From positions 62,001-126,000 of the forward strand of contig NW_026262709.1 in NCBI RefSeq assembly GCF_021869535.1: a DNA stretch of 64,000 bases, given 5' to 3'. Below, piece after piece: positions 1 through 64,000 of this stretch. Origin of the DNA: Mytilus californianus (taxonomy: Eukaryota). The notes beneath the pieces were generated by a model. That model saw only the letters and a program-made list of their open reading frames with translations. It did not search any database and was not told the origin of the DNA. The translations under genes were made by a program, and so were the position numbers. How positions within the stretch are numbered: position 1 is the first letter of the stretch; each line of letters opens with the position of its first letter.

Positions 1-1051
1 AAACAAAACTTGAGTATCTAAAATTTCGATTAATTCTGTTTTTTCATTATTCCTCATCATCATATCGGAGCATTGAAGTTTATAAAAATCCGCATTATTA
101 CAAAAAATCTCGATTCTGTCTTTTGTTTCATTAAATCTTATGAAGAACTGCTCTGTAATCTCATTAAAACAATTCAAAATTAACGTCGTCATGTATATAG
201 CCGATATAACTGTAATATTTACCACTTGACATAAAACAAACAACAGTCAATGAAAGCTACTATGTTACGCGTTTCTATCGAAAATGAATCTTAAACCCCG
301 CATAACTTTTTTAAAGTTGCACTGTTTTAATTTTCTTCAACCTCCTAAAGGTCTGTAAAACAATACCGTATAATGTTCATAAAATCTTAAACATGTGTTA
401 ATGGGAAAAAACCAACATGTGTGCATATTTTTTTGGTGGATAATGTGTTTTTTTTCCGTTTTATAAATACTTGATGTAGAATAATCTAAGAAAAACTATC
501 TAGTATACCTATGACAATAACAACAATAAAAGATATTAACGATACTTTAGAATATGCACACCACTGAATGTTCACTATTTTCTAATGGTTTTAAATGCAA
601 CAAACGTTTTTGCTGTACGTAATCAAAATACAGCACTACCATAATTTTGAAAGGATGATATACTAAACGGTTCATTTAAAACAAATCTTTCAGTGATGCA
701 TATTTTTTCGTTAGTTTTTATTATTGGATTATATAAATGTGATCAACGTTCCAAAACAATTCAATTGTGTGTACAGTTCATATTTTGTAGATGACCAGAA
801 GAAGAATGACACGAATTGGATAGTACTCGTTTTTACCCGCTTGGATATAATCTGTGATATTCAGCCAGAAATGCATTGCAAAAAAAATATCAATTATGAA
901 ACTGTCTTAATTATAATTTTTATAGAATCTTAAGTGTACTGTGAATAGTTGATTGCGGATATTGTTGTTGAATCTTAGTGAATCAATGTTTGCTAACCTT
1001 AACACACATGATGAAAGACCAACATCGTTAGTATTTTGAAGGTAAACTTAC

Positions 1052-1163
1052 CTGTATATAATAACTATTATTGCCACAACAATTAAAATAACAATTACAG
1101 TCGCTATGCCTCCTCCTACTGCTGCACCTGAACTGTTGTCGTTGGGCATAACCACTGCAGACA
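1052..1163 (-). CDS. Exon: juxtamembrane stalk plus transmembrane helix
   Basis: ttttcAG|...|GTAAGT; 112 nt, phase 1-2. VSAVVMPNDNSSGAAVGGGIATVIVILIVVAIIVIIYR: a hydrophobic helix of more than 20 aa followed by a basic stop-transfer residue. Confidence 0.88.
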
Positions 1164-2764
1164 CTGAAAACATCAGAAGTTTTTATCGTGGACGATAAAA
1201 GTATTTTTAACTTCTTCTATGTACATTTTAGGCACATTCATACAAATGTTTTAGCATTATCAAGCGGAATCATCAGTTGACAGATTTTGTATTCCGATTT
1301 GAGTATACTGTATTGTTTTATCACTAAAATTTCTAGGCAATAATGTTATTTTATTAAAACAATAAATAGCGTACTTGTTTCATGGTATTGTTCTTTCCCC
1401 ATGATAGCTCTGATTATGATAAATGCATGAACTGCTTTTCTCCCTATAGCTATAATTATGATGCATGCATGAATTGTAACTGTTTTCTTTTATCGTTACA
1501 TCTAGTATCATTATAGTTGTTATTATTGGATATTTGTTCAGAATAACTGTACAGTATACACTTCTATACATACTGCTGGCCTTAAATAGCTATGTATATG
1601 ATGTTTAAATAGTAGCTTAATATCATGATATCGTCTTCCGGTTTCTGACTGACATGCCATAATAAAGGCAACAGTAGTATACCGCTGTTCGAAACTCATA
1701 AATCGATAGAGATAAAAACAAATCCGTACAAGTGACAAATCACTTATAGTTTTTTAAAAACTTGCTGCAAACGTTCAGACATCCAATGCTTAATAAACCA
1801 GATGTGTCCACCGTAATCCGAACCCGCTGTTTAACTGTGTAATACATTCATAAGCTATGAGTAGGCTGCATGAGTCCGATAACAGCCAACGTCCCAAAAC
1901 GTTAACAGACATTATGAAATCAAAGCAATAACATCATACACATTACCTAGTATGAACGCTCTTTGAGTTTACAAGTAGTCATTGTGATACAATATTCCAA
2001 AGAATGGTCAAACTTCCATGGCTCACATAAAAATAGTCAAATCAAAATCTCGGTAAGGTATGGTCCACTACACACAATAAAAAAACTATCTTATTTGGTA
2101 TGAAACCTTTCTGACAAATGGTCTGAAAGAAGGTGCAGAAAAGAGATCATGAAAGTATCACAGCTTATGGGCAAACGGTATCCAGGTATTAATGTGTATC
2201 GGAAAGTCGGATTAACGGATTAAGACTATTGCCATATCCCTCGCGGAACTCGAGGGGGACAATAGGAATGATATTTTTTTATATATCAAGGAAATTTATT
2301 TTCTCGGACAAATTCATCGGTAAAAGTAATCGAGTTTGTAACGCTTGGTATTATAATTACTCATTGAAGTTTTCAATTGAATAGTTTATAAGAAATGATA
2401 TAGTGGTATCAAGTTGTTACATAAAACCACTTCACGACTATGGAAACCCATAAGAAAAGCAGCATCTATTTTATTTTTGTTCACAACATTTAGAAACCTT
2501 CAACATGAAGCAAACACTCTCAACTCACTGCAATTTAAAGCCGGTCGCTATCACCGCTAAAAGCGGAAGTTTTTTGTATATGTCAATCCTGCTACATATG
2601 TGCATTGATGAACACGGTTGCTGAATAATATCAACAAATCATAAATAAAAAAAAAAACTAGCATGAATTATTCGACAATCGCGTTTGAAATACAGTGAAA
2701 ATGTAAGCATTTGGTTAAAAACAAAGAGAGAACATAACGATACATGTAAAAATACTCCATATGA

Positions 2765-3135
2765 AGCAGAGCCTGCATACAAAGTATATATCTCCCAATT
2801 AATACGATATTCCAAAGCTTGCGTTCCCTTTATGATTTCCTCGATAGATGATTGCTGCTTGCATGGGTTCCGAGTGATGAAGTTGAAGTTACCATCACGA
2901 GTTGGCTGCCCGTTTTGAAATATATGTGTCACAAATGACCACGGATATTTTCAAATTGTCGTAACCGCCATATTGTTCTCTTTTTCTTCGATTGTGTCAT
3001 CAAGACTTATTACCGGATTTGAACTTGCACAATAAACACAACGACAAGTGGAGCAGGAACTGCGAACTATTCCGGACCATTTAAGTTCACCCCGGGTGTT
3101 GGTTTGTCCTGTTGCTCTGTCTGTTGTTTTCTATA
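2765..3135 (+). mobile_element. Decayed 3' fragment of a Naiad-like PLE (RT C-terminus plus 3' UTR core)
   Basis: PAYKVYISQLIRYSKAC... is homologous to 60350-60750 and 34740-34985, and is followed by the GGAGCAGGA...TTCCGGA.CA core. The clade assignment is inference. Confidence 0.65.
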
Positions 3136-3952
3136 AAAGTGTTTTGTGGCCTTATCGCTTTTTCGTCGTTTTTCGTTTAGCTGGAAACTACGTTTATGAA
3201 CAGTGTAAACATAAAGTTATTATTTCGGAAAAAAATTGCACACATTGCAGGTGTAATACCACCAAATTATAGTACGTCACATCCGGTTGCATACGAAAAA
3301 GGGTCGAAAAAAAATATTCCCTTGAATTTGACAGTTGTAGGAAATTAATCCTACATTTCATTGCAGTAAAATATTTCTGAGTCATAAACATATATCTTGG
3401 ATGTTTCAAAGCACCAATCTTTTTTTATTTGGTGTTTCTATAGAATATTTTGGAAATTTGATGTAACATGGTTTCTGAAGCTTGTACACAGGAAAATAAG
3501 GGTTGAAAATTTGATTGGTGAACTTCCAGTGATAGGTATTATCTTATATGCAATGAAATATTATGTGAAATTTTGTCTGTAGTACTGGAAAGGATAAAAC
3601 TTTACTCATGCCAACTATTTCTTTATTTGAAACAAAGATAAATTCTGCATAATTTTTTTAAAAAGTGCAAATTTAACAAAGACTAATAGTGGAAAAACAA
3701 TGGTGGTATTACACCTGAAAGGAAAGTCGCGTTTACAAAAACCAAAAACAGTAATAAGCATACCTTTTAATGGAAGGATGAAACAATCAGATGCTAGAAA
3801 AGGTCGCAATAAGCCAAGTGCAGCATAACTGTATACATTACACACTAGTTTAAGTAAATAAGCATGTATAAACAGATATATTGAGACACCGAACGCCATT
3901 AATGGTAGCACCTGATCTCAAAATTAGCCACGTATTTTTTAGTTCAACATAC

Positions 3953-4084
3953 CTTCGCACTTAACTCCTTCGTATTTTTCAATACATCCATATGAACAAT
4001 TGCCTTCAAATATTTCACATGACTGGTTGAGGCATGTTGTACACTCCCGTTCGCAATTAAAACCATAAAAACCATTGTCACATT
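3953..4084 (-). CDS. Exon: EGF-like module
   Basis: ttcAG|...|GTATGT; 132 nt. ECDNGFYGFNCERECTTCLNQSCEIFEGNCSYGCIEKYEGVKCE. Confidence 0.92.
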
Positions 4085-6205
4085 CTGAAAGAGATTCTAA
4101 ATTAAGTTCTTGTACACACATCACACATCAAAGATTCATAAAGATGCATTGCAATGCTTCATGATGTTATCTGAAAGGCCATATCAACTGTAGGGCGCGT
4201 ATATTGAAATGCTTAAGTGTGTGCTTTGTTTTCTGTACAGTCGTTTGTTTCCGACTTATGTGTTTGAATATCCCTTTGGTATCTTTCGTCTCTCTTTTAA
4301 GAAACGAGTGATGATAATTATCTACAAAACTATTAATTGGTTAAACTAGGGAAATCGCAAACTTCCTTTGCGATGACATTTAGAACAAAGGCTTTTAAAA
4401 AACGAGAACTTTCCATCTGAAATGATTCAAATATGTCACTAATTTCAATCTGTTGCTTAATGAAAATTATCTTTTGATACTACTTTTGGAAAATCAACAA
4501 TTGAACAATGCAACAAATGAGTATTTTTCATTGAAAATTATTCAGAATCAAAACGCTCAAATTCCAGGAAAGACATTAATGCGACTATCAAAATTTGACA
4601 AAACGGCAATGCAAAAAATATCATACCGCGCAAAGATGATTGCAGTCACATGAAGCGAATGCAAGTTTGTTATTGGCGAAATTGGACAAAACGTTTGAGA
4701 TCAATAATTTCTGGTGAAGATTAATGTAGCAATGTGCATCGGAAACATTAAAAATAGTCAACTATAAATGTACATTGTAACTTAACAGTTTAATACAACC
4801 TTTAACTCGAACTCACATCATTTTAACTCGAAAAAGAAGTATAATCTTAGTTTTTTTCATCAACGTTGAGTCATGTTTAACTTTTGATTTTAAACCCGAC
4901 AATCAGTTTTGAACAAGCTTATGGGATCCAAAAACAAGGCCTTGGTTCTTTTAGTTTATTTAAATCTAGAACAAAAACTATATTCTATCTCCCGAATTTT
5001 GTGTTCGCTTTTATTAGTTCCTGTTTGACTAGTGACACCTGTCGCATTTCGTATTGTAAAATGCAATTTATAGTAAATGATAAATCAATGGTTACCTTTT
5101 GTAGGTTTTATAACAAGGAAGATTCAATTCATAGAGGTATCTTTGTCTAACCTTTGACATTTCCAGATGCATAAAATATCAGAACTTTTAAATGATCTAC
5201 CATTAGAAATTACCAGAAGTTATATATAAATGCGATTTGTTTTCAGGATAGAGGACTGTGACCGATGGAAACTACAAAGACTATGAAAAATTGAAGATTA
5301 CAACGCATGGACTGAAATGGGATTGCTCTGTCGGCACAGATGTACAATTACTGTTCTACAATAGTTTCACTCGTCCTGATTCTCATAACAAGCGCACAAA
5401 TCCTATAATAAGTCGCATTTGGTAATACAATAAATATGAAAAAGGGCAGGTCTATGTCTACAATAAATTGCACATATTCGTAGATCTCTAAGAACTATTC
5501 GATAACCTTGTACAAAATCAAATCATCTAAGAGATATCTCATTGGTCCCTTGTTCGCATAACATTTGTGTAGCAGATGTAGCAGATGTAACCAGTGGTAA
5601 CCGCCAAATACAATGTCAAGTACAAGACAACTTTTAATACGGACCTCAATCGGAAACTATCATGACCTATCCGTATATCTTTGAAAGTGCACCGCTCAAA
5701 TTACGTCCAATATGTATATATAATACATATATATATATCAGACCAACAATAAACCATAAGATGATAAGCACGATTTTTGCTTATGAACCCGCAGGAAAAC
5801 CTATGTCATATTTTTCGAATTATCAAGGAAGCAAGTACAATATAATTATCAAAATATAATCCGCTTCTTTTTTTTAAACCAACCATTACTCTGTTTTGTT
5901 CATTTGAAATGCTTAGGCTGGTATTGGAATACAAACAATGTTTAATTTGTCATTGAAAAGTGTTTAAAACCCAATTCTGGAATTTGCCAAAGACTTGCCA
6001 TTTCAATGGACAAACTTTTTTGATTTGCCAGGTCGACAAGCATTGGTTTACTAAAGCAAGATTATTTGATTAAAATATAAATACGGCGATTTGTGATAAT
6101 GTTCAGTTATCATATAAATTGAAACAGTAAGGTACGTTATAAAGAAAAGGCACAGGAAACGAGGTTAAAGGAAACTCATCATATATTCCAGTATTAAAAT
6201 TATGT

Positions 6206-6249
6206 ACTTCAGACGCGCGTTTCATTTACAACAGACTCATCAGTGACGC
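6206..6249 (-). ncRNA. Minimal type I hammerhead ribozyme motif (partly decayed) in a retrozyme/PLE-terminal fragment (~6165-6310)
   Basis: Minus strand reads GCGTCA-CTGATGA-GTCT gttgt AAAT-GAAA-CGCGCG-TC-TGAAGT. The core is intact (CUGAUGA, GAAA, GUC) with a palindromic stem III; stems I and II have mismatches. Confidence 0.7.
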
Positions 6250-6342
6250 TCAAATCAAAATGTTTAAAAGGTCAAATAAAGAATGAAGTTAAAGAGCATT
6301 CAGGACCCAAACTAAAGAACAGTAGTTATGGAATATATAAAT

Positions 6343-6616
6343 TGAATGATTGATTGGTGTTTAACGCCACTTTCAACACGATTGTGCTATTTCATGGCTG
6401 TCAGTTTTTATTGGTGGAGGAAGCCGGAGTGCCCGGAGAGAACCACCGACCTTCGGTAGGAAATATGACAATCCTAGTCAATTAAGATTGGAGTCAAGTG
6501 CACCTGCCCCGTGCGGGATTCGAACTAACAACCTCAGAGTTGACAGGCTAGTGATGCAGTAGTTCGACTACTTTTTGTTCTCTTGACTACTTAGACCACT
6601 CGGCTACCGAGGCCCC
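6343..6616 (-). mobile_element. tRNA-derived SINE, near full length
   Basis: Head GGGGCCTCGGTAGCCGAGTGGTCTAAG (A box) and GTTCGAATCC (B box); central GGTGGTTCTCTCCGGGCACTCCGGCTTCCTCCACC (V/Meta-type conserved-domain-like); tail GTTGAAAGTGGCGTTAAACAC(CAAT)n. A partial copy lies at 60116-60272. Confidence 0.85.
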
Positions 6617-8009
6617 TGAAATATATATATATATAGATAATTGTCATGTTAACATTGCTTTAATCTATAGCTGCCTTTGAACTGTTGTGGAAACATTTGA
6701 AAAGCATAGCCTACCACAGTCATGTAATTTGTAACAATCATTCAGGTATAAAAAATGTATTTTCTTATACACTTAGCTTCATTACGCAATTGTAATTTAA
6801 AGGCCTGGATATTAAAATATGTTTGGAATCAAAGGAAAAAAGTAGAGATATGAAATTTAAAAGAAAACACTTCTTACCGCTTTTCGATGCCTAATGCGGA
6901 GAAAGATATGCTTACATGTAACAGTCCAGAGCACATTAAAAATCAACCCGTATTTTTGTAGGATGCGTGTTGCTCAGTCTTTTTATATATTGTTTTGTAA
7001 AGTGGTGTATATCTTTTAGTCGTTATTATGTTTTTTTGCCATGTTTTTTTTTCAATCCCTCTACGACTTCCTTATATCAAACGTACGCTAAATGTTATGT
7101 AGACTGATGAGCATATGTTAACTTTAATGTAGATTCATAACATCACCGTTTAACAAGTTTCCCTTGCGTGTTGTCATATTATATTAACATCATCAGTTTA
7201 AAACGAGTGGTAAACACATTGTACGATAAATATACTTTTTCGGGGATTGTTGTTTTTTTTAAGCTATAATATATTCTTTACGTAGGAAAAATAAAAAGAG
7301 CAGGTTCTCCTCAACGCATATTAGACATTTCAAATAAATTTTCAAAATTTATAAAAGTTATACCAACATGATGTTATAAATTGCCAAATGTATGAACAGA
7401 AAGAACAAAACAAAATTACTACTCAATCCGTAATATTTTTTATTCTTCGTGGAGATTTTTATTATGATAAAGGCATCCGATTAATTCATATTTCAATTTG
7501 ATACCACTAAAGAGAAATAGATTGAAAGTAAACCCAGTGAGGTCTGATATATTCTTCATTCTCCCACAAGGCGACATACCAAAAATAAGAAACACAACAG
7601 ATGAATAAAGAATACACAATTGAAAACTTTTCGTCGAACATACACGCTTCAAGATATGTTTGCAAAGCTTGAAACAGTTTTGGTACATGACATACTGTTT
7701 AAAATGATACATTGTATGTCAATACATAATTAACCAAAAAGAAAGAAGATAACTTTAAAGTGACTTTATTTTGTGACGCTGTAATTTATTGGTATTGCCA
7801 AGGTTTTTGAAATGAAATTTACGCAACGTTTGGAAATTTAAAGGTTTTATGTTAATACCTATTACATAATTGTTTTTACAATACAACTTAATTGAAACGG
7901 TGTGAAACTAACTGACGATATATTTTGTGCAGAAAAGGTGTTTCAAAGTAGAAAGGTTTGTCGCACTAGTGTTTGTCATGTGGTTCAGCATAAAGGAATT
8001 AAAGCTTAC

Positions 8010-8144
8010 CGTTATCACATGTTTCACCATGCCATCCTTTTGCACATTCTCTATTATAACAATGACCATTGAACTTGTTGCAAGGTAAAGCGCGACAGTT
8101 ACATTCCTTTGCACAGTCTTTCCCAAATTTCCAATCCTCGCATT
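8010..8144 (-). CDS. Exon: EGF-like module
   Basis: tgtAG|...|GTAAGC; 135 nt. ECEDWKFGKDCAKECNCRALPCNKFNGHCYNRECAKGWHGETCDN. Confidence 0.92.
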
Positions 8145-8711
8145 CTACAGATACAAAATAATTATATGTTATACGAAAAATATTAATCTAATTTGTAATG
8201 TGTTGACACATTAAAGTTATTCTTTTGTTTACTAGAACTCCTCTTCCCGCCCCAAAATAAAGATGAAAAAAATATACATTCATACAATAAATATTTTTAC
8301 AAGTTTGGTTAAATTGTCGCGTCTGATTTGCAAATAAATATTTCGGAATATAATCCTTGGACCTATCCATTTAATCATTAAAGATTTCATCCAAGCTTTT
8401 TCTTTTGTTGAAGTTCGTGTTAATCAATATCAGTATCTCATTTCTGTGTGTAAATATGTCAATTTGTGTTGTCCTAGAATCAACTGGATGATAGGTAAGA
8501 ATCCATTCATACATTTGTAAATTGGAATACATGTGTAGCCTCTGTGCATGACATAATTATGATCGTATTTCAAGGTGGCGATAATTGTCGTCTTTTTAAA
8601 AAAAACAGTGCCCATTTAATGATTTGTTTATAGCTACATAATTTCATTTTAACAATAGTTTCGTCTATCACAAGTGATGACCAGTTGTTTGACTACTCTG
8701 TTTATGCATAC

Positions 8712-8855
8712 CCTGATTGCAATTTTGTCCTTTGACAAAACCTGGCTTACATCCACTCGAATTATTGCATACGCCGTTAACTTTGTCACATTGGTTTGAT
8801 ATGCATCCAAAACAGATCTGCGAACAGTTAATACCAAAATACCCAACGTCACATT
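8712..8855 (-). CDS. Exon: EGF-like module
   Basis: tgtAG|...|GTATGC; 144 nt. ECDVGYFGINCSQICFGCISNQCDKVNGVCNNSSGCKPGFVKGQNCNQ. Confidence 0.92.
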
Positions 8856-9449
8856 CTACAATGAAAACATTATCTACTAGTAATAAAAGTTTTGCTTGTA
8901 ACTGAGAATAAGGAAATTACTGCCTGCATTCATTCATCAATTGATAAACACGCGAGATTAATGAAAAGACTTTTTAGATAAAAGTTTACTTTTGACAATT
9001 GAGAGTCGAGAGTCTAGAGTTGAGACATTTAAAAAAGGGATCATCTCAAAGTATGATTTTACAGTTAACACTACATAACCATATTTGACATAAGCGGTCA
9101 TCTCAGACGATTTTAATTTTAAATTATCATAAAATCCCCCCATCCTCAGAAACAATATACCAACTTCATTTGCATATGGGATATACATTTCCTAACTCAT
9201 TCGGTATTCAAGAGATTGTAGCTGCTACTCAGACTTTATAAAACGTCATCACTGAACAGAGAGTTAACATTATCAAAATTTAATTATCTTATTTCTGTTT
9301 GTTATCAAATAAAAATTAATAAAGAGCATCATTATGCAAACATCAGCATTTTCCAAACATAAACGAATCTTTTATTATTTCAGATATATTTCTAGTATAT
9401 TTCTAGATGACAGAGGGTATCAAACAATATATAATATTAATCATGTGTA

Positions 9450-9712
9450 CTGCTGTACCTCGATTTTTTACATTTTTACCTATTATGTCTGTTTGTTTTG
9501 TTCACACATTGTTGTCAATATAATGGAATTTCATGCGACTGTCATACAAGTGAGAGGTTAAGCTAACTATAAAACTAGGTTCAATCCACCATTTTCTACA
9601 TAAGAAAATGCCTGTACAAAGTCAGGAATATGACAGTTGTTATCCATTCGTTTAATGTGTTTGAGCTTTTGATTTGAATTTTCTCGGCGTTCAGTATTTT
9701 TGTTATTTTACT
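9450..9712 (+). repeat. High-copy interspersed repeat 'A' (CCAAGTCAGGAATATGACAGTTG... ending TTTTACTTT)
   Basis: Further copies at ~13575-13700 (+), ~34405-34720 (-, attached to a Naiad-like 3' end) and ~49820-49980 (+). Confidence 0.8.
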
Positions 9713-10073
9713 TTAGATTAATTTCGAGCAGTGTGTCAAAGTCAGAAGGAAGAAGGCAAAGTGACAATATAAAAATAAGAGGCGAACAAAAATGACACTA
9801 AAATAAAACCAAGAATATTGTAGATTTGCATTGTTGCAGGCAACCTCTATGATTCCAAAAAAAAATATTAACAAGTTTTGAAGTTTGCGTTATAACAATG
9901 CCTAAAAAAAAAATAATGCATTTGTAATAATCCCCAGAACAGTCCGTCTTTAAAGCAATGTATTACATAGAGACATCTCAGGTGAAATTTAGAATTTATT
10001 CATGCGGATTGCTTATAGTTGAAAATAAATTGAAACGATTATGTATGATAAGCATCAAGCCAATTAAACAAAC

Positions 10074-10210
10074 CTTTTGTACAATTGTATCCTTCCCATC
10101 CTTCATTGCAACCTGCAGTACACTCGCCTGATACGTGATTACATGGTTGATTAAGCAATTTGCAGAACAATGCCTACTACATTTACTTCCAAAGTTTCCA
10201 TAAGCACAGA
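10074..10210 (-). CDS. Exon: EGF-like module with a 1-nt deletion (frameshift)
   Basis: ctacAG|...|GTTTGT; 137 nt, not a multiple of 3. VCAYGNFGSKCSRHCSANCL then, after restoring one A (TTAAT to TTAAAT, ~10151), NQPCNHVSGECTAGCNEGWEGYNCTK. Confidence 0.85.
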
Positions 10211-10777
10211 CTGTAGAAAAATATGGTCGATTTAGTGTTGTTATCGAAACATTGTGTCATTTAAGCAATTAAAAAAACTGTAAAATGATTCTTTAAAACA
10301 CGAACACTTTATATCCTAGGGTTTATTCATGATACTTTTGCCAAGAAGCAATGTTTTATCAAATTGTGTTTATAATCCCTGTATCATACACATACGTGTC
10401 AAGAAACAAACGTGTTTAAACGATGCAAAGGGACTATGTTATTTCGAAGTTTTGTTTTAAATCAACGCATTTTTACCTGAATCATATCTTTCATATTTTG
10501 GTAAATGCTGAACAATCTCGGCTTATATTTTTCACTATGAATATTGTAGCTATTTGGCTTCCCTTTTTCGATCAACAATGTTTTGCATTTAAGTCGAAAA
10601 AATGAGTTTGTTTTGAGTTAGCTGTCATTAATCATTCATTACATACTATATTGCCCCCTTTAATCAATCCATAGATGTGCAAATGATAAAAAATATGTTC
10701 AGCTCTAATATGTGAGTAAAGGATATATATTGAGAAAACTGCATGACAGGATTTTACAATAACATTAATATATTAAC

Positions 10778-10906
10778 CAATGTCACATCGATAACCAACC
10801 CATCCATCTAAACAACCAGATGTACAATGTCCTGTATCTAAGTCACATGGTCCGTTACAGTGGCAAAACTTTTCACAATTGTCTCCGTATCTTCCTAGGG
10901 GACACC
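10778..10906 (-). CDS. Exon: EGF-like module
   Basis: ccacAG|...|GTTAAT; 129 nt. GCPLGRYGDNCEKFCHCNGPCDLDTGHCTSGCLDGWVGYRCDI. Confidence 0.92.
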
Positions 10907-11312
10907 CTGTGGACAACATGAAACATTGAAATTATTATAAAATTGGTGTTTGATCTAGATAGTTTACTGTAATAACCATCTGTTTGCGACAAGATAATGC
11001 ATGATATAAAAGATATATAATCGGTTTTAAAAGGCTTGTACTTCGTGTATACATATTATGATTATATTCTGTGATTGAAAACATTCTTAACTGTTTTTAT
11101 CTTTTATATGTCCTCTTAAGTTCTTAATTGTTCTAATATTGTGCATGTCTCTGAAATCTTTGAATAAAAGAAATAGTAGTAGTGAGCATGAAAATAGCAG
11201 CATATATATGGTAATTTCTGCAAAATGACAGAATCTCATATGTCAGTTACACTTTTTGTACAATTTACTCATTTTTTGGATGAAGTAGAATATTATAAGT
11301 TTATCGCTTTAC

Positions 11313-11501
11313 CGCCAATTTCAAATTCACACACATCAACTCCACTTGGTGCAGGTGGCAAATATATAATATATCTACAAACGGCATATACATTAATATC
11401 CTTAGTTGGACGTTGACCCTTATATAGCAGAATGCCATTAACCCATGCATCACTGGTATTGGAACAGTATACTATATCTTCACCCGTTGTTACTGTTGCA
11501 T
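11313..11501 (-). CDS. Exon: C-terminal half of second F-type lectin-like domain (not in the ORF track)
   Basis: ttacAG|...|GTAAAG; 189 nt, open. DATVTTGEDIVYCSNTSDAWVNGILLYKGQRPTKDINVYAVCRYIIYLPPAPSGVDVCEFEIG (CRY...VCE.EI.G ending). Confidence 0.88.
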
Positions 11502-12285
11502 CTGTAAGAAATAAACATACACTAACATCCCTGTAAATACTATATTCTACTATCCCGTTTGTAATAAGTTTTCTAAAGGTACAAACGTCTTAACACAATA
11601 TGTGAATATATAAGAAAATTTAGTTAAGGTTTTTGCTATCGAAATCCTTGACTAAATAATTTACCAGTAATAAATTAAAAAGATTACGTTCATTGATATT
11701 AAAAATGTCAGACACGGGATGAGCAGGCGAAGTGGGATTTATAAAAACCGTTAGATGGGTTCAAAGGAACATCACCGTCCAAAAAAGGAAAACTATCAAT
11801 AGCAAACGAAAAATCAACGCTTTAGTGGTAAATGTATGTGTTTCGCCTGTAAAACTAAAATATCTAAATCTAGTAAAGGACAGGCATTGCTAATTTTATT
11901 TGATTTAGTTATAGCAAGTTCTTTTTGGGTCAATTTCAACAGTATTGTTATAAAATTTCTTGATTATTTAACAACAACATATCATCAATCTAACTGTAAG
12001 TGTTGTTGAATTGATCATTTAAATGAAATATAGGCGGTAAGTTTATTATCTAATTTATTAACTACAGTCGGCACACCTCGGCAGATTTAGTTAGATCTAC
12101 CAAATTGTGCCGTTTGTCCTAAACTGTAAATTTATATTCAAACAATTTATCACTTCAAAAGAATAAGTAATCTTATTCTGGATACATGGAAACAATGTCG
12201 TATTCTGATAATCTATAGCCCAATTGTTAGTAGTAATAAAATGCTTTCTGACTATTTTCTGACAAATGTCCAAATAATTTCTTAC

Positions 12286-12468
12286 CACCAAATGTGAAAT
12301 AAACTGTAGTTACAACACTCAAAGATCCAGTGTCGACCTGTAGGTAAGAACCTGATCCGGTTGTCATGGAGCACAGACCATTTGTCCGGTTTCCATCAAT
12401 GGCCAAACTTGCTGGATGATTTGGTTTAGGTTGATTTTGCATGGCTGTCCCATTGGAAGCTAAATTAT
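12286..12468 (-). CDS. Exon: N-terminal half of second, divergent F-type lectin-like domain
   Basis: cacAG|...|GTAAGA; 183 nt. YNLASNGTAMQNQPKPNHPASLAIDGNRTNGLCSMTTGSGSYLQVDTGSLSVVTTVYFTFG. Confidence 0.9.
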
Positions 12469-12902
12469 CTGTGACATAAACAATTTTATCAACACTGTAT
12501 GATACTTTTGTCAGGAAAATGCTTTTATTTAACATTTGCGTAACCAGCACACAGTTGCTTTCTTCAAACATGTTTGATATAAGCAATAGTATTTAACAAT
12601 TGAATAATGAAGAACATTGAAATTTAAAAAAACATAAAAAAAAAAAATCAAAACACAAAACACAAAAAATTTTTTTATTAAAATACCTTTAGAAGTTTAA
12701 AAATGTTTTAATTGTAATTTGGTTTTCAATTTCAAAAAATTAATATCGAAGTATGATGTATATGTCTATAAAGAGGATAAAAGATTGTAAAACACATTTT
12801 AAAAATCAGATTTACATAAAGCTTCTATTCATTTTATATTAATTTTCATTTTAATGGTAACCACTACTTGCTTTCTAAAAAAAATTAGAAGAAAACACCT
12901 AC

Positions 12903-13103
12903 ATTTGTTACAGTACTGTCCGGCTCGTAAAGCTATGCATCCATCAATACAAGCACCTGTATTTATATCACATTTGTTATTAAAACAGTTATGTTTGTCA
13001 CATCCCCAGACACAAGAACCGTTTTGAGGATAGCAATTATTGTCTATGCATGTTGCTGGGCATAATTCCGTACAGTTTGTGCTCCATGTACCTTTGAAGC
13101 AGC
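12903..13103 (-). CDS. Exon: Cys-rich EGF/laminin-EGF-like module
   Basis: tgtAG|...|GTAGGT; 201 nt. GCFKGTWSTNCTELCPATCIDNNCYPQNGSCVWGCDKHNCFNNKCDINTGACIDGCIALRAGQYCNK. Confidence 0.92.
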
Positions 13104-14084
13104 CTACAATAAAAATTATGTTAGTACTAATATGTACAAAATTCATATTTCATGTACAAATGTATGCTACAATCTCCAAAAAAATCATTTTCCTTCTAAT
13201 CTGACTGAAATACATATCTTGTGTCATTGTATTGGTAGAAAACGATCTTACAACGATCAATCTGATACAAAATTCGGAAGATATTTTCAGACATAAATAT
13301 ATATATATAATTATGACTTATTCAAGTCCAATGTTTAACAGTAATGTCTGGAAAATAATTTCTTTCGAAATATTCCTTGATAACTATAGTATACATTTAC
13401 GACAGAGAATATACGTAATATGAACTAGACATATATTTATTAAGCTGTTGAATATGTTGATAAAAACGTTCTCAAATAGGATATGCACCTGTTGATAAAA
13501 AAAATTAAGTTATTTCGTAAAAACAAGACGACGTATTTCCGTTTATTGAAACATCGGTGGATTGTGGAATGCCTGGTACCAAGTCAGGAATATGACAGTT
13601 GTTATCTATTCGTTTGTTGTGTTTGAGTTTTTGATTTCGCCATTTGCGTAGGGACTTTACGTTTACAATTTTCCTATGTGTTTGGTATTTTTGTTATTTT
13701 ACTTTTTGTTCAATCAAATAATATATTAACATAAGAAGGGTGTATAACAAAGCAACCAAGATCCAATACAATATAAAACCTTTCCAGATAAGATTACAGT
13801 CTACCGCGCGTCTTGTGTCAGTGCTTATGCCATGACTTAGCGGAATGCCGTTTGTCGGTGCAATTATTTTGCCATTCAATTTTTAAAATTAATTAGATGT
13901 TCAAATTTATTAATCAAACAAGTCTTCACAAACCCATGTAAATAAATGTTTTCCGATACTAGAAAATGGTCCCTTAAATCTTTGCACAACCACAAATGTT
14001 GGAGAATTCTTCTTCCTATGAATTCCATCACATAACGATTGATTCTTACATAAATACTGTTTTGTATACGTTTGAATACGTTAC

Positions 14085-14300
14085 CATAGATTGCTACGTA
14101 ACACAATTCCACATAGCAATTTTTTTGATTTCTTCTGTTGACGAAGTACATATTTTTGGCCAGCATATTACAAGTAATGTTCTGAGTAATGTTAGGCAAG
14201 CCTGTTTTTCCTAAGTCTGTGTAGCAAAGACCGCTTTTGTTACTTTCATCAGCGGTTCCATTCCCTAGATACAATCGAAACTGATCCATACGAGATCCAA
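14085..14300 (-). CDS. Exon: C-terminal half of F-type lectin domain 1
   Basis: ttacAG|...|GTAACG; 216 nt, phase 1-1. VGSRMDQFRLYLGNGTADESNKSGLCYTDLGKTGLPNITQNITCNMLAKNMYFVNRRNQKNCYVELCYVAIY is a typical FTP C-terminus (C..., LCYV.IYG). Confidence 0.9.
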
Positions 14301-15184
14301 CTGTAAATTAGAATCAAATGATAAATGACAAACAATAATATTAAAACTGGAATTAAAAACGGTCTATAAAGATTTCAAACTTACATTTTTTGTTGTCAAC
14401 ATGATATTTTATCAAACAGAAAAAGGATAGAGAAAAAAACGACACTTTTATTGATAAAGTGAGTAGTTGTTCTTGCTGCTCCTTATAATTCTTGTAGATA
14501 TTTACTATTACTAACAAATCTGAATGTCAAATATTTGCAAATATTAAATTTAAAAAAAAACAAAAATGTATATTATATTGATTAATGACAAAGATATATT
14601 TTTTGTAAATTTTGTGCAGAAATCTCAATTATGGGGATACTATAACTTCATTAATATATTGAAAAATATACATTTGACTTGCAATGTCTTTTTTTCTATA
14701 GTAAAATAGAGTGGATTAACAGCTTGATTCAAAAATATTTCAATGACATCGACATTACTTGAATTATGTATGTTTGTTCAAAACATATTTGTGGGGTCAT
14801 TTTTTTTTTTCTCGTCTTATTAAAGACAAAATAGACATAAGGAGATAAGATACGATTCCAAATTAGGCAACTACTAACATGAGACCAACGGATAAAGATG
14901 ATAACAGCGATAGGTACGGCCTCTAAAAATAAGCAGAATCAATATTATTTCATGTCGACTGAGATTTGCTGACTTCTAAGGTATTGATACCCACGAAAAC
15001 GTCCACCAGCTTTGGCATCGACGCAGTGTTTGTAAAGCTCATTTAGGATAGCAATTCGGATAATTATACAGAATGTCAAAAAAGGCGATAGTTGGCAATA
15101 ATAAATTTTTGTTCTTATTGTTTTCGATATAACATGATTTGAAATTGTTAAACATACATATTATGAGCAATTTGTTTACATTTC

Positions 15185-16020
15185 CAGATTTCAAACAAAC
15201 TCGTTTTTGTGTGTAAATCAAATTACATAAACTGTTTGATAAATGAATTAGGTATTGACAATTCACTTGGAAACTCAACATATACCCCCACGACACGTAC
15301 CAAGGAGGAAATCCTGGATAATCATAGGTCTGTCCTATGTTCCTTTGGAACCAATGATGAAGAATCGGATTTTCCTTCACTGTATTGGATACCTAAACTA
15401 CATAAGTGTCCTTAGAAACAACATTATATTGCTGGGTCTTCCAAGTGCTCCACGAAACTCTTGCTAAATTATTAACAACAATGTTATCAGCAATCAAAGC
15501 CGAGCTTTTAAGTTATTGTGAAACTACCTATTCTAGAGGTGGCGGGAATCAGATGTGTATTCTAAAAATACCAAAGATCTTTTAGAGTAGATACAATCTA
15601 AGACTCTTTCTTCTTGAAATAGTATTAAAACATTTGACTTTTCAACACTTTACACAAGTATTTCCAAAATGCATGATCAATTGAAAGAGTTGGTCCTATT
15701 TTCTTTTATAAAAGATAATGAAGTACGTAAATACAAGTTGCTTGTATTGGGGAGGGATACTTCGTACTTTGTTAAAAATCACTTCCTTCAAATAATAAAT
15801 TCTCTGATACTGACATTATCAAAATATTTGATCTTTTGATTGACAACATATTTTTTACGTTTGGAGGACGTATTTTTCAACAAACAATCGGCATTTCCAT
15901 GGAAATCAACTGTGTTCCTTGTCGACACTTTCCTTTGTTCATTTGAGACAGGAACTTCTTGAGAAAAGAAATTAGAAAAAGAAAAGAAATGATTTCAGCT
16001 TCCCGATTGTGAACTTTCCA
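15185..16020 (+). mobile_element. Decayed Naiad-like Penelope reverse-transcriptase fragment
   Basis: NYINCLINELG...DFPSLYWIPKLHKCP*KQHYIAGSSKCSTK...MCILKNTKDL...TFDFSTLYT...IDNIF.TFGGR.FQQTIG, with stops and an internal deletion. The YWxPKxHK motif is PLE-typical. Confidence 0.8.
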
Positions 16021-16118
16021 TTACAATCACTAGGTTAATGGTTTAATGCCAATATTTGTGTAGTCTTGTCCCTGGGGATATCAACAGCCCAGTAGTAGGC
16101 ACTTTTGTTTTAAATAAA

Positions 16119-16504
16119 TTGAAAACAACAGGTTTAATAATTTCATGCGTCCGAAGCGCTTTTCTGGATTTACCTTCATCAGGAACGCTCAAAGCCAAAC
16201 ATTTGAAATCCGAGGGATGTATAAGTACCGAAACAGTTGAAAAGCTATATGACAAAAATACCTAAAATAAATAGCCAAATCCATCTAAGGTCAACTTTGC
16301 TTGAGGGAGTTGAAACCTTAGTTTCTTTATAATTTCAAAATTTATAAACGGGCAATTTTAGAAAAGGTTGTTATAAATCATGTCAATACCGAAGTACTGA
16401 CTACTGAGCTGATGATACCCTCGGGGACTGATAGTCCACCAGCAGAGGAATCGACCAAGTGATGTAAAAAATTGAAAACAACACGTTAAATAATTTCATG
16501 CGTC
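16119..16504 (-). mobile_element. HHR-containing non-autonomous retroelement (retrozyme-type): 353-nt monomer plus 33-nt terminal repeat
   Basis: Absent from the paralogous duplicate (empty site ~17961-17975). Direct repeats at 16119-16151 and 16472-16504 differ at 2 positions. Contains an HHR at 16147-16188. Confidence 0.85.
16147..16188 (-). ncRNA. Minimal type I hammerhead ribozyme, intact core
   Basis: GCGTTC-CTGATGA-AGGTAAATCCA-GAAA-AGCGCT-TC-GGACGC. Stem I has 6 bp, stem II is short, and the palindromic AAGCGCTT stem III suggests a dimeric form. Predicted cleavage is after UUC, between 16153 and 16152. Confidence 0.85.
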
Positions 16505-19500
16505 AAAATACAGTCATTTTCTGCAAAATGTTGACTAACCAGCTTTGTAATTTGTGACGAGTGTCACACTAAGGACAGGAAAGAAATTTAAACTGGTTCG
16601 TGTGGTCCGATCTTTAGGGACACATTTCAATAAGATTAAGTTCTGGTACAAAGACCACCAAACCTTTCTTGGCAACGTTTTTTCTATTTGGCGTATTTAA
16701 GGGTCTCCCACAAATTCCCTTCTCGGTTAGTTCGACATCTGTTTGGATCGGTTTTGATCGTTATTAACTTTTACCTCGAAGAAATTACGAACGTTGGTGT
16801 TTCAATACTCATAACCCAAAAGTATGTTAAATAGTCCCTCTTAAAAGTCAGAGCCTAGCCCAAAAAGTCAAAAATGTCTGGTAACATTTTCCACCGACAT
16901 AGTGAGAGCCCGATCCCTTTCTGTCGCTTTTTTTCCCCATTCCCATATGTCTTTCTTTGGGCTTTCGAACTCGTGGCATTGGCAATTAAATTGTACTGTT
17001 AATCGATGTTACAACGTTCAGTCAGCTTATTCGATTAATGAATGAACTCAAAATTAAGGATAGGCTATGTCGTATATGTCCCTTATTAGTTGTTTGATTT
17101 TTCATGACATGCCTATGTTAGGACACATAAAATGTATAACGCCTTCCGTATAAACACATCGTACGTAGGGATAACTCTAGTCAGAGTCAATCACACGAAG
17201 ACTGATACTGTATGATTCATACACTGTTTTCATTCGCAGGGGCGACGACATTTTATGGGTTGATCTTGTACCATTCGGTATGACTCATTAGGAATAGCGA
17301 TGTGTTCGTGATTTTATAGGGATAGGATTTGTGTTTGACTCAAATGGTGTGTTGTCATCTGTTACGAATAGATAACGTCAATTAGGGATTGTGGTGTCAA
17401 AGCACCATGGAATTTTCTGTTGACTTTATCACCTTATAAAACTGAAATTAACGCCATGTCTAGAGTACACAGTAAAACAACTGAAATAGTATACATGATT
17501 AAGATTGGTATGTTTTAGGTTATTTTTCAAGACCTTTCGGTATTTTGACTGTTTAACAGTACATGTCTTTAACACAACAAAGTATTATTATTGTTTTTTT
17601 TTGCCATGGCATTGTCAGTTTCTGTTCCACTTCAACTTAAAACAAAAAATTCTCTGAAACTGACATTATCAAAATGTTCGATCTTTTGATTGACAACATA
17701 TTTTTTACTTTTGGAGGACGTGTTTTTCAACAAACAATCGACATTTTCATGGAAACCAACTGTGTTCCTTGTCGATTTATTCCTTTATTCATATGAGACA
17801 AGAACTTCTTGAGAAAATACATTAGAAAAAGAAAAGAAATGATTTCAGCTGCCCAATTGTAAACTGTCCATTACAATCACTAGGTTAATGGTTTAATGCC
17901 AATATTTGTGTAGTCTTGTCTCCGGGGATATCAACAGCCTAGTAGTAGGCACTTCTGTTTTTAATAAAATACAGTCATTTTCTGCAAAATGTTGATTAAC
18001 CAACTTTGTAATTTGTGACGAGTGTCACACTAAGGACAGGAAAGAAATTTAAACTGGTTCATGTGGTCCGATCGTTAGGGACACAGAATAATAAGATAAG
18101 ATGCAGTTCTGGTACAAAGCCACCAATCCTTCCTTGGCAACGTTTTTCCATTTGGCGTATTTTAGGGTCTCCTACAAATTCCCTTCTCGGTTAGTTCGAC
18201 ATCTGTTTGGATAGGTTTTGATCGTTGCTAACTTTTTCTTCGCAGAAATAACCAACGTTGATGCTGCAGTACACATAACCCCAAAGTATGTTAAATAGTC
18301 CCTCCTCGTAAAATTCAGAGCCTAGCTCAAAAAGTCAAAAATGTCTGATAACATTTTCCAACGACACAGTGAGAGACCGATCCCTTTCTATTGCTTTTGC
18401 TTCCAATTCCCATATGTCGATTCTTTGAGATTTTGAACTCGTGGCATTGGCAATTGAATTGTACTGTAAATCGATGTAACAACGTTCAGTCGGCTTATTC
18501 GATTAATAAATGAACTCAAAATTAAGGATAGGCTATGTTGTATACGTCCTTTATCAGCTGTTTGATTTGTCATGACATGCCCATGTTTGGATACATAAAA
18601 TGTATAACGTTTTCTGTATAAACACATTGTACGCAGGGATAACTCTAGTCAGAGTCAATCACACGAGGACTGATACTGTGTGATTCATACACTGTTTTCA
18701 ATTCGCAGGGGTGACGACATTATGGGTTGATTCTATACCATTCGGTATAACTAATTAGGAATGGTGATGTCTTCGTGATTTTATACGGATAGGATTTGTG
18801 TTTGACTCAAATGGTGTGTTGTCATCTGTTAAGAATAGATAACGTCAATTAGGGATTGTGGTGTCAATCAGTCCCCTTCGAAAAAAGCACCATGGAATTT
18901 TCTGTTGACTTTATTACCTTATCAAACTGAAATTAACACCATGTCTAGGGTACACAATAAAACACCCGAAATAGTATACATGATTAAGATTGATATGTTT
19001 TAGGTTATGTTTCAAGACCTTTCGGTATTTTGACTGTTTAACAGTACATGTCTTTAACACAACAAAGTATTATTATTGTTTTTTTTGCCATGGCATTGTC
19101 AGTTTCTGTTCCACTTATAAGTTTGAATATCCCTTTGGTATCTTTCGACTCTCTTTTGTCATGTTTGTTATAATATATATTTTCCCTGCATCCATTAAAC
19201 CTGTTTAATGTTTTGTCAAGGATTATAAACTCCTCTTTCTTGACATCGTGTTGATGATGTTTGAAATCAGGAAAAACCAGGGTGAACTTCCTCTACCACT
19301 TTTCCACATTTATTAATTGCCCAAGCTGGTCGATAATCCGTTTCTACTAATCTTAAGTTTTCGTTATAAAAAATGTTATATTTGTAAATTACAAGTTCAG
19401 TTGAACCAACATATATCAACTACGATAGTTGTTTTTACAAAGAGAAAGAGGCTTTCGTTTTATGTATATAAGTGGAACACATTACGGATGTATTAAGGTC

Positions 19501-20399
19501 AGGTTTAGGAATTTTTGTCAGATTTTGGGACTCCTTGGTTGTTTTCCTACGATACAGGGTAAAATATTTTGCCCCATAACATCCAATTTTCTTTTCATAA
19601 AAAACTTCAATAGCTCATAAAAGGTCATTTACTAAAATTTAAGCAGAATCAAGATTTCTTTTCTTTCGATTTGAGACCCATATAAACCGATGCAAAAATA
19701 AGGTTCAAGTCTGAGTTAACCTTTTCACGCAATTTCAAAAACAAATATCTCGAAAAGGAGCTCCATAACCTATCAAAATTTTCAATTATTTTGTTCCTGA
19801 ACTAATGCTCTTCTGGTTTATAGTATCAATCTAAAATTCCAATTTTTTTTTTAATTTTACCTTGGTACATCCTAAAAGGACACAATCTTATGAGAAATCG
19901 TTAGAACCTGACAAAAAAAGAACATTTACGTATTGTTTTGGAAAAATAAAAGGCGATTTTCTCTACAAAAATTAAAGTTCGTCCACATGAACATATAACG
20001 TGACTTTACAAATTTTATCAATTCAATGGACTAAATGAAAAGAAAACTCTTTAATACCAGCATGATAGACACATAGCCAGTAATACAATGCAAAATAATA
20101 ATCTAATTTAATCCTAACATAAGCTGAAAAAGAAGTGTTATACCAAAACCATTTAACTCCAACGTAATTTCAAAAAGAGAAAGTCAAAACTAAACACTCG
20201 GCAAAATCAAACAACAGAACGGCCGGAAAACAAAATGGTTTGGGCTTTCTCCGAAGAAAATGGTGGATTAAATTAGTAATTAGTTATTTTTTTAATATTG
20301 TAGCAACCTACCTTTCTAATCTTTCCATTGCTTGTTTTACAAAATTGAAAAGAAAGCGTTTCCGGAATTGGAAAGCAAGCGTTCTGAATGTACACCGTG

Positions 20400-20543
20400 A
20401 TATTGGGAAAACAGATTTAAGATGATCAACAAATTGCGCCTCCTCGTCCTGTGAAGAAATATGACTCGCAGTGTCTGTATTGGTATATGGTACTAGCGTG
20501 GAACACCTTTCATTGATATTCCATCTTTGAAAGCTGGTTGCAT
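20400..20543 (-). mobile_element. Remnant of a pogo/Tc1-type transposase N-terminus (HTH_psq/CENP-B-like)
   Basis: MQPAFKDGISMKGVPR*YHIPIQTLR, then in a shifted frame SSQDEEAQFVDHLK. This resembles psq HTH followed by the F..EEE..L..H.. CENP-B-type motif. Recognised by eye only. Confidence 0.45.
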
Positions 20544-21412
20544 TTGTTAGAGTTGTAGGTGTTTATACTTTTGCATGTTTTGTTTCTCTTTATTTTGCCG
20601 CCCCCTCCCCCCCCCCCCCCCCAAACAAAATTTAAAAACAACACAAATGAAACAAAGGAAATATACAAAATATGATAACAAACCAATAATTGGAAAAAAA
20701 ATTCACTGTGATTTTTTGTTTTTTTTATTTATACAAAAAATATGTTTGGAGCTAAAACAAAAATGGTTCAATTAATGATGTTGAAAAAAATATCATTGGC
20801 CTTCAATGGGAAAATGTCACACGACCTATAACTAAATGGTGACTCATCGTTCGATATGTCAACAATGTTGCTGAGGAGATTTTCCAAATAGCTCAACGAA
20901 ATTCTTGTCACGGAATAAAACGGAAAAAAATAGTGGAAAAAGGCATTTTACAAACTTGTTTGCAAGAAAAGGAAAAACTAACCTTTTTCTTTTTCGTATT
21001 GGTAAATTTATGTATGACTTCACGATTTAAATGGATATTCCCCAGTGTCACGAACTTGTCAGCATAACGAACTTGTAAGCAAGTGAACAATTTATCAGTG
21101 ATGTTTCTTATCTTATTTTGACAAATTTTAACCAAATTGGCTGCTTAAGGCGAATTTTTATTTAACTTTATCACTTTCGTTAAAGATTGAACAAAAAAAA
21201 TCATCTTTTACTTTTTGTATATCTCGTAGCTAATATGTTTTTCAATATTGATCATGTATAAATGATCAGTTCTCAGACAGATGCAATAGTTATAAATGGA
21301 CAATTTGATTGTATTTTAATCACTGGTTAAAAATGTATTATATCATCATTTTTATTTAGCTTCTAACGTGTGTACGTATTTATAGATCCCAGGCTTTCAT
21401 ATCCTTAAGTTT

Positions 21413-21455
21413 GAGCGTTCCTGAAAAAGGTTAATCAAGAAAACACTTCCGACGC
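21413..21455 (+). ncRNA. Degenerate copy of the retrozyme HHR (core mutated)
   Basis: GAGCGTTC-CTGAAAA-AGGTTAATCAA-GAAA-ACACT-TC-CGACGC; CUGAUGA has become CUGAAAA, so it is probably inactive. Confidence 0.6.
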
Positions 21456-21684
21456 ACCAAATTTCTTACGTGCTTTACCATTTTGTAAATTTTTGATGAG
21501 GTGATATATCATTACCAAAATTAATTAATTAACAACTTTAAAACAAAAAGTATCTGCATATACGATAGAATATTGATTTTCATAAACAATGTACTTTTTT
21601 TTTAAAGAATAAAACAAATTATTAGATAAATCAAAATTCTAGTTTAAAGCCTACTTTGCAAATATTTCTTTTATTTGCTTAATA

Positions 21685-22110
21685 GATATAAGAAGATGTG
21701 GTATGAATGACAATGAGACAACTCTCCATCCAAGTCACAATTTGTAAAAGTAAACCATTATAGGTCAAAGTACGGCCTTCAACACGGAGCATTGGATCAT
21801 ACCGAACAGCAAGCTATAAAGGGCCCCAAAAATGACTAGTGTAAAACCATTCAAACAGGAAAATCAACGGTATAATCTATTTAAAAAACGAGAAACGAGA
21901 AACACTTATGAATCACATCAACAGACGACAACCACTGAACAACAGGTTCTGACTTAGGACAGGTGCAAACAAATGCAGCGGGTTTATACGTTTTAATAGG
22001 CGCCAACCTTCATCCTAACCTAAAACAATAGTGCAACATCACAACATAGAAAGACACACTGTAAAATATCAATTGAAATGGCTTAACTCAATCAAAAGAC
22101 ATATTAACAA
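21685..22110 (+). repeat. High-copy interspersed repeat 'B' (AAGATGTGGTATGA..CAATGAGACAACT...), non-autonomous, possibly Helitron/Helentron-derived
   Basis: Closely similar inverted copy at ~38335-38757 (-). Related copies or fragments at ~14850-14930, 23370-23812 (-), 24400-24570, 40860-41165 (-), 41620-41680 (-) and 56960-57620 (+). Superfamily not established. Confidence 0.8.
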
Positions 22111-23849
22111 AAACAAGTGAGCATACACTGAACGAATAAATTTGATCTATGACACAATATAAATACAAAATTATTAAAACAAGTGGGTCTGATGTAAAAC
22201 AATATCAGAAAGACAACCAAAACCTTGGACAAAATGCCGCCAAATAAAATAACGTACACAGGTAAATAAAAATAATTTTGTTGTAAGGTATACACGGAGT
22301 ACGGAAATATCTTTTACAAAAAAAATAATTTGTGAAAATTTATCGTCATACCAAACACTTATCAAAGGTGGAAAATATTAAAAATAGTGAGACGAGAATG
22401 TTCAGAAATGCAGTGTTTTAAACTTAACGTTCAAACACGTTGCTTGGAAACTATCGATTATAGTAGACATTGGAAGACGTTTGAAAATTAATCTATCATG
22501 AAACAATATTAGGAAACTTAGCTCTATTTGTACAGGATTCCAGAACAAAATAAGTATGGACATTTGAAATACTAGTATGTTGAAAGAGTATTAACTAAAA
22601 TGAATGTTAGAATAAATACAAATTTAATTGCTACTGAAAGATGTACGTGTATGCTTTGCACTATTCATATATTGGTGAAATCTATTATAACTTACAATCT
22701 TCCCGGTAGTATATCAAAATGTTTGTCATATGAGCAAGTGCTGGAAGTTGAAGGCCCCACCATGCGTAGTTTTGTCCATTAGCTGTAACAGAACATCCAT
22801 CAGTCCATTTATTATTCGCAGGACCTTCTATTGCAAGGATTGCGTAACGTTTTGGATAAGTTGTTTTTTGTACCGCTACTCCATGTGGCGCAAGATTTAC
22901 TGTAAAAATGAATGGTACAAATACATTACAGTAAATACGGTATTTTACATTCTATTTAATAAGAATGGCCAACTGTTAGTTATCCGTTCCCATTTTCAAA
23001 TATCACCTCTAAAACAATTGTAATGTTTTGGTAAGTTTAGTGAGCCGACGCCCTTTCTTTGTTAGAAAGCATGGTGTATGACCGGTTTGATTGAAGTTCT
23101 CTGTTTTCCTAGTGACAGTCTTATCTTTGCGTTACTGATCTTAGACGTCCCACCGAACCGTCCTTCTTTACAATGATGTTGTTAAACGAGCTCGTAAATT
23201 TAGATACTTTAAATCTTTTAAACAAACTTAAATTAAACGCTGTAATAAGAATTTTGAATATAGTTTGATCAGTATAAATATTGATGTTGTTATCATTACA
23301 TTATCACCAAACAAAACATTAGTGTTATACACATATGTACATTTACGGTTATACAATCCGTCGATACCTATATTTTTGCATTGCTCAAGGTCGTGTTTTC
23401 TCTGACTGTTGATGACGTTTTACACTATATCAATTGGATGTTGGATGTGTACTGATTGATATATTAGCCTTAGACACGTGATTTGTATTAGTTGTTTGTG
23501 GCTTTGAACTAGCTTTCAGTTAACTGCAAATACATTCAATTCTGTACTTTGTGTCTTTTGTGTTTGGGTTAAGGTTTTTAATTGTTTTGTATCCATATGA
23601 TGAGTTAAGACTATTTCAACTGATTTTCATAGTGTGATTTTATGTCGTACTGTTACACCACTGTCCCGGGTTAGGGGGAGGATTGACGCCAGCAAATATG
23701 TTGAATCCCGCCACATTCTGTATTTGCCTGTCCCAAGTCTGAAATCTGCAATTCAATAGATGCTGTTTACTTCTACTAGTATGTCATTTGGAGTTTGGTG
23801 GAGAGTTGTCTATCTATCTATCTATTATTATTGTTAAGATATAAGGCAA

Positions 23850-24405
23850 AAACGCATAAAATTGGTAAAAATCGTCATCAAAGATCAATAACTCTATTAA
23901 GGAGTCGACAATTTCAATCATTAGACTTATTTGCCGAACTTGTCTTGGTGAACATTTTTTTTCAATTCAAGGTTCTCTCTATCTACTATCTATTATAGTT
24001 TTCAAGATAATAGACAAAAATGAAAAAAAGGGTAAAATTTGTCTTTAAGGGCAATAATTTCTATAAGAAGTCGTCTGACAGTTTTGACATACATGGACTA
24101 TTGGTAGAGCTCAACATTCTGAACATGTCTGCCTTTGTCAGATTTTCTCTTTTTATAACAGTTTTCAAAATAATAAACAAAACTTGCATTTTACCCCTAT
24201 GTTCTATTTTTAGCCATGTCGGCCATCTTGCTTGTCAGGCGGGGTCATTTTTTTCAATTTTTTAAACTATATACCCCAATGATGATTGTGGCCAAGTTTG
24301 GTTAAATTTCGCCAAGTAGTTTCAGGGAAAATTTTTGTAAAAGTTAACTCACGACGACGGATGACGGAAGCCGGACGACGGACGACAGACGTCAAGTGAT
24401 GAGAC
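23850..24405 (+). mobile_element. Helentron/HINE-like non-autonomous fragment
   Basis: 'agggcaataa'-type subrepeats, GGCCATCTT..., CCAAGTTTGGTTAAATT and a GACG(GACG)-microsatellite-like end (gacgacggatgacggaagccggacgacggacgacagacgtcaagtgatg), as in bivalve HINEs. Family assignment is inference. Confidence 0.5.
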
Positions 24406-25637
24406 ACCACATATCGTAGAAGTTGACAACGAAATGTCACTGCACGGCCTGCAACAATGAGCAAAACCCATACCGCATAGTAATATATAAAAGGCCCCTA
24501 AGTGATAACTATAAAATAATTCAAACGAGAAACTTACGGTCTGGCTTATGAACAAAAGAATAAACGAAAAACAAATATGATATACATGTATATGTATAGC
24601 AGTGTATACATTATGTCAAGGTCTAAATCGTCCATGTCTATTGAATGTGTGTCAAAATAGTCAGAAACTTTTAAAGATCTGCCAAAATTTTACAATCAAA
24701 AGATAGATATAACTCAAGATAATTATGACGAGAACATGCTTATCAATATGTCGTCTGGTAAAACCGTAGGGTTTTTAATTTTAGATTAAATACTTCCTTT
24801 TTCAATCTCGGTTAGTGGATTGGCAACAGTTTTAAGAATAAAATCAATAACAATATTCATTAAAGGAAATACACGTAACTCTGATATTTAAAGTGAGCTC
24901 AAATAACTTAACCTGCTGTAATGATTTTAGTTAATTTTACTTGGTGTTCCAAGCTACAACATGATAGAACAGGAGCCATTATACTAGTTTGACGTATACA
25001 TGTACATGTATTACCATCTGATAGTTTCATTTTGATATGTAATGCTGCAGATTTTTTTTATATATTTTTACTTACTTTGTGCTGCTACAGCCACAATAAA
25101 AGTCTCAATGATAATTGAAAGTAGTACTAGCTTTAACATGTTTAAGCTCATCTGAAATAAAATTTCATTCAGTATCATAATCACTTTTGAAAAGAGTTGA
25201 AAATAACTAGCGCTTTAATGTTATTGAAATATATTTCTGTTTATTATTAATATGACTATCAGTTCATGTGAAAGTTAACCTGACATGATTCATCAACATA
25301 TTTCAACACTCGTTACATAGCGGGTATCACTTATGGAGCAGGAATTTCTGACCTTTCCGGAGAACTTGCGTTTACTCCTGGTTTTTATGGGTTTAGTAAT
25401 ACTCATTATTTATGTTTTGTGTTGTATTTTGTTGACTGCTGTTTGTCTTTGGAAATTTAAATTTTGACCATAAACAAACCACAATAAGACAGAATAAAAT
25501 CTTCTGCTCCAGGAAAATAATATATATATATAAAAGTCAATACATTTTGTAGACAACGCATCACATGTTCATACTTTATTATAAGATGCATGTGATTATC
25601 CTTTTTTAATATTTTATGAACATGTTAGTTAAAGATA

Positions 25638-25640
<3 letters not shown>

Positions 25641-25682
<42 letters not shown>
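25641..25682. repeat. (TA)n microsatellite flanking PLE 1
   Basis: About 21 TA units. Other (TA)n tracts at 27570-27601 and 30896-30953. Confidence 0.98.
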
Positions 25683-25684
<2 letters not shown>

Positions 25685-26096
25685 TGCCTATAAATAGCAG
25701 CACATGACATACAAATCTATGGGAGTGTGGATTAATCAGTACAGAGATTAATTCAATTACACAAATAAAATTATAGATTGCCTAACAATGTAATTTTAAC
25801 ACACTATTTAGTATGTAAATATAAGAATGTTTAAAATATTTACAAAATGATGAAAATAAACGCAATATTTCGCTAGACTAACTAGCTTTATCAAGCGTGC
25901 ATCTATCCAGGTGAAATCGGATGTAGATGATAAGAAACTTTTGCAGCTCAATGTATATGTTGCACTTGAATTTAGCTGCCTTGAAAATAATACATAATTT
26001 GGATGAAGTTCAAGATTTTTACAAAATTGGTAGTTGAAGTTAGCAACGTCCATTGGCCAATATTACAGGATAAAAAGGACGATGCTGTGTACTAAA

Positions 26097-26873
26097 TTAT
26101 TCTTTATCTTTCCTGTATCTTTTCTCATCTTTTTCGTTAAGACCATCAGGTTCTAAAGTGTGGAGTTGGTGGATCCAAAAATTTTCTCTTCTCCTTCTCG
26201 CCGTGGTGTCCCACTCGGTGTTGACTTCTATGATTTGGAAGGTAACATTATCAAAAGAATGTTTCGTTGAACGAAGATGTCTTGTGAGAGGACAGTTTTT
26301 GTTGGTTTTGTACCATGAACGATGGTTATTGAGCCGAATATTAAATTTGTCCATTGTTTCTCCCACATACTGAATGCCACATGTGTCACATGTTAATATA
26401 TAAATTGAGTTCTCCGTTTTACAGTTGGAATTTGAGTAGATGGTATAATTTTGTTTAGTAACGGAGCTGATGAAAGAACTGCTTGTATTGGCAGCTTTAC
26501 AACACAAGCAGTTCCTTCGACCACATTGTTTGTAGCAACCGGGAGATGGAGTAGGCTGCTTTGCTAATACAGATGTCACTAATTTGTCACGGATGTTTTT
26601 AGGTCTTCTGAAGGCCATGACTGGTGGTGAGGAAAATACTTTTTTAAGATTTGAATCATTTTCTATAATTTTCCAATGCTTCTGAACAATGGAAGACACA
26701 TTTTTAAAATCAGGATGGTAAGTGAGTACAAGGGGTGTTCTGTTAGCTGCTTTATTCTTATCTTTGTACTCTAGAAGTTCTTGGCGACTAGTTTTGTTTG
26801 CTCTTTCGAAAGCGCTATCAATGATGTTGTTATTGTATCCTCGAACAACTAGATGTTTACGTAGTTGTCTTTC
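26097..26873 (-). CDS. PLE 1: RT C-terminus plus GIY-YIG endonuclease (5'-truncated)
   Basis: ORF track 26097-26894; bases above ~26873 belong to the inverted arm. Confidence 0.9.
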   Translation of the reverse strand, partial: ERQLRKHLVVRGYNNNIIDSAFERANKTSRQELLEYKDKNKAANRTPLVLTYHPDFKNVSSIVQKHWKIIENDSNLKKVFSSPPVMAFRRPKNIRDKLVTSVLAKQPTPSPGCYKQCGRRNCLCCKAANTSSSFISSVTKQNYTIYSNSNCKTENSIYILTCDTCGIQYVGETMDKFNIRLNNHRSWYKTNKNCPLTRHLRSTKHSFDNVTFQIIEVNTEWDTTARRRRENFWIHQLHTLEPDGLNEKDEKRYRKDKE

Positions 26874-27248
26874 ATCAGCTCCGTTACTAAACAAAATTAT
26901 ACCATCTACTCAAATTCCAACTGTAAAACGGAGAACTCAATTTATATATTAACATGTGACACATGTGGCATTCAGTATGTGGGAGAAACAATGGACAAAT
27001 TTAATATTCGGCTCAATAACCATCGTTCATGGTACAAAACCAACAAAAACTGTCCTCTCACAAGACATCTTCGTTCAACGAAACATTCTTTTGATAATGT
27101 TACCTTCCAAATCATAGAAGTCAACACCGAGTGGGACACCACGGCGAGAAGGAGAAGAGAAAATTTTTGGATCCACCAACTCCACACTTTAGAACCTGAT
27201 GATCTTAACGAAAAAGATGAGAAAAGATACAGGAAAGATAAAGAATAA
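26868..27248 (+). CDS. PLE 1: inverted duplicate of the GIY-YIG domain
   Basis: ORF 26865-27248 is identical to the minus-strand copy except LEPDD vs LEPDG. Confidence 0.9.
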   Translation, partial: SFISSVTKQNYTIYSNSNCKTENSIYILTCDTCGIQYVGETMDKFNIRLNNHRSWYKTNKNCPLTRHLRSTKHSFDNVTFQIIEVNTEWDTTARRRRENFWIHQLHTLEPDDLNEKDEKRYRKDKE

Positions 27249-27446
27249 TTTAGTACACAGCATCGTCCTTTTTATCCTGTAATATTGGCCAATGGACGTT
27301 GCTAACTTCAACTACCAATTTTGTAAAAATCTTGAACTTCATCCAAATTATGTATTATTTTCAAGGCAGCTAAATTCAAGTGCAACATATACATTGAGCT
27401 GCAAAAGTTTCTTATCATCTACATCCGATTTCACCTGGATAGATGC

Positions 27447-27485
27447 ACGCTTGATAAAGCTAGTTAGTCTAGCGAAATATTGCGT
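27447..27485 (+). ncRNA. PLE 1 terminal hammerhead motif with U3-A8 core variant (mirror copy at 25860-25898, minus strand)
   Basis: ACGC-TTGATAA-A-GCTAG ttagt CTAGC-GAAA-TAT-T-GCGT: 4-bp stem I, perfect 5-bp stem II, palindromic AATATT stem III, AUU triplet. Confidence 0.7.
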
Positions 27486-27567
27486 TTATTTTCATCATTT
27501 TGTAAATATTTTAAACATTCTTATATTTACATACTAAATAGTGTGTTAAAATTACATTGTTAGGCAA

Positions 27568-27603
<36 letters not shown>

Positions 27604-27883
27604 TCTAGAGATTTGCACAACGATACTAATATAAGATGGTATTATACGAAGATGTTGTTAATAAATCGTGTTGACAAATATTTCGGCTTAACAAATAGCC
27701 TTCTTCGGTGTCAATTATTTTAACAATACTGATAATATGTATAAAAATAGCTCAATAATACAGGTAAGTTTTGGTCTATTGATTTAATCCAAAATCCTGA
27801 ACATCATAATATTAAACAAAACTCAATACTCATATATACGTGACTGTGTATATTTACAACCCAAAATGAGTGAAAAATAAAAC

Positions 27884-28189
27884 TTAGTATTTTTTATTGA
27901 TGCCGTTTGGATGATGTACATTTAGTTCCTTTATCCAAAAGCTTTCCCGAACCTGTCGCTGGGCATCACTCCAGTGAATGTTCTGTTCAATCACTAGGAT
28001 CTTCATGCGGTTAAAGTCATCAAGTGTGTGACCAGACTGTCTGAAATGCTGAGAAACTGGGAGAATTGGCTTCTTAGAGATATCACTCCTATGGCCATTG
28101 AGGCGTTTGTGGAAAGGCTGCTTTGACTCACCAACATATTGGAGGCCACAAACCGAACATTCTAGAATGTAAATAACATTCATACTTTT
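27884..28189 (-). CDS. PLE 2: inverted duplicate of the GIY-YIG domain
   Basis: ORF track 27884-28183 matches the C-terminus of 30018-30521 (one L/I difference). Confidence 0.9.
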   Translation of the reverse strand, partial: KSMNVIYILECSVCGLQYVGESKQPFHKRLNGHRSDISKKPILPVSQHFRQSGHTLDDFNRMKILVIEQNIHWSDAQRQVRESFWIKELNVHHPNGINKKY

Positions 28190-28191
28190 AA

Positions 28192-30521
28192 AGAAAATTC
28201 CGTAGGGATGGCATCGAACATATCAATCCTTCTTTACCATCTGAAAAAAAGAGAAAACGAGTAAGACGCTTTAAACGTAGGTCACTAGAGACTGATTCGC
28301 CCTCCAACATTGTGGTCAATCTTTCCAAACACCAGTTAACGGAAGCTGAAACATCTCTTCTCTCGAGAGGCTTAAATTTCGGTCCTTTACCTGCCCCTCT
28401 CAATGAAACTAAATTGTCGGAAGACCTTGACAATTTTGCCAGAAGTCTACGCATTAAGGAATATTTCGCGTCGAAGGAGAACAACAACAGATGCTCGGAT
28501 AGCGACTCAGAAATTTCAGAAGACGAAAACAACTACAATTTTATAAAAAAGAGTACTTGGATCCCTAAACCGAGCAAAAATGCCACCTTGGAATCATTTA
28601 TTGACAATTTTAAGTCGGACATTATTAGAAATACTAGAAATAACAATAAACCTTTTGACAATCTTACCAATGAAGAACGAACTGCACTGAAAAACTTACG
28701 ATCTAACGACAATATCGTCATTAAACCTGCAGACAAAGGCAGTGCAGTGGTTGTCATGGATAAATCTGCCTATATTCAAGAGGCTGAACGACAACTTGGC
28801 GATGCAAGGTTCTACCAAAAACTAGACTCTGATCCTACAACATCGTTTAGCAGAGAAATAACTGATAGTTTGGTAGAAATGCACAACGATGGTTTCATCG
28901 ATGAAAAGACTCTAGAATATTTGAAACCAGAAAATCCAAAACCGGGCAGATTTTATCTTTTACCTAAAATTCATAAGGCCAATAACCCAGGAAGACCTAT
29001 AGTTTCAGCGAACGGTCATCCGACGGAAAAAATATCGGAATTCGTTGACTTCCATCTTCGTCAACATGTTGAGGACTTACCATCTCACATCAAAGATACT
29101 ACCGATTATCTTAGAAAATTGCAGGCCTTAAATCCACTCCCCTCCGACACGACACTTGTCTCTATGGACGTCACCTCCCTCTACACAAATATTCCACATG
29201 CAGATGGCATTGATGCATGTAAAGAAGTTTTGAATTCCCGACCAGTGAAATATCCACCTACTGAATGCCTGGTCAAAATGCTCACGCTGGTACTCAAAAA
29301 CAACAACTTCACTTTTGATGGAGACCATTATCTGCAAGTTAATGGAACTGCTATGGGCACCAAAATGGCTCCATCATATGCCAACATATTTATGGGCAAA
29401 TTAGAAAAACAACTCCTTGAATCTTCCATTGAAAAACCGCTTTCCTGGTTTAGATTTATAGATGATGTGGATATGAAATGGAATAAAAGTGACGAGGATT
29501 TAGATACATTCATCACTCATGCCAACAACATACATCCAAGTATCAAATTTACTCATGAGAAATCTAAATCCAAAATCACCTTCCTCGATACCTCCAGCTC
29601 GCTCACAGATGGCATCATATCCACTGATCTATATTCTAAGCCTACTGACACTCACCAATATCTGTCCCCTAAAAGTTGCCATCCTGCTCATTGTACTAAG
29701 AGCATCCCGTACAGTCAGGCACTCAGAGTCAAGCGAATATGTTCCAACTCAGAAACAACTAAAAAACAACTACGTCAACTCGAAACCAGCTTGAAGAGAA
29801 GGGGCTACAAACACAAAACTATACAAAAAGGCTTTCAGAAAGCGGAAACTATTCCAAGGAGTAAACTGTTAGAATACAAATATAAAAAGAAAATAAAAGG
29901 ACTCCATGTGTTCTTACTTACCACCCATCTCTCAAAAACAGCTTCGGTGTCATTCGTGAGCATTGGAAAACAGTTGAAAAGAATTCCAAACTATCCAAGA
30001 TTTTTCCCGAGCCTCCCATGATAGCTTTTAGGCAACCCAATAGTCTGCGTAACCTGCTGGTGCGGGCTGAAGTGTCTGATAATACAAGTACGTCTGAAGA
30101 ATGTCGTTCGTGTGATGAAAAACGCAGCAAATGCTGCCTACAGATGCATCACTCATCAACTTTTCACAGTAAGGCAACCGAAAATAACTATAAGATATTT
30201 TGCAATGCTAACTGCAAAAGTATGAATGTTATTTACATTCTAGAATGTTCGGTTTGTGGCCTCCAATATGTTGGTGAGTCAAAGCAGCCTTTCCACAAAC
30301 GCCTCAATGGCCATAGGAGTGATATCTCTAAGAAGCCACTTCTCCCAGTTTCTCAGCATTTCAGACAGTCTGGTCACACACTTGATGACTTTAACCGCAT
30401 GAAGATCCTAGTGATTGAACAGAACATTCACTGGAGTGATGCCCAGCGACAGGTTCGGGAAAGCTTTTGGATAAAGGAACTAAATGTACATCATCCAAAC
30501 GGCATCAATAAAAAATACTAA
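28192..30521 (+). CDS. PLE 2 polyprotein: reverse transcriptase plus GIY-YIG endonuclease, one -1 frameshift at ~29884-29898
   Basis: RT motifs FYLLPKIHK..PGRPIVS, MDVTSLYTNI, GTAMGTKMAPSYAN, WFRFIDD, FLD. After the A-run the shifted frame reads RTPCVLTYHP...PPMIAFRQP..L (homologous to PLE 1), then CRSC..CC and VIYILECSVCGLQYVGES. The frame is open from 28192 with no ATG (truncated). Confidence 0.93.
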
Positions 30522-30690
30522 GTTTAATTTTTCACTCATTTTGGGTTGTAAATATACACAGTCACGTATATTTGAGTATTGAGTTTTGTTTTATATTATG
30601 ATGTTCAGGATTTTGGATTAAATCAATAGACCAAAACTTACCTGTATTATTGAGCTATTTTTATACATATTATCAGTATTGTTAAAATAA

Positions 30691-30734
30691 TTGACACCGA
30701 AGAAGGCTATTTGTTAAGCCGAAATATTTGTCAA
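30691..30734 (+). ncRNA. PLE 2 terminal hammerhead motif with C4 variant (mirror copy at 27671-27714, minus strand)
   Basis: TTGACA-CCGAAGA-A-GGCT atttgtta AGCC-GAAA-TAT-T-TGTCAA: perfect 6-bp stem I, 4-bp stem II, palindromic AATATT stem III. Confidence 0.7.
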
Positions 30735-30892
30735 CACGATTTATTAACAACATCTTCGTATGATACCATCTTATATTAGTATCGTTGTGCAAATCTCTAG
30801 ACTTATATAATTTTTTTCCTTATCTGCACAGTATCGTCTATTCTAGACGATCCGGTACATATTAAATTTGCTGGTTGGTCCTTTTTATAGAC

Positions 30893-30958
<66 letters not shown>

Positions 30959-32604
30959 TTATATGTGTGTGTGTCCTTCATTGTTTTGTTAAGTTATATT
31001 GGTGTTGTGATTAATATGAAAGAAGGAAACATTTAGAAAATATTCTCAATGTAGTTTCACAGGAGAAGGTTTTGGAATCTTACCAATGAGTAACAACGAT
31101 TGGCACTTAAGGAGAGGTGTTATTCATACGATCAGAATGATATAACGAGAATTGTCTGTAGATGGTCTGCTATACTATATTAAAATTATGCGGGTTTTGT
31201 TTACACTCACCAATCTGCAATGATCAAAAAGCATTTCTGAACAATGTTTTTCAATCTGCCATGTATCATTCGTGTCAATTTGGTTAATGACTATAAAGTT
31301 TAGGAGAAAATTCCATAGTGTTTCAACTATATGTCAAAGGTGCCGCAATGGTTATCATCCTATCAACGTTAAATGTGGGTCGAATGTAGGATGTTTTCAA
31401 ATTGCATCCTCTCTAGTTTAACCATTTCAACAATATTATTTTGGATGAAATATTTTTTTTAGGAATTTAACAATTAGAATCAAAGGTTGCCTCTTGCAAC
31501 CATGCTTTTAATTAGTTTACAATTAAGCCAGTATCAGTGTTTTCCGCTAAAGCAATAATGTTACAGATAAGTCCAGTAGCAGAAACCGATCTGTCTAGAT
31601 TTTGTATGAAATAACAACATTTTGAGGCAGAAATGCAATTCATGTGTAAGTCTTTCCATTAAAAAAAAAAAAAAAAAAAAAAAAAATGTGTGCTTTCATC
31701 GCATTATTTAAACTTTTTTTTTTCGCAAAAAAGAGAAAAATAGAACTACATGTATCCCTAAAAATTGATTGTTACAGCATGTTCCATATAATTCCATGTT
31801 TGAAATAAAGAACCTAATAAACCACTTTTAGTTTATAAAAAGAATCAGTTCAAGTTTTTGTTTATACTAACACCAAAACGTTTTTGGTACTTTTCTGTGA
31901 AATACGGGACATATAATTTGCGACTTCTGATTGACAAAATGTCGCGTCTGGTGTTTCAAATTAAAATGTTTTATACTAATGCCAATCAATGAAATTGTGG
32001 TTTATATTAAATAGTTCATGAAACTAGTTAATACATCGCCACACCAAGTTCATATGTCTTCCATCCTAAAGCAGAAAACAGTATCATGTCTTAAGAATAT
32101 ACTAATGTAAATTTGTTAAAAAGGTCAAAAGGTTAAACATCAAATTGACATTTGATATTGACCTTTATTTTAACGAAGTAGGTCTTGGATTTCAAATCAA
32201 AAGACCATAGGTCTGTAATATGTATGGTTGATAAGTAATTCTGATTGCAAATAGCTAAAATGAAGAAAAAAGAGCACATAGTCACCAAAAGCACTTCGAC
32301 CCAAATGTAAGGAAATTGGGCCATGTCGTAACAAATAATTTGGCAAAATCCTTTTGTCGTTTTTTGTTACAGTTTCTAAGGAATAACGATAACAAGGTAA
32401 GTGATATATATATAACATGACATTGACCTTTTGCCTGTGAACTTCATTTCATGTTCATTGACCAAGAACATATATCAATAGACTTTAGGTCTGCACGAAT
32501 TACGGTTTAAAAGTTATATTGATATATCACTGATGTCAAGTGTGAAAATTATATGTCACTAAATCGCTTTGGAGGTATCTCAGTAGACGATGTAGAATAC
32601 AAGA

Positions 32605-32880
32605 ATACAGAATGGAAACGAAGAATGTGTCAAAGAGACAACAAAACTACAAAAAAGCAGAAAACAGCTCTAGGCCACCAATAGGTCTTCAACACAGCAG
32701 GAAAATCCGACACTCGGACGCGTGCTTCAGCTGGCTTCTAAACAATAACGTATACTAGTTCAGCGAATTGGATGCCTCACTAAACTAATACAAACTTGTA
32801 ATTTAAAAAAACACACAAACAAACAAGACTAACATATTTTGTGAGACCTCAACTCTCCCTTTACATTTCTAGCCACACTA
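32605..32880 (+). repeat. Interspersed repeat 'C' (GAATGGAAA.G..GAATGTGTCAAAGAGACAACAAC...)
   Basis: Diverged copy of ~39303-39660. Confidence 0.7.
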
Positions 32881-33625
32881 ACTAAAACTAGTTTGTATCA
32901 ATTCACCGAGATGGAGAGATAATAATAATGACAATGATAATAAATATTCAAACAATGTCACAGTTGTGTAGTACATACGTTTTATAATAGTACCTTTCGC
33001 GACCATCAAAACACCAAAGATAACATGACAGGAACTCTGTACTACATTTTACATGGCTGTACAAATTTAAATATAAAATTTTATAGTTAAATTGAATGTA
33101 TACTCTAGTAATCTTATTCATTCCATACATGTATATAATGATGGTTTAAAATGTGACTTTTAATTAATGTTAATTTGTTTTTTTCTATGCATATTACACA
33201 TAGGAATACGAAAACCAAAATTATGTTCAATGAAATCTTTCATCATCCGAAATTTGATGAAAACATGTTTTTGGTTTGAACATTCAGTATTTGTGAGTTC
33301 TGTGTTTTAGAATTATTTAATGTTATTTCCTTTTAAAATTACACGAAGTGAAGAAATTCACGTACCTTCATTGTAGCCAGATCGACATCACATTGTGTTT
33401 AATTGTTAACCGGGAAGTACAGGACATACCGTTTGTGTAAACATTCGTTTTATATGTCGTAAGTATGTTAAGGTAGAGCAGTCAAGCATACAAACTCCAT
33501 TCATGTATTGATACATTCAAACACACATTATAGATTTCTAATGTAAAGAAAAGTGATAATAAATTATTTAAAAAACTGAATGTCAACTTTAAAAGTTGTT
33601 GATGATCATCAGATTAAACGACCAA

Positions 33626-33628
<3 letters not shown>

Positions 33629-33696
<68 letters not shown>
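33629..33696. repeat. (TC)n microsatellite
   Basis: About 34 uninterrupted TC units. Confidence 0.98.
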
Positions 33697-33701
<5 letters not shown>

Positions 33702-34404
33702 TAATCATTAGTTAAACCAATGCAGAGTTTCAAATCAAAACAGTAACTAAATTTTCCTCGCATAACCATGAACCAACTTTATAATGTTCATCGTAGGGAC
33801 AATTATAATTGTGGATGTAACTTTTGCTTGTGATAACTAAACGATTAGAAAAGGCTTACTGATACTGTTTTTCGTGTAGCTGAGTCGTTAAAATGGACAT
33901 ACTGGTATAGTATAATCAATACACGTGCTGAACATGTACAGACATATTAGCATAAAATACGTGTAAAAAGCTAGAGAATCTGTATTGCACTCCGGGTATC
34001 TTTTGCACAATAATGTCATTCTCGTACTTAATAAAAGCCTCACTGTCAGCAGAAATTTTCACTGTTCTGCCTCAGCAAAACTGTAGGAATGCCAAAATAT
34101 CTGTGAGTAACGCTATCGCTGGATTCTTGCTTATTGTTTCGAAAATGATTATGCGACGTTTGAGGAAGGTCAGATGTATGTTTCAAAGGACATACGAACA
34201 GACAAATAAACACATTTAAGCGAGGGGTACATGTAAAAAATGCGGAAGTAAATAGGTAAACAATTATGATAAATACAAAATACAATCCAAGATGTGCCAT
34301 TGGTGTTAACACTTTCAATAGAAGTTCGAAAACTACACTAATTGCGTTATTGATAGCTTCCGAGTTTGAAAAGACACAATTATTAAAGATATTAATACAG
34401 TAAA

Positions 34405-34985
34405 AGTAAAATCACAAACATACTGAACTCCGAGGAAAATTCAAAAAAAGGAAAGTCCCTAATCAAATGGCAAAATCAAAAGCTCAAACACATCAAACGA
34501 ATGGATAACAACTGTCATATTCCTGACTTGGTACAGGCATTTTCTTATGTAGATAATGGTGGTTTAAACCTGGTTTCAAAGCTAGCTAAACCTCTCACTT
34601 GTATGACAGTCGCATCAAATTCCATTATATTGAAAACGATGTGTGAACAAAACAAACAGACACAATAGGTAAAAATGACACAAATAGGGGTACAACAGCA
34701 ACACGAACCGTACCAAAAACTGGGGGTAATCTCAGGTGCTCCGAAAGGGTAAGCATATCCTGCTCCACATGTGGCACCTGTCGTGTTGCTCATGTTATTA
34801 CAAAGCCGGTAAATAGTCTAATTCGGTAGGTCACATTCGTGAAAAGGGAACGGGATTGTAGTTACGACATAAGGAACATATCCGATATCATCTGTGAAAC
34901 GGATATTCCATAACGGTCAACCAACTCGTGATGGTGTATGTAAAATTTACGAAGTGATGATTTCAACTGCACCATTTAGAACTCC
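34405..34985 (-). mobile_element. 3' end of a Naiad-like PLE joined to repeat 'A'
   Basis: On the minus strand: RT C-terminal ..KFYIHHHELVDRY.., then TGTGGAGCAGGATATGCTTACCCTTTCGGAGCACC, then repeat A ending TTTTACTTT. Confidence 0.75.
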
Positions 34986-35986
34986 TAAGATCGTCCCTGC
35001 TAAGCATACATAGACGTATTCATATTCCTTAAGCTGCCATGATTATAAGTTGCTGATTTACTACTATTCGTATATTTATATTTAGCAATACTAAAGTTTT
35101 ACTCTCTGTGTGAGTTTCAAATAAATCAACATTAAAACTTTGTGAATATGTATCGATGGTCATGAAAAGGCTTCATTTCCCTGATTTCTAACTTGTTCTG
35201 TCGTCTAATCTAATACTTCGGATAAAAACATTGCAATTTGCGTGTTGTACACTGTACAAAAATTTCGACACTATGCTTAGAATGTCTATGCATATTAACG
35301 GTCAGAGCCATGAAACATAAACTATAGAGTTTTCTGAAAGCTTGTACAAAAACCTACAACACTAATTCAATGAACTATTTATTTCATTTTATAATATACT
35401 TAGAGTAAATAACTAATAATTTTTACAGTATGATAATAGCATTAAATTTACGTGAGTTCCATATTTTCCGAAATGATGTTTAGCGGGCTGATATGAAAAA
35501 TTAATCCAATGCCTCCGGCTATTATCACATGCCTTTCCGTAATGTTATCGCATGGCATTCCGGCATTACTCGTCAAATTTCGGAAAATACATCTCAACGG
35601 TACGTTTTCAGTGAAAAACATAACAGAGTAGGGTACAAAACAATTATTAAGGAACAGGAAAATATATAATGTAAAATGCAAAATCAAATGATACAATAAA
35701 TGCATATTTCAAAGTTTCCAGCATAATTTAGAAAGTTACATTACAAATGTAGGCTTTAATTATGTTTTGTTGAATTTTTTTATCGTCAATATGAAAATCA
35801 ATATAACTGTTGATATGACAGTTGATGCATATGATAGAAAGATTTCATATCGGATGTATTACATTTGGCGTCCGACGTCCGTAAACTTTTCATTTTTTTA
35901 ACTTCTACTTGAGATACACTTAAAATGATAAATATATTAAACTGTTATTTTTCTCCATTGTTGAAGCATATGATAAAAAGATCATA

Positions 35987-36085
35987 ACATGTCATTTTTC
36001 ATATCAGATGTATTATCAGCCCTCGGCTCTTGGGCTGATATTGAACCTTGGGCTGATAATACATCTGATATGAAAAATGACATGT
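35987..36085. repeat. Perfect 36-bp inverted repeat with a 27-nt spacer (hairpin core of a non-autonomous DNA element)
   Basis: ACATGTCATTTTTCATATCAGATGTATTATCAGCCC (35987-36022) and its reverse complement (36050-36085). The spacer holds a third GGGCTGATA. Confidence 0.9.
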
Positions 36086-39000
36086 AATAATCTGATAGAA
36101 CATCACACAGTAATATCAAAATATTGAGCATGAGCCTAATACTCACCTGTACCTTGATATACTTATATGGAATTGGAATATATTTGAAATCTTTCAAAAT
36201 GGTTTTGCATTTGCAAGAAGGTAGAATTGCAACGGATGCAATTTACTCACTTATGTATTTGATCATCTGACAAATCGATAACCAGTGAATCTAACTTTCT
36301 TTTCAGAATTGTAAAGAATATTTTTATCATGTATGTAGTAATATATTTTGTCAACCTAAGAGTCTTATCCGTGACACCATGTATCAGAACATGCATGTAC
36401 TTATATGCGTAAAACTGCATTATTTTATAAAAACTATGCCACTTTGAAACACTGGTACCGGAGTAAACACACATACACATGCTTCGTGTGAAGTTAAATG
36501 TAACCTTAAATTGTTTGGAAATGATATAGATTTTGCATTTAGTACGGAAATGCCACGGCCACGCAAAATAACGGAATCGTTTGCAACTTCTTTGTTTTGT
36601 AATTTGCTTCGTTTTGCTATTTCATTTGGGTGTAAAATCGTTATAGAAGCACATTTTGTATGAAGTAGCGCTTCAATCTATAAATATGAGCACGATCAAC
36701 CCTATAAAATAAAATTAAAAAGGATTCAATTCTAATAGTCTTATTTGTATGCTACAACCATGAAATACGAGTTATAGCAAATGTTTCGTTTGTTTTTCTG
36801 TGCATTGTAGTGATGTTGATACGAGAAGCACGTGCTGTCATGAAGTTGAATTTTATTGAGAAATAAAATTTGATTGAAATCCTTTGCGATTGCTTTCAGC
36901 CAATTTTTGCGGCTTTTTATGAAACATAGTTGTAACGTAATTATTTAAATTTAAAGATTTGGTATTCATTGTTCATTCTAAACGTAAACAAGTAATATGA
37001 CGTAATATTAATGTCTGAACAAATATAATGTAATGAAAATGTTATATTGGTATTGCTATTAAATTGTTTGATAAAATACACGTTAGATTTTAAGATAAGT
37101 GGTACTTTGTCTTAGGCACATCCATTTTATTTCAAAACTTTAACATCATAAATCATGGACTTCATTCAAGCAGACAAAAGTTCATTAATTATGAGTATCT
37201 GAAATAAATAGTACTTTTTAGCCGCTCTTGGTGTTTGGTATTCTTACATACATTTTGTACCGGATAAGCAAAACAATTAGTATACTTAAAAGTTTAACCC
37301 CGAAACATTCTCTTCATGTGCCTGTCCCATGTCAGGAACCTGTAATATATTGGTTATCGGTTGTTGCTATATAGGAAATTTGTATTTCGTTTATTGTTTT
37401 GTACATGTTCCGGCTATGTGTTTGGAAATCTGATGTTTTGTATTTTTGTGATTTTGTTTATTACTGTCTTGTTGAGCTCGCATCACTTTTTATTCAAATA
37501 CTTACATTTGAACACATAAAACCATAAACATGTAGATTTAACCCCACACTTCGTTATGTGCCTGTCCTCAGGTTATGGACCTTGTCAGCAGTCGTCTGTT
37601 ATTATATCCTGTGATATTCACTATGTTTGAATTTGGTGGTACAATGTACATGTTGGGGTGTACAACATGTAGATGTCCAAGCGTATGAGCGTTTGTCTTT
37701 CCCGATCTACTTATGTGTCGTTAATGAAACTAAAACAATGACTACATTGTAAAGACTACGTGAAACATGTGAGGAGTGTGTTTTATGTTTCTTCTTTTTT
37801 CATTGAGCGTCAAATCCGACTTACACCTGTACATGTAGCTATAAATACATTAGCTACATGTAGCTTACCATAGTTGCAAGCACATTTTGGTCCTGCATGA
37901 TTTCCAAATTATCTGCTGTTTTTTTTAATTATTTTTGATGTTAAGTTAGTGGTACTCTAATGTTATAGTGGTACCCGATTGGTAGCTGCATTGTGTGAGT
38001 TTTTTATTTCGTGTTTTCATTTTACGACCTATGATCTGAATAGCAAATAGGAAGCTTTGTTTGCACTGAAAACTGGTTTAAACCCAAAGCAATTTGTGTC
38101 TGGATACAAGTCAAAATATCCTGAACATGTGTTGTTCGTTGTTTTATGTCTTTGTTTGGATGTCCTTTTTTTCGGAGGGGTCGGTCGCTAGTGGTTAATG
38201 TGGTCTGTTGCACAGTTCAATACTTTGATGATTCCTGTTATCCTTTTGGTTTATTATTCTAAACATTTATTTTGTATTTACATTGTGTCATAGGTCAAAT
38301 TTATTTGTTCAGTGTATGTTCACTGGTGTTAATATGTCCTTTGATTGAGTTAAGCTATTTCAGTTGATATTTTATAGTGTGTCTTTCTATGTTGTGATGT
38401 TACACTATTGTTTCAGAAAAAGGGTGAAGGTTTGGTACCATTAAAACGTTTAAACCCGCTGCATTTGTTTGCACCTGTCCTAAGTCAGGAATCTGATGTT
38501 CAGTAGTTGTCGTTTGTTGATGTGGTTCATAAGTGTTTCTCGTTTCTCGTTTTTTATATAGATTAAACCGTTGGTTTTCCCGTTTGAATGGTTGTACACT
38601 AGTAATTTTTTGGGGCCCTTTATAGCTTACTGTTCGGTATGAGCCAAGGCTCCGTGTTGAAGACCGTACTGTGACCTATAATGGTTTACTTTTATAAATT
38701 TTGACTTGGCTGGAGAGTTGTCTCATTGGCACTCATACCACATCTTCTTATATCTATGATTATCAAAATAAATCAAAAACAAAACGAATATGTTTTTTTT
38801 CTATATACATTTGTAGTACAAAGCCATAAAATAAACGATGCAAAACTGTAAAATATAATTATATATAGAAATCGTAAAAAATGCAAATATATGTCGATAA
38901 ATCATGCGTTACATTTATGAAGAATTTGGTATAATGTGATAGACATCTTATAGATTGACACTGAAGAAAAACTTTGTTCGTTTAACATGTTCAAAAAACA

Positions 39001-39244
39001 TTAGTTTGAAAGTGACATAATAAGTGTAACCATAGTTAACTTTAACTAATTGAAGTACTACAAAATGCAAAATGGAAGGAACAAATACATGCATGTTACT
39101 TTAAATAAACTTATTCTAAAAGGTTACCAATTCAACACAGTGACTGTAATTAGTTCTTTGAATATTGTTTTTATTTGTATAAATATTGATTTTTTGTTAT
39201 CAGTAAATTAAAATCAAACTAAATATAATTTGTATATACAATAT

Positions 39245-40790
39245 GTACATTCATGCTCTGCAATCTGTCGATACCTGTATCTTGGCATTGCCCAAGGTCA
39301 TAAAATTGAGAATGGAAATGGGGAATGTGTCAAAGAGACAACAACCCGACCAAAGGGCAGAAATCAGCCGACGGTCACCAATGGGTCTTCAACACAGCGA
39401 GAAAATCCCGCACCCGGCGGCGGGCTTCAGCTGGCCCCTTAACAAAAGGTGTACTAGTTCATTGAAAATGGACGCCACACTAAACTCCAAAACATATAAA
39501 TGAACTAAAATTAAAAAACATACAAGACTAACAAAGGCCAGTGGCTTCTGACTTAGGACAGGCGCAATAATGCGGCGGGGTTAAACATGTTTTTTGAGAT
39601 CTCAACCCTCCCCCTACACCTCTAGCCAATGTAGAATAAACAAACATACAGCAATACGCACAGTTAAACTCAGTTCAAAAGAAGTTCGAGTTCGATGTCA
39701 TAATAGGTAACAAAAAGCAAAATGACAATGATACATAAATTAACGAAGGACTACTAGCAGTTACTGACATGCCAGCTCCAAACCTCAATTAAACTGATTA
39801 AAGATTATGTCTTCATCATACGAAAATCGAATACAATCACTCTCGTTAGGGCTTAAGTATCATACCATCATAAAATATATGAGAAGAACATAACCCGTAT
39901 CATGCCAACAACTGATTTTAGAATGCATGTGTTAATTTACGATGCAGAGACCCTATGAGTGAATCAGTATTAATACCAAAATATTCCATCTTTAATGACC
40001 TGACGACAGTATCCTAACTATATCCCTTCTGAATAAGTCTGTTCAAAGGTTTGGTTAGCTTTTGAGGTGAATGCCGACATTTTTGTGCTTTGTAAAGAAT
40101 ATTACCATACAAGATAGGATGTGAAATACCTGAAAGTATAAGATGTCTGCATGTTGATTTATATAAATTACGAATGATGTCCTTGTACCCATGATAAAAT
40201 TAAGTAAATATTTTGACTAGTTTGTGATATCGAAAACCCTGGTGTAAAAAAAAATTTAATCAGTAATACAGAGATTTCTTTCGTCAAAATCAAATACGTT
40301 GTTACATATACGAGCGAATCGAACAAGTTGAGATATATAAACACCATAAGATAGTGACAAGGGAAAGTCACCATCTAAAAATGGATGATTAACAATAGGA
40401 AATGAAAATCCTCTCTTTTATCAGAAATTTTGATATTAAGCTTCCCGTTAAAGATATAGATATCAAGATCCAGGAAAGGGCAGTGTTCATTGTTAGTATT
40501 AGCTTTATTTAAAGTCAGTTCAGCAGGATAAATCTCTTTAGTGTACATACTGAAGTCGTCATTATTGAGAGCCAATATATAATCCAAATATCTTAAAGTG
40601 TTATTAAATTTTTGTTTCAGATGTTGTCTCGATGGGTCTTTGCTGAATTTAGTAATAAATTGTAACTCATAACAATACAGAAACAGGTCCACAATAAGTG
40701 GTGCACAGTTAGTCCCCATTGGAATTGCGATAACTTGACAATATATGGAATCTCAATAGCGAACAAAAATGTTATCTAATACAAATTCAA
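39245..40790 (-). mobile_element. Second family of Naiad-like PLE: decayed RT C-half plus long 3' region (includes repeat C/B segments)
   Basis: ORF 40375-40719: GTNCAPLIVDLFLYCYE...RYLDYILALN...IYPAEL.LNK.N......FLDLDI.I.NG.L..KI.DKR.DF, corresponding to RT motifs 4-7. Confidence 0.8.
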
Positions 40791-42728
40791 GAGCACTTAT
40801 AGTATCATAGCAGGTCCAATTGACATAGTTCTTTTGTTTGTTGTTACTCCATGTTTTTTTTTCTGATGACGTTTTTACACTAAATCCGTTGGATGTTTGA
40901 TGCAATGTGTACTGATTGATATTTTAGTCTTAGATGAATGAATTTTCTAGTAGTTGTTACTGGCTTTGAAGCTGTCAGTAACTGTGTGTACTCTCAGATA
41001 TGTACCTAGTGTCTTTTTTGTTGTGGGGATGTATGAATATCTTGTCACGTCCTGTCTGTGTATATATGTTTATATGTTTTTCTGCTTTGTAATGATCTGA
41101 TGAATTAAGCCCATTTCAAATGATTTTTATAATTTGTTCTTGTGTTGTACTGTTATACCACTATAGAAGCATCAGTAGCATCAGCAATATTTTGTCAACT
41201 TGTAATATTGATTCACTCCCTAACGTTACTCGTCATTGTGTACGTTAATTATGAGGAAGTAGCTATAATAGATATTTATTAATCAATTAATGAATATTAT
41301 GTTTTATTTACTGAATGACACACTGACAACTACAAAATCCTAAGTGGTGAAGTTCAGTACACTCAGGTGCTGAATGGGAAACTTACGGTTAACTTACTAA
41401 TATTAATCTGTTTTAAGATAGTTGTCAGATATTACATTATTTTTGTATACATCTTCCTATACCTATTTACTGCAGGGTTTGTTGCTCGTGCTGTTTGGAT
41501 GCAGTAGAATGTGTCCCCGTGCTTGTGGTGTAAGCCCTTATATTTTTCAATTATGGGTTGTTTGCCTGTGAGAGAGCTTTCACATGTTTATTTTATCTTT
41601 GTATTAAATCTTAATTGTTGTAACTTGGATGGAGAGTTGTCTCATTGGCACTCATACCACATCTTCCTATATCTACATGTAATTTTGAAATGGCCTAATG
41701 TAGTTATTCAGTTTACGGGTTTTAAAACTTGACAACAAGTATATTCTTCCTTTATTCTATTTTTGCATCTTATACAATATTGATTATGTGAACGTCATGC
41801 TAATAAAAGTTTGTTGCCAGAGAATTATAGTTTTTTGATTTGTTTGACTACCGTAGTTAGTGTCTAATAAACTAGTATAATTATGTGTAGAACCAGGACC
41901 GGTTCCTGCTAGATGTAACCGACTTTAAATGTCAGAAATAAATATTAGAAGGATGGTCTGAAAATAGTTTGCGAGATAATCTTATATAGACAATATCTTG
42001 GTTCTGGGTCAAGCAAGTTTCTGAATAGGTGTTCTCCGATTCAGATACAAGAATCGCATCTCAACGTTAGGGTTTTGAACCTCAGGATTGTTGCAACGAT
42101 TCTCTTTGTCATGTTTCTTGAAAGGGAGAAAAAATGATTTTTACATGCTTCTTTACAACGTGTGCTATAAATTTGTCAAGAAAGGGAAAATAAATCAGAC
42201 TATTTAAAGTACAACTTGTCGCCCCTGTAATGGATGCGCCCATGATATTTTTATAAGAGTTAGTTTTTGAGGCATTTATACTGTTGAGAGGGGCAGAGGC
42301 ACTATGTATGTGTTAGATAACATTGTGTGCAGTTAAGGCAGTGCGTGTTAAAACAATATAGTACAAAAAACAACATAATTTACGATTTTCAATGATATTC
42401 CCAATCGCTACGATGTCAATGTTACATGTACACAATCATGACTATTGAAAGTATTTTTGTTTTTCACGCTTGACTTTTGTGACGACTTGATATGAATTAT
42501 ATATAGTATACATAACTAGCCATATCTACGACTTAACTCCTGTGTCATACATAGATGAACAATATATAGCTTCAAATACATGTAGCAGCAACTGTTTACA
42601 TGTACATGTAGTTTCAAGTGTGTGCAACTATTTTGTTTCACAAAATATAAAAGTAAGCAGACTAATATAGCAACTTTTCCTAGAATTTACAAATATTTTT
42701 AAAAGAATATACAAAATTACATATAGGT

Positions 42729-43493
42729 ATGGCATCAGCAGAATTTAAAGAGCTCAAAAGCCTCATAATGGGAGTTGATAAAAAAGTAAGTGACTTTTCA
42801 CAGCAACTTGAAAAAGTTGAACATAACTTAACAGGTATGATCAATGAAGTGAAAACTGACGTCAATATATTGAAAACAAAATATGATGAATCTCAATTAG
42901 AAATAACTAGTTTAAGACAAGACTTCACAGAGTTGGAACAGGGTGTTGCAGGTATGGATTTGCAAATACAAGCAATTGAAGGTGAAAAATTACAAAAACA
43001 AAAATATGAGCTTCAAACCCAGATGAATGAAATGAAGGATCAGGTAACATTGCTTGAAAAGCACGAAAGGAAATATAATATTATGATTTATGGGGTTGAT
43101 GACAGTAATGCAGATGAGAACATCTATTCAGTTACTCGTCAGTTGTTTAGTCAAAATCTAAAAATTGAACAGAGAAAAGCAAATGCCATTCCGATTGCTA
43201 ATGCTCATCGTGTACCAACAAGGGGTAGTGGACCCAAACCAATTATCGTTCAATTTATACACTATGGAGACAAACAACTCATTATGTCCAGTGCTCACAA
43301 TCTGAAAGGTAGTCAATTTCGGATTCTAGATGATCTACCGGTATCCATGAAAGAGGAAAGATTCCTTCTGTCTCACGTAGCCTACAAAATACGCAAAAAA
43401 GAAAAATTGCAAACACGTATTCGAGATGTTGGGGCACATATGACACTTGAAACCCGTAAAAATAGAGGGGACCCATGGAGCGCAAGAGAATGA
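42729..43493 (+). CDS. LINE ORF1 protein (coiled coil plus RRM-like plus CTD; L1/Tx1-type)
   Basis: 254 aa, intact. Heptad-rich N-half, then NIMIYGV..., AHRVP...PKPIIVQF...DK..IM..A..LKGS...I.DDLP...EER. Confidence 0.85.
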   Translation: MASAEFKELKSLIMGVDKKVSDFSQQLEKVEHNLTGMINEVKTDVNILKTKYDESQLEITSLRQDFTELEQGVAGMDLQIQAIEGEKLQKQKYELQTQMNEMKDQVTLLEKHERKYNIMIYGVDDSNADENIYSVTRQLFSQNLKIEQRKANAIPIANAHRVPTRGSGPKPIIVQFIHYGDKQLIMSSAHNLKGSQFRILDDLPVSMKEERFLLSHVAYKIRKKEKLQTRIRDVGAHMTLETRKNRGDPWSARE

Positions 43494-45556
43494 TGAGCGA
43501 TACATATACATAACAATATACATGTATATATATATACAAAATTGTACTTATACAACAATTAGCCATATTTATATATATAGGTTGTTGTGACCTATTTGTA
43601 AGAAACTACAGAACTTTATATGCAGATGTAGATATCTATTTTATACATATAAGATAATTCTTTAATAACCAACTATAGACTTACTCTAATAAAAAAAAAT
43701 TAAAGTAAGTTAGCTAAATGTATACTAAACAGAATTGATCAATTTTCTTTTTTCTCTTTTGTTTAAATACATGTACATGTATAACCTTTTTCTTTATCAT
43801 ATTTTCACAGATACCATTAAGTTGATACCAAATTGTAAGTATAGAACGGGGAATTTTATTCCAGGTTTATTTTCTATTTATGCAAATATTTTATTTTTGT
43901 TTTTTTGTTTTATTTTTGTTGGTTTCTTTTTTGCTTTTTATTGCTTTAATTTTGCTTGCTCTCTATGCTTTTTTGCCTGATTGTCTGCGATATATTGGCA
44001 TATACATATAAATGTAAATGCTAATTCTGCTTTATATATATATATATTCAGTTTCCAATCTGCTGTGTTGAAATTTTTGCCTTTATAATTTATTTATATG
44101 TTTATTTTCTGCTGCTTATATACTTATTTATAATTTTGCTCTTGCTAGTTATTTAGTATTATTCTGAACTGCTGTGCTTAATGCTATTGCTATATGTTTT
44201 ACTTTAACTCATCAGATACAGACTGACACAAATGAGTTGAAGTTAGAATATGTAAAGTATAGACCACTTTTAAAGTGATGTTTATTCCAAATTTCAGAAT
44301 GAGATGCTTGTTTGAAATTATCTTTTCTTGTTGTGTTTATGGTACATGTACATTAAAATGAAGTGACCATACTATAATAAGTTTTGCACAATCTCTGCTG
44401 AAACTAACTCATTAATATGATATGCATACACACACTCATGATGTGTAGTCTGTGTTCGATTGGTAGATAGTTTTGTTAGTTTTTATGATATATTGATCAT
44501 GCATTAATTTGATTTACATTGTGATGCAAAAGTATTGCTTTTTATCAAGAGTGATACTTCATTTGAAGTCGGTCAGTGTTCTTAATTTTTTGAAATTGTA
44601 TGTCTCTCAAGTACGCATTGTTCTTTTAAAGGAGAAATATTAACGTTTAGATAAATCTTATATATTTACAGCTACATCTCATAAAAAATATTGATCTTTG
44701 ATCGTATCAGAGATATAATGAGTATAAAACATCTCTGCCTTCTTAAATAGACAAAGGATCATATAAATTTGTAAATTTGACATGGGAGTTTTTAATACAT
44801 ATATACAAAGGACAAACATACAAATTCCAATATCTACATGTAGTAAATTGAACAACTCTGACAGTCTTGAAATATTGTACATAAAAGGCTTATTTATATT
44901 ATATATAGTTCATTTAACTTAAATTGTTTTTCAAAAAGAATGAACGTATTAGACAGACAAAATCTTATTATAAAAATATTGACAAATCTGACTGGATCAG
45001 ATTTGAAGGCAAAACAATGGACATTTGTATACTTGTGCTTCTTGTGTGATCTTTTCTTTTTTGCCATAACCACATAGAATGGAAAAAATGTCTTTGTGTG
45101 TTGGAAAGAATGTCAGTAAGGAAATTAAATGTATTATGAAATTATAGGAATGAAATAATCTTTCAAAATATGTACATAACATGAACTATACAGATATTCA
45201 CTGTTGGGTTTGCTCAAATTAAATTTCCATCTGAATCCAATGTATTTATTAAAATTTCTTCTGAGTTATCTCCCTTAGACCATTTGGAGTGAATATCCTA
45301 CACAACAACAGTGAATGTCTCAGAGTGCAGATTTAATATTTGATTTTAATGTTGGACTTTGTCTTGCTATTGTATTTTATGTTTACATATATATGCATTT
45401 ATTGTAAATTACAAATATGTCTTAAGGTGTCACAGATCTTGAAAAATTATACAGTTTTAAAGGAAAAGAATTCTAATAGTCCCTTGATTTCACAAATATC
45501 ATGGTATATTCATGTATACTCACTTAGAGTTATAAATATTGATAAAGCTAAACACA

Positions 45557-48500
45557 TGCATGAAGGGTGATATTCTTAAAATAATTTCTTATAATTGTCA
45601 AGGTCTTTATACAAAGGAGAAACGGAGAGATGTTTTGAATTATTTAAAGTCAAAGAATTTTAATATCTACTGTCTTCAGGACACACATTTTACAGAACAA
45701 GACGAATTAAACATTAAAAATCAGTGGAAGGGAGAATGCCTTTTCAATTCATTTACATCCAATCAGAGAGGCGTGGCCATCTTTTTTAATGAAAACTTTG
45801 ATCTTCAAATTCACAAAGTTAAAAAAGATGAGGGTGGAAACCTTCTTGGATTGGATATTACAATTGAAGAACAAAGAATTACCTTAGTTAATATTTATGG
45901 GCCAAATGTAGACACTCCTTGCTTTTATCAAAAGGTGGCAGACATCATTGAAGAATTTGATAACCAATCTTGTATTCTTTGTGGTGATTTTAACCTAATT
46001 CAAAGTTTTCATCTTGACACTCATAATTATGTTAATATCAACAACCCAAAGTCTAGAGAAAAAGTATTACAACTAATGGAAGACTTTAATCTAGTTGATC
46101 CATTTAGAGAATTATACCCCAATGTGAAAAGATTTACTTGGAGGAAAAAAAAAACCTTTAAACAAATTCGTTTAGACTTTTTTCTGATTTCTGATAATAT
46201 TTTTCACTTTGTTAGTGATGTTAAAATTGATAATAGTTATAGGTCTGATCATTCACCAGTGATCTTTTCTTTCAAGATTAATGAATTTATAAAAGGCAGA
46301 GGCCTTTGGAAGTTTAATAATTCCCTTCTTCATGATACTGACTATGTTAAAGAGATAAAAAAAACTCATAAGTACAGTAAAAGAACAATATGCCATCAAG
46401 ATATATAGAGATGAAAATTTACAGAATATTGACAACTATGAAATTGATTTTACTGTTGATGACCAGTTATTTTTCGAAACTTTACTCACAGAAATACGCG
46501 GTAAAACTATTTCATACGCCTCTTATAAAAAAAAAGGAGGGTATAAAAATTGAAAATGAGATTATTTTAAAATTAAAACAATTAGAAGAAAATGCACTAA
46601 CAGAAGAAAATCTTGAAGAGATTGATCAGAAAAAAGCAGAACTTAAAATGTATAGACAAAAGAAGGTTCAGGGACAGTATGTTAGGTCAAGAAGTCAGTG
46701 GATTAAAGAAGGAGAAAAACCTACCAATTTTTTTTTAAATCTAGAGACTAGGAATTATATTAATAAGACTATTCAAAAACTTACTTTAGAAAATGGTGTT
46801 ATAGTGGAAGAACAAAAAGAAATCTTAAATCAGACAAGGGTGTTTTATGAGAAACTTTATAAAAAACAAGATTGTTTGAAAAGGGTTGACTTAACACGGG
46901 ACAATTGTTATAATGATATACCGAAGCTTAGTGAGGATGAAATGCAGTTATTGGAGGGAAAGATTAGTTTTTCTGAATTAACTGCAGCATTAAAGAGAAT
47001 GAAAAATAACAAGAGTCCGGGATCTGATGGTTACACGGCAGAATTTTTTAAATTTGTTTGGATTGATATTGGTAAATTTGTCCTTAGATCTATAAATTTT
47101 GAATATGGGAAGGGCCAAATGTCTGTCACCCAGAGGCAGGGAGTGATTACATGTATTCCAAAAGATGGTAAACCAAAACAATTTCTTAAAAATTGGAGAC
47201 CTATTACTCTTCTAAATTCTACATATAAATTAGCATCAAGCTGTATAGCAGAGAGAATAAAATCTGTTTTGTCAAAATTAATAAGTTCTGATCAAACTAG
47301 TTTTGTTCCAGGTAGATCTATAGGCGAAAATTGTCGATTAATATATGATATTCTACATTTTACTGAAGAAAATAATATCCCAGGAATTCTCTTGCTGATT
47401 GATTTTGAGAAGGCATTCGATTCCATTTCTTGGTCCTTTCTTTATGATACATTAAGATATTTTAATTTTGGTGAATCAGTTATATCCTGGGTTAAAATCT
47501 TCTATAACAATATAACAGCTGCAGTGACACAAAACTGTTTTCTGTCAGAATTTTTCACTGTAGAGAGAGGCTGTAGACAGGGAGATCCTTTATCCCCTTA
47601 TATTTTCTTGCTATGTGCAGAAATATTAGGCATTTTGGTAAGAAATAGTAAGGAGATAAAGGGTATTACTATAGATGATACAGAATTTGTACTTTCTCAA
47701 TATGCAGATGATACATCATTGATATTAGATGGCTCGCCAGAATCGCTCGATGCATCTCTTCGTGTTCTCCAATTGTATGCTGAAATCTCGGGACTTAAGA
47801 TTAATATAGAAAAAACAAGTGTTATTTGGATAGGTAGCAAAAAACATAGCCAGGATCAAATTTGTGTAAAGTGGGGATTGAAATGGGGCTCCAGTACATT
47901 TAAGCTCCTTGGAATTACTTTTTCAGTCGACCTAGATAGAATGATTAATTTAAATTATAGGCCAGTTTTAGATAATATAGACAACACTTTGAAAAAATGG
48001 TCAAAACAGTATCTCACCCCCTTTGGAAAGATTACCATTTTAAAAACTTTGGTCATATCTAAATTAAATCATCTGTTTCTATCTATCCCTAGTCCAGATG
48101 AGAATATGTTATGTAATTTAACAAATAAAATGTATGCTTTTATCTGGGATAATAAACCTGATAAGGTCAAGCGAGATCTTTTATGTCAAGATTATTATAT
48201 GGGTGGTTTAAAAATGCTAAATTTAAAAGCATTTATACAGGGACTGAAACTAACATGGATAAGACGGCTGTATAATTCGAATTCAAAGTGGGTGAGATTA
48301 GTCTCTATTGTGGAGCAAATAAATTTTAGTGAACTAAGTTATATTGGGCCTATTAAAAGGTCATCAAATAAATTTTGGCAAGAGGTTTTTGATGCTTGGA
48401 AAACCCTTAATCAAATTAGAAAACCAAGATGTATTGATGAAATTCTATCTTATTCTTTATGGGAGGTAGAAAACATTAAAATTGGTGGTTCAAGAGTCTA

Positions 48501-49344
48501 CTATAAAAACTGGGCAAACGCTGGAATTTGGACAGTGCATGATTTGTTAGATTATCAGGGCAAAGTTATGTCATTTCAAAATTTCCAACAATTATATCAA
48601 TTTAGGCCAAATATTTTACATTATTATGGAATAGCACACTCGCTTAATGAGTGGTTAAACACGATCAATATTGAAGTAAAGGAGAAAAAAATTCAAGCAA
48701 TACTACCTTTTAACATAAGTATCTTCTTTGAATCAAAAAAAGGTTCAAAGGACATGTACAAAATATTGAATGAGAAATATATTACTTTTGCTGCAAAGGA
48801 AAAATGGGAGAACCATCTTAATATGACTGGTATTAACTGGAAAAAAATACACACTTCGTGTACAAAATATACTAGAAGCACTAAGCTTTGCTGGTTCCAA
48901 TATAGAATTATACATAGAATTTTAGGAACTAATTCACTACTTTACAAGATGAAAATAAATAGTAGCAACATATGTACATTTTGCAAAGAAGGACAAGAGA
49001 CCATAGAACATGTATTTTGGAGCTGTCCGATGGTCGCCAGTCTCTGGCATGCACTAAACATCTGGATTTTTGAAATGACAAATATTGAACTGCCTTTGAA
49101 TATAATGATTATTCTATTTGGTATCTACGAAAATGTTAAATTGAATTTTGTTAAAAATAAGATTATTTTGCTTTCAAAATACTATATTTACCGAACAAAA
49201 TTACAAGAAGTTTTGCTAAATTTAAATGCTTTAAAAAACTATTTAAAGGAACACTTGAACTTAGAAAAATACATTTCATTTAAAAACCTCTCTGTAGATG
49301 AATATAACAAATACTGGAGTCCCTGGACCCCTATTATAGAATAA
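45557..49344 (+). CDS. LINE ORF2 (APE endonuclease, RT, C-terminal Zn finger), L1/Tx1 clade; two +1 frameshifts in A-runs
   Basis: APE motifs SYNCQGL, CLQDTH, NIYGPN, GDFN, RLDFF, SDHSP; RT motifs KSPGSDG, NWRPITLLN, DFEKAFDS, GCRQGDPLSP, SQYADD, FKLLG; zf CTFC..ETIEHVFWSC. Frameshifts at A8 46357-46364 and A9 46527-46535; no stop codons once these are corrected. Confidence 0.95.
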
Positions 49345-50864
49345 ATAATAAATGTCGAATTTTGATTGAAACACCACTAATAGATATTGCAAGAACAAAT
49401 AAGATTCCAATGTTATAAGAAAATTATTTATTTTCAACCTATTGTTGCACCATCATATATTCAATTGTTGTTTAATTATTTAATACTTCCTTTGTGTGAA
49501 TATGTCATTCTGTATACCTTTTTTCATACATGTTGTGCTAGTCTATTTGTTACAATAAAGAAAATTCATTATAAAAAAAAAAGAAAGGGATTTGAATTAA
49601 ATTATACGGAAATAATAAGCGTGTAACCGCTAGACAGAAAAACAAAAATAAAAACAGAATAAACTTACATTGTACTTTTTTCTGGTTAAAGGCCTATTTC
49701 CTAAAAGAATCGTTCTTGATTTCCTATCCTCAACATGTACGAGAGAACTTTCCAGGAAACATAAATAGGAACGTGTATCATATACATATCAAAATACTGA
49801 TTCACCAAGTAAACCGGAATAAGACAGTTGTCTTCATTTGAAAATGCCTGTACCAAGTCAAGAATATGACAGTTGTTGTCCATTCGTTTGATGTGTTTTA
49901 TCATTTGATTTTGCCATTTGATTAGGGACTTTCCGTTTTGAATTTTCCTTGGAGTTCAATATTTTTGTGATTTTATTTTTTTTGTACTACACAATTCGAT
50001 TGACCCATTAATCTGAACTCATTACGTCGTTTGTGTTATTGTAGGGTCATTTTATTTTCAATATTGGTTGACTTTCTATATCAATTATATGCGAATAGGC
50101 ACTGACCTGAGCAGAAATATTCCATAACGAAGGAACAGCCACCCATGCATACAGGAATATGTACGCCTAATGATGATGATATAGACCAAATCCAGTGACA
50201 CTTTTAATCATAGTAACTAAAACAATTGTTTACACACGAAAACTTTAATCATTGAACTATCATCTGGTCAAATTCGGGTAACTTCTGTCAGCGGACATGT
50301 ACATCTTACAACGATTTTATAGAACAAATATAAAGAAAATTGACATGATCTATGCTAAAATATATAACCGAAAACATTCTTTGGTAACAGCAACCAAGGA
50401 CAATCCCTGGATAACAGTCTCTTGGCTAGGGGACAGACACATAAACATGTGACGGGGTTGAGTACGGTTGTGAGTGCTCAACCCTCCAATTTTACTGCTA
50501 CACTATGTTACAAGTATTAATAACACTTTTATTACTGTAAGTGTATAAAGTGAGCTAATTTTTCGCTGCTATAAACACATGAAACATGACAACCAAACAT
50601 TTAAGTCTGCTCAGCGTAGCAACAAGAATACATATCAATGTAACGTGCATGACTTGTCAACTTGGAACTGAGAATGTCCGTACCAGTCTTTAATAACTTT
50701 CAGGGGGATTTTAATTTGAATCCGAAATTATATAATTAAATTTATTGTTGAGTACTATTACACAGTAACTGTTCGATGCAACGCATCATATAATTCGGAA
50801 ATATTATATTTACGCAATCTCTAAACAAGTATAAGGATAAAAGTCGGATATAATTGTCTCATTA

Positions 50865-51234
50865 GAATAGACTATTTTCATATTACCGACTTTTGACTCC
50901 GAAGTTTATATTTTTTTCGACAGGTTACCTACTCTGTGGTAGGACATCCTGGTACCAAGTCAAGTAAGAGCAACGTAAAGAAGTAAAATCAAGCTTTCAA
51001 TCGGTACAATTTTTGGGGAAAATTAACTGCTTCATATTTTCTTTACACGACAAAATCATCGGAAAACAGTAAACTTTCCCCTCAAATTACACCGATTATA
51101 TGCTTGATTTTTATTACTTATTTTGGTTGCTCTTACTTGACCGAAAACCAGGATGTCTTACCACAGAAAAGGTAACCTGTCGAAAAATTATGTAATCCGG
51201 AGTCAAAAGTCGGTAATATGAAAATAGTCTATTC
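50865..51234. mobile_element. 370-bp foldback MITE
   Basis: GAATAGACTATTTTCATATTACCGACTTTTGACTCCG at the left end has a perfect reverse complement at the right end, and imperfect pairing continues ~170 bp inward. No TSD seen. Confidence 0.85.
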
Positions 51235-52652
51235 AATTTTTGTTTCCGTCCAAGATTTAATGATTTATAAAATCGTCATTAATTCATCAGGGGATTGATT
51301 ATACTTATTTATTATGCATAGGTTCGTTGTTATGTGCTTTTGTCTAGAATCTCATGATATTATAGTGCAGAGCTATTCAATTCCGTTACATTGTTATGTA
51401 TTGTTTAATAAATACTTATCTAAATGCAAATTTGTGATTATGTAGTTTCAATGTTATTTTTTTGGGTGCTTATATATTTGTTTTGTTATATTTTACAACA
51501 ATATAATTAAGAATATTGTACTTTTATTTTCAAATTTTTAAAAATATCACCTCCTCAAAAATATCTAAATATACATGTATGATATACTAATATATAATAT
51601 GAATGTTGGTTAACTTTGAATATTGTATATAGATATAGGAAGATGTATGTTTGTAAATATTGTCATGTTTGTCTTGGTAACAACCCAATATTTGGATTTT
51701 ACATCAATAAAATGATTTGATTTGATTTGATTTGGTAACAGTTCGTGCAACCTCATCAAATATGAAAATAAGTTAACTAGGACAAAAATATTTCCTTTTG
51801 TTGTCATCTTTGTGGTAAGCTAGCTACTGTCATCCTGATCTGACAAAAATATACTCTATGGTCCGTAACTACTGCCGTCTTATTGAAAAGACCTTTTTTC
51901 GATTTCTTAGTTTAAATATATGTTATTTCATTGAACGTAAATACATCTAAAACACAAAATGAATTAACAAACAGGATATTTATAAATAAATATAAAAAGT
52001 AACAAAAACATTGAAGTATCTCATAAACTTTAATTAACCACTTGTGTTGAATTTGAAAGGTATTACACTGCAAACATATATGCATATAGACGTCTTCGGT
52101 TGAATATATAGTAGGTGTCTTCCCGATTGTCCCGCTTTTTTAAATTACAGGTAAAACAGGTATACAATGTTGTGGGACAATCGGGAATACTTTACTGGGA
52201 TAATTGGGAAGTTTAAAAGTTGGACAATCTGGAATTATTTTGATAGTAAATAATTTGTGTATCGGATAATTACAGGTGTAACATTATTATATTAGTAATT
52301 AACGTACTTTGATTTACTTCTGGTTCTAATAATTGAGTAGTTCCCCTTTTATACCAGTCTGAAATGATTTGTGTACACCCCATATTACTTTTTTCAGTTT
52401 TATGTATGAGAATACAAGTGAACATGCTGCTGTTTTATTATTCTGTAATATTGCCATTTACTGCCGAAAAGGTCATTACAACAGGTATTAATTTATTAAT
52501 TTATGTAACTTTAATATAAGAATTTTAAGTATCAATGAAGAAAAATTTGCACTTAGTTAAACTACTGTTCAAATTGAGAACAATTATAATACACATAATA
52601 AATACATTATTTTCAGGTTTAATACGTTTAAGGCTGATTAGTCATGTGTTAG

Positions 52653-54888
52653 TAGACCTTTTCAACAACTCACGACACCGACTATTGACACCTACAGTTT
52701 ACAGGAGAAATAGAGGGGTCGTATCAAAGATAACAATCATTCAGGTAGAACATGCAAGTACCTCATATTCAATTTAAACGGTATTATTAAAAAAAAAAAA
52801 AAAAAGAACGGATATTGTGCAAATAGCTATTCTGCATTTTCTGTATTTTCCCCCTTTCTTTTATATAATACTTATCATATGTAAAAATAATATTTATAAA
52901 CCATTTCTCTTTCAATTCTATTAATCTTTAAAAAAAAATGGCAATCTGTTCACATCCTAATCAATTGCTTCTTCGGTAATATTATTATTGACATATAGTT
53001 GTGCGAGTTTTCAATGGAAGACTGTTTTGCTTGCCAAAAGCTGTTAACTCGTTTTTGAAATGTTATTTTATGACTCTACATTTTATCCTCCCCATAGTAA
53101 CAAAGTTACGGAAAGGACATTGCAACGGGAATATCTGTCTGTCCGTAACGCGTCCAAAACACACTTGTTAACATTGTAGAGGTTGCGTCTCAGGAGATCT
53201 TCACTATACTTGTTGTATATATTGAATTTAATTGACTTAACTTATATAAGTTCCCGAATGAATCAGACCTTGTCCCTTTGTTTTTGGTACATTTTCCCCG
53301 TTTCCGGGCATAATCATCACGGGAAACACGTCTAGAATGTTGTAAGAAGCTAGAACTGCTTACCCTGTCGGAGCACTTGCATTGATCCCAGTTTTACGGA
53401 GTCAGTGTTTTCTCATATAACTTTGGTCTTCTATAAGAAAATTGGCCTTTTCTCTTGTCCCCCGATTTGTTTTCTTTATTTTCCCTTTTGTTGATCTATG
53501 CTTCGGTTTTCTTCTCATATTTAGTTTTACTATGCGCCCCAATGGTCTTTTTTTATTTCAGTTCTGACCAAACATAGAGAGAGGTTTTGGATCCGTTTAT
53601 ATATTAAGTAAAACAACCGCCGCATATGTTTTGCCCCTTTTCAAACCCTGGAAAATGTTAGTCAATAGTATATTCTTTTCTCGTTAAAATTTTTAGTTTA
53701 CAATATTATGCTGCGGCCTTGGATTTTATCTCTTTGTTTTGTCGGAGCCGTTCAGATCTCGCTGCTTGGGACATGATTCTAAGATCACGCGGTAACTCTA
53801 AATGTCAGTTTTATGTGTTGCATTGTGTGATTTTAAGCTTTAGTCGTGCCGTGTCCATTGTCCTTGCCTGCCTTTTCTCATTATTGACAAAGTCTGCTTT
53901 GTGTTATTTGAATTTAAAAATATAACCAAAATGTGAAATAGGACATTCGCCTTATCTAAATGTTCTGTACAAATTGTCACTGAATACACATTTAGTTGAA
54001 CATAGCACGAGTGAATTAAAAAAAAACCTACTAAGTATAAATTACATTGTGAATGCATCCGAGGCAAAAAAATAACGGACTTTGAATAGACGTGTGCCGC
54101 CCTTGCCAATAGACATAAAATAATTGTCTGTTTACATATTTACAACTTTTTTTTCTTTTTTTTTTTGCCAATGATTCTGTAGTATTGGTCTATTAATTTC
54201 TATTCTGTAAACTCCATCTAGACCCTTATTCATACTCAATTTAAAATAAAATTAAAGAATTTAAATCAGTAAATGGTTTATTACTAAACAAGAAAATATC
54301 GTTGTGGTAAATACAAATAGGCATCCAATTTTTCCTTTCAATTCAGTTACTGATAACAATTATATCCAACCATTACTACCCCCAAGGGTGACTGGGGAAT
54401 AGAAGTATGGTCACCATTGGTCTTCCTCCGACCGGCAGTAAAACCCGTGCTAAAGTGGGGCGTCCATTTGGCTGTACGGGATGTACAAATTTGCAGCCAC
54501 GTCCGGTCAGAATGGGGACGTTAAATCCGATGTCTCGTGTAAAGAGAGTGCCACGCTCTTTGCACGTTAAGAACCCTTGCAACAACTCTTTGAGGGGTCC
54601 GTAGGTGACCTGTTGCAAGGCTAAATTTCTGTCCCTATCCAATATACCCTCATTTCCCGTGGTAGTCTAAATTTCTCCGACCTTAATCCCTGAATCTATT
54701 ACAGAACCTACCTATTGTATTTATTGTGAACTTGTTCTCGTCCTGAATATGCATGAAATATTTGCCACTGGACGTTAAGCAACCAACAATCAATCAATCC
54801 AACCATTACTACTTTGAGACAACCACTTACACCTTACCTGTCGTAGTCGTTGTCAACTGTAGGTGTAGATAATTGTTGAAAAGGTCTA
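52653..54888. mobile_element. Possible non-autonomous DNA transposon bounded by TAGACCTTTTCAACAA inverted repeats, with nested insertions
   Basis: 16-bp perfect IR extending to ~45 bp imperfectly, with ACACCTACAG-like subrepeats. No TSD. Confidence 0.45.
54380..54796 (+). mobile_element. SINE-like insertion (Deu/Nin-domain-like core, (CAAT)n tail) with a 16-bp TSD
   Basis: TSD ATCCAACCATTACTAC at 54364-54379 and 54797-54812; core GGGGACGTTAAATCCG...GCACGTTAAGAACCC; tail GGACGTTAAGCAACCAACAATCAATC. No A/B box visible. Confidence 0.8.
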
Positions 54889-55139
54889 GTAACTAATATA
54901 TTCATGAACATGATGAAGCAAAGACAAAACAAATATTCCATATAAAAAGTCTGATCATAAAACTGTGTAAGTAAACTTTCAATTTCAGCGACAAAAATAG
55001 GAAAAGGTTTTTTGTGAAAAATATTCATAAGACAAAATCCTTGAGTTGGAAAATCATAAACATAAGATCAAGATGATGTGCAGCTATGTCAATCTTATAG
55101 ATATTTGGTCTAACATTAATAATATAAAAACAATAAATC

Positions 55140-55420
55140 CCCCAACCGTGTAAGTCCAAAGGCTCAAACGTTGGTATTTGCTGCTTCTCCGCTAACTACG
55201 CAGCATTTAGGAGTTAGAACAAAGATTGGTTTGACCATATTCAGAATAATATGTCTTTTAGGGTGACATGACTTCAGTATGGGTTTTATCTTGTGAACTA
55301 GCACGTTAAGCACCCCGCTCATTGTTTCGGTCCAGTTCAATGTAGTTTTCAAATTCATTTAATATCAATATGTTCTCGTCCTGAATATGCATTTAACTTG
55401 CCGCAGGACGTTTAACAGCT
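55140..55420 (+). mobile_element. Decayed SINE of another family sharing the same 3' tail
   Basis: TGGTATTTGCTGCTTCTCCGCTAA...GCAGCATT core; tail TTCTCGTCCTGAATATGCAT...GGACGTT matches ~54735-54780. Confidence 0.6.
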
Positions 55421-56119
55421 ATTCGGTCATCTTTTTCAATACAATTATATATGTTCAGAGCACACTGATGTTACTACTAGGCCACATATACCTCTTCTTT
55501 CTAGGTGAGGATGCAGGTTGAGGCCTGGTCCTCTAAGTATTCATTCATAATAAATTCTGTTTATAAGTTACAAAATAGCTTATGCTTATGTAACATTTTG
55601 ATTGTTAATTTTTTTTCTTTCAAATTAGATTCCAACCATTCAGACTGAGCGCTCATAAATACGTCAACAACAAAATGCGTTTTTAATAAAAAAAACCTTT
55701 TAACAAAAATCTCCGGATAGTGTTTGCCTGCTACCATGATTTTAATTCATTTGTATTACAAATAAACTTAACATTATTGATATCTTTTATAACTTATAAT
55801 ATGTAATCAAAAGTACATTTGAACTTTTTTCTAACAATTTATTTTTACATTAATACAATTGATATCAACTACTAATACATGCATACAATAATTAGATTAA
55901 ATTGATAAACGAACAATACATGCATGCAATAACTAGATTGAATTGATAAACGAACAAACAATAATTAAAAGTTTTTAATTTATAACATTTATTTACAAAA
56001 TTAATGTGGGACAATCAGAACGTTTGATGTGGGACAATCAGATCTGTACTATGTGAAAAAGGGGGAAAATCAGGAATAAATCATATTTATCAAAATGAAT
56101 AGACGGATTTGACACTTAC

Positions 56120-56338
56120 CGTCCTCACGAAGGTAAAACACTACGTTCGTGATATAGGCCAATTCCGGAAGAAATAGACCCCACCATGCTTCAGCCTGAC
56201 CTGGAAGTGTTGCTGAACATCCATCTGTTCATTCATTATTTGCCGGTCCTTCCACGGCCCAGCTTGCACTATGAACTATTCCATTTGAATCTGTGAACGT
56301 TGTCTTTTGATCTGCTTTTCCCTTTAGTGCAAGATTTG
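56120..56338 (-). CDS. Exon: N-terminal half of F-type lectin domain 1 (contains in-frame TGA)
   Basis: ttgcAG|...|GTAAGT; 219 nt, phase 1-1. Translates (A)NLALKGKADQKTTFTDSNGIVHSASWAVEGPANNE*TDGCSATLPGQAEAWWGLFLPELAYITNVVFYLRED, matching the FTP pattern NLAL..A.Q....AS.AV.G....CS.T....WW...L. Confidence 0.85.
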
Positions 56339-56394
56339 CTGCAAAGACAGATGTAGTTCAAATCATATATTAATCTTTTACCTCAGGAGTTTAC

Positions 56395-56428
56395 CATTGT
56401 AAGCTAAAGTTATGCACCCTGTGACCAT
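56395..56428 (-). CDS. Candidate signal-peptide/first coding exon (tentative)
   Basis: ATG GTC ACA GGG TGC ATA ACT TTA GCT TAC AAT G|GTAAAC gives MVTGCITLAYN, phase 1, compatible with the next exon across a 56-nt intron. The frame extends upstream as hydrophobic HILRALY, but the nearby upstream ATGs (56462, 56466) are out of frame. Confidence 0.25.
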
Positions 56429-56759
56429 ATATAGCGCTCTTAAGATGTGATATTAAACGCATACATCCTCTTGTATCCGCTAATTTTTCATTCTAAGAAA
56501 AACTACTGTCAAGACATTTCAATCCACCTACTCTCCCTTTTTTAAAACAAGTTATTGCTGATTTAGTTTATTTTCAGTTTTTTAAGGTGAAATAGATCAC
56601 AATGGTACCTAAAGTACCGTGTATATCGTTTGGTATCATCATCAATATCAGAAGCCTCGACATTTATCGACAGATACAATGAATAACGAAATTATAATGT
56701 GCACAAAATGTTATTCCAGGAAAAAAATTTAAAAAAAACAACATATGAATTTTTTTTTT

Positions 56760-56801
56760 GCGTCCGAAGCTCCTTTCTGGATTTATCTTCATCAGGAACA
56801 C
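56760..56801 (-). ncRNA. Type I hammerhead motif of the same family as 16147-16188 (isolated fragment)
   Basis: GTGTTC-CTGATGA-AGATAAATCCA-GAAA-GGAGCT-TC-GGACGC. The core is intact, but the stem III palindrome and stem II are weakened. Confidence 0.7.
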
Positions 56802-59800
56802 GTGCAAGATAAATATTTAGAATTTAACAACGCATAAGTACAGAAACACGCGAAACAAAAGTATGTTTTCCGTCATGACATTCATTTTTTAAAGGGAAGT
56901 TCACTTCATTATCAAAATCAAAATAATTTATTTGGCAGTGATTTATTAAAATGCACAGAATGTGGTATGATTGCCAATGCGACAACTGTTCACCAACATT
57001 CAAATGAAGTGAATGTAAGCAATTATAGACAACCGTACGGCCTTCAACAATGAAAATAAATACCGTATAGTCGGCTGTGAAAGGCCCTGACATGAAAACT
57101 TTGAAACAATTCAACTGCGAAAACTTACTGCCTAATTTATAACAAAGCAATCTACGAAAAACAATTATACCAACATGAACCAACAATAACCATTTGACTA
57201 TCGGCTCCTGCCTTGAGACAGGCACATAATGAATGTGGTTGGGGTAAACATTTTTGCCGGCGCCAAACCCTCCCCCTCACCTTACCTGTGACAGTGATGT
57301 AATAGTAAAACATAAGAACAAACTATAAAAATCAGTTGAATAAGGTTTAACTCATCAGATCGATACAAAGCAACAAAACAACTAACTAAAACACAGACTG
57401 GGCATGGAAGGGAATTTATAAATCCCTCACAACAAAAAAAGACACAAAAAAAGTACAGATCTGAGAGTACTTGCAGTAACTAACAGCTAGTTTAAAGCCA
57501 ACAATAACTAATACAAAAATCATGCATCTAAGACAAAAAAATATAAATAAGTACACATCCAACATCTAATGTATTTAATGATAAGACGTCATTTACAGTC
57601 AGAAATACACGACCTTGTGCATATTCGTAGAGGTGGTATGTATCTGCCAAGCATAATTGGATTTAATTTAATCAATACACGAAACAGTATATTTTGTTGA
57701 TCATTTTCCCAGGAAAGTAAGTTATGCATGTGGAGACAAAGTGATCAGTTGGTCAGTCGAGAGGATTCGTAAGGGGGATATCTAGATTTATAATGATATA
57801 TACATTGTTATCTGTCAGCTTCTTGCTATTTCAAAACTATGTAAATCGGTTTTTTTTTCCAAATTTTCCTATTTATAATTTGAAAAAAAAAAATAATATA
57901 TGTATTTTTTAATAGATTTCATAGTTTAACACTCTCCCCAAAAGAATGTAATATTGAAACATCATTACCATCTTCAAAATCAACTGTTGGACAATTACGT
58001 TTTTTGTTTATACTTGTAGATGTATTCAATGATCCTTTCAAGGCCTAGGGCATCCATATATTTAATTTAGTAGTTTGTTTTCTAACAAGAATAATTCGTT
58101 TATGCTGATGGTTTGTTGACCATAAACTTTTACCTGAAAAATGAGCAATCATGACACAATTGTGTTGCATTGTCCTTTTTTTATAAAGGCACCTATTTAT
58201 CAAAATATATTCTCCAAATTATCATAATTACACACTCAGAACTATATAATGTCATATGTTACCAGTGATACATAGATAACTTTCATTGAAACCAATTCAA
58301 TAACGTTGCTACAGATACGAGCATAGTGAACGAGTTGGGATATATAAATACCGTCAAATATTTGTACAAGTTTTCGCCTTGTGAAACTGAAGTATATGAA
58401 TCTAAAGGATATTTATTGCAGCTTATATTTAAGTCATTTAAAATACGTTCCTTTGGGTAAATCGTGTAAAAGTCGGCAGTATAGTTGCTTAGTAACCCTT
58501 TTCATTATAGAAGATCGCTTTATTTGAGTGACTGCAAATAAATTTGGACTCGGTTTTGTCAAATAACCAAGCAATTAAATAGGAAAACTTGTGTTTGATT
58601 GTGTTGAAGTGTTTAAAGGATCGAAAAAACAAAACTCTCAATCGTATTAAAAGGATCATCGAAAGCAGTTAATCTATTTTAAACATCAAAAGAAAATTTT
58701 ACTCTCCAAAAATAAAATTTTCATATGCTTTATTATAAATAAGATTTTTAAATGAAGTTCGGGAAGTAGTTAAAAGCACTAAAATGCTCGTTGTGGAACA
58801 CTGGCTAGAGACCAAAATGAAACGATATTTCAATTATTTTTTGTATAGTTTAGGAAACCAATACATAAGTAAAAACTTCCAATGTTTAGAGAATCGAGGC
58901 CTTAGACAGTTTTTAACCTCATGGTTTTCAATGATATTGAGGTCCCATGTTAAAACTCGGCCATAGGAATCACATCTAAAATTTGATGATTCTCAGTCTC
59001 AATTTGAAGGATCATTACGTTCTATACTGACGTCAGATGCATCTGATGTGTTATTAAAAATAAAACTTCTACTGGGTTTTCAGCTACTTACTCTGTCTAT
59101 TACTGTCACAAATAAAGACAGTATGATAATTAGAAAAACACGAGGTTGCAAATTTGAGATCATCTGAAACAGAAATTTGTAGATCATTATATTATCGGAT
59201 ATTCTTTTTATTGAATGCTGTATATGAATATAATGTCTTTAATCGGAGCATTTAAAAAAATATGCAATGTTACAGCTCATGTTGCATTCTATACATAAAC
59301 TCATCATAGATACACATAGATTATATAATAAATTTGACCAAAAATTCACTGACACACCTTTGCAAACAATTGGAAATATTTATTTATCTTCTGCGACACC
59401 AACCTATATCGTTCTCTTTTATGATTCCATAAAAACGATGACACCACCGTTAATTTCGAAAATCTGAAAATAATAAGTATTAGGAAAACCCATTCCATCA
59501 CTTTTTTCTGTACGGTACATGTTACAATAATTCCTCTCTGGTAGCAAGTGTTGCGCTTCAAGTCTCGAATTATAGATTATAGGTGCTGAATTGTATATAT
59601 TTTTATTTACTTTATAGTTGTCCGTTTATTTGTCGTTGTGCTATTATGTTAATTTTGGTCTTATGACTGGATACTAGAAAATTCCAAAGATCTTTTCCCT
59701 ATATACAATCTAAAATTCATCTTGCAAGAGTATTAAATTTTACTTTTCTACTCTTTACACAATAATGACCAAGTGACACAAATCTAAAAGACAAATGGAA

Positions 59801-59904
59801 AGAATTGAGCCTGATTTGTTTAATTAAAAATAATGGCTAAACGTATATACAAGTATCTTGTCGTAAAAAAGATAAATCGTACTTTGTAAAAAATTAATCT
59901 GATT

Positions 59905-60965
59905 CAAACACAACATTCACTGAAACTGACATTATCAAGATGCTTGATTTTGTTTTTTTTAATGGAAAACATATTTGTTACGTTTGAAGGACACATTTTT
60001 AAGCAAACAATCGGCGTTCTTATGGGAACGAACTGTGGTCCTCGTGTTGCCGACTTGTTCCTTTACTCATATAAGGCGGACTTTATACAGAAGCTTCTTA
60101 GAAAGAATGAAAAGATTGATTGATTGGTGTTAGACGCAACTTTCAGCACTATAATTGTACTAATTTGTGGCGGTCAGTTTTTATTGGTTGAGACAGCCGG
60201 AGTTCCCGGAGAGAACCACCGACGGTCGGTAGGAAAACTGACACTCCTTATCAATTAAGATTGGGGTCGAATTGAGAGCAAAACTTTACGACAACAAAGA
60301 TGATTTCAGCTTCCCAATTGTGCACTTTTCATTTTTATGTAACGACATCCCAGCAGTGCCTGCATATAGAGTATATATCTCCCAGTTGATACGATATTCC
60401 AGGGCTTGCATTTTCTATCATGATTTTCTTGAACGAGGGTTCACAAGGAGGCTATTAAACCAAGAGTTCCAAGTGTTGAAGTTGAAATAATCCCTTCGAA
60501 AATTTTACGGACGCCATCACGAGTTGCCTGACCGTTATATTATATTTGTTTCACATATGACGACGGATATGTTCCAATTGTCGTAACTACAACCCCGTCC
60601 TCCTTTCCCTGAATGTGACCTACTGAATAAGACTTATAACGGGGTTTGTTATTACATGACAAACACGACGGTTGACAAATGTGAAGCAGGATCTGCTTAC
60701 CCTTCCAGAGAAACTGAATCCAACTCCGGTTTTTGGTGGGGTTCGTTTTGCTCAGTATTCAGATTTTGTATACTGTATGTTTTGTATACTGTTGTTGGTC
60801 TTTTAGTCTTTTTCGTTTTTGCCAAGACGATTTGATATTTATTTTTTAAGCCATTTTGTATTTGTAGAATGACTTCCGATAATATGATATTTGGATTAAG
60901 AATGTTGTCAGCTTACTTTCGACTTAGGAGTGTGAATGTCTCTTTGGTATCTTTCGCCACTCTTT
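59905..60965 (+). mobile_element. Decayed Naiad-like PLE RT plus 3' end, interrupted by a SINE fragment (60116-60272, minus strand)
   Basis: QTIGVLMGTNCGPRVADLFLYSYKADFIQKLL... / KLYDNKDDFSFPIV.F.FLC..IPA.PAY.VYISQLIRYSRAC...FYGRHHEL.DRY, then the GAAGCAGGATCTGCTTACCCTTCC core and the GGTATCTTTCG...CTCTTT terminus (also at ~4270-4298 and ~19130-19160). Confidence 0.8.
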
Positions 60966-61830
60966 GAAGTGACTCGGTATTTATACATTTAGCTGTCGAT
61001 TTGTTTTCTTTCGGCGTTCAGGTGCAGGTGGGTGCAGGTGCAATTCGTACGTAAGCAGTTTTTACAGTGTTATTTTTAAATTTTGTTTACCCTTGTCTTT
61101 ATATTTTACCTTATTATCGAGAAAGTGTATACTACATACTACAAACACTTTTTGTTGGCGACTTTGTCAAAATTACTATCAACTACCAAAAAGATTTTTT
61201 TTGCGTCTTTGTTAGATATATTTGTTTATTTGTTTGATTTTTTAGTAAGTTGTGTTGTATGTCTGTGATGTACTTTACCTAGTTTATGCTGCTTGATTCA
61301 ATTTATTGTCACATTAATATAGTATGTCTGTTTGGATGGCTCACCCAATTTTGTCAATTTAACGGAACTTTAAACACTTGTCATAAAAGTGGAAGGTTTA
61401 GTTAGCTATAAAACCTGTCTGACCCCACCATTTTCTTCTGAAAATGCTTGTTCCATGTAAGGAATATGGCAGCTATTTTCCATTCTTTCTGCTGGTTGAT
61501 AAAGTCTAAGATTGTCTAACGTTTGATTTTGTCAGTTTTATGGACGTTCCCTTTTTTAAAATACCTTGTATTTTTGTTAACATTTTCAATAATTAATGGT
61601 TAATTTTCCATAAACATAAATATTTTTTTCAGTGAAATAGTCACAATTATAAAATGTTATGACCTAACGGTATTTGAATTTCAAAGAATCATAATAACAT
61701 AAATAAGAAATTTTTCAACCAATTTTCTAATATATTATCCGTACAATCAAAACAAATTTCAAATAGTAAATGTAGTATACAATGATTTACATCGCAGGTG
61801 AAGACCTTTTCTACAGTTTTGCAACTATGG

Positions 61831-64000
61831 GAATTGCATTGTTTATATTTACAGAATTGCAACCTATATTGGGTGAAAAAAGAGAACATGTAGAAGTAGA
61901 ATTTCACCAAATCTGGTTGATCTTCAGAGTCTTAATGAAATTAACTCAAATATAAAGTTTTATAAATATTTCATGAAGGTTGAGAAAATCCTGGGCTATT
62001 ACTATGATGACTCAGCATATATTCACAGTTTGCAATATACATAGTTTACCTGAAGCCCTGTATGCAAAGTAAATTCATAATAGATGCACATTTGTAATTT
62101 AAATTGTTAAGCAGTGATTATATTTACTCTTAGATCATTGATAAATATTGTTGTTGGGATGTTTTTGTCCTGTCGAAAACCCAAAAATAAGCCGTAACAC
62201 CTGAATGTGCTTTCTTTTGACCCCGGCATATACAAATACAAGCTAGAGATACAAAAATTCCTCAGTAAAACTAACAATAGTGTGTTTTATCCTAAAAATG
62301 TACTGAATATTCCATATTCACAGAAACAACAGAATTATTTTGCAAATTTGAGGTTCCAGGGGCAAAAAACTGAGAACAATCACTTGCCCATGGGTCATAA
62401 AACAGATAACTTAGTCTGTTAAGGCTATGATTTTATTATTACAAAGGTCTTTTGTAAAGAAAAACAATAACTGTGCTGTGCATTTATGCAAAAAAAAAAG
62501 ATTACATTACTCAGTTCTATAAAACTTTTAGTGAATTCATGTATCACACTGGTTAATTCATACATACAATTTTTGCAAATATGGCTTTGTTTGAAAACTT
62601 CTAGTCATATATTAACCAAATTATGTTAGATATATAGAAAGAGATAATACTAGTGTGCCAAGATTTCTAAACTGACCATGTGAGGCAGATCTTGTGAACT
62701 TTTATAGATAAAAAGGCATACAGTAAGATGTGTACTGGAGACAGAGGAAGGATTGGACACTTTATATAATCTTGAATGTTGCTATGATTAACAACTAAAC
62801 TTTACATTTATAGTATTCTGAAATGTTTTCAATTTGTTATCAGAATAGTTTCATACAGGTTCTAGGCATTTCATGTCAGAAAACATGCACATAGGATAAG
62901 GTGACATTGATTAAAGTCTTGTTTTCAAATTCTTTAAAAATTGAAACAGGGTGGGGGTAAAAATGTACTGTAAAAGAAAAGCTAGAGCATATGCAGTGAT
63001 TTTTGTTAGGCGCTGACTCTGATAAATAACTATTGTTGCGAGAAAATGTGTTTTTCAAAATTTTTCTATTAAAATAAATGTAAGTATGGGTTGCACTTTG
63101 TAGATACAGCTGTTTCACAAACCACGCCTCTTTTGGGGAGATATATAATAGTCATAGATATTTTGTTTCGTTTACCTCCTGGTTCCCAGATATGATCTCT
63201 ATGTTTCATCTCGTAGAAACATGACATGGAAATGTTCCCAGAAATATACACATGCATAGCGGTCAAATTGAAATCTAAGTTCGGGGCATATAAATCTTGA
63301 AAATATGCCGTACAGCCCTATATTGTGACCTTTGAAAAAAATTGTAGTGCATATGAGCTTTCCATTCTAGGATATATATTTTTTTACGAAACTTCCTAGT
63401 AAAAATGGTACAGTTTTAGCCGTCTATGGAGTTCCTATGGGAAATTGCATTGTCTATATTTACAGAATTGCAATCTATATTGGGTGAAAAAAGAGAACAT
63501 GTAGAATTTCACCAAATCTGGTTTATCTTCAAAGTCTTAATGAAATTGACTCAAATATAAAGTTCTATAAATATTTCATGAAGATTGAGAAAATCCCGGG
63601 CTATTACGTACTATGATGACTCAGCATAAATTCACAGTTTGCAATATACATGTACATAGTTTACCTGAAGCCCTGTATGCAAAGTAAATTCATAATATAT
63701 GCACATTAGTAATCTGAATTGTTAAGCAGTGCTTATATTTACTCTTCGCAGTCATTGAAACTCATAGATCATTGATAAATATTGTTGTTAGGATGTTTTT
63801 GTCCTGTCGAAAACCCAAAAGTAAGCCGTAACACCTGAATGTGCTTTCTTGTGACCGCGGTATAAAAAAAAATACAAGCTTGAGATACAAAAATTCCTCA
63901 ATAAAACTAACAATAGTGTGTTTTGTCCTAAAAAAGTACTAAATATTCCATAGTTCACAGAAACAGCAGAATTATTTTACAAATTTGAGCTCCCAGGGGC
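61831..64000. repeat. Direct repeat of ~530-560 bp (61831-62362 and 63441-64000, truncated by the window end), period ~1.6 kb
   Basis: Colinear from 'gaattgcattgt.tatatttacagaattgc' to 'ccaggggc', with small indels; ~90% identical by eye. Confidence 0.9.

What the first reader, a model, noticed from the sequence alone, without database searches (positions are those of the whole stretch)
16119..16504. Filled/empty-site pair maps a retrozyme's 5' end to its own hammerhead cleavage site
Seen: copy 1 of the tandem duplication has 386 bp that copy 2 lacks (copy 2: ttaatAAAAtacagtc; copy 1: taaatAAA[insert]AAAAtacagtc). On the minus strand the insert starts GACGCATGAAAT..., runs exactly 353 nt to an intact type I HHR, and ends 33 nt past the cleavage site with a repeat of its own start. 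Self-cleavage after UUC (16153|16152) would release an RNA starting GGACGC, so the genomic 5' end is 1 nt short of that point. Known: small non-autonomous HHR retroelements (retrozymes) with tandem monomers and circular RNAs have been described in metazoans, including mussels. Inference: this is a single retrotransposition of a self-cleaved monomer, either a circle copied slightly more than once or a linear RNA. The built-in empty-site control shows at most an AAA-sized TSD at an A-rich target, and the event is younger than the duplication.
Basis: partly seen in the sequence, partly recalled or inferred. Interest (0 to 1): 0.8.

Follow-up and report, generated by a model that had tools for sequence, protein, structure and literature searches.

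The report
Mussel retrozyme insertion; 5' end coincidental
This is a genuine, cleanly bounded insertion of a small non-coding mussel "retrozyme" (a jumping element carrying a hammerhead self-cutting RNA motif), but a genome-wide census shows that its start next to the ribozyme's cutting site is most likely chance, so it is an ordinary copy of a known kind of element.

Summary
Copy 1 of a 1.46-kb tandem duplication carries a 386-bp insert (16119-16504, minus strand) that copy 2 lacks, with at most a TTT target duplication. The insert is one 353-nt monomer plus a 33-39 nt repeat of its own start. It carries a hammerhead-like motif and begins 1 nt after the predicted cleavage site.

It belongs to a very abundant family in this Mytilus genome: 2,107 exact copies of its ribozyme 30-mer. 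The family is homologous to the published Mg353 mussel retrozyme but has a variant, non-canonical hammerhead that Rfam does not detect.

The headline interpretation is not supported. Across the family the 3' end is fixed in a U-run 39-41 nt past the cleavage site, while 5' ends vary. Among about 76 other copies whose 5' ends lie within about 40 nt of the site, 2-3 start at the three positions around it, against 3 expected. The insert also crosses the junction once, so a self-cleaved linear monomer cannot be the sole template.

The best reading is ordinary target-primed reverse transcription of a circular or multimeric RNA, probably by a Penelope-like enzyme.

One residual hint remains: very short copies cluster 0-8 nt upstream of the site.

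This scan has already described similar retrozyme families elsewhere in this genome.

The parts
16119..16504 (-). The inserted retrozyme copy, 386 bp. It reaches 389-392 bp if the ambiguous T-run 16113-16118 is counted, which makes 1.09-1.11 monomers.
   Evidence: Filled versus empty site alignment. It is 97.4% identical to the family consensus over 392 nt.
16152..16504 (-). One full 353-nt monomer. Monomer phase p = 16505 - window position. Phase 353 (G at 16152) is the first nucleotide of the predicted 3' cleavage product.
   Evidence: Arrays with 352-353 bp period in the genome; consensus of 72 monomers.
16147..16188 (-). Variant type I hammerhead motif. Helix I pairs 16188-16183 with 16152-16147. 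CUGAUGA is at 16182-16176. Helix II and its loop span 16175-16165, with an A.A at 10.1/11.1. GAA is at 16164-16162. Helix III and its GCGC loop span 16161-16154. C17 is 16153, and the predicted cut is 16153|16152.
   Evidence: Sequence reading. It is identical to the family consensus, and the 30-mer has 2,107 exact copies in the genome. There is no Rfam hit, and cleavage has not been shown.
16119..16151 (-). Terminal redundancy: a second copy of phases 1-33 (the 'tail' past the ribozyme). It differs from the 5' copy at 2 of 33 positions, and each copy has one private change relative to the consensus.
16113..16118 (-). 3' junction inside the element's U-run (phases 34-39). TTT is shared with the target, giving a TSD of at most 3 bp. 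The family's canonical 3' end lies here.
   Evidence: In other copies, 43 of 69 3' ends fall at phases 39-41 and 60 of 69 at phases 33-45. There are 382 such 3' ends with an exact 23-mer.
17962..17971 (-). Empty target site in duplicate copy 2 (...gtaTTTT|ATTaa...). The insertion point lies between 17966 and 17965.
15786..19086 (.). Host tandem duplication (about 1.46-kb unit, two copies, 91.9% identical) that provides the filled/empty comparison.
56735..56848 (-). Separate, decayed, 5'-truncated copy of a related retrozyme (74% to phases 270-383). It also ends in a T-run.
21376..21463 (+). Separate fragment, 78% similar to phases 277-366 (the ribozyme region).

Best explanation
This is an ordinary insertion of an Mg353-like, non-LTR (animal-type) retrozyme.

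Inferred mechanism. A circular or head-to-tail multimeric retrozyme RNA was copied by target-primed reverse transcription. A nick at a T/A-rich site supplied the primer. cDNA synthesis began in the element's U-run, 34-40 nt downstream of the hammerhead site, as it does in almost every copy of the family. Synthesis crossed the intact ribozyme junction, went once round the 353-nt unit and stopped where it happened to stop. The product was joined with a TSD of at most 3 bp. The enzyme is probably that of a Penelope-like element.

The start 1 nt from the cleavage site is a coincidence of variable 5' termination, not a footprint of self-cleavage.

Shown: the insertion and its exact borders, the fixed 3' end, the variable 5' ends, the absence of a spike at the site, and family RNA with head-to-tail continuity.

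Inferred: target priming, circularity of the template, and the identity of the reverse transcriptase.
For: - Filled/empty pair with no remnant in the empty site.
- In 69 distinct copies from fetched loci, the 3' end is at phases 39-41 in 43 and at phases 33-45 in 60. The 5' ends range over the whole monomer, and lengths run from 37 nt to more than 1,600 nt, up to 4.7 units.
- Pattern census of long copies (176 hits, read by eye): about 76 true 5' ends in phases 315-353 and 1-37, roughly 1 per position. At phases 353/1/2 there are 2 sure cases (C99:115965781 and C46:39433124) and 1 ambiguous case, against 3.0 expected. The 95% upper limit is about 8.
- 5' ends do have hot spots, at phases 47-59, 319-320, 329-330 and 337-341, but the cleavage site is not one of them.
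- TSDs are mostly absent. Junction-anchored repeats of 5 bp or more occur in 20% of copies versus 4.7% in shuffled pairs. There is no poly(A).
- RNA-seq from four runs covers the element but not its flanks. It shows 'goes back 347-353' joints, meaning head-to-tail RNA, and no pile-up of molecule ends at 16152/16153.
- Published model and relatives: PMC7229834 and PMC7761336 (circRNA template giving cDNA of more than one unit); PMC8557442 (Penelope elements show 5' truncation, partial tandems and a 30-40 bp tail); 10.64898/2026.07.22.740005 (retrozymes as non-autonomous PLE derivatives).
Against: - For one copy taken alone, a start within 1 nt of the site has a chance of only about 1%.
- Very short copies, 24-64 nt long and ending at the canonical 3' end, do cluster near the site. 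14 of 27 have 5' ends at phases 345-353 (p about 0.0006), with a mode at 350.
- 5' borders were read by eye from 80-letter tool rows and carry a few nt of microhomology ambiguity.
- No Penelope-like partner sharing the 3' end was found. The two PLEs in this window are unrelated in sequence.
- Circularity of the template is not shown.
Confidence: 0.65

Rival explanations
1. The 5' end was set by hammerhead self-cleavage. Reverse transcription ran off a 5' end created by the ribozyme, either on a linear RNA of two or more units that was cleaved at its first ribozyme only, or on a circle that cleaved itself while being copied. The result is exactly one unit plus the tail.
For: - The insert starts 1 nt after the predicted cut.
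- A few other copies start at phases 353, 1 or 2: C99:115965781, C46:39433124, L054, a 37-nt mini-copy in L051, C88:89710199 and C132:111295182. L010 joins them if its TTATTC is read as a TSD.
- Short copies cluster around the site.
Against: - There is no excess at the site among about 76 long-copy 5' ends: 2-3 observed versus 3.0 expected.
- Most members of the short-copy cluster keep 1-8 nt from the 5' side of the cut (TTC, TC, GCTTC...). A cleaved end cannot supply these.
- The insert itself contains an intact junction, so a linear monomer is excluded as sole template.
- Cleavage by this variant ribozyme is untested, and RNA-seq shows no molecule ends piling up at the site.
Confidence: 0.15
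2. Structure-induced stop. The folded hammerhead, in particular the palindromic AAGCGCUU of helix III, which can pair between two units, acts as a roadblock for the reverse transcriptase on an uncleaved template. cDNAs then tend to end within a few nt of the catalytic site, and this copy is one such stop on the second pass.
For: Short copies show 7-8 of 27 5' ends at phases 350-352 and 14 of 27 at phases 345-353, but only 3-4 at phases 1-16. A weak helix III acting through dimers is known for animal type I hammerheads (PMC7761336, citing Forster 1988 and Lunse 2017).
Against: On the second pass, the class to which this copy belongs, the zone 345-353 is only about 1.2 times the local background. 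This copy stops before the helix III nucleotides, not after them. The sample is small and was read by eye.
Confidence: 0.15
3. No insertion took place in copy 1. Instead the element predates the duplication and was precisely lost from copy 2, or the difference is an assembly artefact.
For: None specific. It is only that polarity cannot be proven without an outgroup.
Against: - The empty site holds no remnant, and a deletion between the 33-bp repeats would leave one repeat.
- The borders coincide with the family's canonical 3' end.
- The element is less diverged from its consensus (2.6%) than the duplicates are from each other (8.1%).
Confidence: 0.03

Closest known systems
Metazoan non-LTR retrozymes, specifically the Mytilus galloprovincialis 'Mg353' retrozyme (Cervera and de la Pena 2020, PMC7229834)
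   Same: Same 353-bp unit length, low GC (37.7%) and no ORF. Both form head-to-tail arrays plus dispersed copies in the thousands and are expressed as RNA. Sequence blocks at phases about 44-108, and the helix I/core region, are shared with the cloned Mg353 sequence printed in that paper's supplement (compared by eye).
   Different: The ribozyme differs. Mg353 has GUC...GAC for helix II and C-G in helix III. This family has (A)GG...CC(A) and A-U. Those are compensatory changes in helices I, II (2 of 3 pairs) and III, plus an A.A at 10.1/11.1. It is not recognised by Rfam. The published counts (2,880 + 1,681 motifs, HHR A and B) appear to match the canonical type, which has 4,152 exact matches here. 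This variant type has 2,107. Its cleavage has not been tested.
Penelope-like elements (PLEs) and their non-autonomous derivatives (PMC8557442; 10.64898/2026.07.22.740005)
   Same: Fixed 3' end without poly(A), heavy 5' truncation, partial head-to-tail tandems that mimic terminal repeats, a 30-40 nt extension ('tail') at one end, variable or absent TSD, and a hammerhead in the repeated part.
   Different: No coding capacity. No sequence similarity to the two PLEs in this window. In the plus-strand PLE, the hammerhead-like motif I read by eye (not checked with a tool) lies about 165 nt from the 3' end, not about 40. This copy did not land in a (TA)n tract. No partner was identified.
SINE/LINE-type target-primed reverse transcription with 5' truncation
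   Same: Fixed 3' end, variable 5' end, a T/A-rich nick site, and microhomology at the junctions.
   Different: No A-tail or simple-repeat tail. Copies longer than one unit, up to 4.7 units and in arrays, imply a circular or multimeric template.
Plant LTR retrozymes (PMC4918200)
   Same: Non-autonomous, hammerhead-bearing elements with circular RNA intermediates.
   Different: Plant elements have type III hammerheads inside real ~350-bp LTRs, a PBS, a PPT and 4-bp TSDs. None of these is present here.

Membership tests
Metazoan non-LTR retrozyme | Each unit carries a type I hammerhead ribozyme | tested here: inconclusive
   All core nucleotides, helix I (6 bp) and a short helix III are present, and the motif is identical to the family consensus. 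Helix II has only 2 pairs plus an A.A mismatch. There is no Rfam hit. Activity is untested.
Metazoan non-LTR retrozyme | Short (150-450 bp) non-coding unit of low GC, found as head-to-tail repeats dispersed through the genome | tested here: met
   The unit is 353 bp with 37.7% GC, and the longest stop-free stretch is 78 codons. Arrays with 352-353 bp spacing and many solo copies occur. The first-look search gave 3,171 candidates.
Metazoan non-LTR retrozyme | No LTR, PBS or PPT; TSD variable or absent | tested here: met
   The 'terminal repeat' is only the 33-39 nt overlap of 1.1 units. Most copies have no TSD.
Metazoan non-LTR retrozyme | Expressed as monomeric circular RNA | tested here: inconclusive
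   Family RNA is present in 4 RNA runs with head-to-tail joints of 347-353 nt and no ends at the cut site. Circles and multimers cannot be told apart with these data.
Metazoan non-LTR retrozyme | Homology to a described member (Mg353) | tested here: met
   Shared blocks and the same unit length, compared by eye with the supplement text.
Non-autonomous derivative of a Penelope-like element | Sequence similarity of the unit to the pseudo-LTR or 3' end of an autonomous PLE in the same genome | tested here: not met
   No similarity to the two PLEs in this window.
Non-autonomous derivative of a Penelope-like element | PLE-type insertion anatomy: fixed 3' end, 5' truncation, partial tandems, 30-40 bp tail | tested here: met
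Rfam Hammerhead_1 (type I) | Score at or above the family's gathering threshold | tested here: not met
   No match at gathering score in the whole window, and none at E<=10 in 15500-17000.
SINE mobilised by a poly(A)-dependent LINE | 3' A-tail or simple-repeat tail | tested here: not met
   The element ends ...CAATTTTTT(A) and then runs directly into unique flank.

The most novel reading that the evidence does not exclude
The copies of this family may preserve genomic footprints of how retrozyme RNA is reverse-transcribed. Three features would fit that idea. First, initiation is fixed in a U-run 39-40 nt 3' of the ribozyme site. Second, there is a first-pass stop zone at the ribozyme junction (phases 345-353). 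Third, there is a 5'-end hot spot at phases about 47-59, some 14 nt short of a full turn, as expected if a rolling-circle reverse transcriptase collides with its own start. On this reading the templates are circles, and the window's copy could be a run-off on a circle that reopened at the ribozyme during copying.
Probability: 0.15. Interest if true: 0.6.

Novelty: new member of a known kind. Interest (0 to 1): 0.3.

Why it matters
How animal retrozymes are mobilised is still a model without mapped junctions; the published reviews say the repeats show no motif that points to the helper element.

A filled/empty pair gives exact borders for one event: no A-tail, a TSD of at most 3 bp, and a 3' junction in a U-run. 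The family census adds a fixed start of reverse transcription about 40 nt past the ribozyme and variable 5' ends. That is the anatomy expected of Penelope-type target priming on a circular or multimeric RNA.

The attractive claim that the genome records the ribozyme's own cut does not survive the census, so this copy should not be cited as such evidence.

A side result is an abundant hammerhead variant (2,107 exact copies) that standard motif models miss.

Tried and rejected
- Rfam scans at gathering score and at E<=10 gave nothing.
- Tandem Repeats Finder on 10-24 kb gave nothing. The duplication is too long and the insert is only 1.09 units.
I therefore read 5' borders by eye from the 80-letter rows of the pattern searches.
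- A short 98-nt query gave only 56 candidates, because very common words are skipped. It returned mostly divergent subfamilies.
- The apparent 5' ends at '304' are an artefact of the tool's 50-nt scoring margin. I discarded them.
- Covariation in the ribozyme could not be tested. The motif is invariant across subfamilies and only slightly better conserved than the body in divergent copies: 89.5% versus 87.3%.
- The monomer fold is not unusually stable (z = -0.59), nor is the isolated ribozyme (z = -0.81).
- No similarity was found between the retrozyme and the two Penelope elements at 25.6-31 kb.
- RNA-seq showed no molecule ends at the cut site. It therefore gives no support for cleavage. It is also no proof against cleavage if circles dominate.
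- Single-position count patterns were considered and dropped, because each would yield only 1-2 hits.

Full report
**1. The observation.** A repeat search of the window shows a two-copy tandem duplication, about 15786-17601 and 17636-19086. Its register shifts from a spacing of 1850 bp to 1461-1468 bp across the finding. Aligning the two copies on the minus strand places a clean gap of 386 bp in copy 2.

The filled site reads ...gactgtaTTTT, then the insert from GACGC to TTTTCAA, then TTTattt... The empty site reads ...gactgtaTTTTattaaaaac.... Prefix and suffix overlap by TTT only, so the target duplication is 0-3 bp. The empty site contains no retrozyme remnant, which rules out a deletion between the insert's 33-bp end repeats. 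The duplicates are 91.9% identical. The insert differs from its family consensus at 10 of 392 positions, so the insertion is the younger event.

**2. The element.** I use monomer phases p = 16505 minus window position. The insert is one 353-nt unit (16152-16504) followed by a second copy of phases 1-33, or 1-39 if the T-run is counted. The two copies of the redundant stretch differ at 2 of 33 positions, each by a private change from the consensus. That pattern fits mutation after insertion.

The hammerhead motif lies at 16147-16188, and its layout is given under "parts". The predicted cut is 16153|16152, so the product would start GGACGC.

The motif is not canonical. Position 10.1/11.1 is A.A, helix II has only two G-C pairs, and Rfam finds nothing in the window at gathering score or at E<=10 around the site.

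**3. Relation to the published mussel element.** The supplement of PMC7229834 prints a cloned M. galloprovincialis genomic unit, Mg353. It has the same length. By eye it shares the blocks at phases about 44-108 and the helix I/core region. Its ribozyme is canonical, however: GUC...GAC, and GAAAC-GCGC-GUC.

Relative to it, the present motif keeps pairing through changes on both sides in helix I, in two of three helix II pairs and in helix III. That argues for descent under structural constraint, but it does not show activity. In this genome the canonical type has 4,152 exact matches and the present variant has 2,107. The variant is identical across subfamilies, so there is no covariation to test within the family.

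**4. Family anatomy.** The own-genome search gave 3,171 first-look candidates. The consensus 33-mer of phases 1-33 occurs exactly 1,077 times.

In 69 distinct copies from the fetched loci, the 3' end lies at phases 39-41 in 43 and at phases 33-45 in 60. It always ends ...CAATTTTTT(A) and then runs into unique flank. The 5' ends fall all over the unit, and lengths run from 37 nt to more than 1,600 nt. A pattern count finds 382 such 3' ends with an exact 23-mer.

Junction-anchored direct repeats of 5 bp or more occur in 20% of copies, against 4.7% of shuffled flank pairs. Most copies have none. There is no A-tail.

A fixed 3' end, variable 5' ends and copies longer than one unit are what target-primed reverse transcription of a circular or multimeric RNA would give. 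Published descriptions of Penelope-like insertions list the same traits: 5' truncation, partial tandems and a 30-40 bp tail (PMC8557442). The window's copy fits this anatomy. Its 3' junction lies in the U-run, 3-6 nt short of the modal end, or at the modal end if T37A is a later mutation.

**5. Testing the headline claim.** Each pattern demanded non-consensus letters upstream of a window of N and an exact anchor downstream. I read the borders from the printed rows by eye.

For copies that reach phases 58-81, there were 176 hits. After removing indel-shifted and internally deleted copies, about 76 distinct true 5' ends (besides this one) lie in phases 315-353 and 1-37, roughly one per position.

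- At phases 353, 1 and 2 there are two sure cases (C99:115965781 and C46:39433124) and one ambiguous case.
- The expectation for those three positions is 3.0, and the 95% upper limit is about 8.
- The eight positions on either side of the cut hold similar numbers.

With a few thousand insertions in the genome, one or two dozen copies should start within 1 nt of the cut by chance.

**6. A residual signal.** A second pattern selected very short copies that end at the canonical 3' end, with total length 24-64 nt. Of 27 such events, 14 have 5' ends at phases 345-353 (binomial p about 0.0006). The mode is 350 (four or five cases), and only 3-4 lie at phases 1-16.

Most of these copies, though, retain 1-8 nt from the 5' side of the cut (TTC, TC, GCTTC, AGCGCTTC). 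The template was therefore continuous there. A block by the folded ribozyme, perhaps through the palindromic AAGCGCUU, explains this better than run-off on a cleaved end. A jump onto another cleaved molecule's 3' end cannot be excluded. On the second pass, the class of the window's copy, the zone is only about 1.2 times the background.

**7. Another hot spot.** A third pattern covering phases 21-82 gave about 49 events, 12-14 of them at phases 50-59 and a mode at 54. In the first census, 40 rows had borders in phases 38-57, against 76 in the other 76 positions (p about 0.0005).

Phase 54 is about 14 nt short of a complete turn from the start at phase 39/40. One reading is that a rolling-circle enzyme collides with its own start. 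A sequence- or structure-specific pause is equally possible. I record this as unexplained.

**8. RNA.** Four public RNA runs were laid on 15900-16700. Their reads cover 16116-16500 and none covers the flanks beyond 16520 or 16035-16088, so the reads come from the family and not from this locus. In three runs first mates lie mainly on the + strand, which in most stranded libraries means RNA of the element's sense strand.

Joints that 'go back' 347-353 nt are seen in all four runs, showing head-to-tail continuity of the RNA. No pile-up of molecule starts or ends is reported at 16152/16153. This agrees with the published dominance of circles over linear forms in mussel (PMC7229834). It proves neither circularity nor cleavage for this variant.

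**9. What the template can and cannot have been.** The insert contains one intact junction (16153|16152) and stops at the second encounter. A self-cleaved linear monomer cannot supply that unless the enzyme switched templates. Three templates remain:

- a circle;
- an uncleaved multimer;
- a linear RNA of two or more units that was cleaved only at its 5' end.

**10. Helper element.** The scan's earlier notes pointed to two Penelope-like elements at 25.6-31 kb in this window. They share no detectable similarity with the retrozyme. In the plus-strand one, a hammerhead-like motif that I read by eye, and did not check with a tool, sits about 165 nt from the 3' end, which abuts a (TA)n tract. The helper therefore remains unidentified, and the Penelope assignment rests on insertion anatomy and on the literature (10.64898/2026.07.22.740005; PMC7229834).

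**11. Verdict.** The element is a new member, with a variant ribozyme, of a known kind. The claim that its 5' end marks its own cleavage site is most likely coincidence. Follow-up agents of this scan have already described other retrozyme families with Penelope-type insertion scars elsewhere in this genome.

Noticed in passing
window 16147-16188 (-) and genome-wide: The ribozyme of this family is a non-canonical hammerhead: A.A at 10.1/11.1 and A-U pairs in helix III. Its 30-mer has 2,107 exact copies, against 4,152 for the canonical Mg353-type motif. Rfam does not detect it, and it was probably not counted in the published mussel survey.
   Followed up: partly
genome-wide copies, monomer phases 47-59 (equivalent to window 16446-16458): There is a hot spot of 5' ends with a mode at phase 54, about 14 nt short of one full turn from the fixed 3' start. 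It could mark a rolling-circle enzyme meeting its own start, or a simple pause site.
   Followed up: partly
genome-wide, e.g. G000:C88:89710199, C46:33806762, C13:9846480, and the 37-nt copy in L051: Many 'tail-only' mini-insertions of 40-60 nt exist, consisting of little more than the stretch between the ribozyme site and the 3' end. Their 5' ends cluster at phases 345-353.
   Followed up: partly
window 16386-16439: RNA-seq depth is 5-20 times higher on this 50-nt block (phases 66-119), with hundreds of reads diverging on both sides. The block is shared with a much more highly expressed relative, probably Mg353-type retrozymes.
   Followed up: no
window 15981-16034: A roughly 50-nt piece of the host duplication is covered by RNA reads (about 30-50x) that run on into unrelated sequence on both sides. 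It is part of some other expressed repeat.
   Followed up: no
window about 6200-6255 (-): An Mg353-type hammerhead motif (CUGAUGAGUC...GAAACGCGCGUC) with a decayed helix II. This is a fragment of the canonical retrozyme family.
   Followed up: no
window 21376-21463 (+) and 56735-56848 (-): Two further decayed fragments related to the ribozyme/3' part of this retrozyme. The second ends in a T-run, like the family's canonical 3' end.
   Followed up: partly
window 25641-30953: Two Penelope-like elements sit back to back in a (TA)n tract (ORFs 26097-26894 on the minus strand and 28312-30021 on the plus strand). They share no sequence similarity with the retrozyme studied here.
   Followed up: partly
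window 45539-49344 (+): Two long ORFs of 289 and 984 aa, overlapping end to start. I did not examine them.
   Followed up: no
G000:C2:6140511 / 6148768; C99:1228645 / 1244541; C88:64798185 / 64800479 / 64802766: Identical retrozyme 5' junctions recur a few kb apart, once in inverted orientation. Segmental duplications carried the copies, so such rows must be counted once in any census.
   Followed up: no
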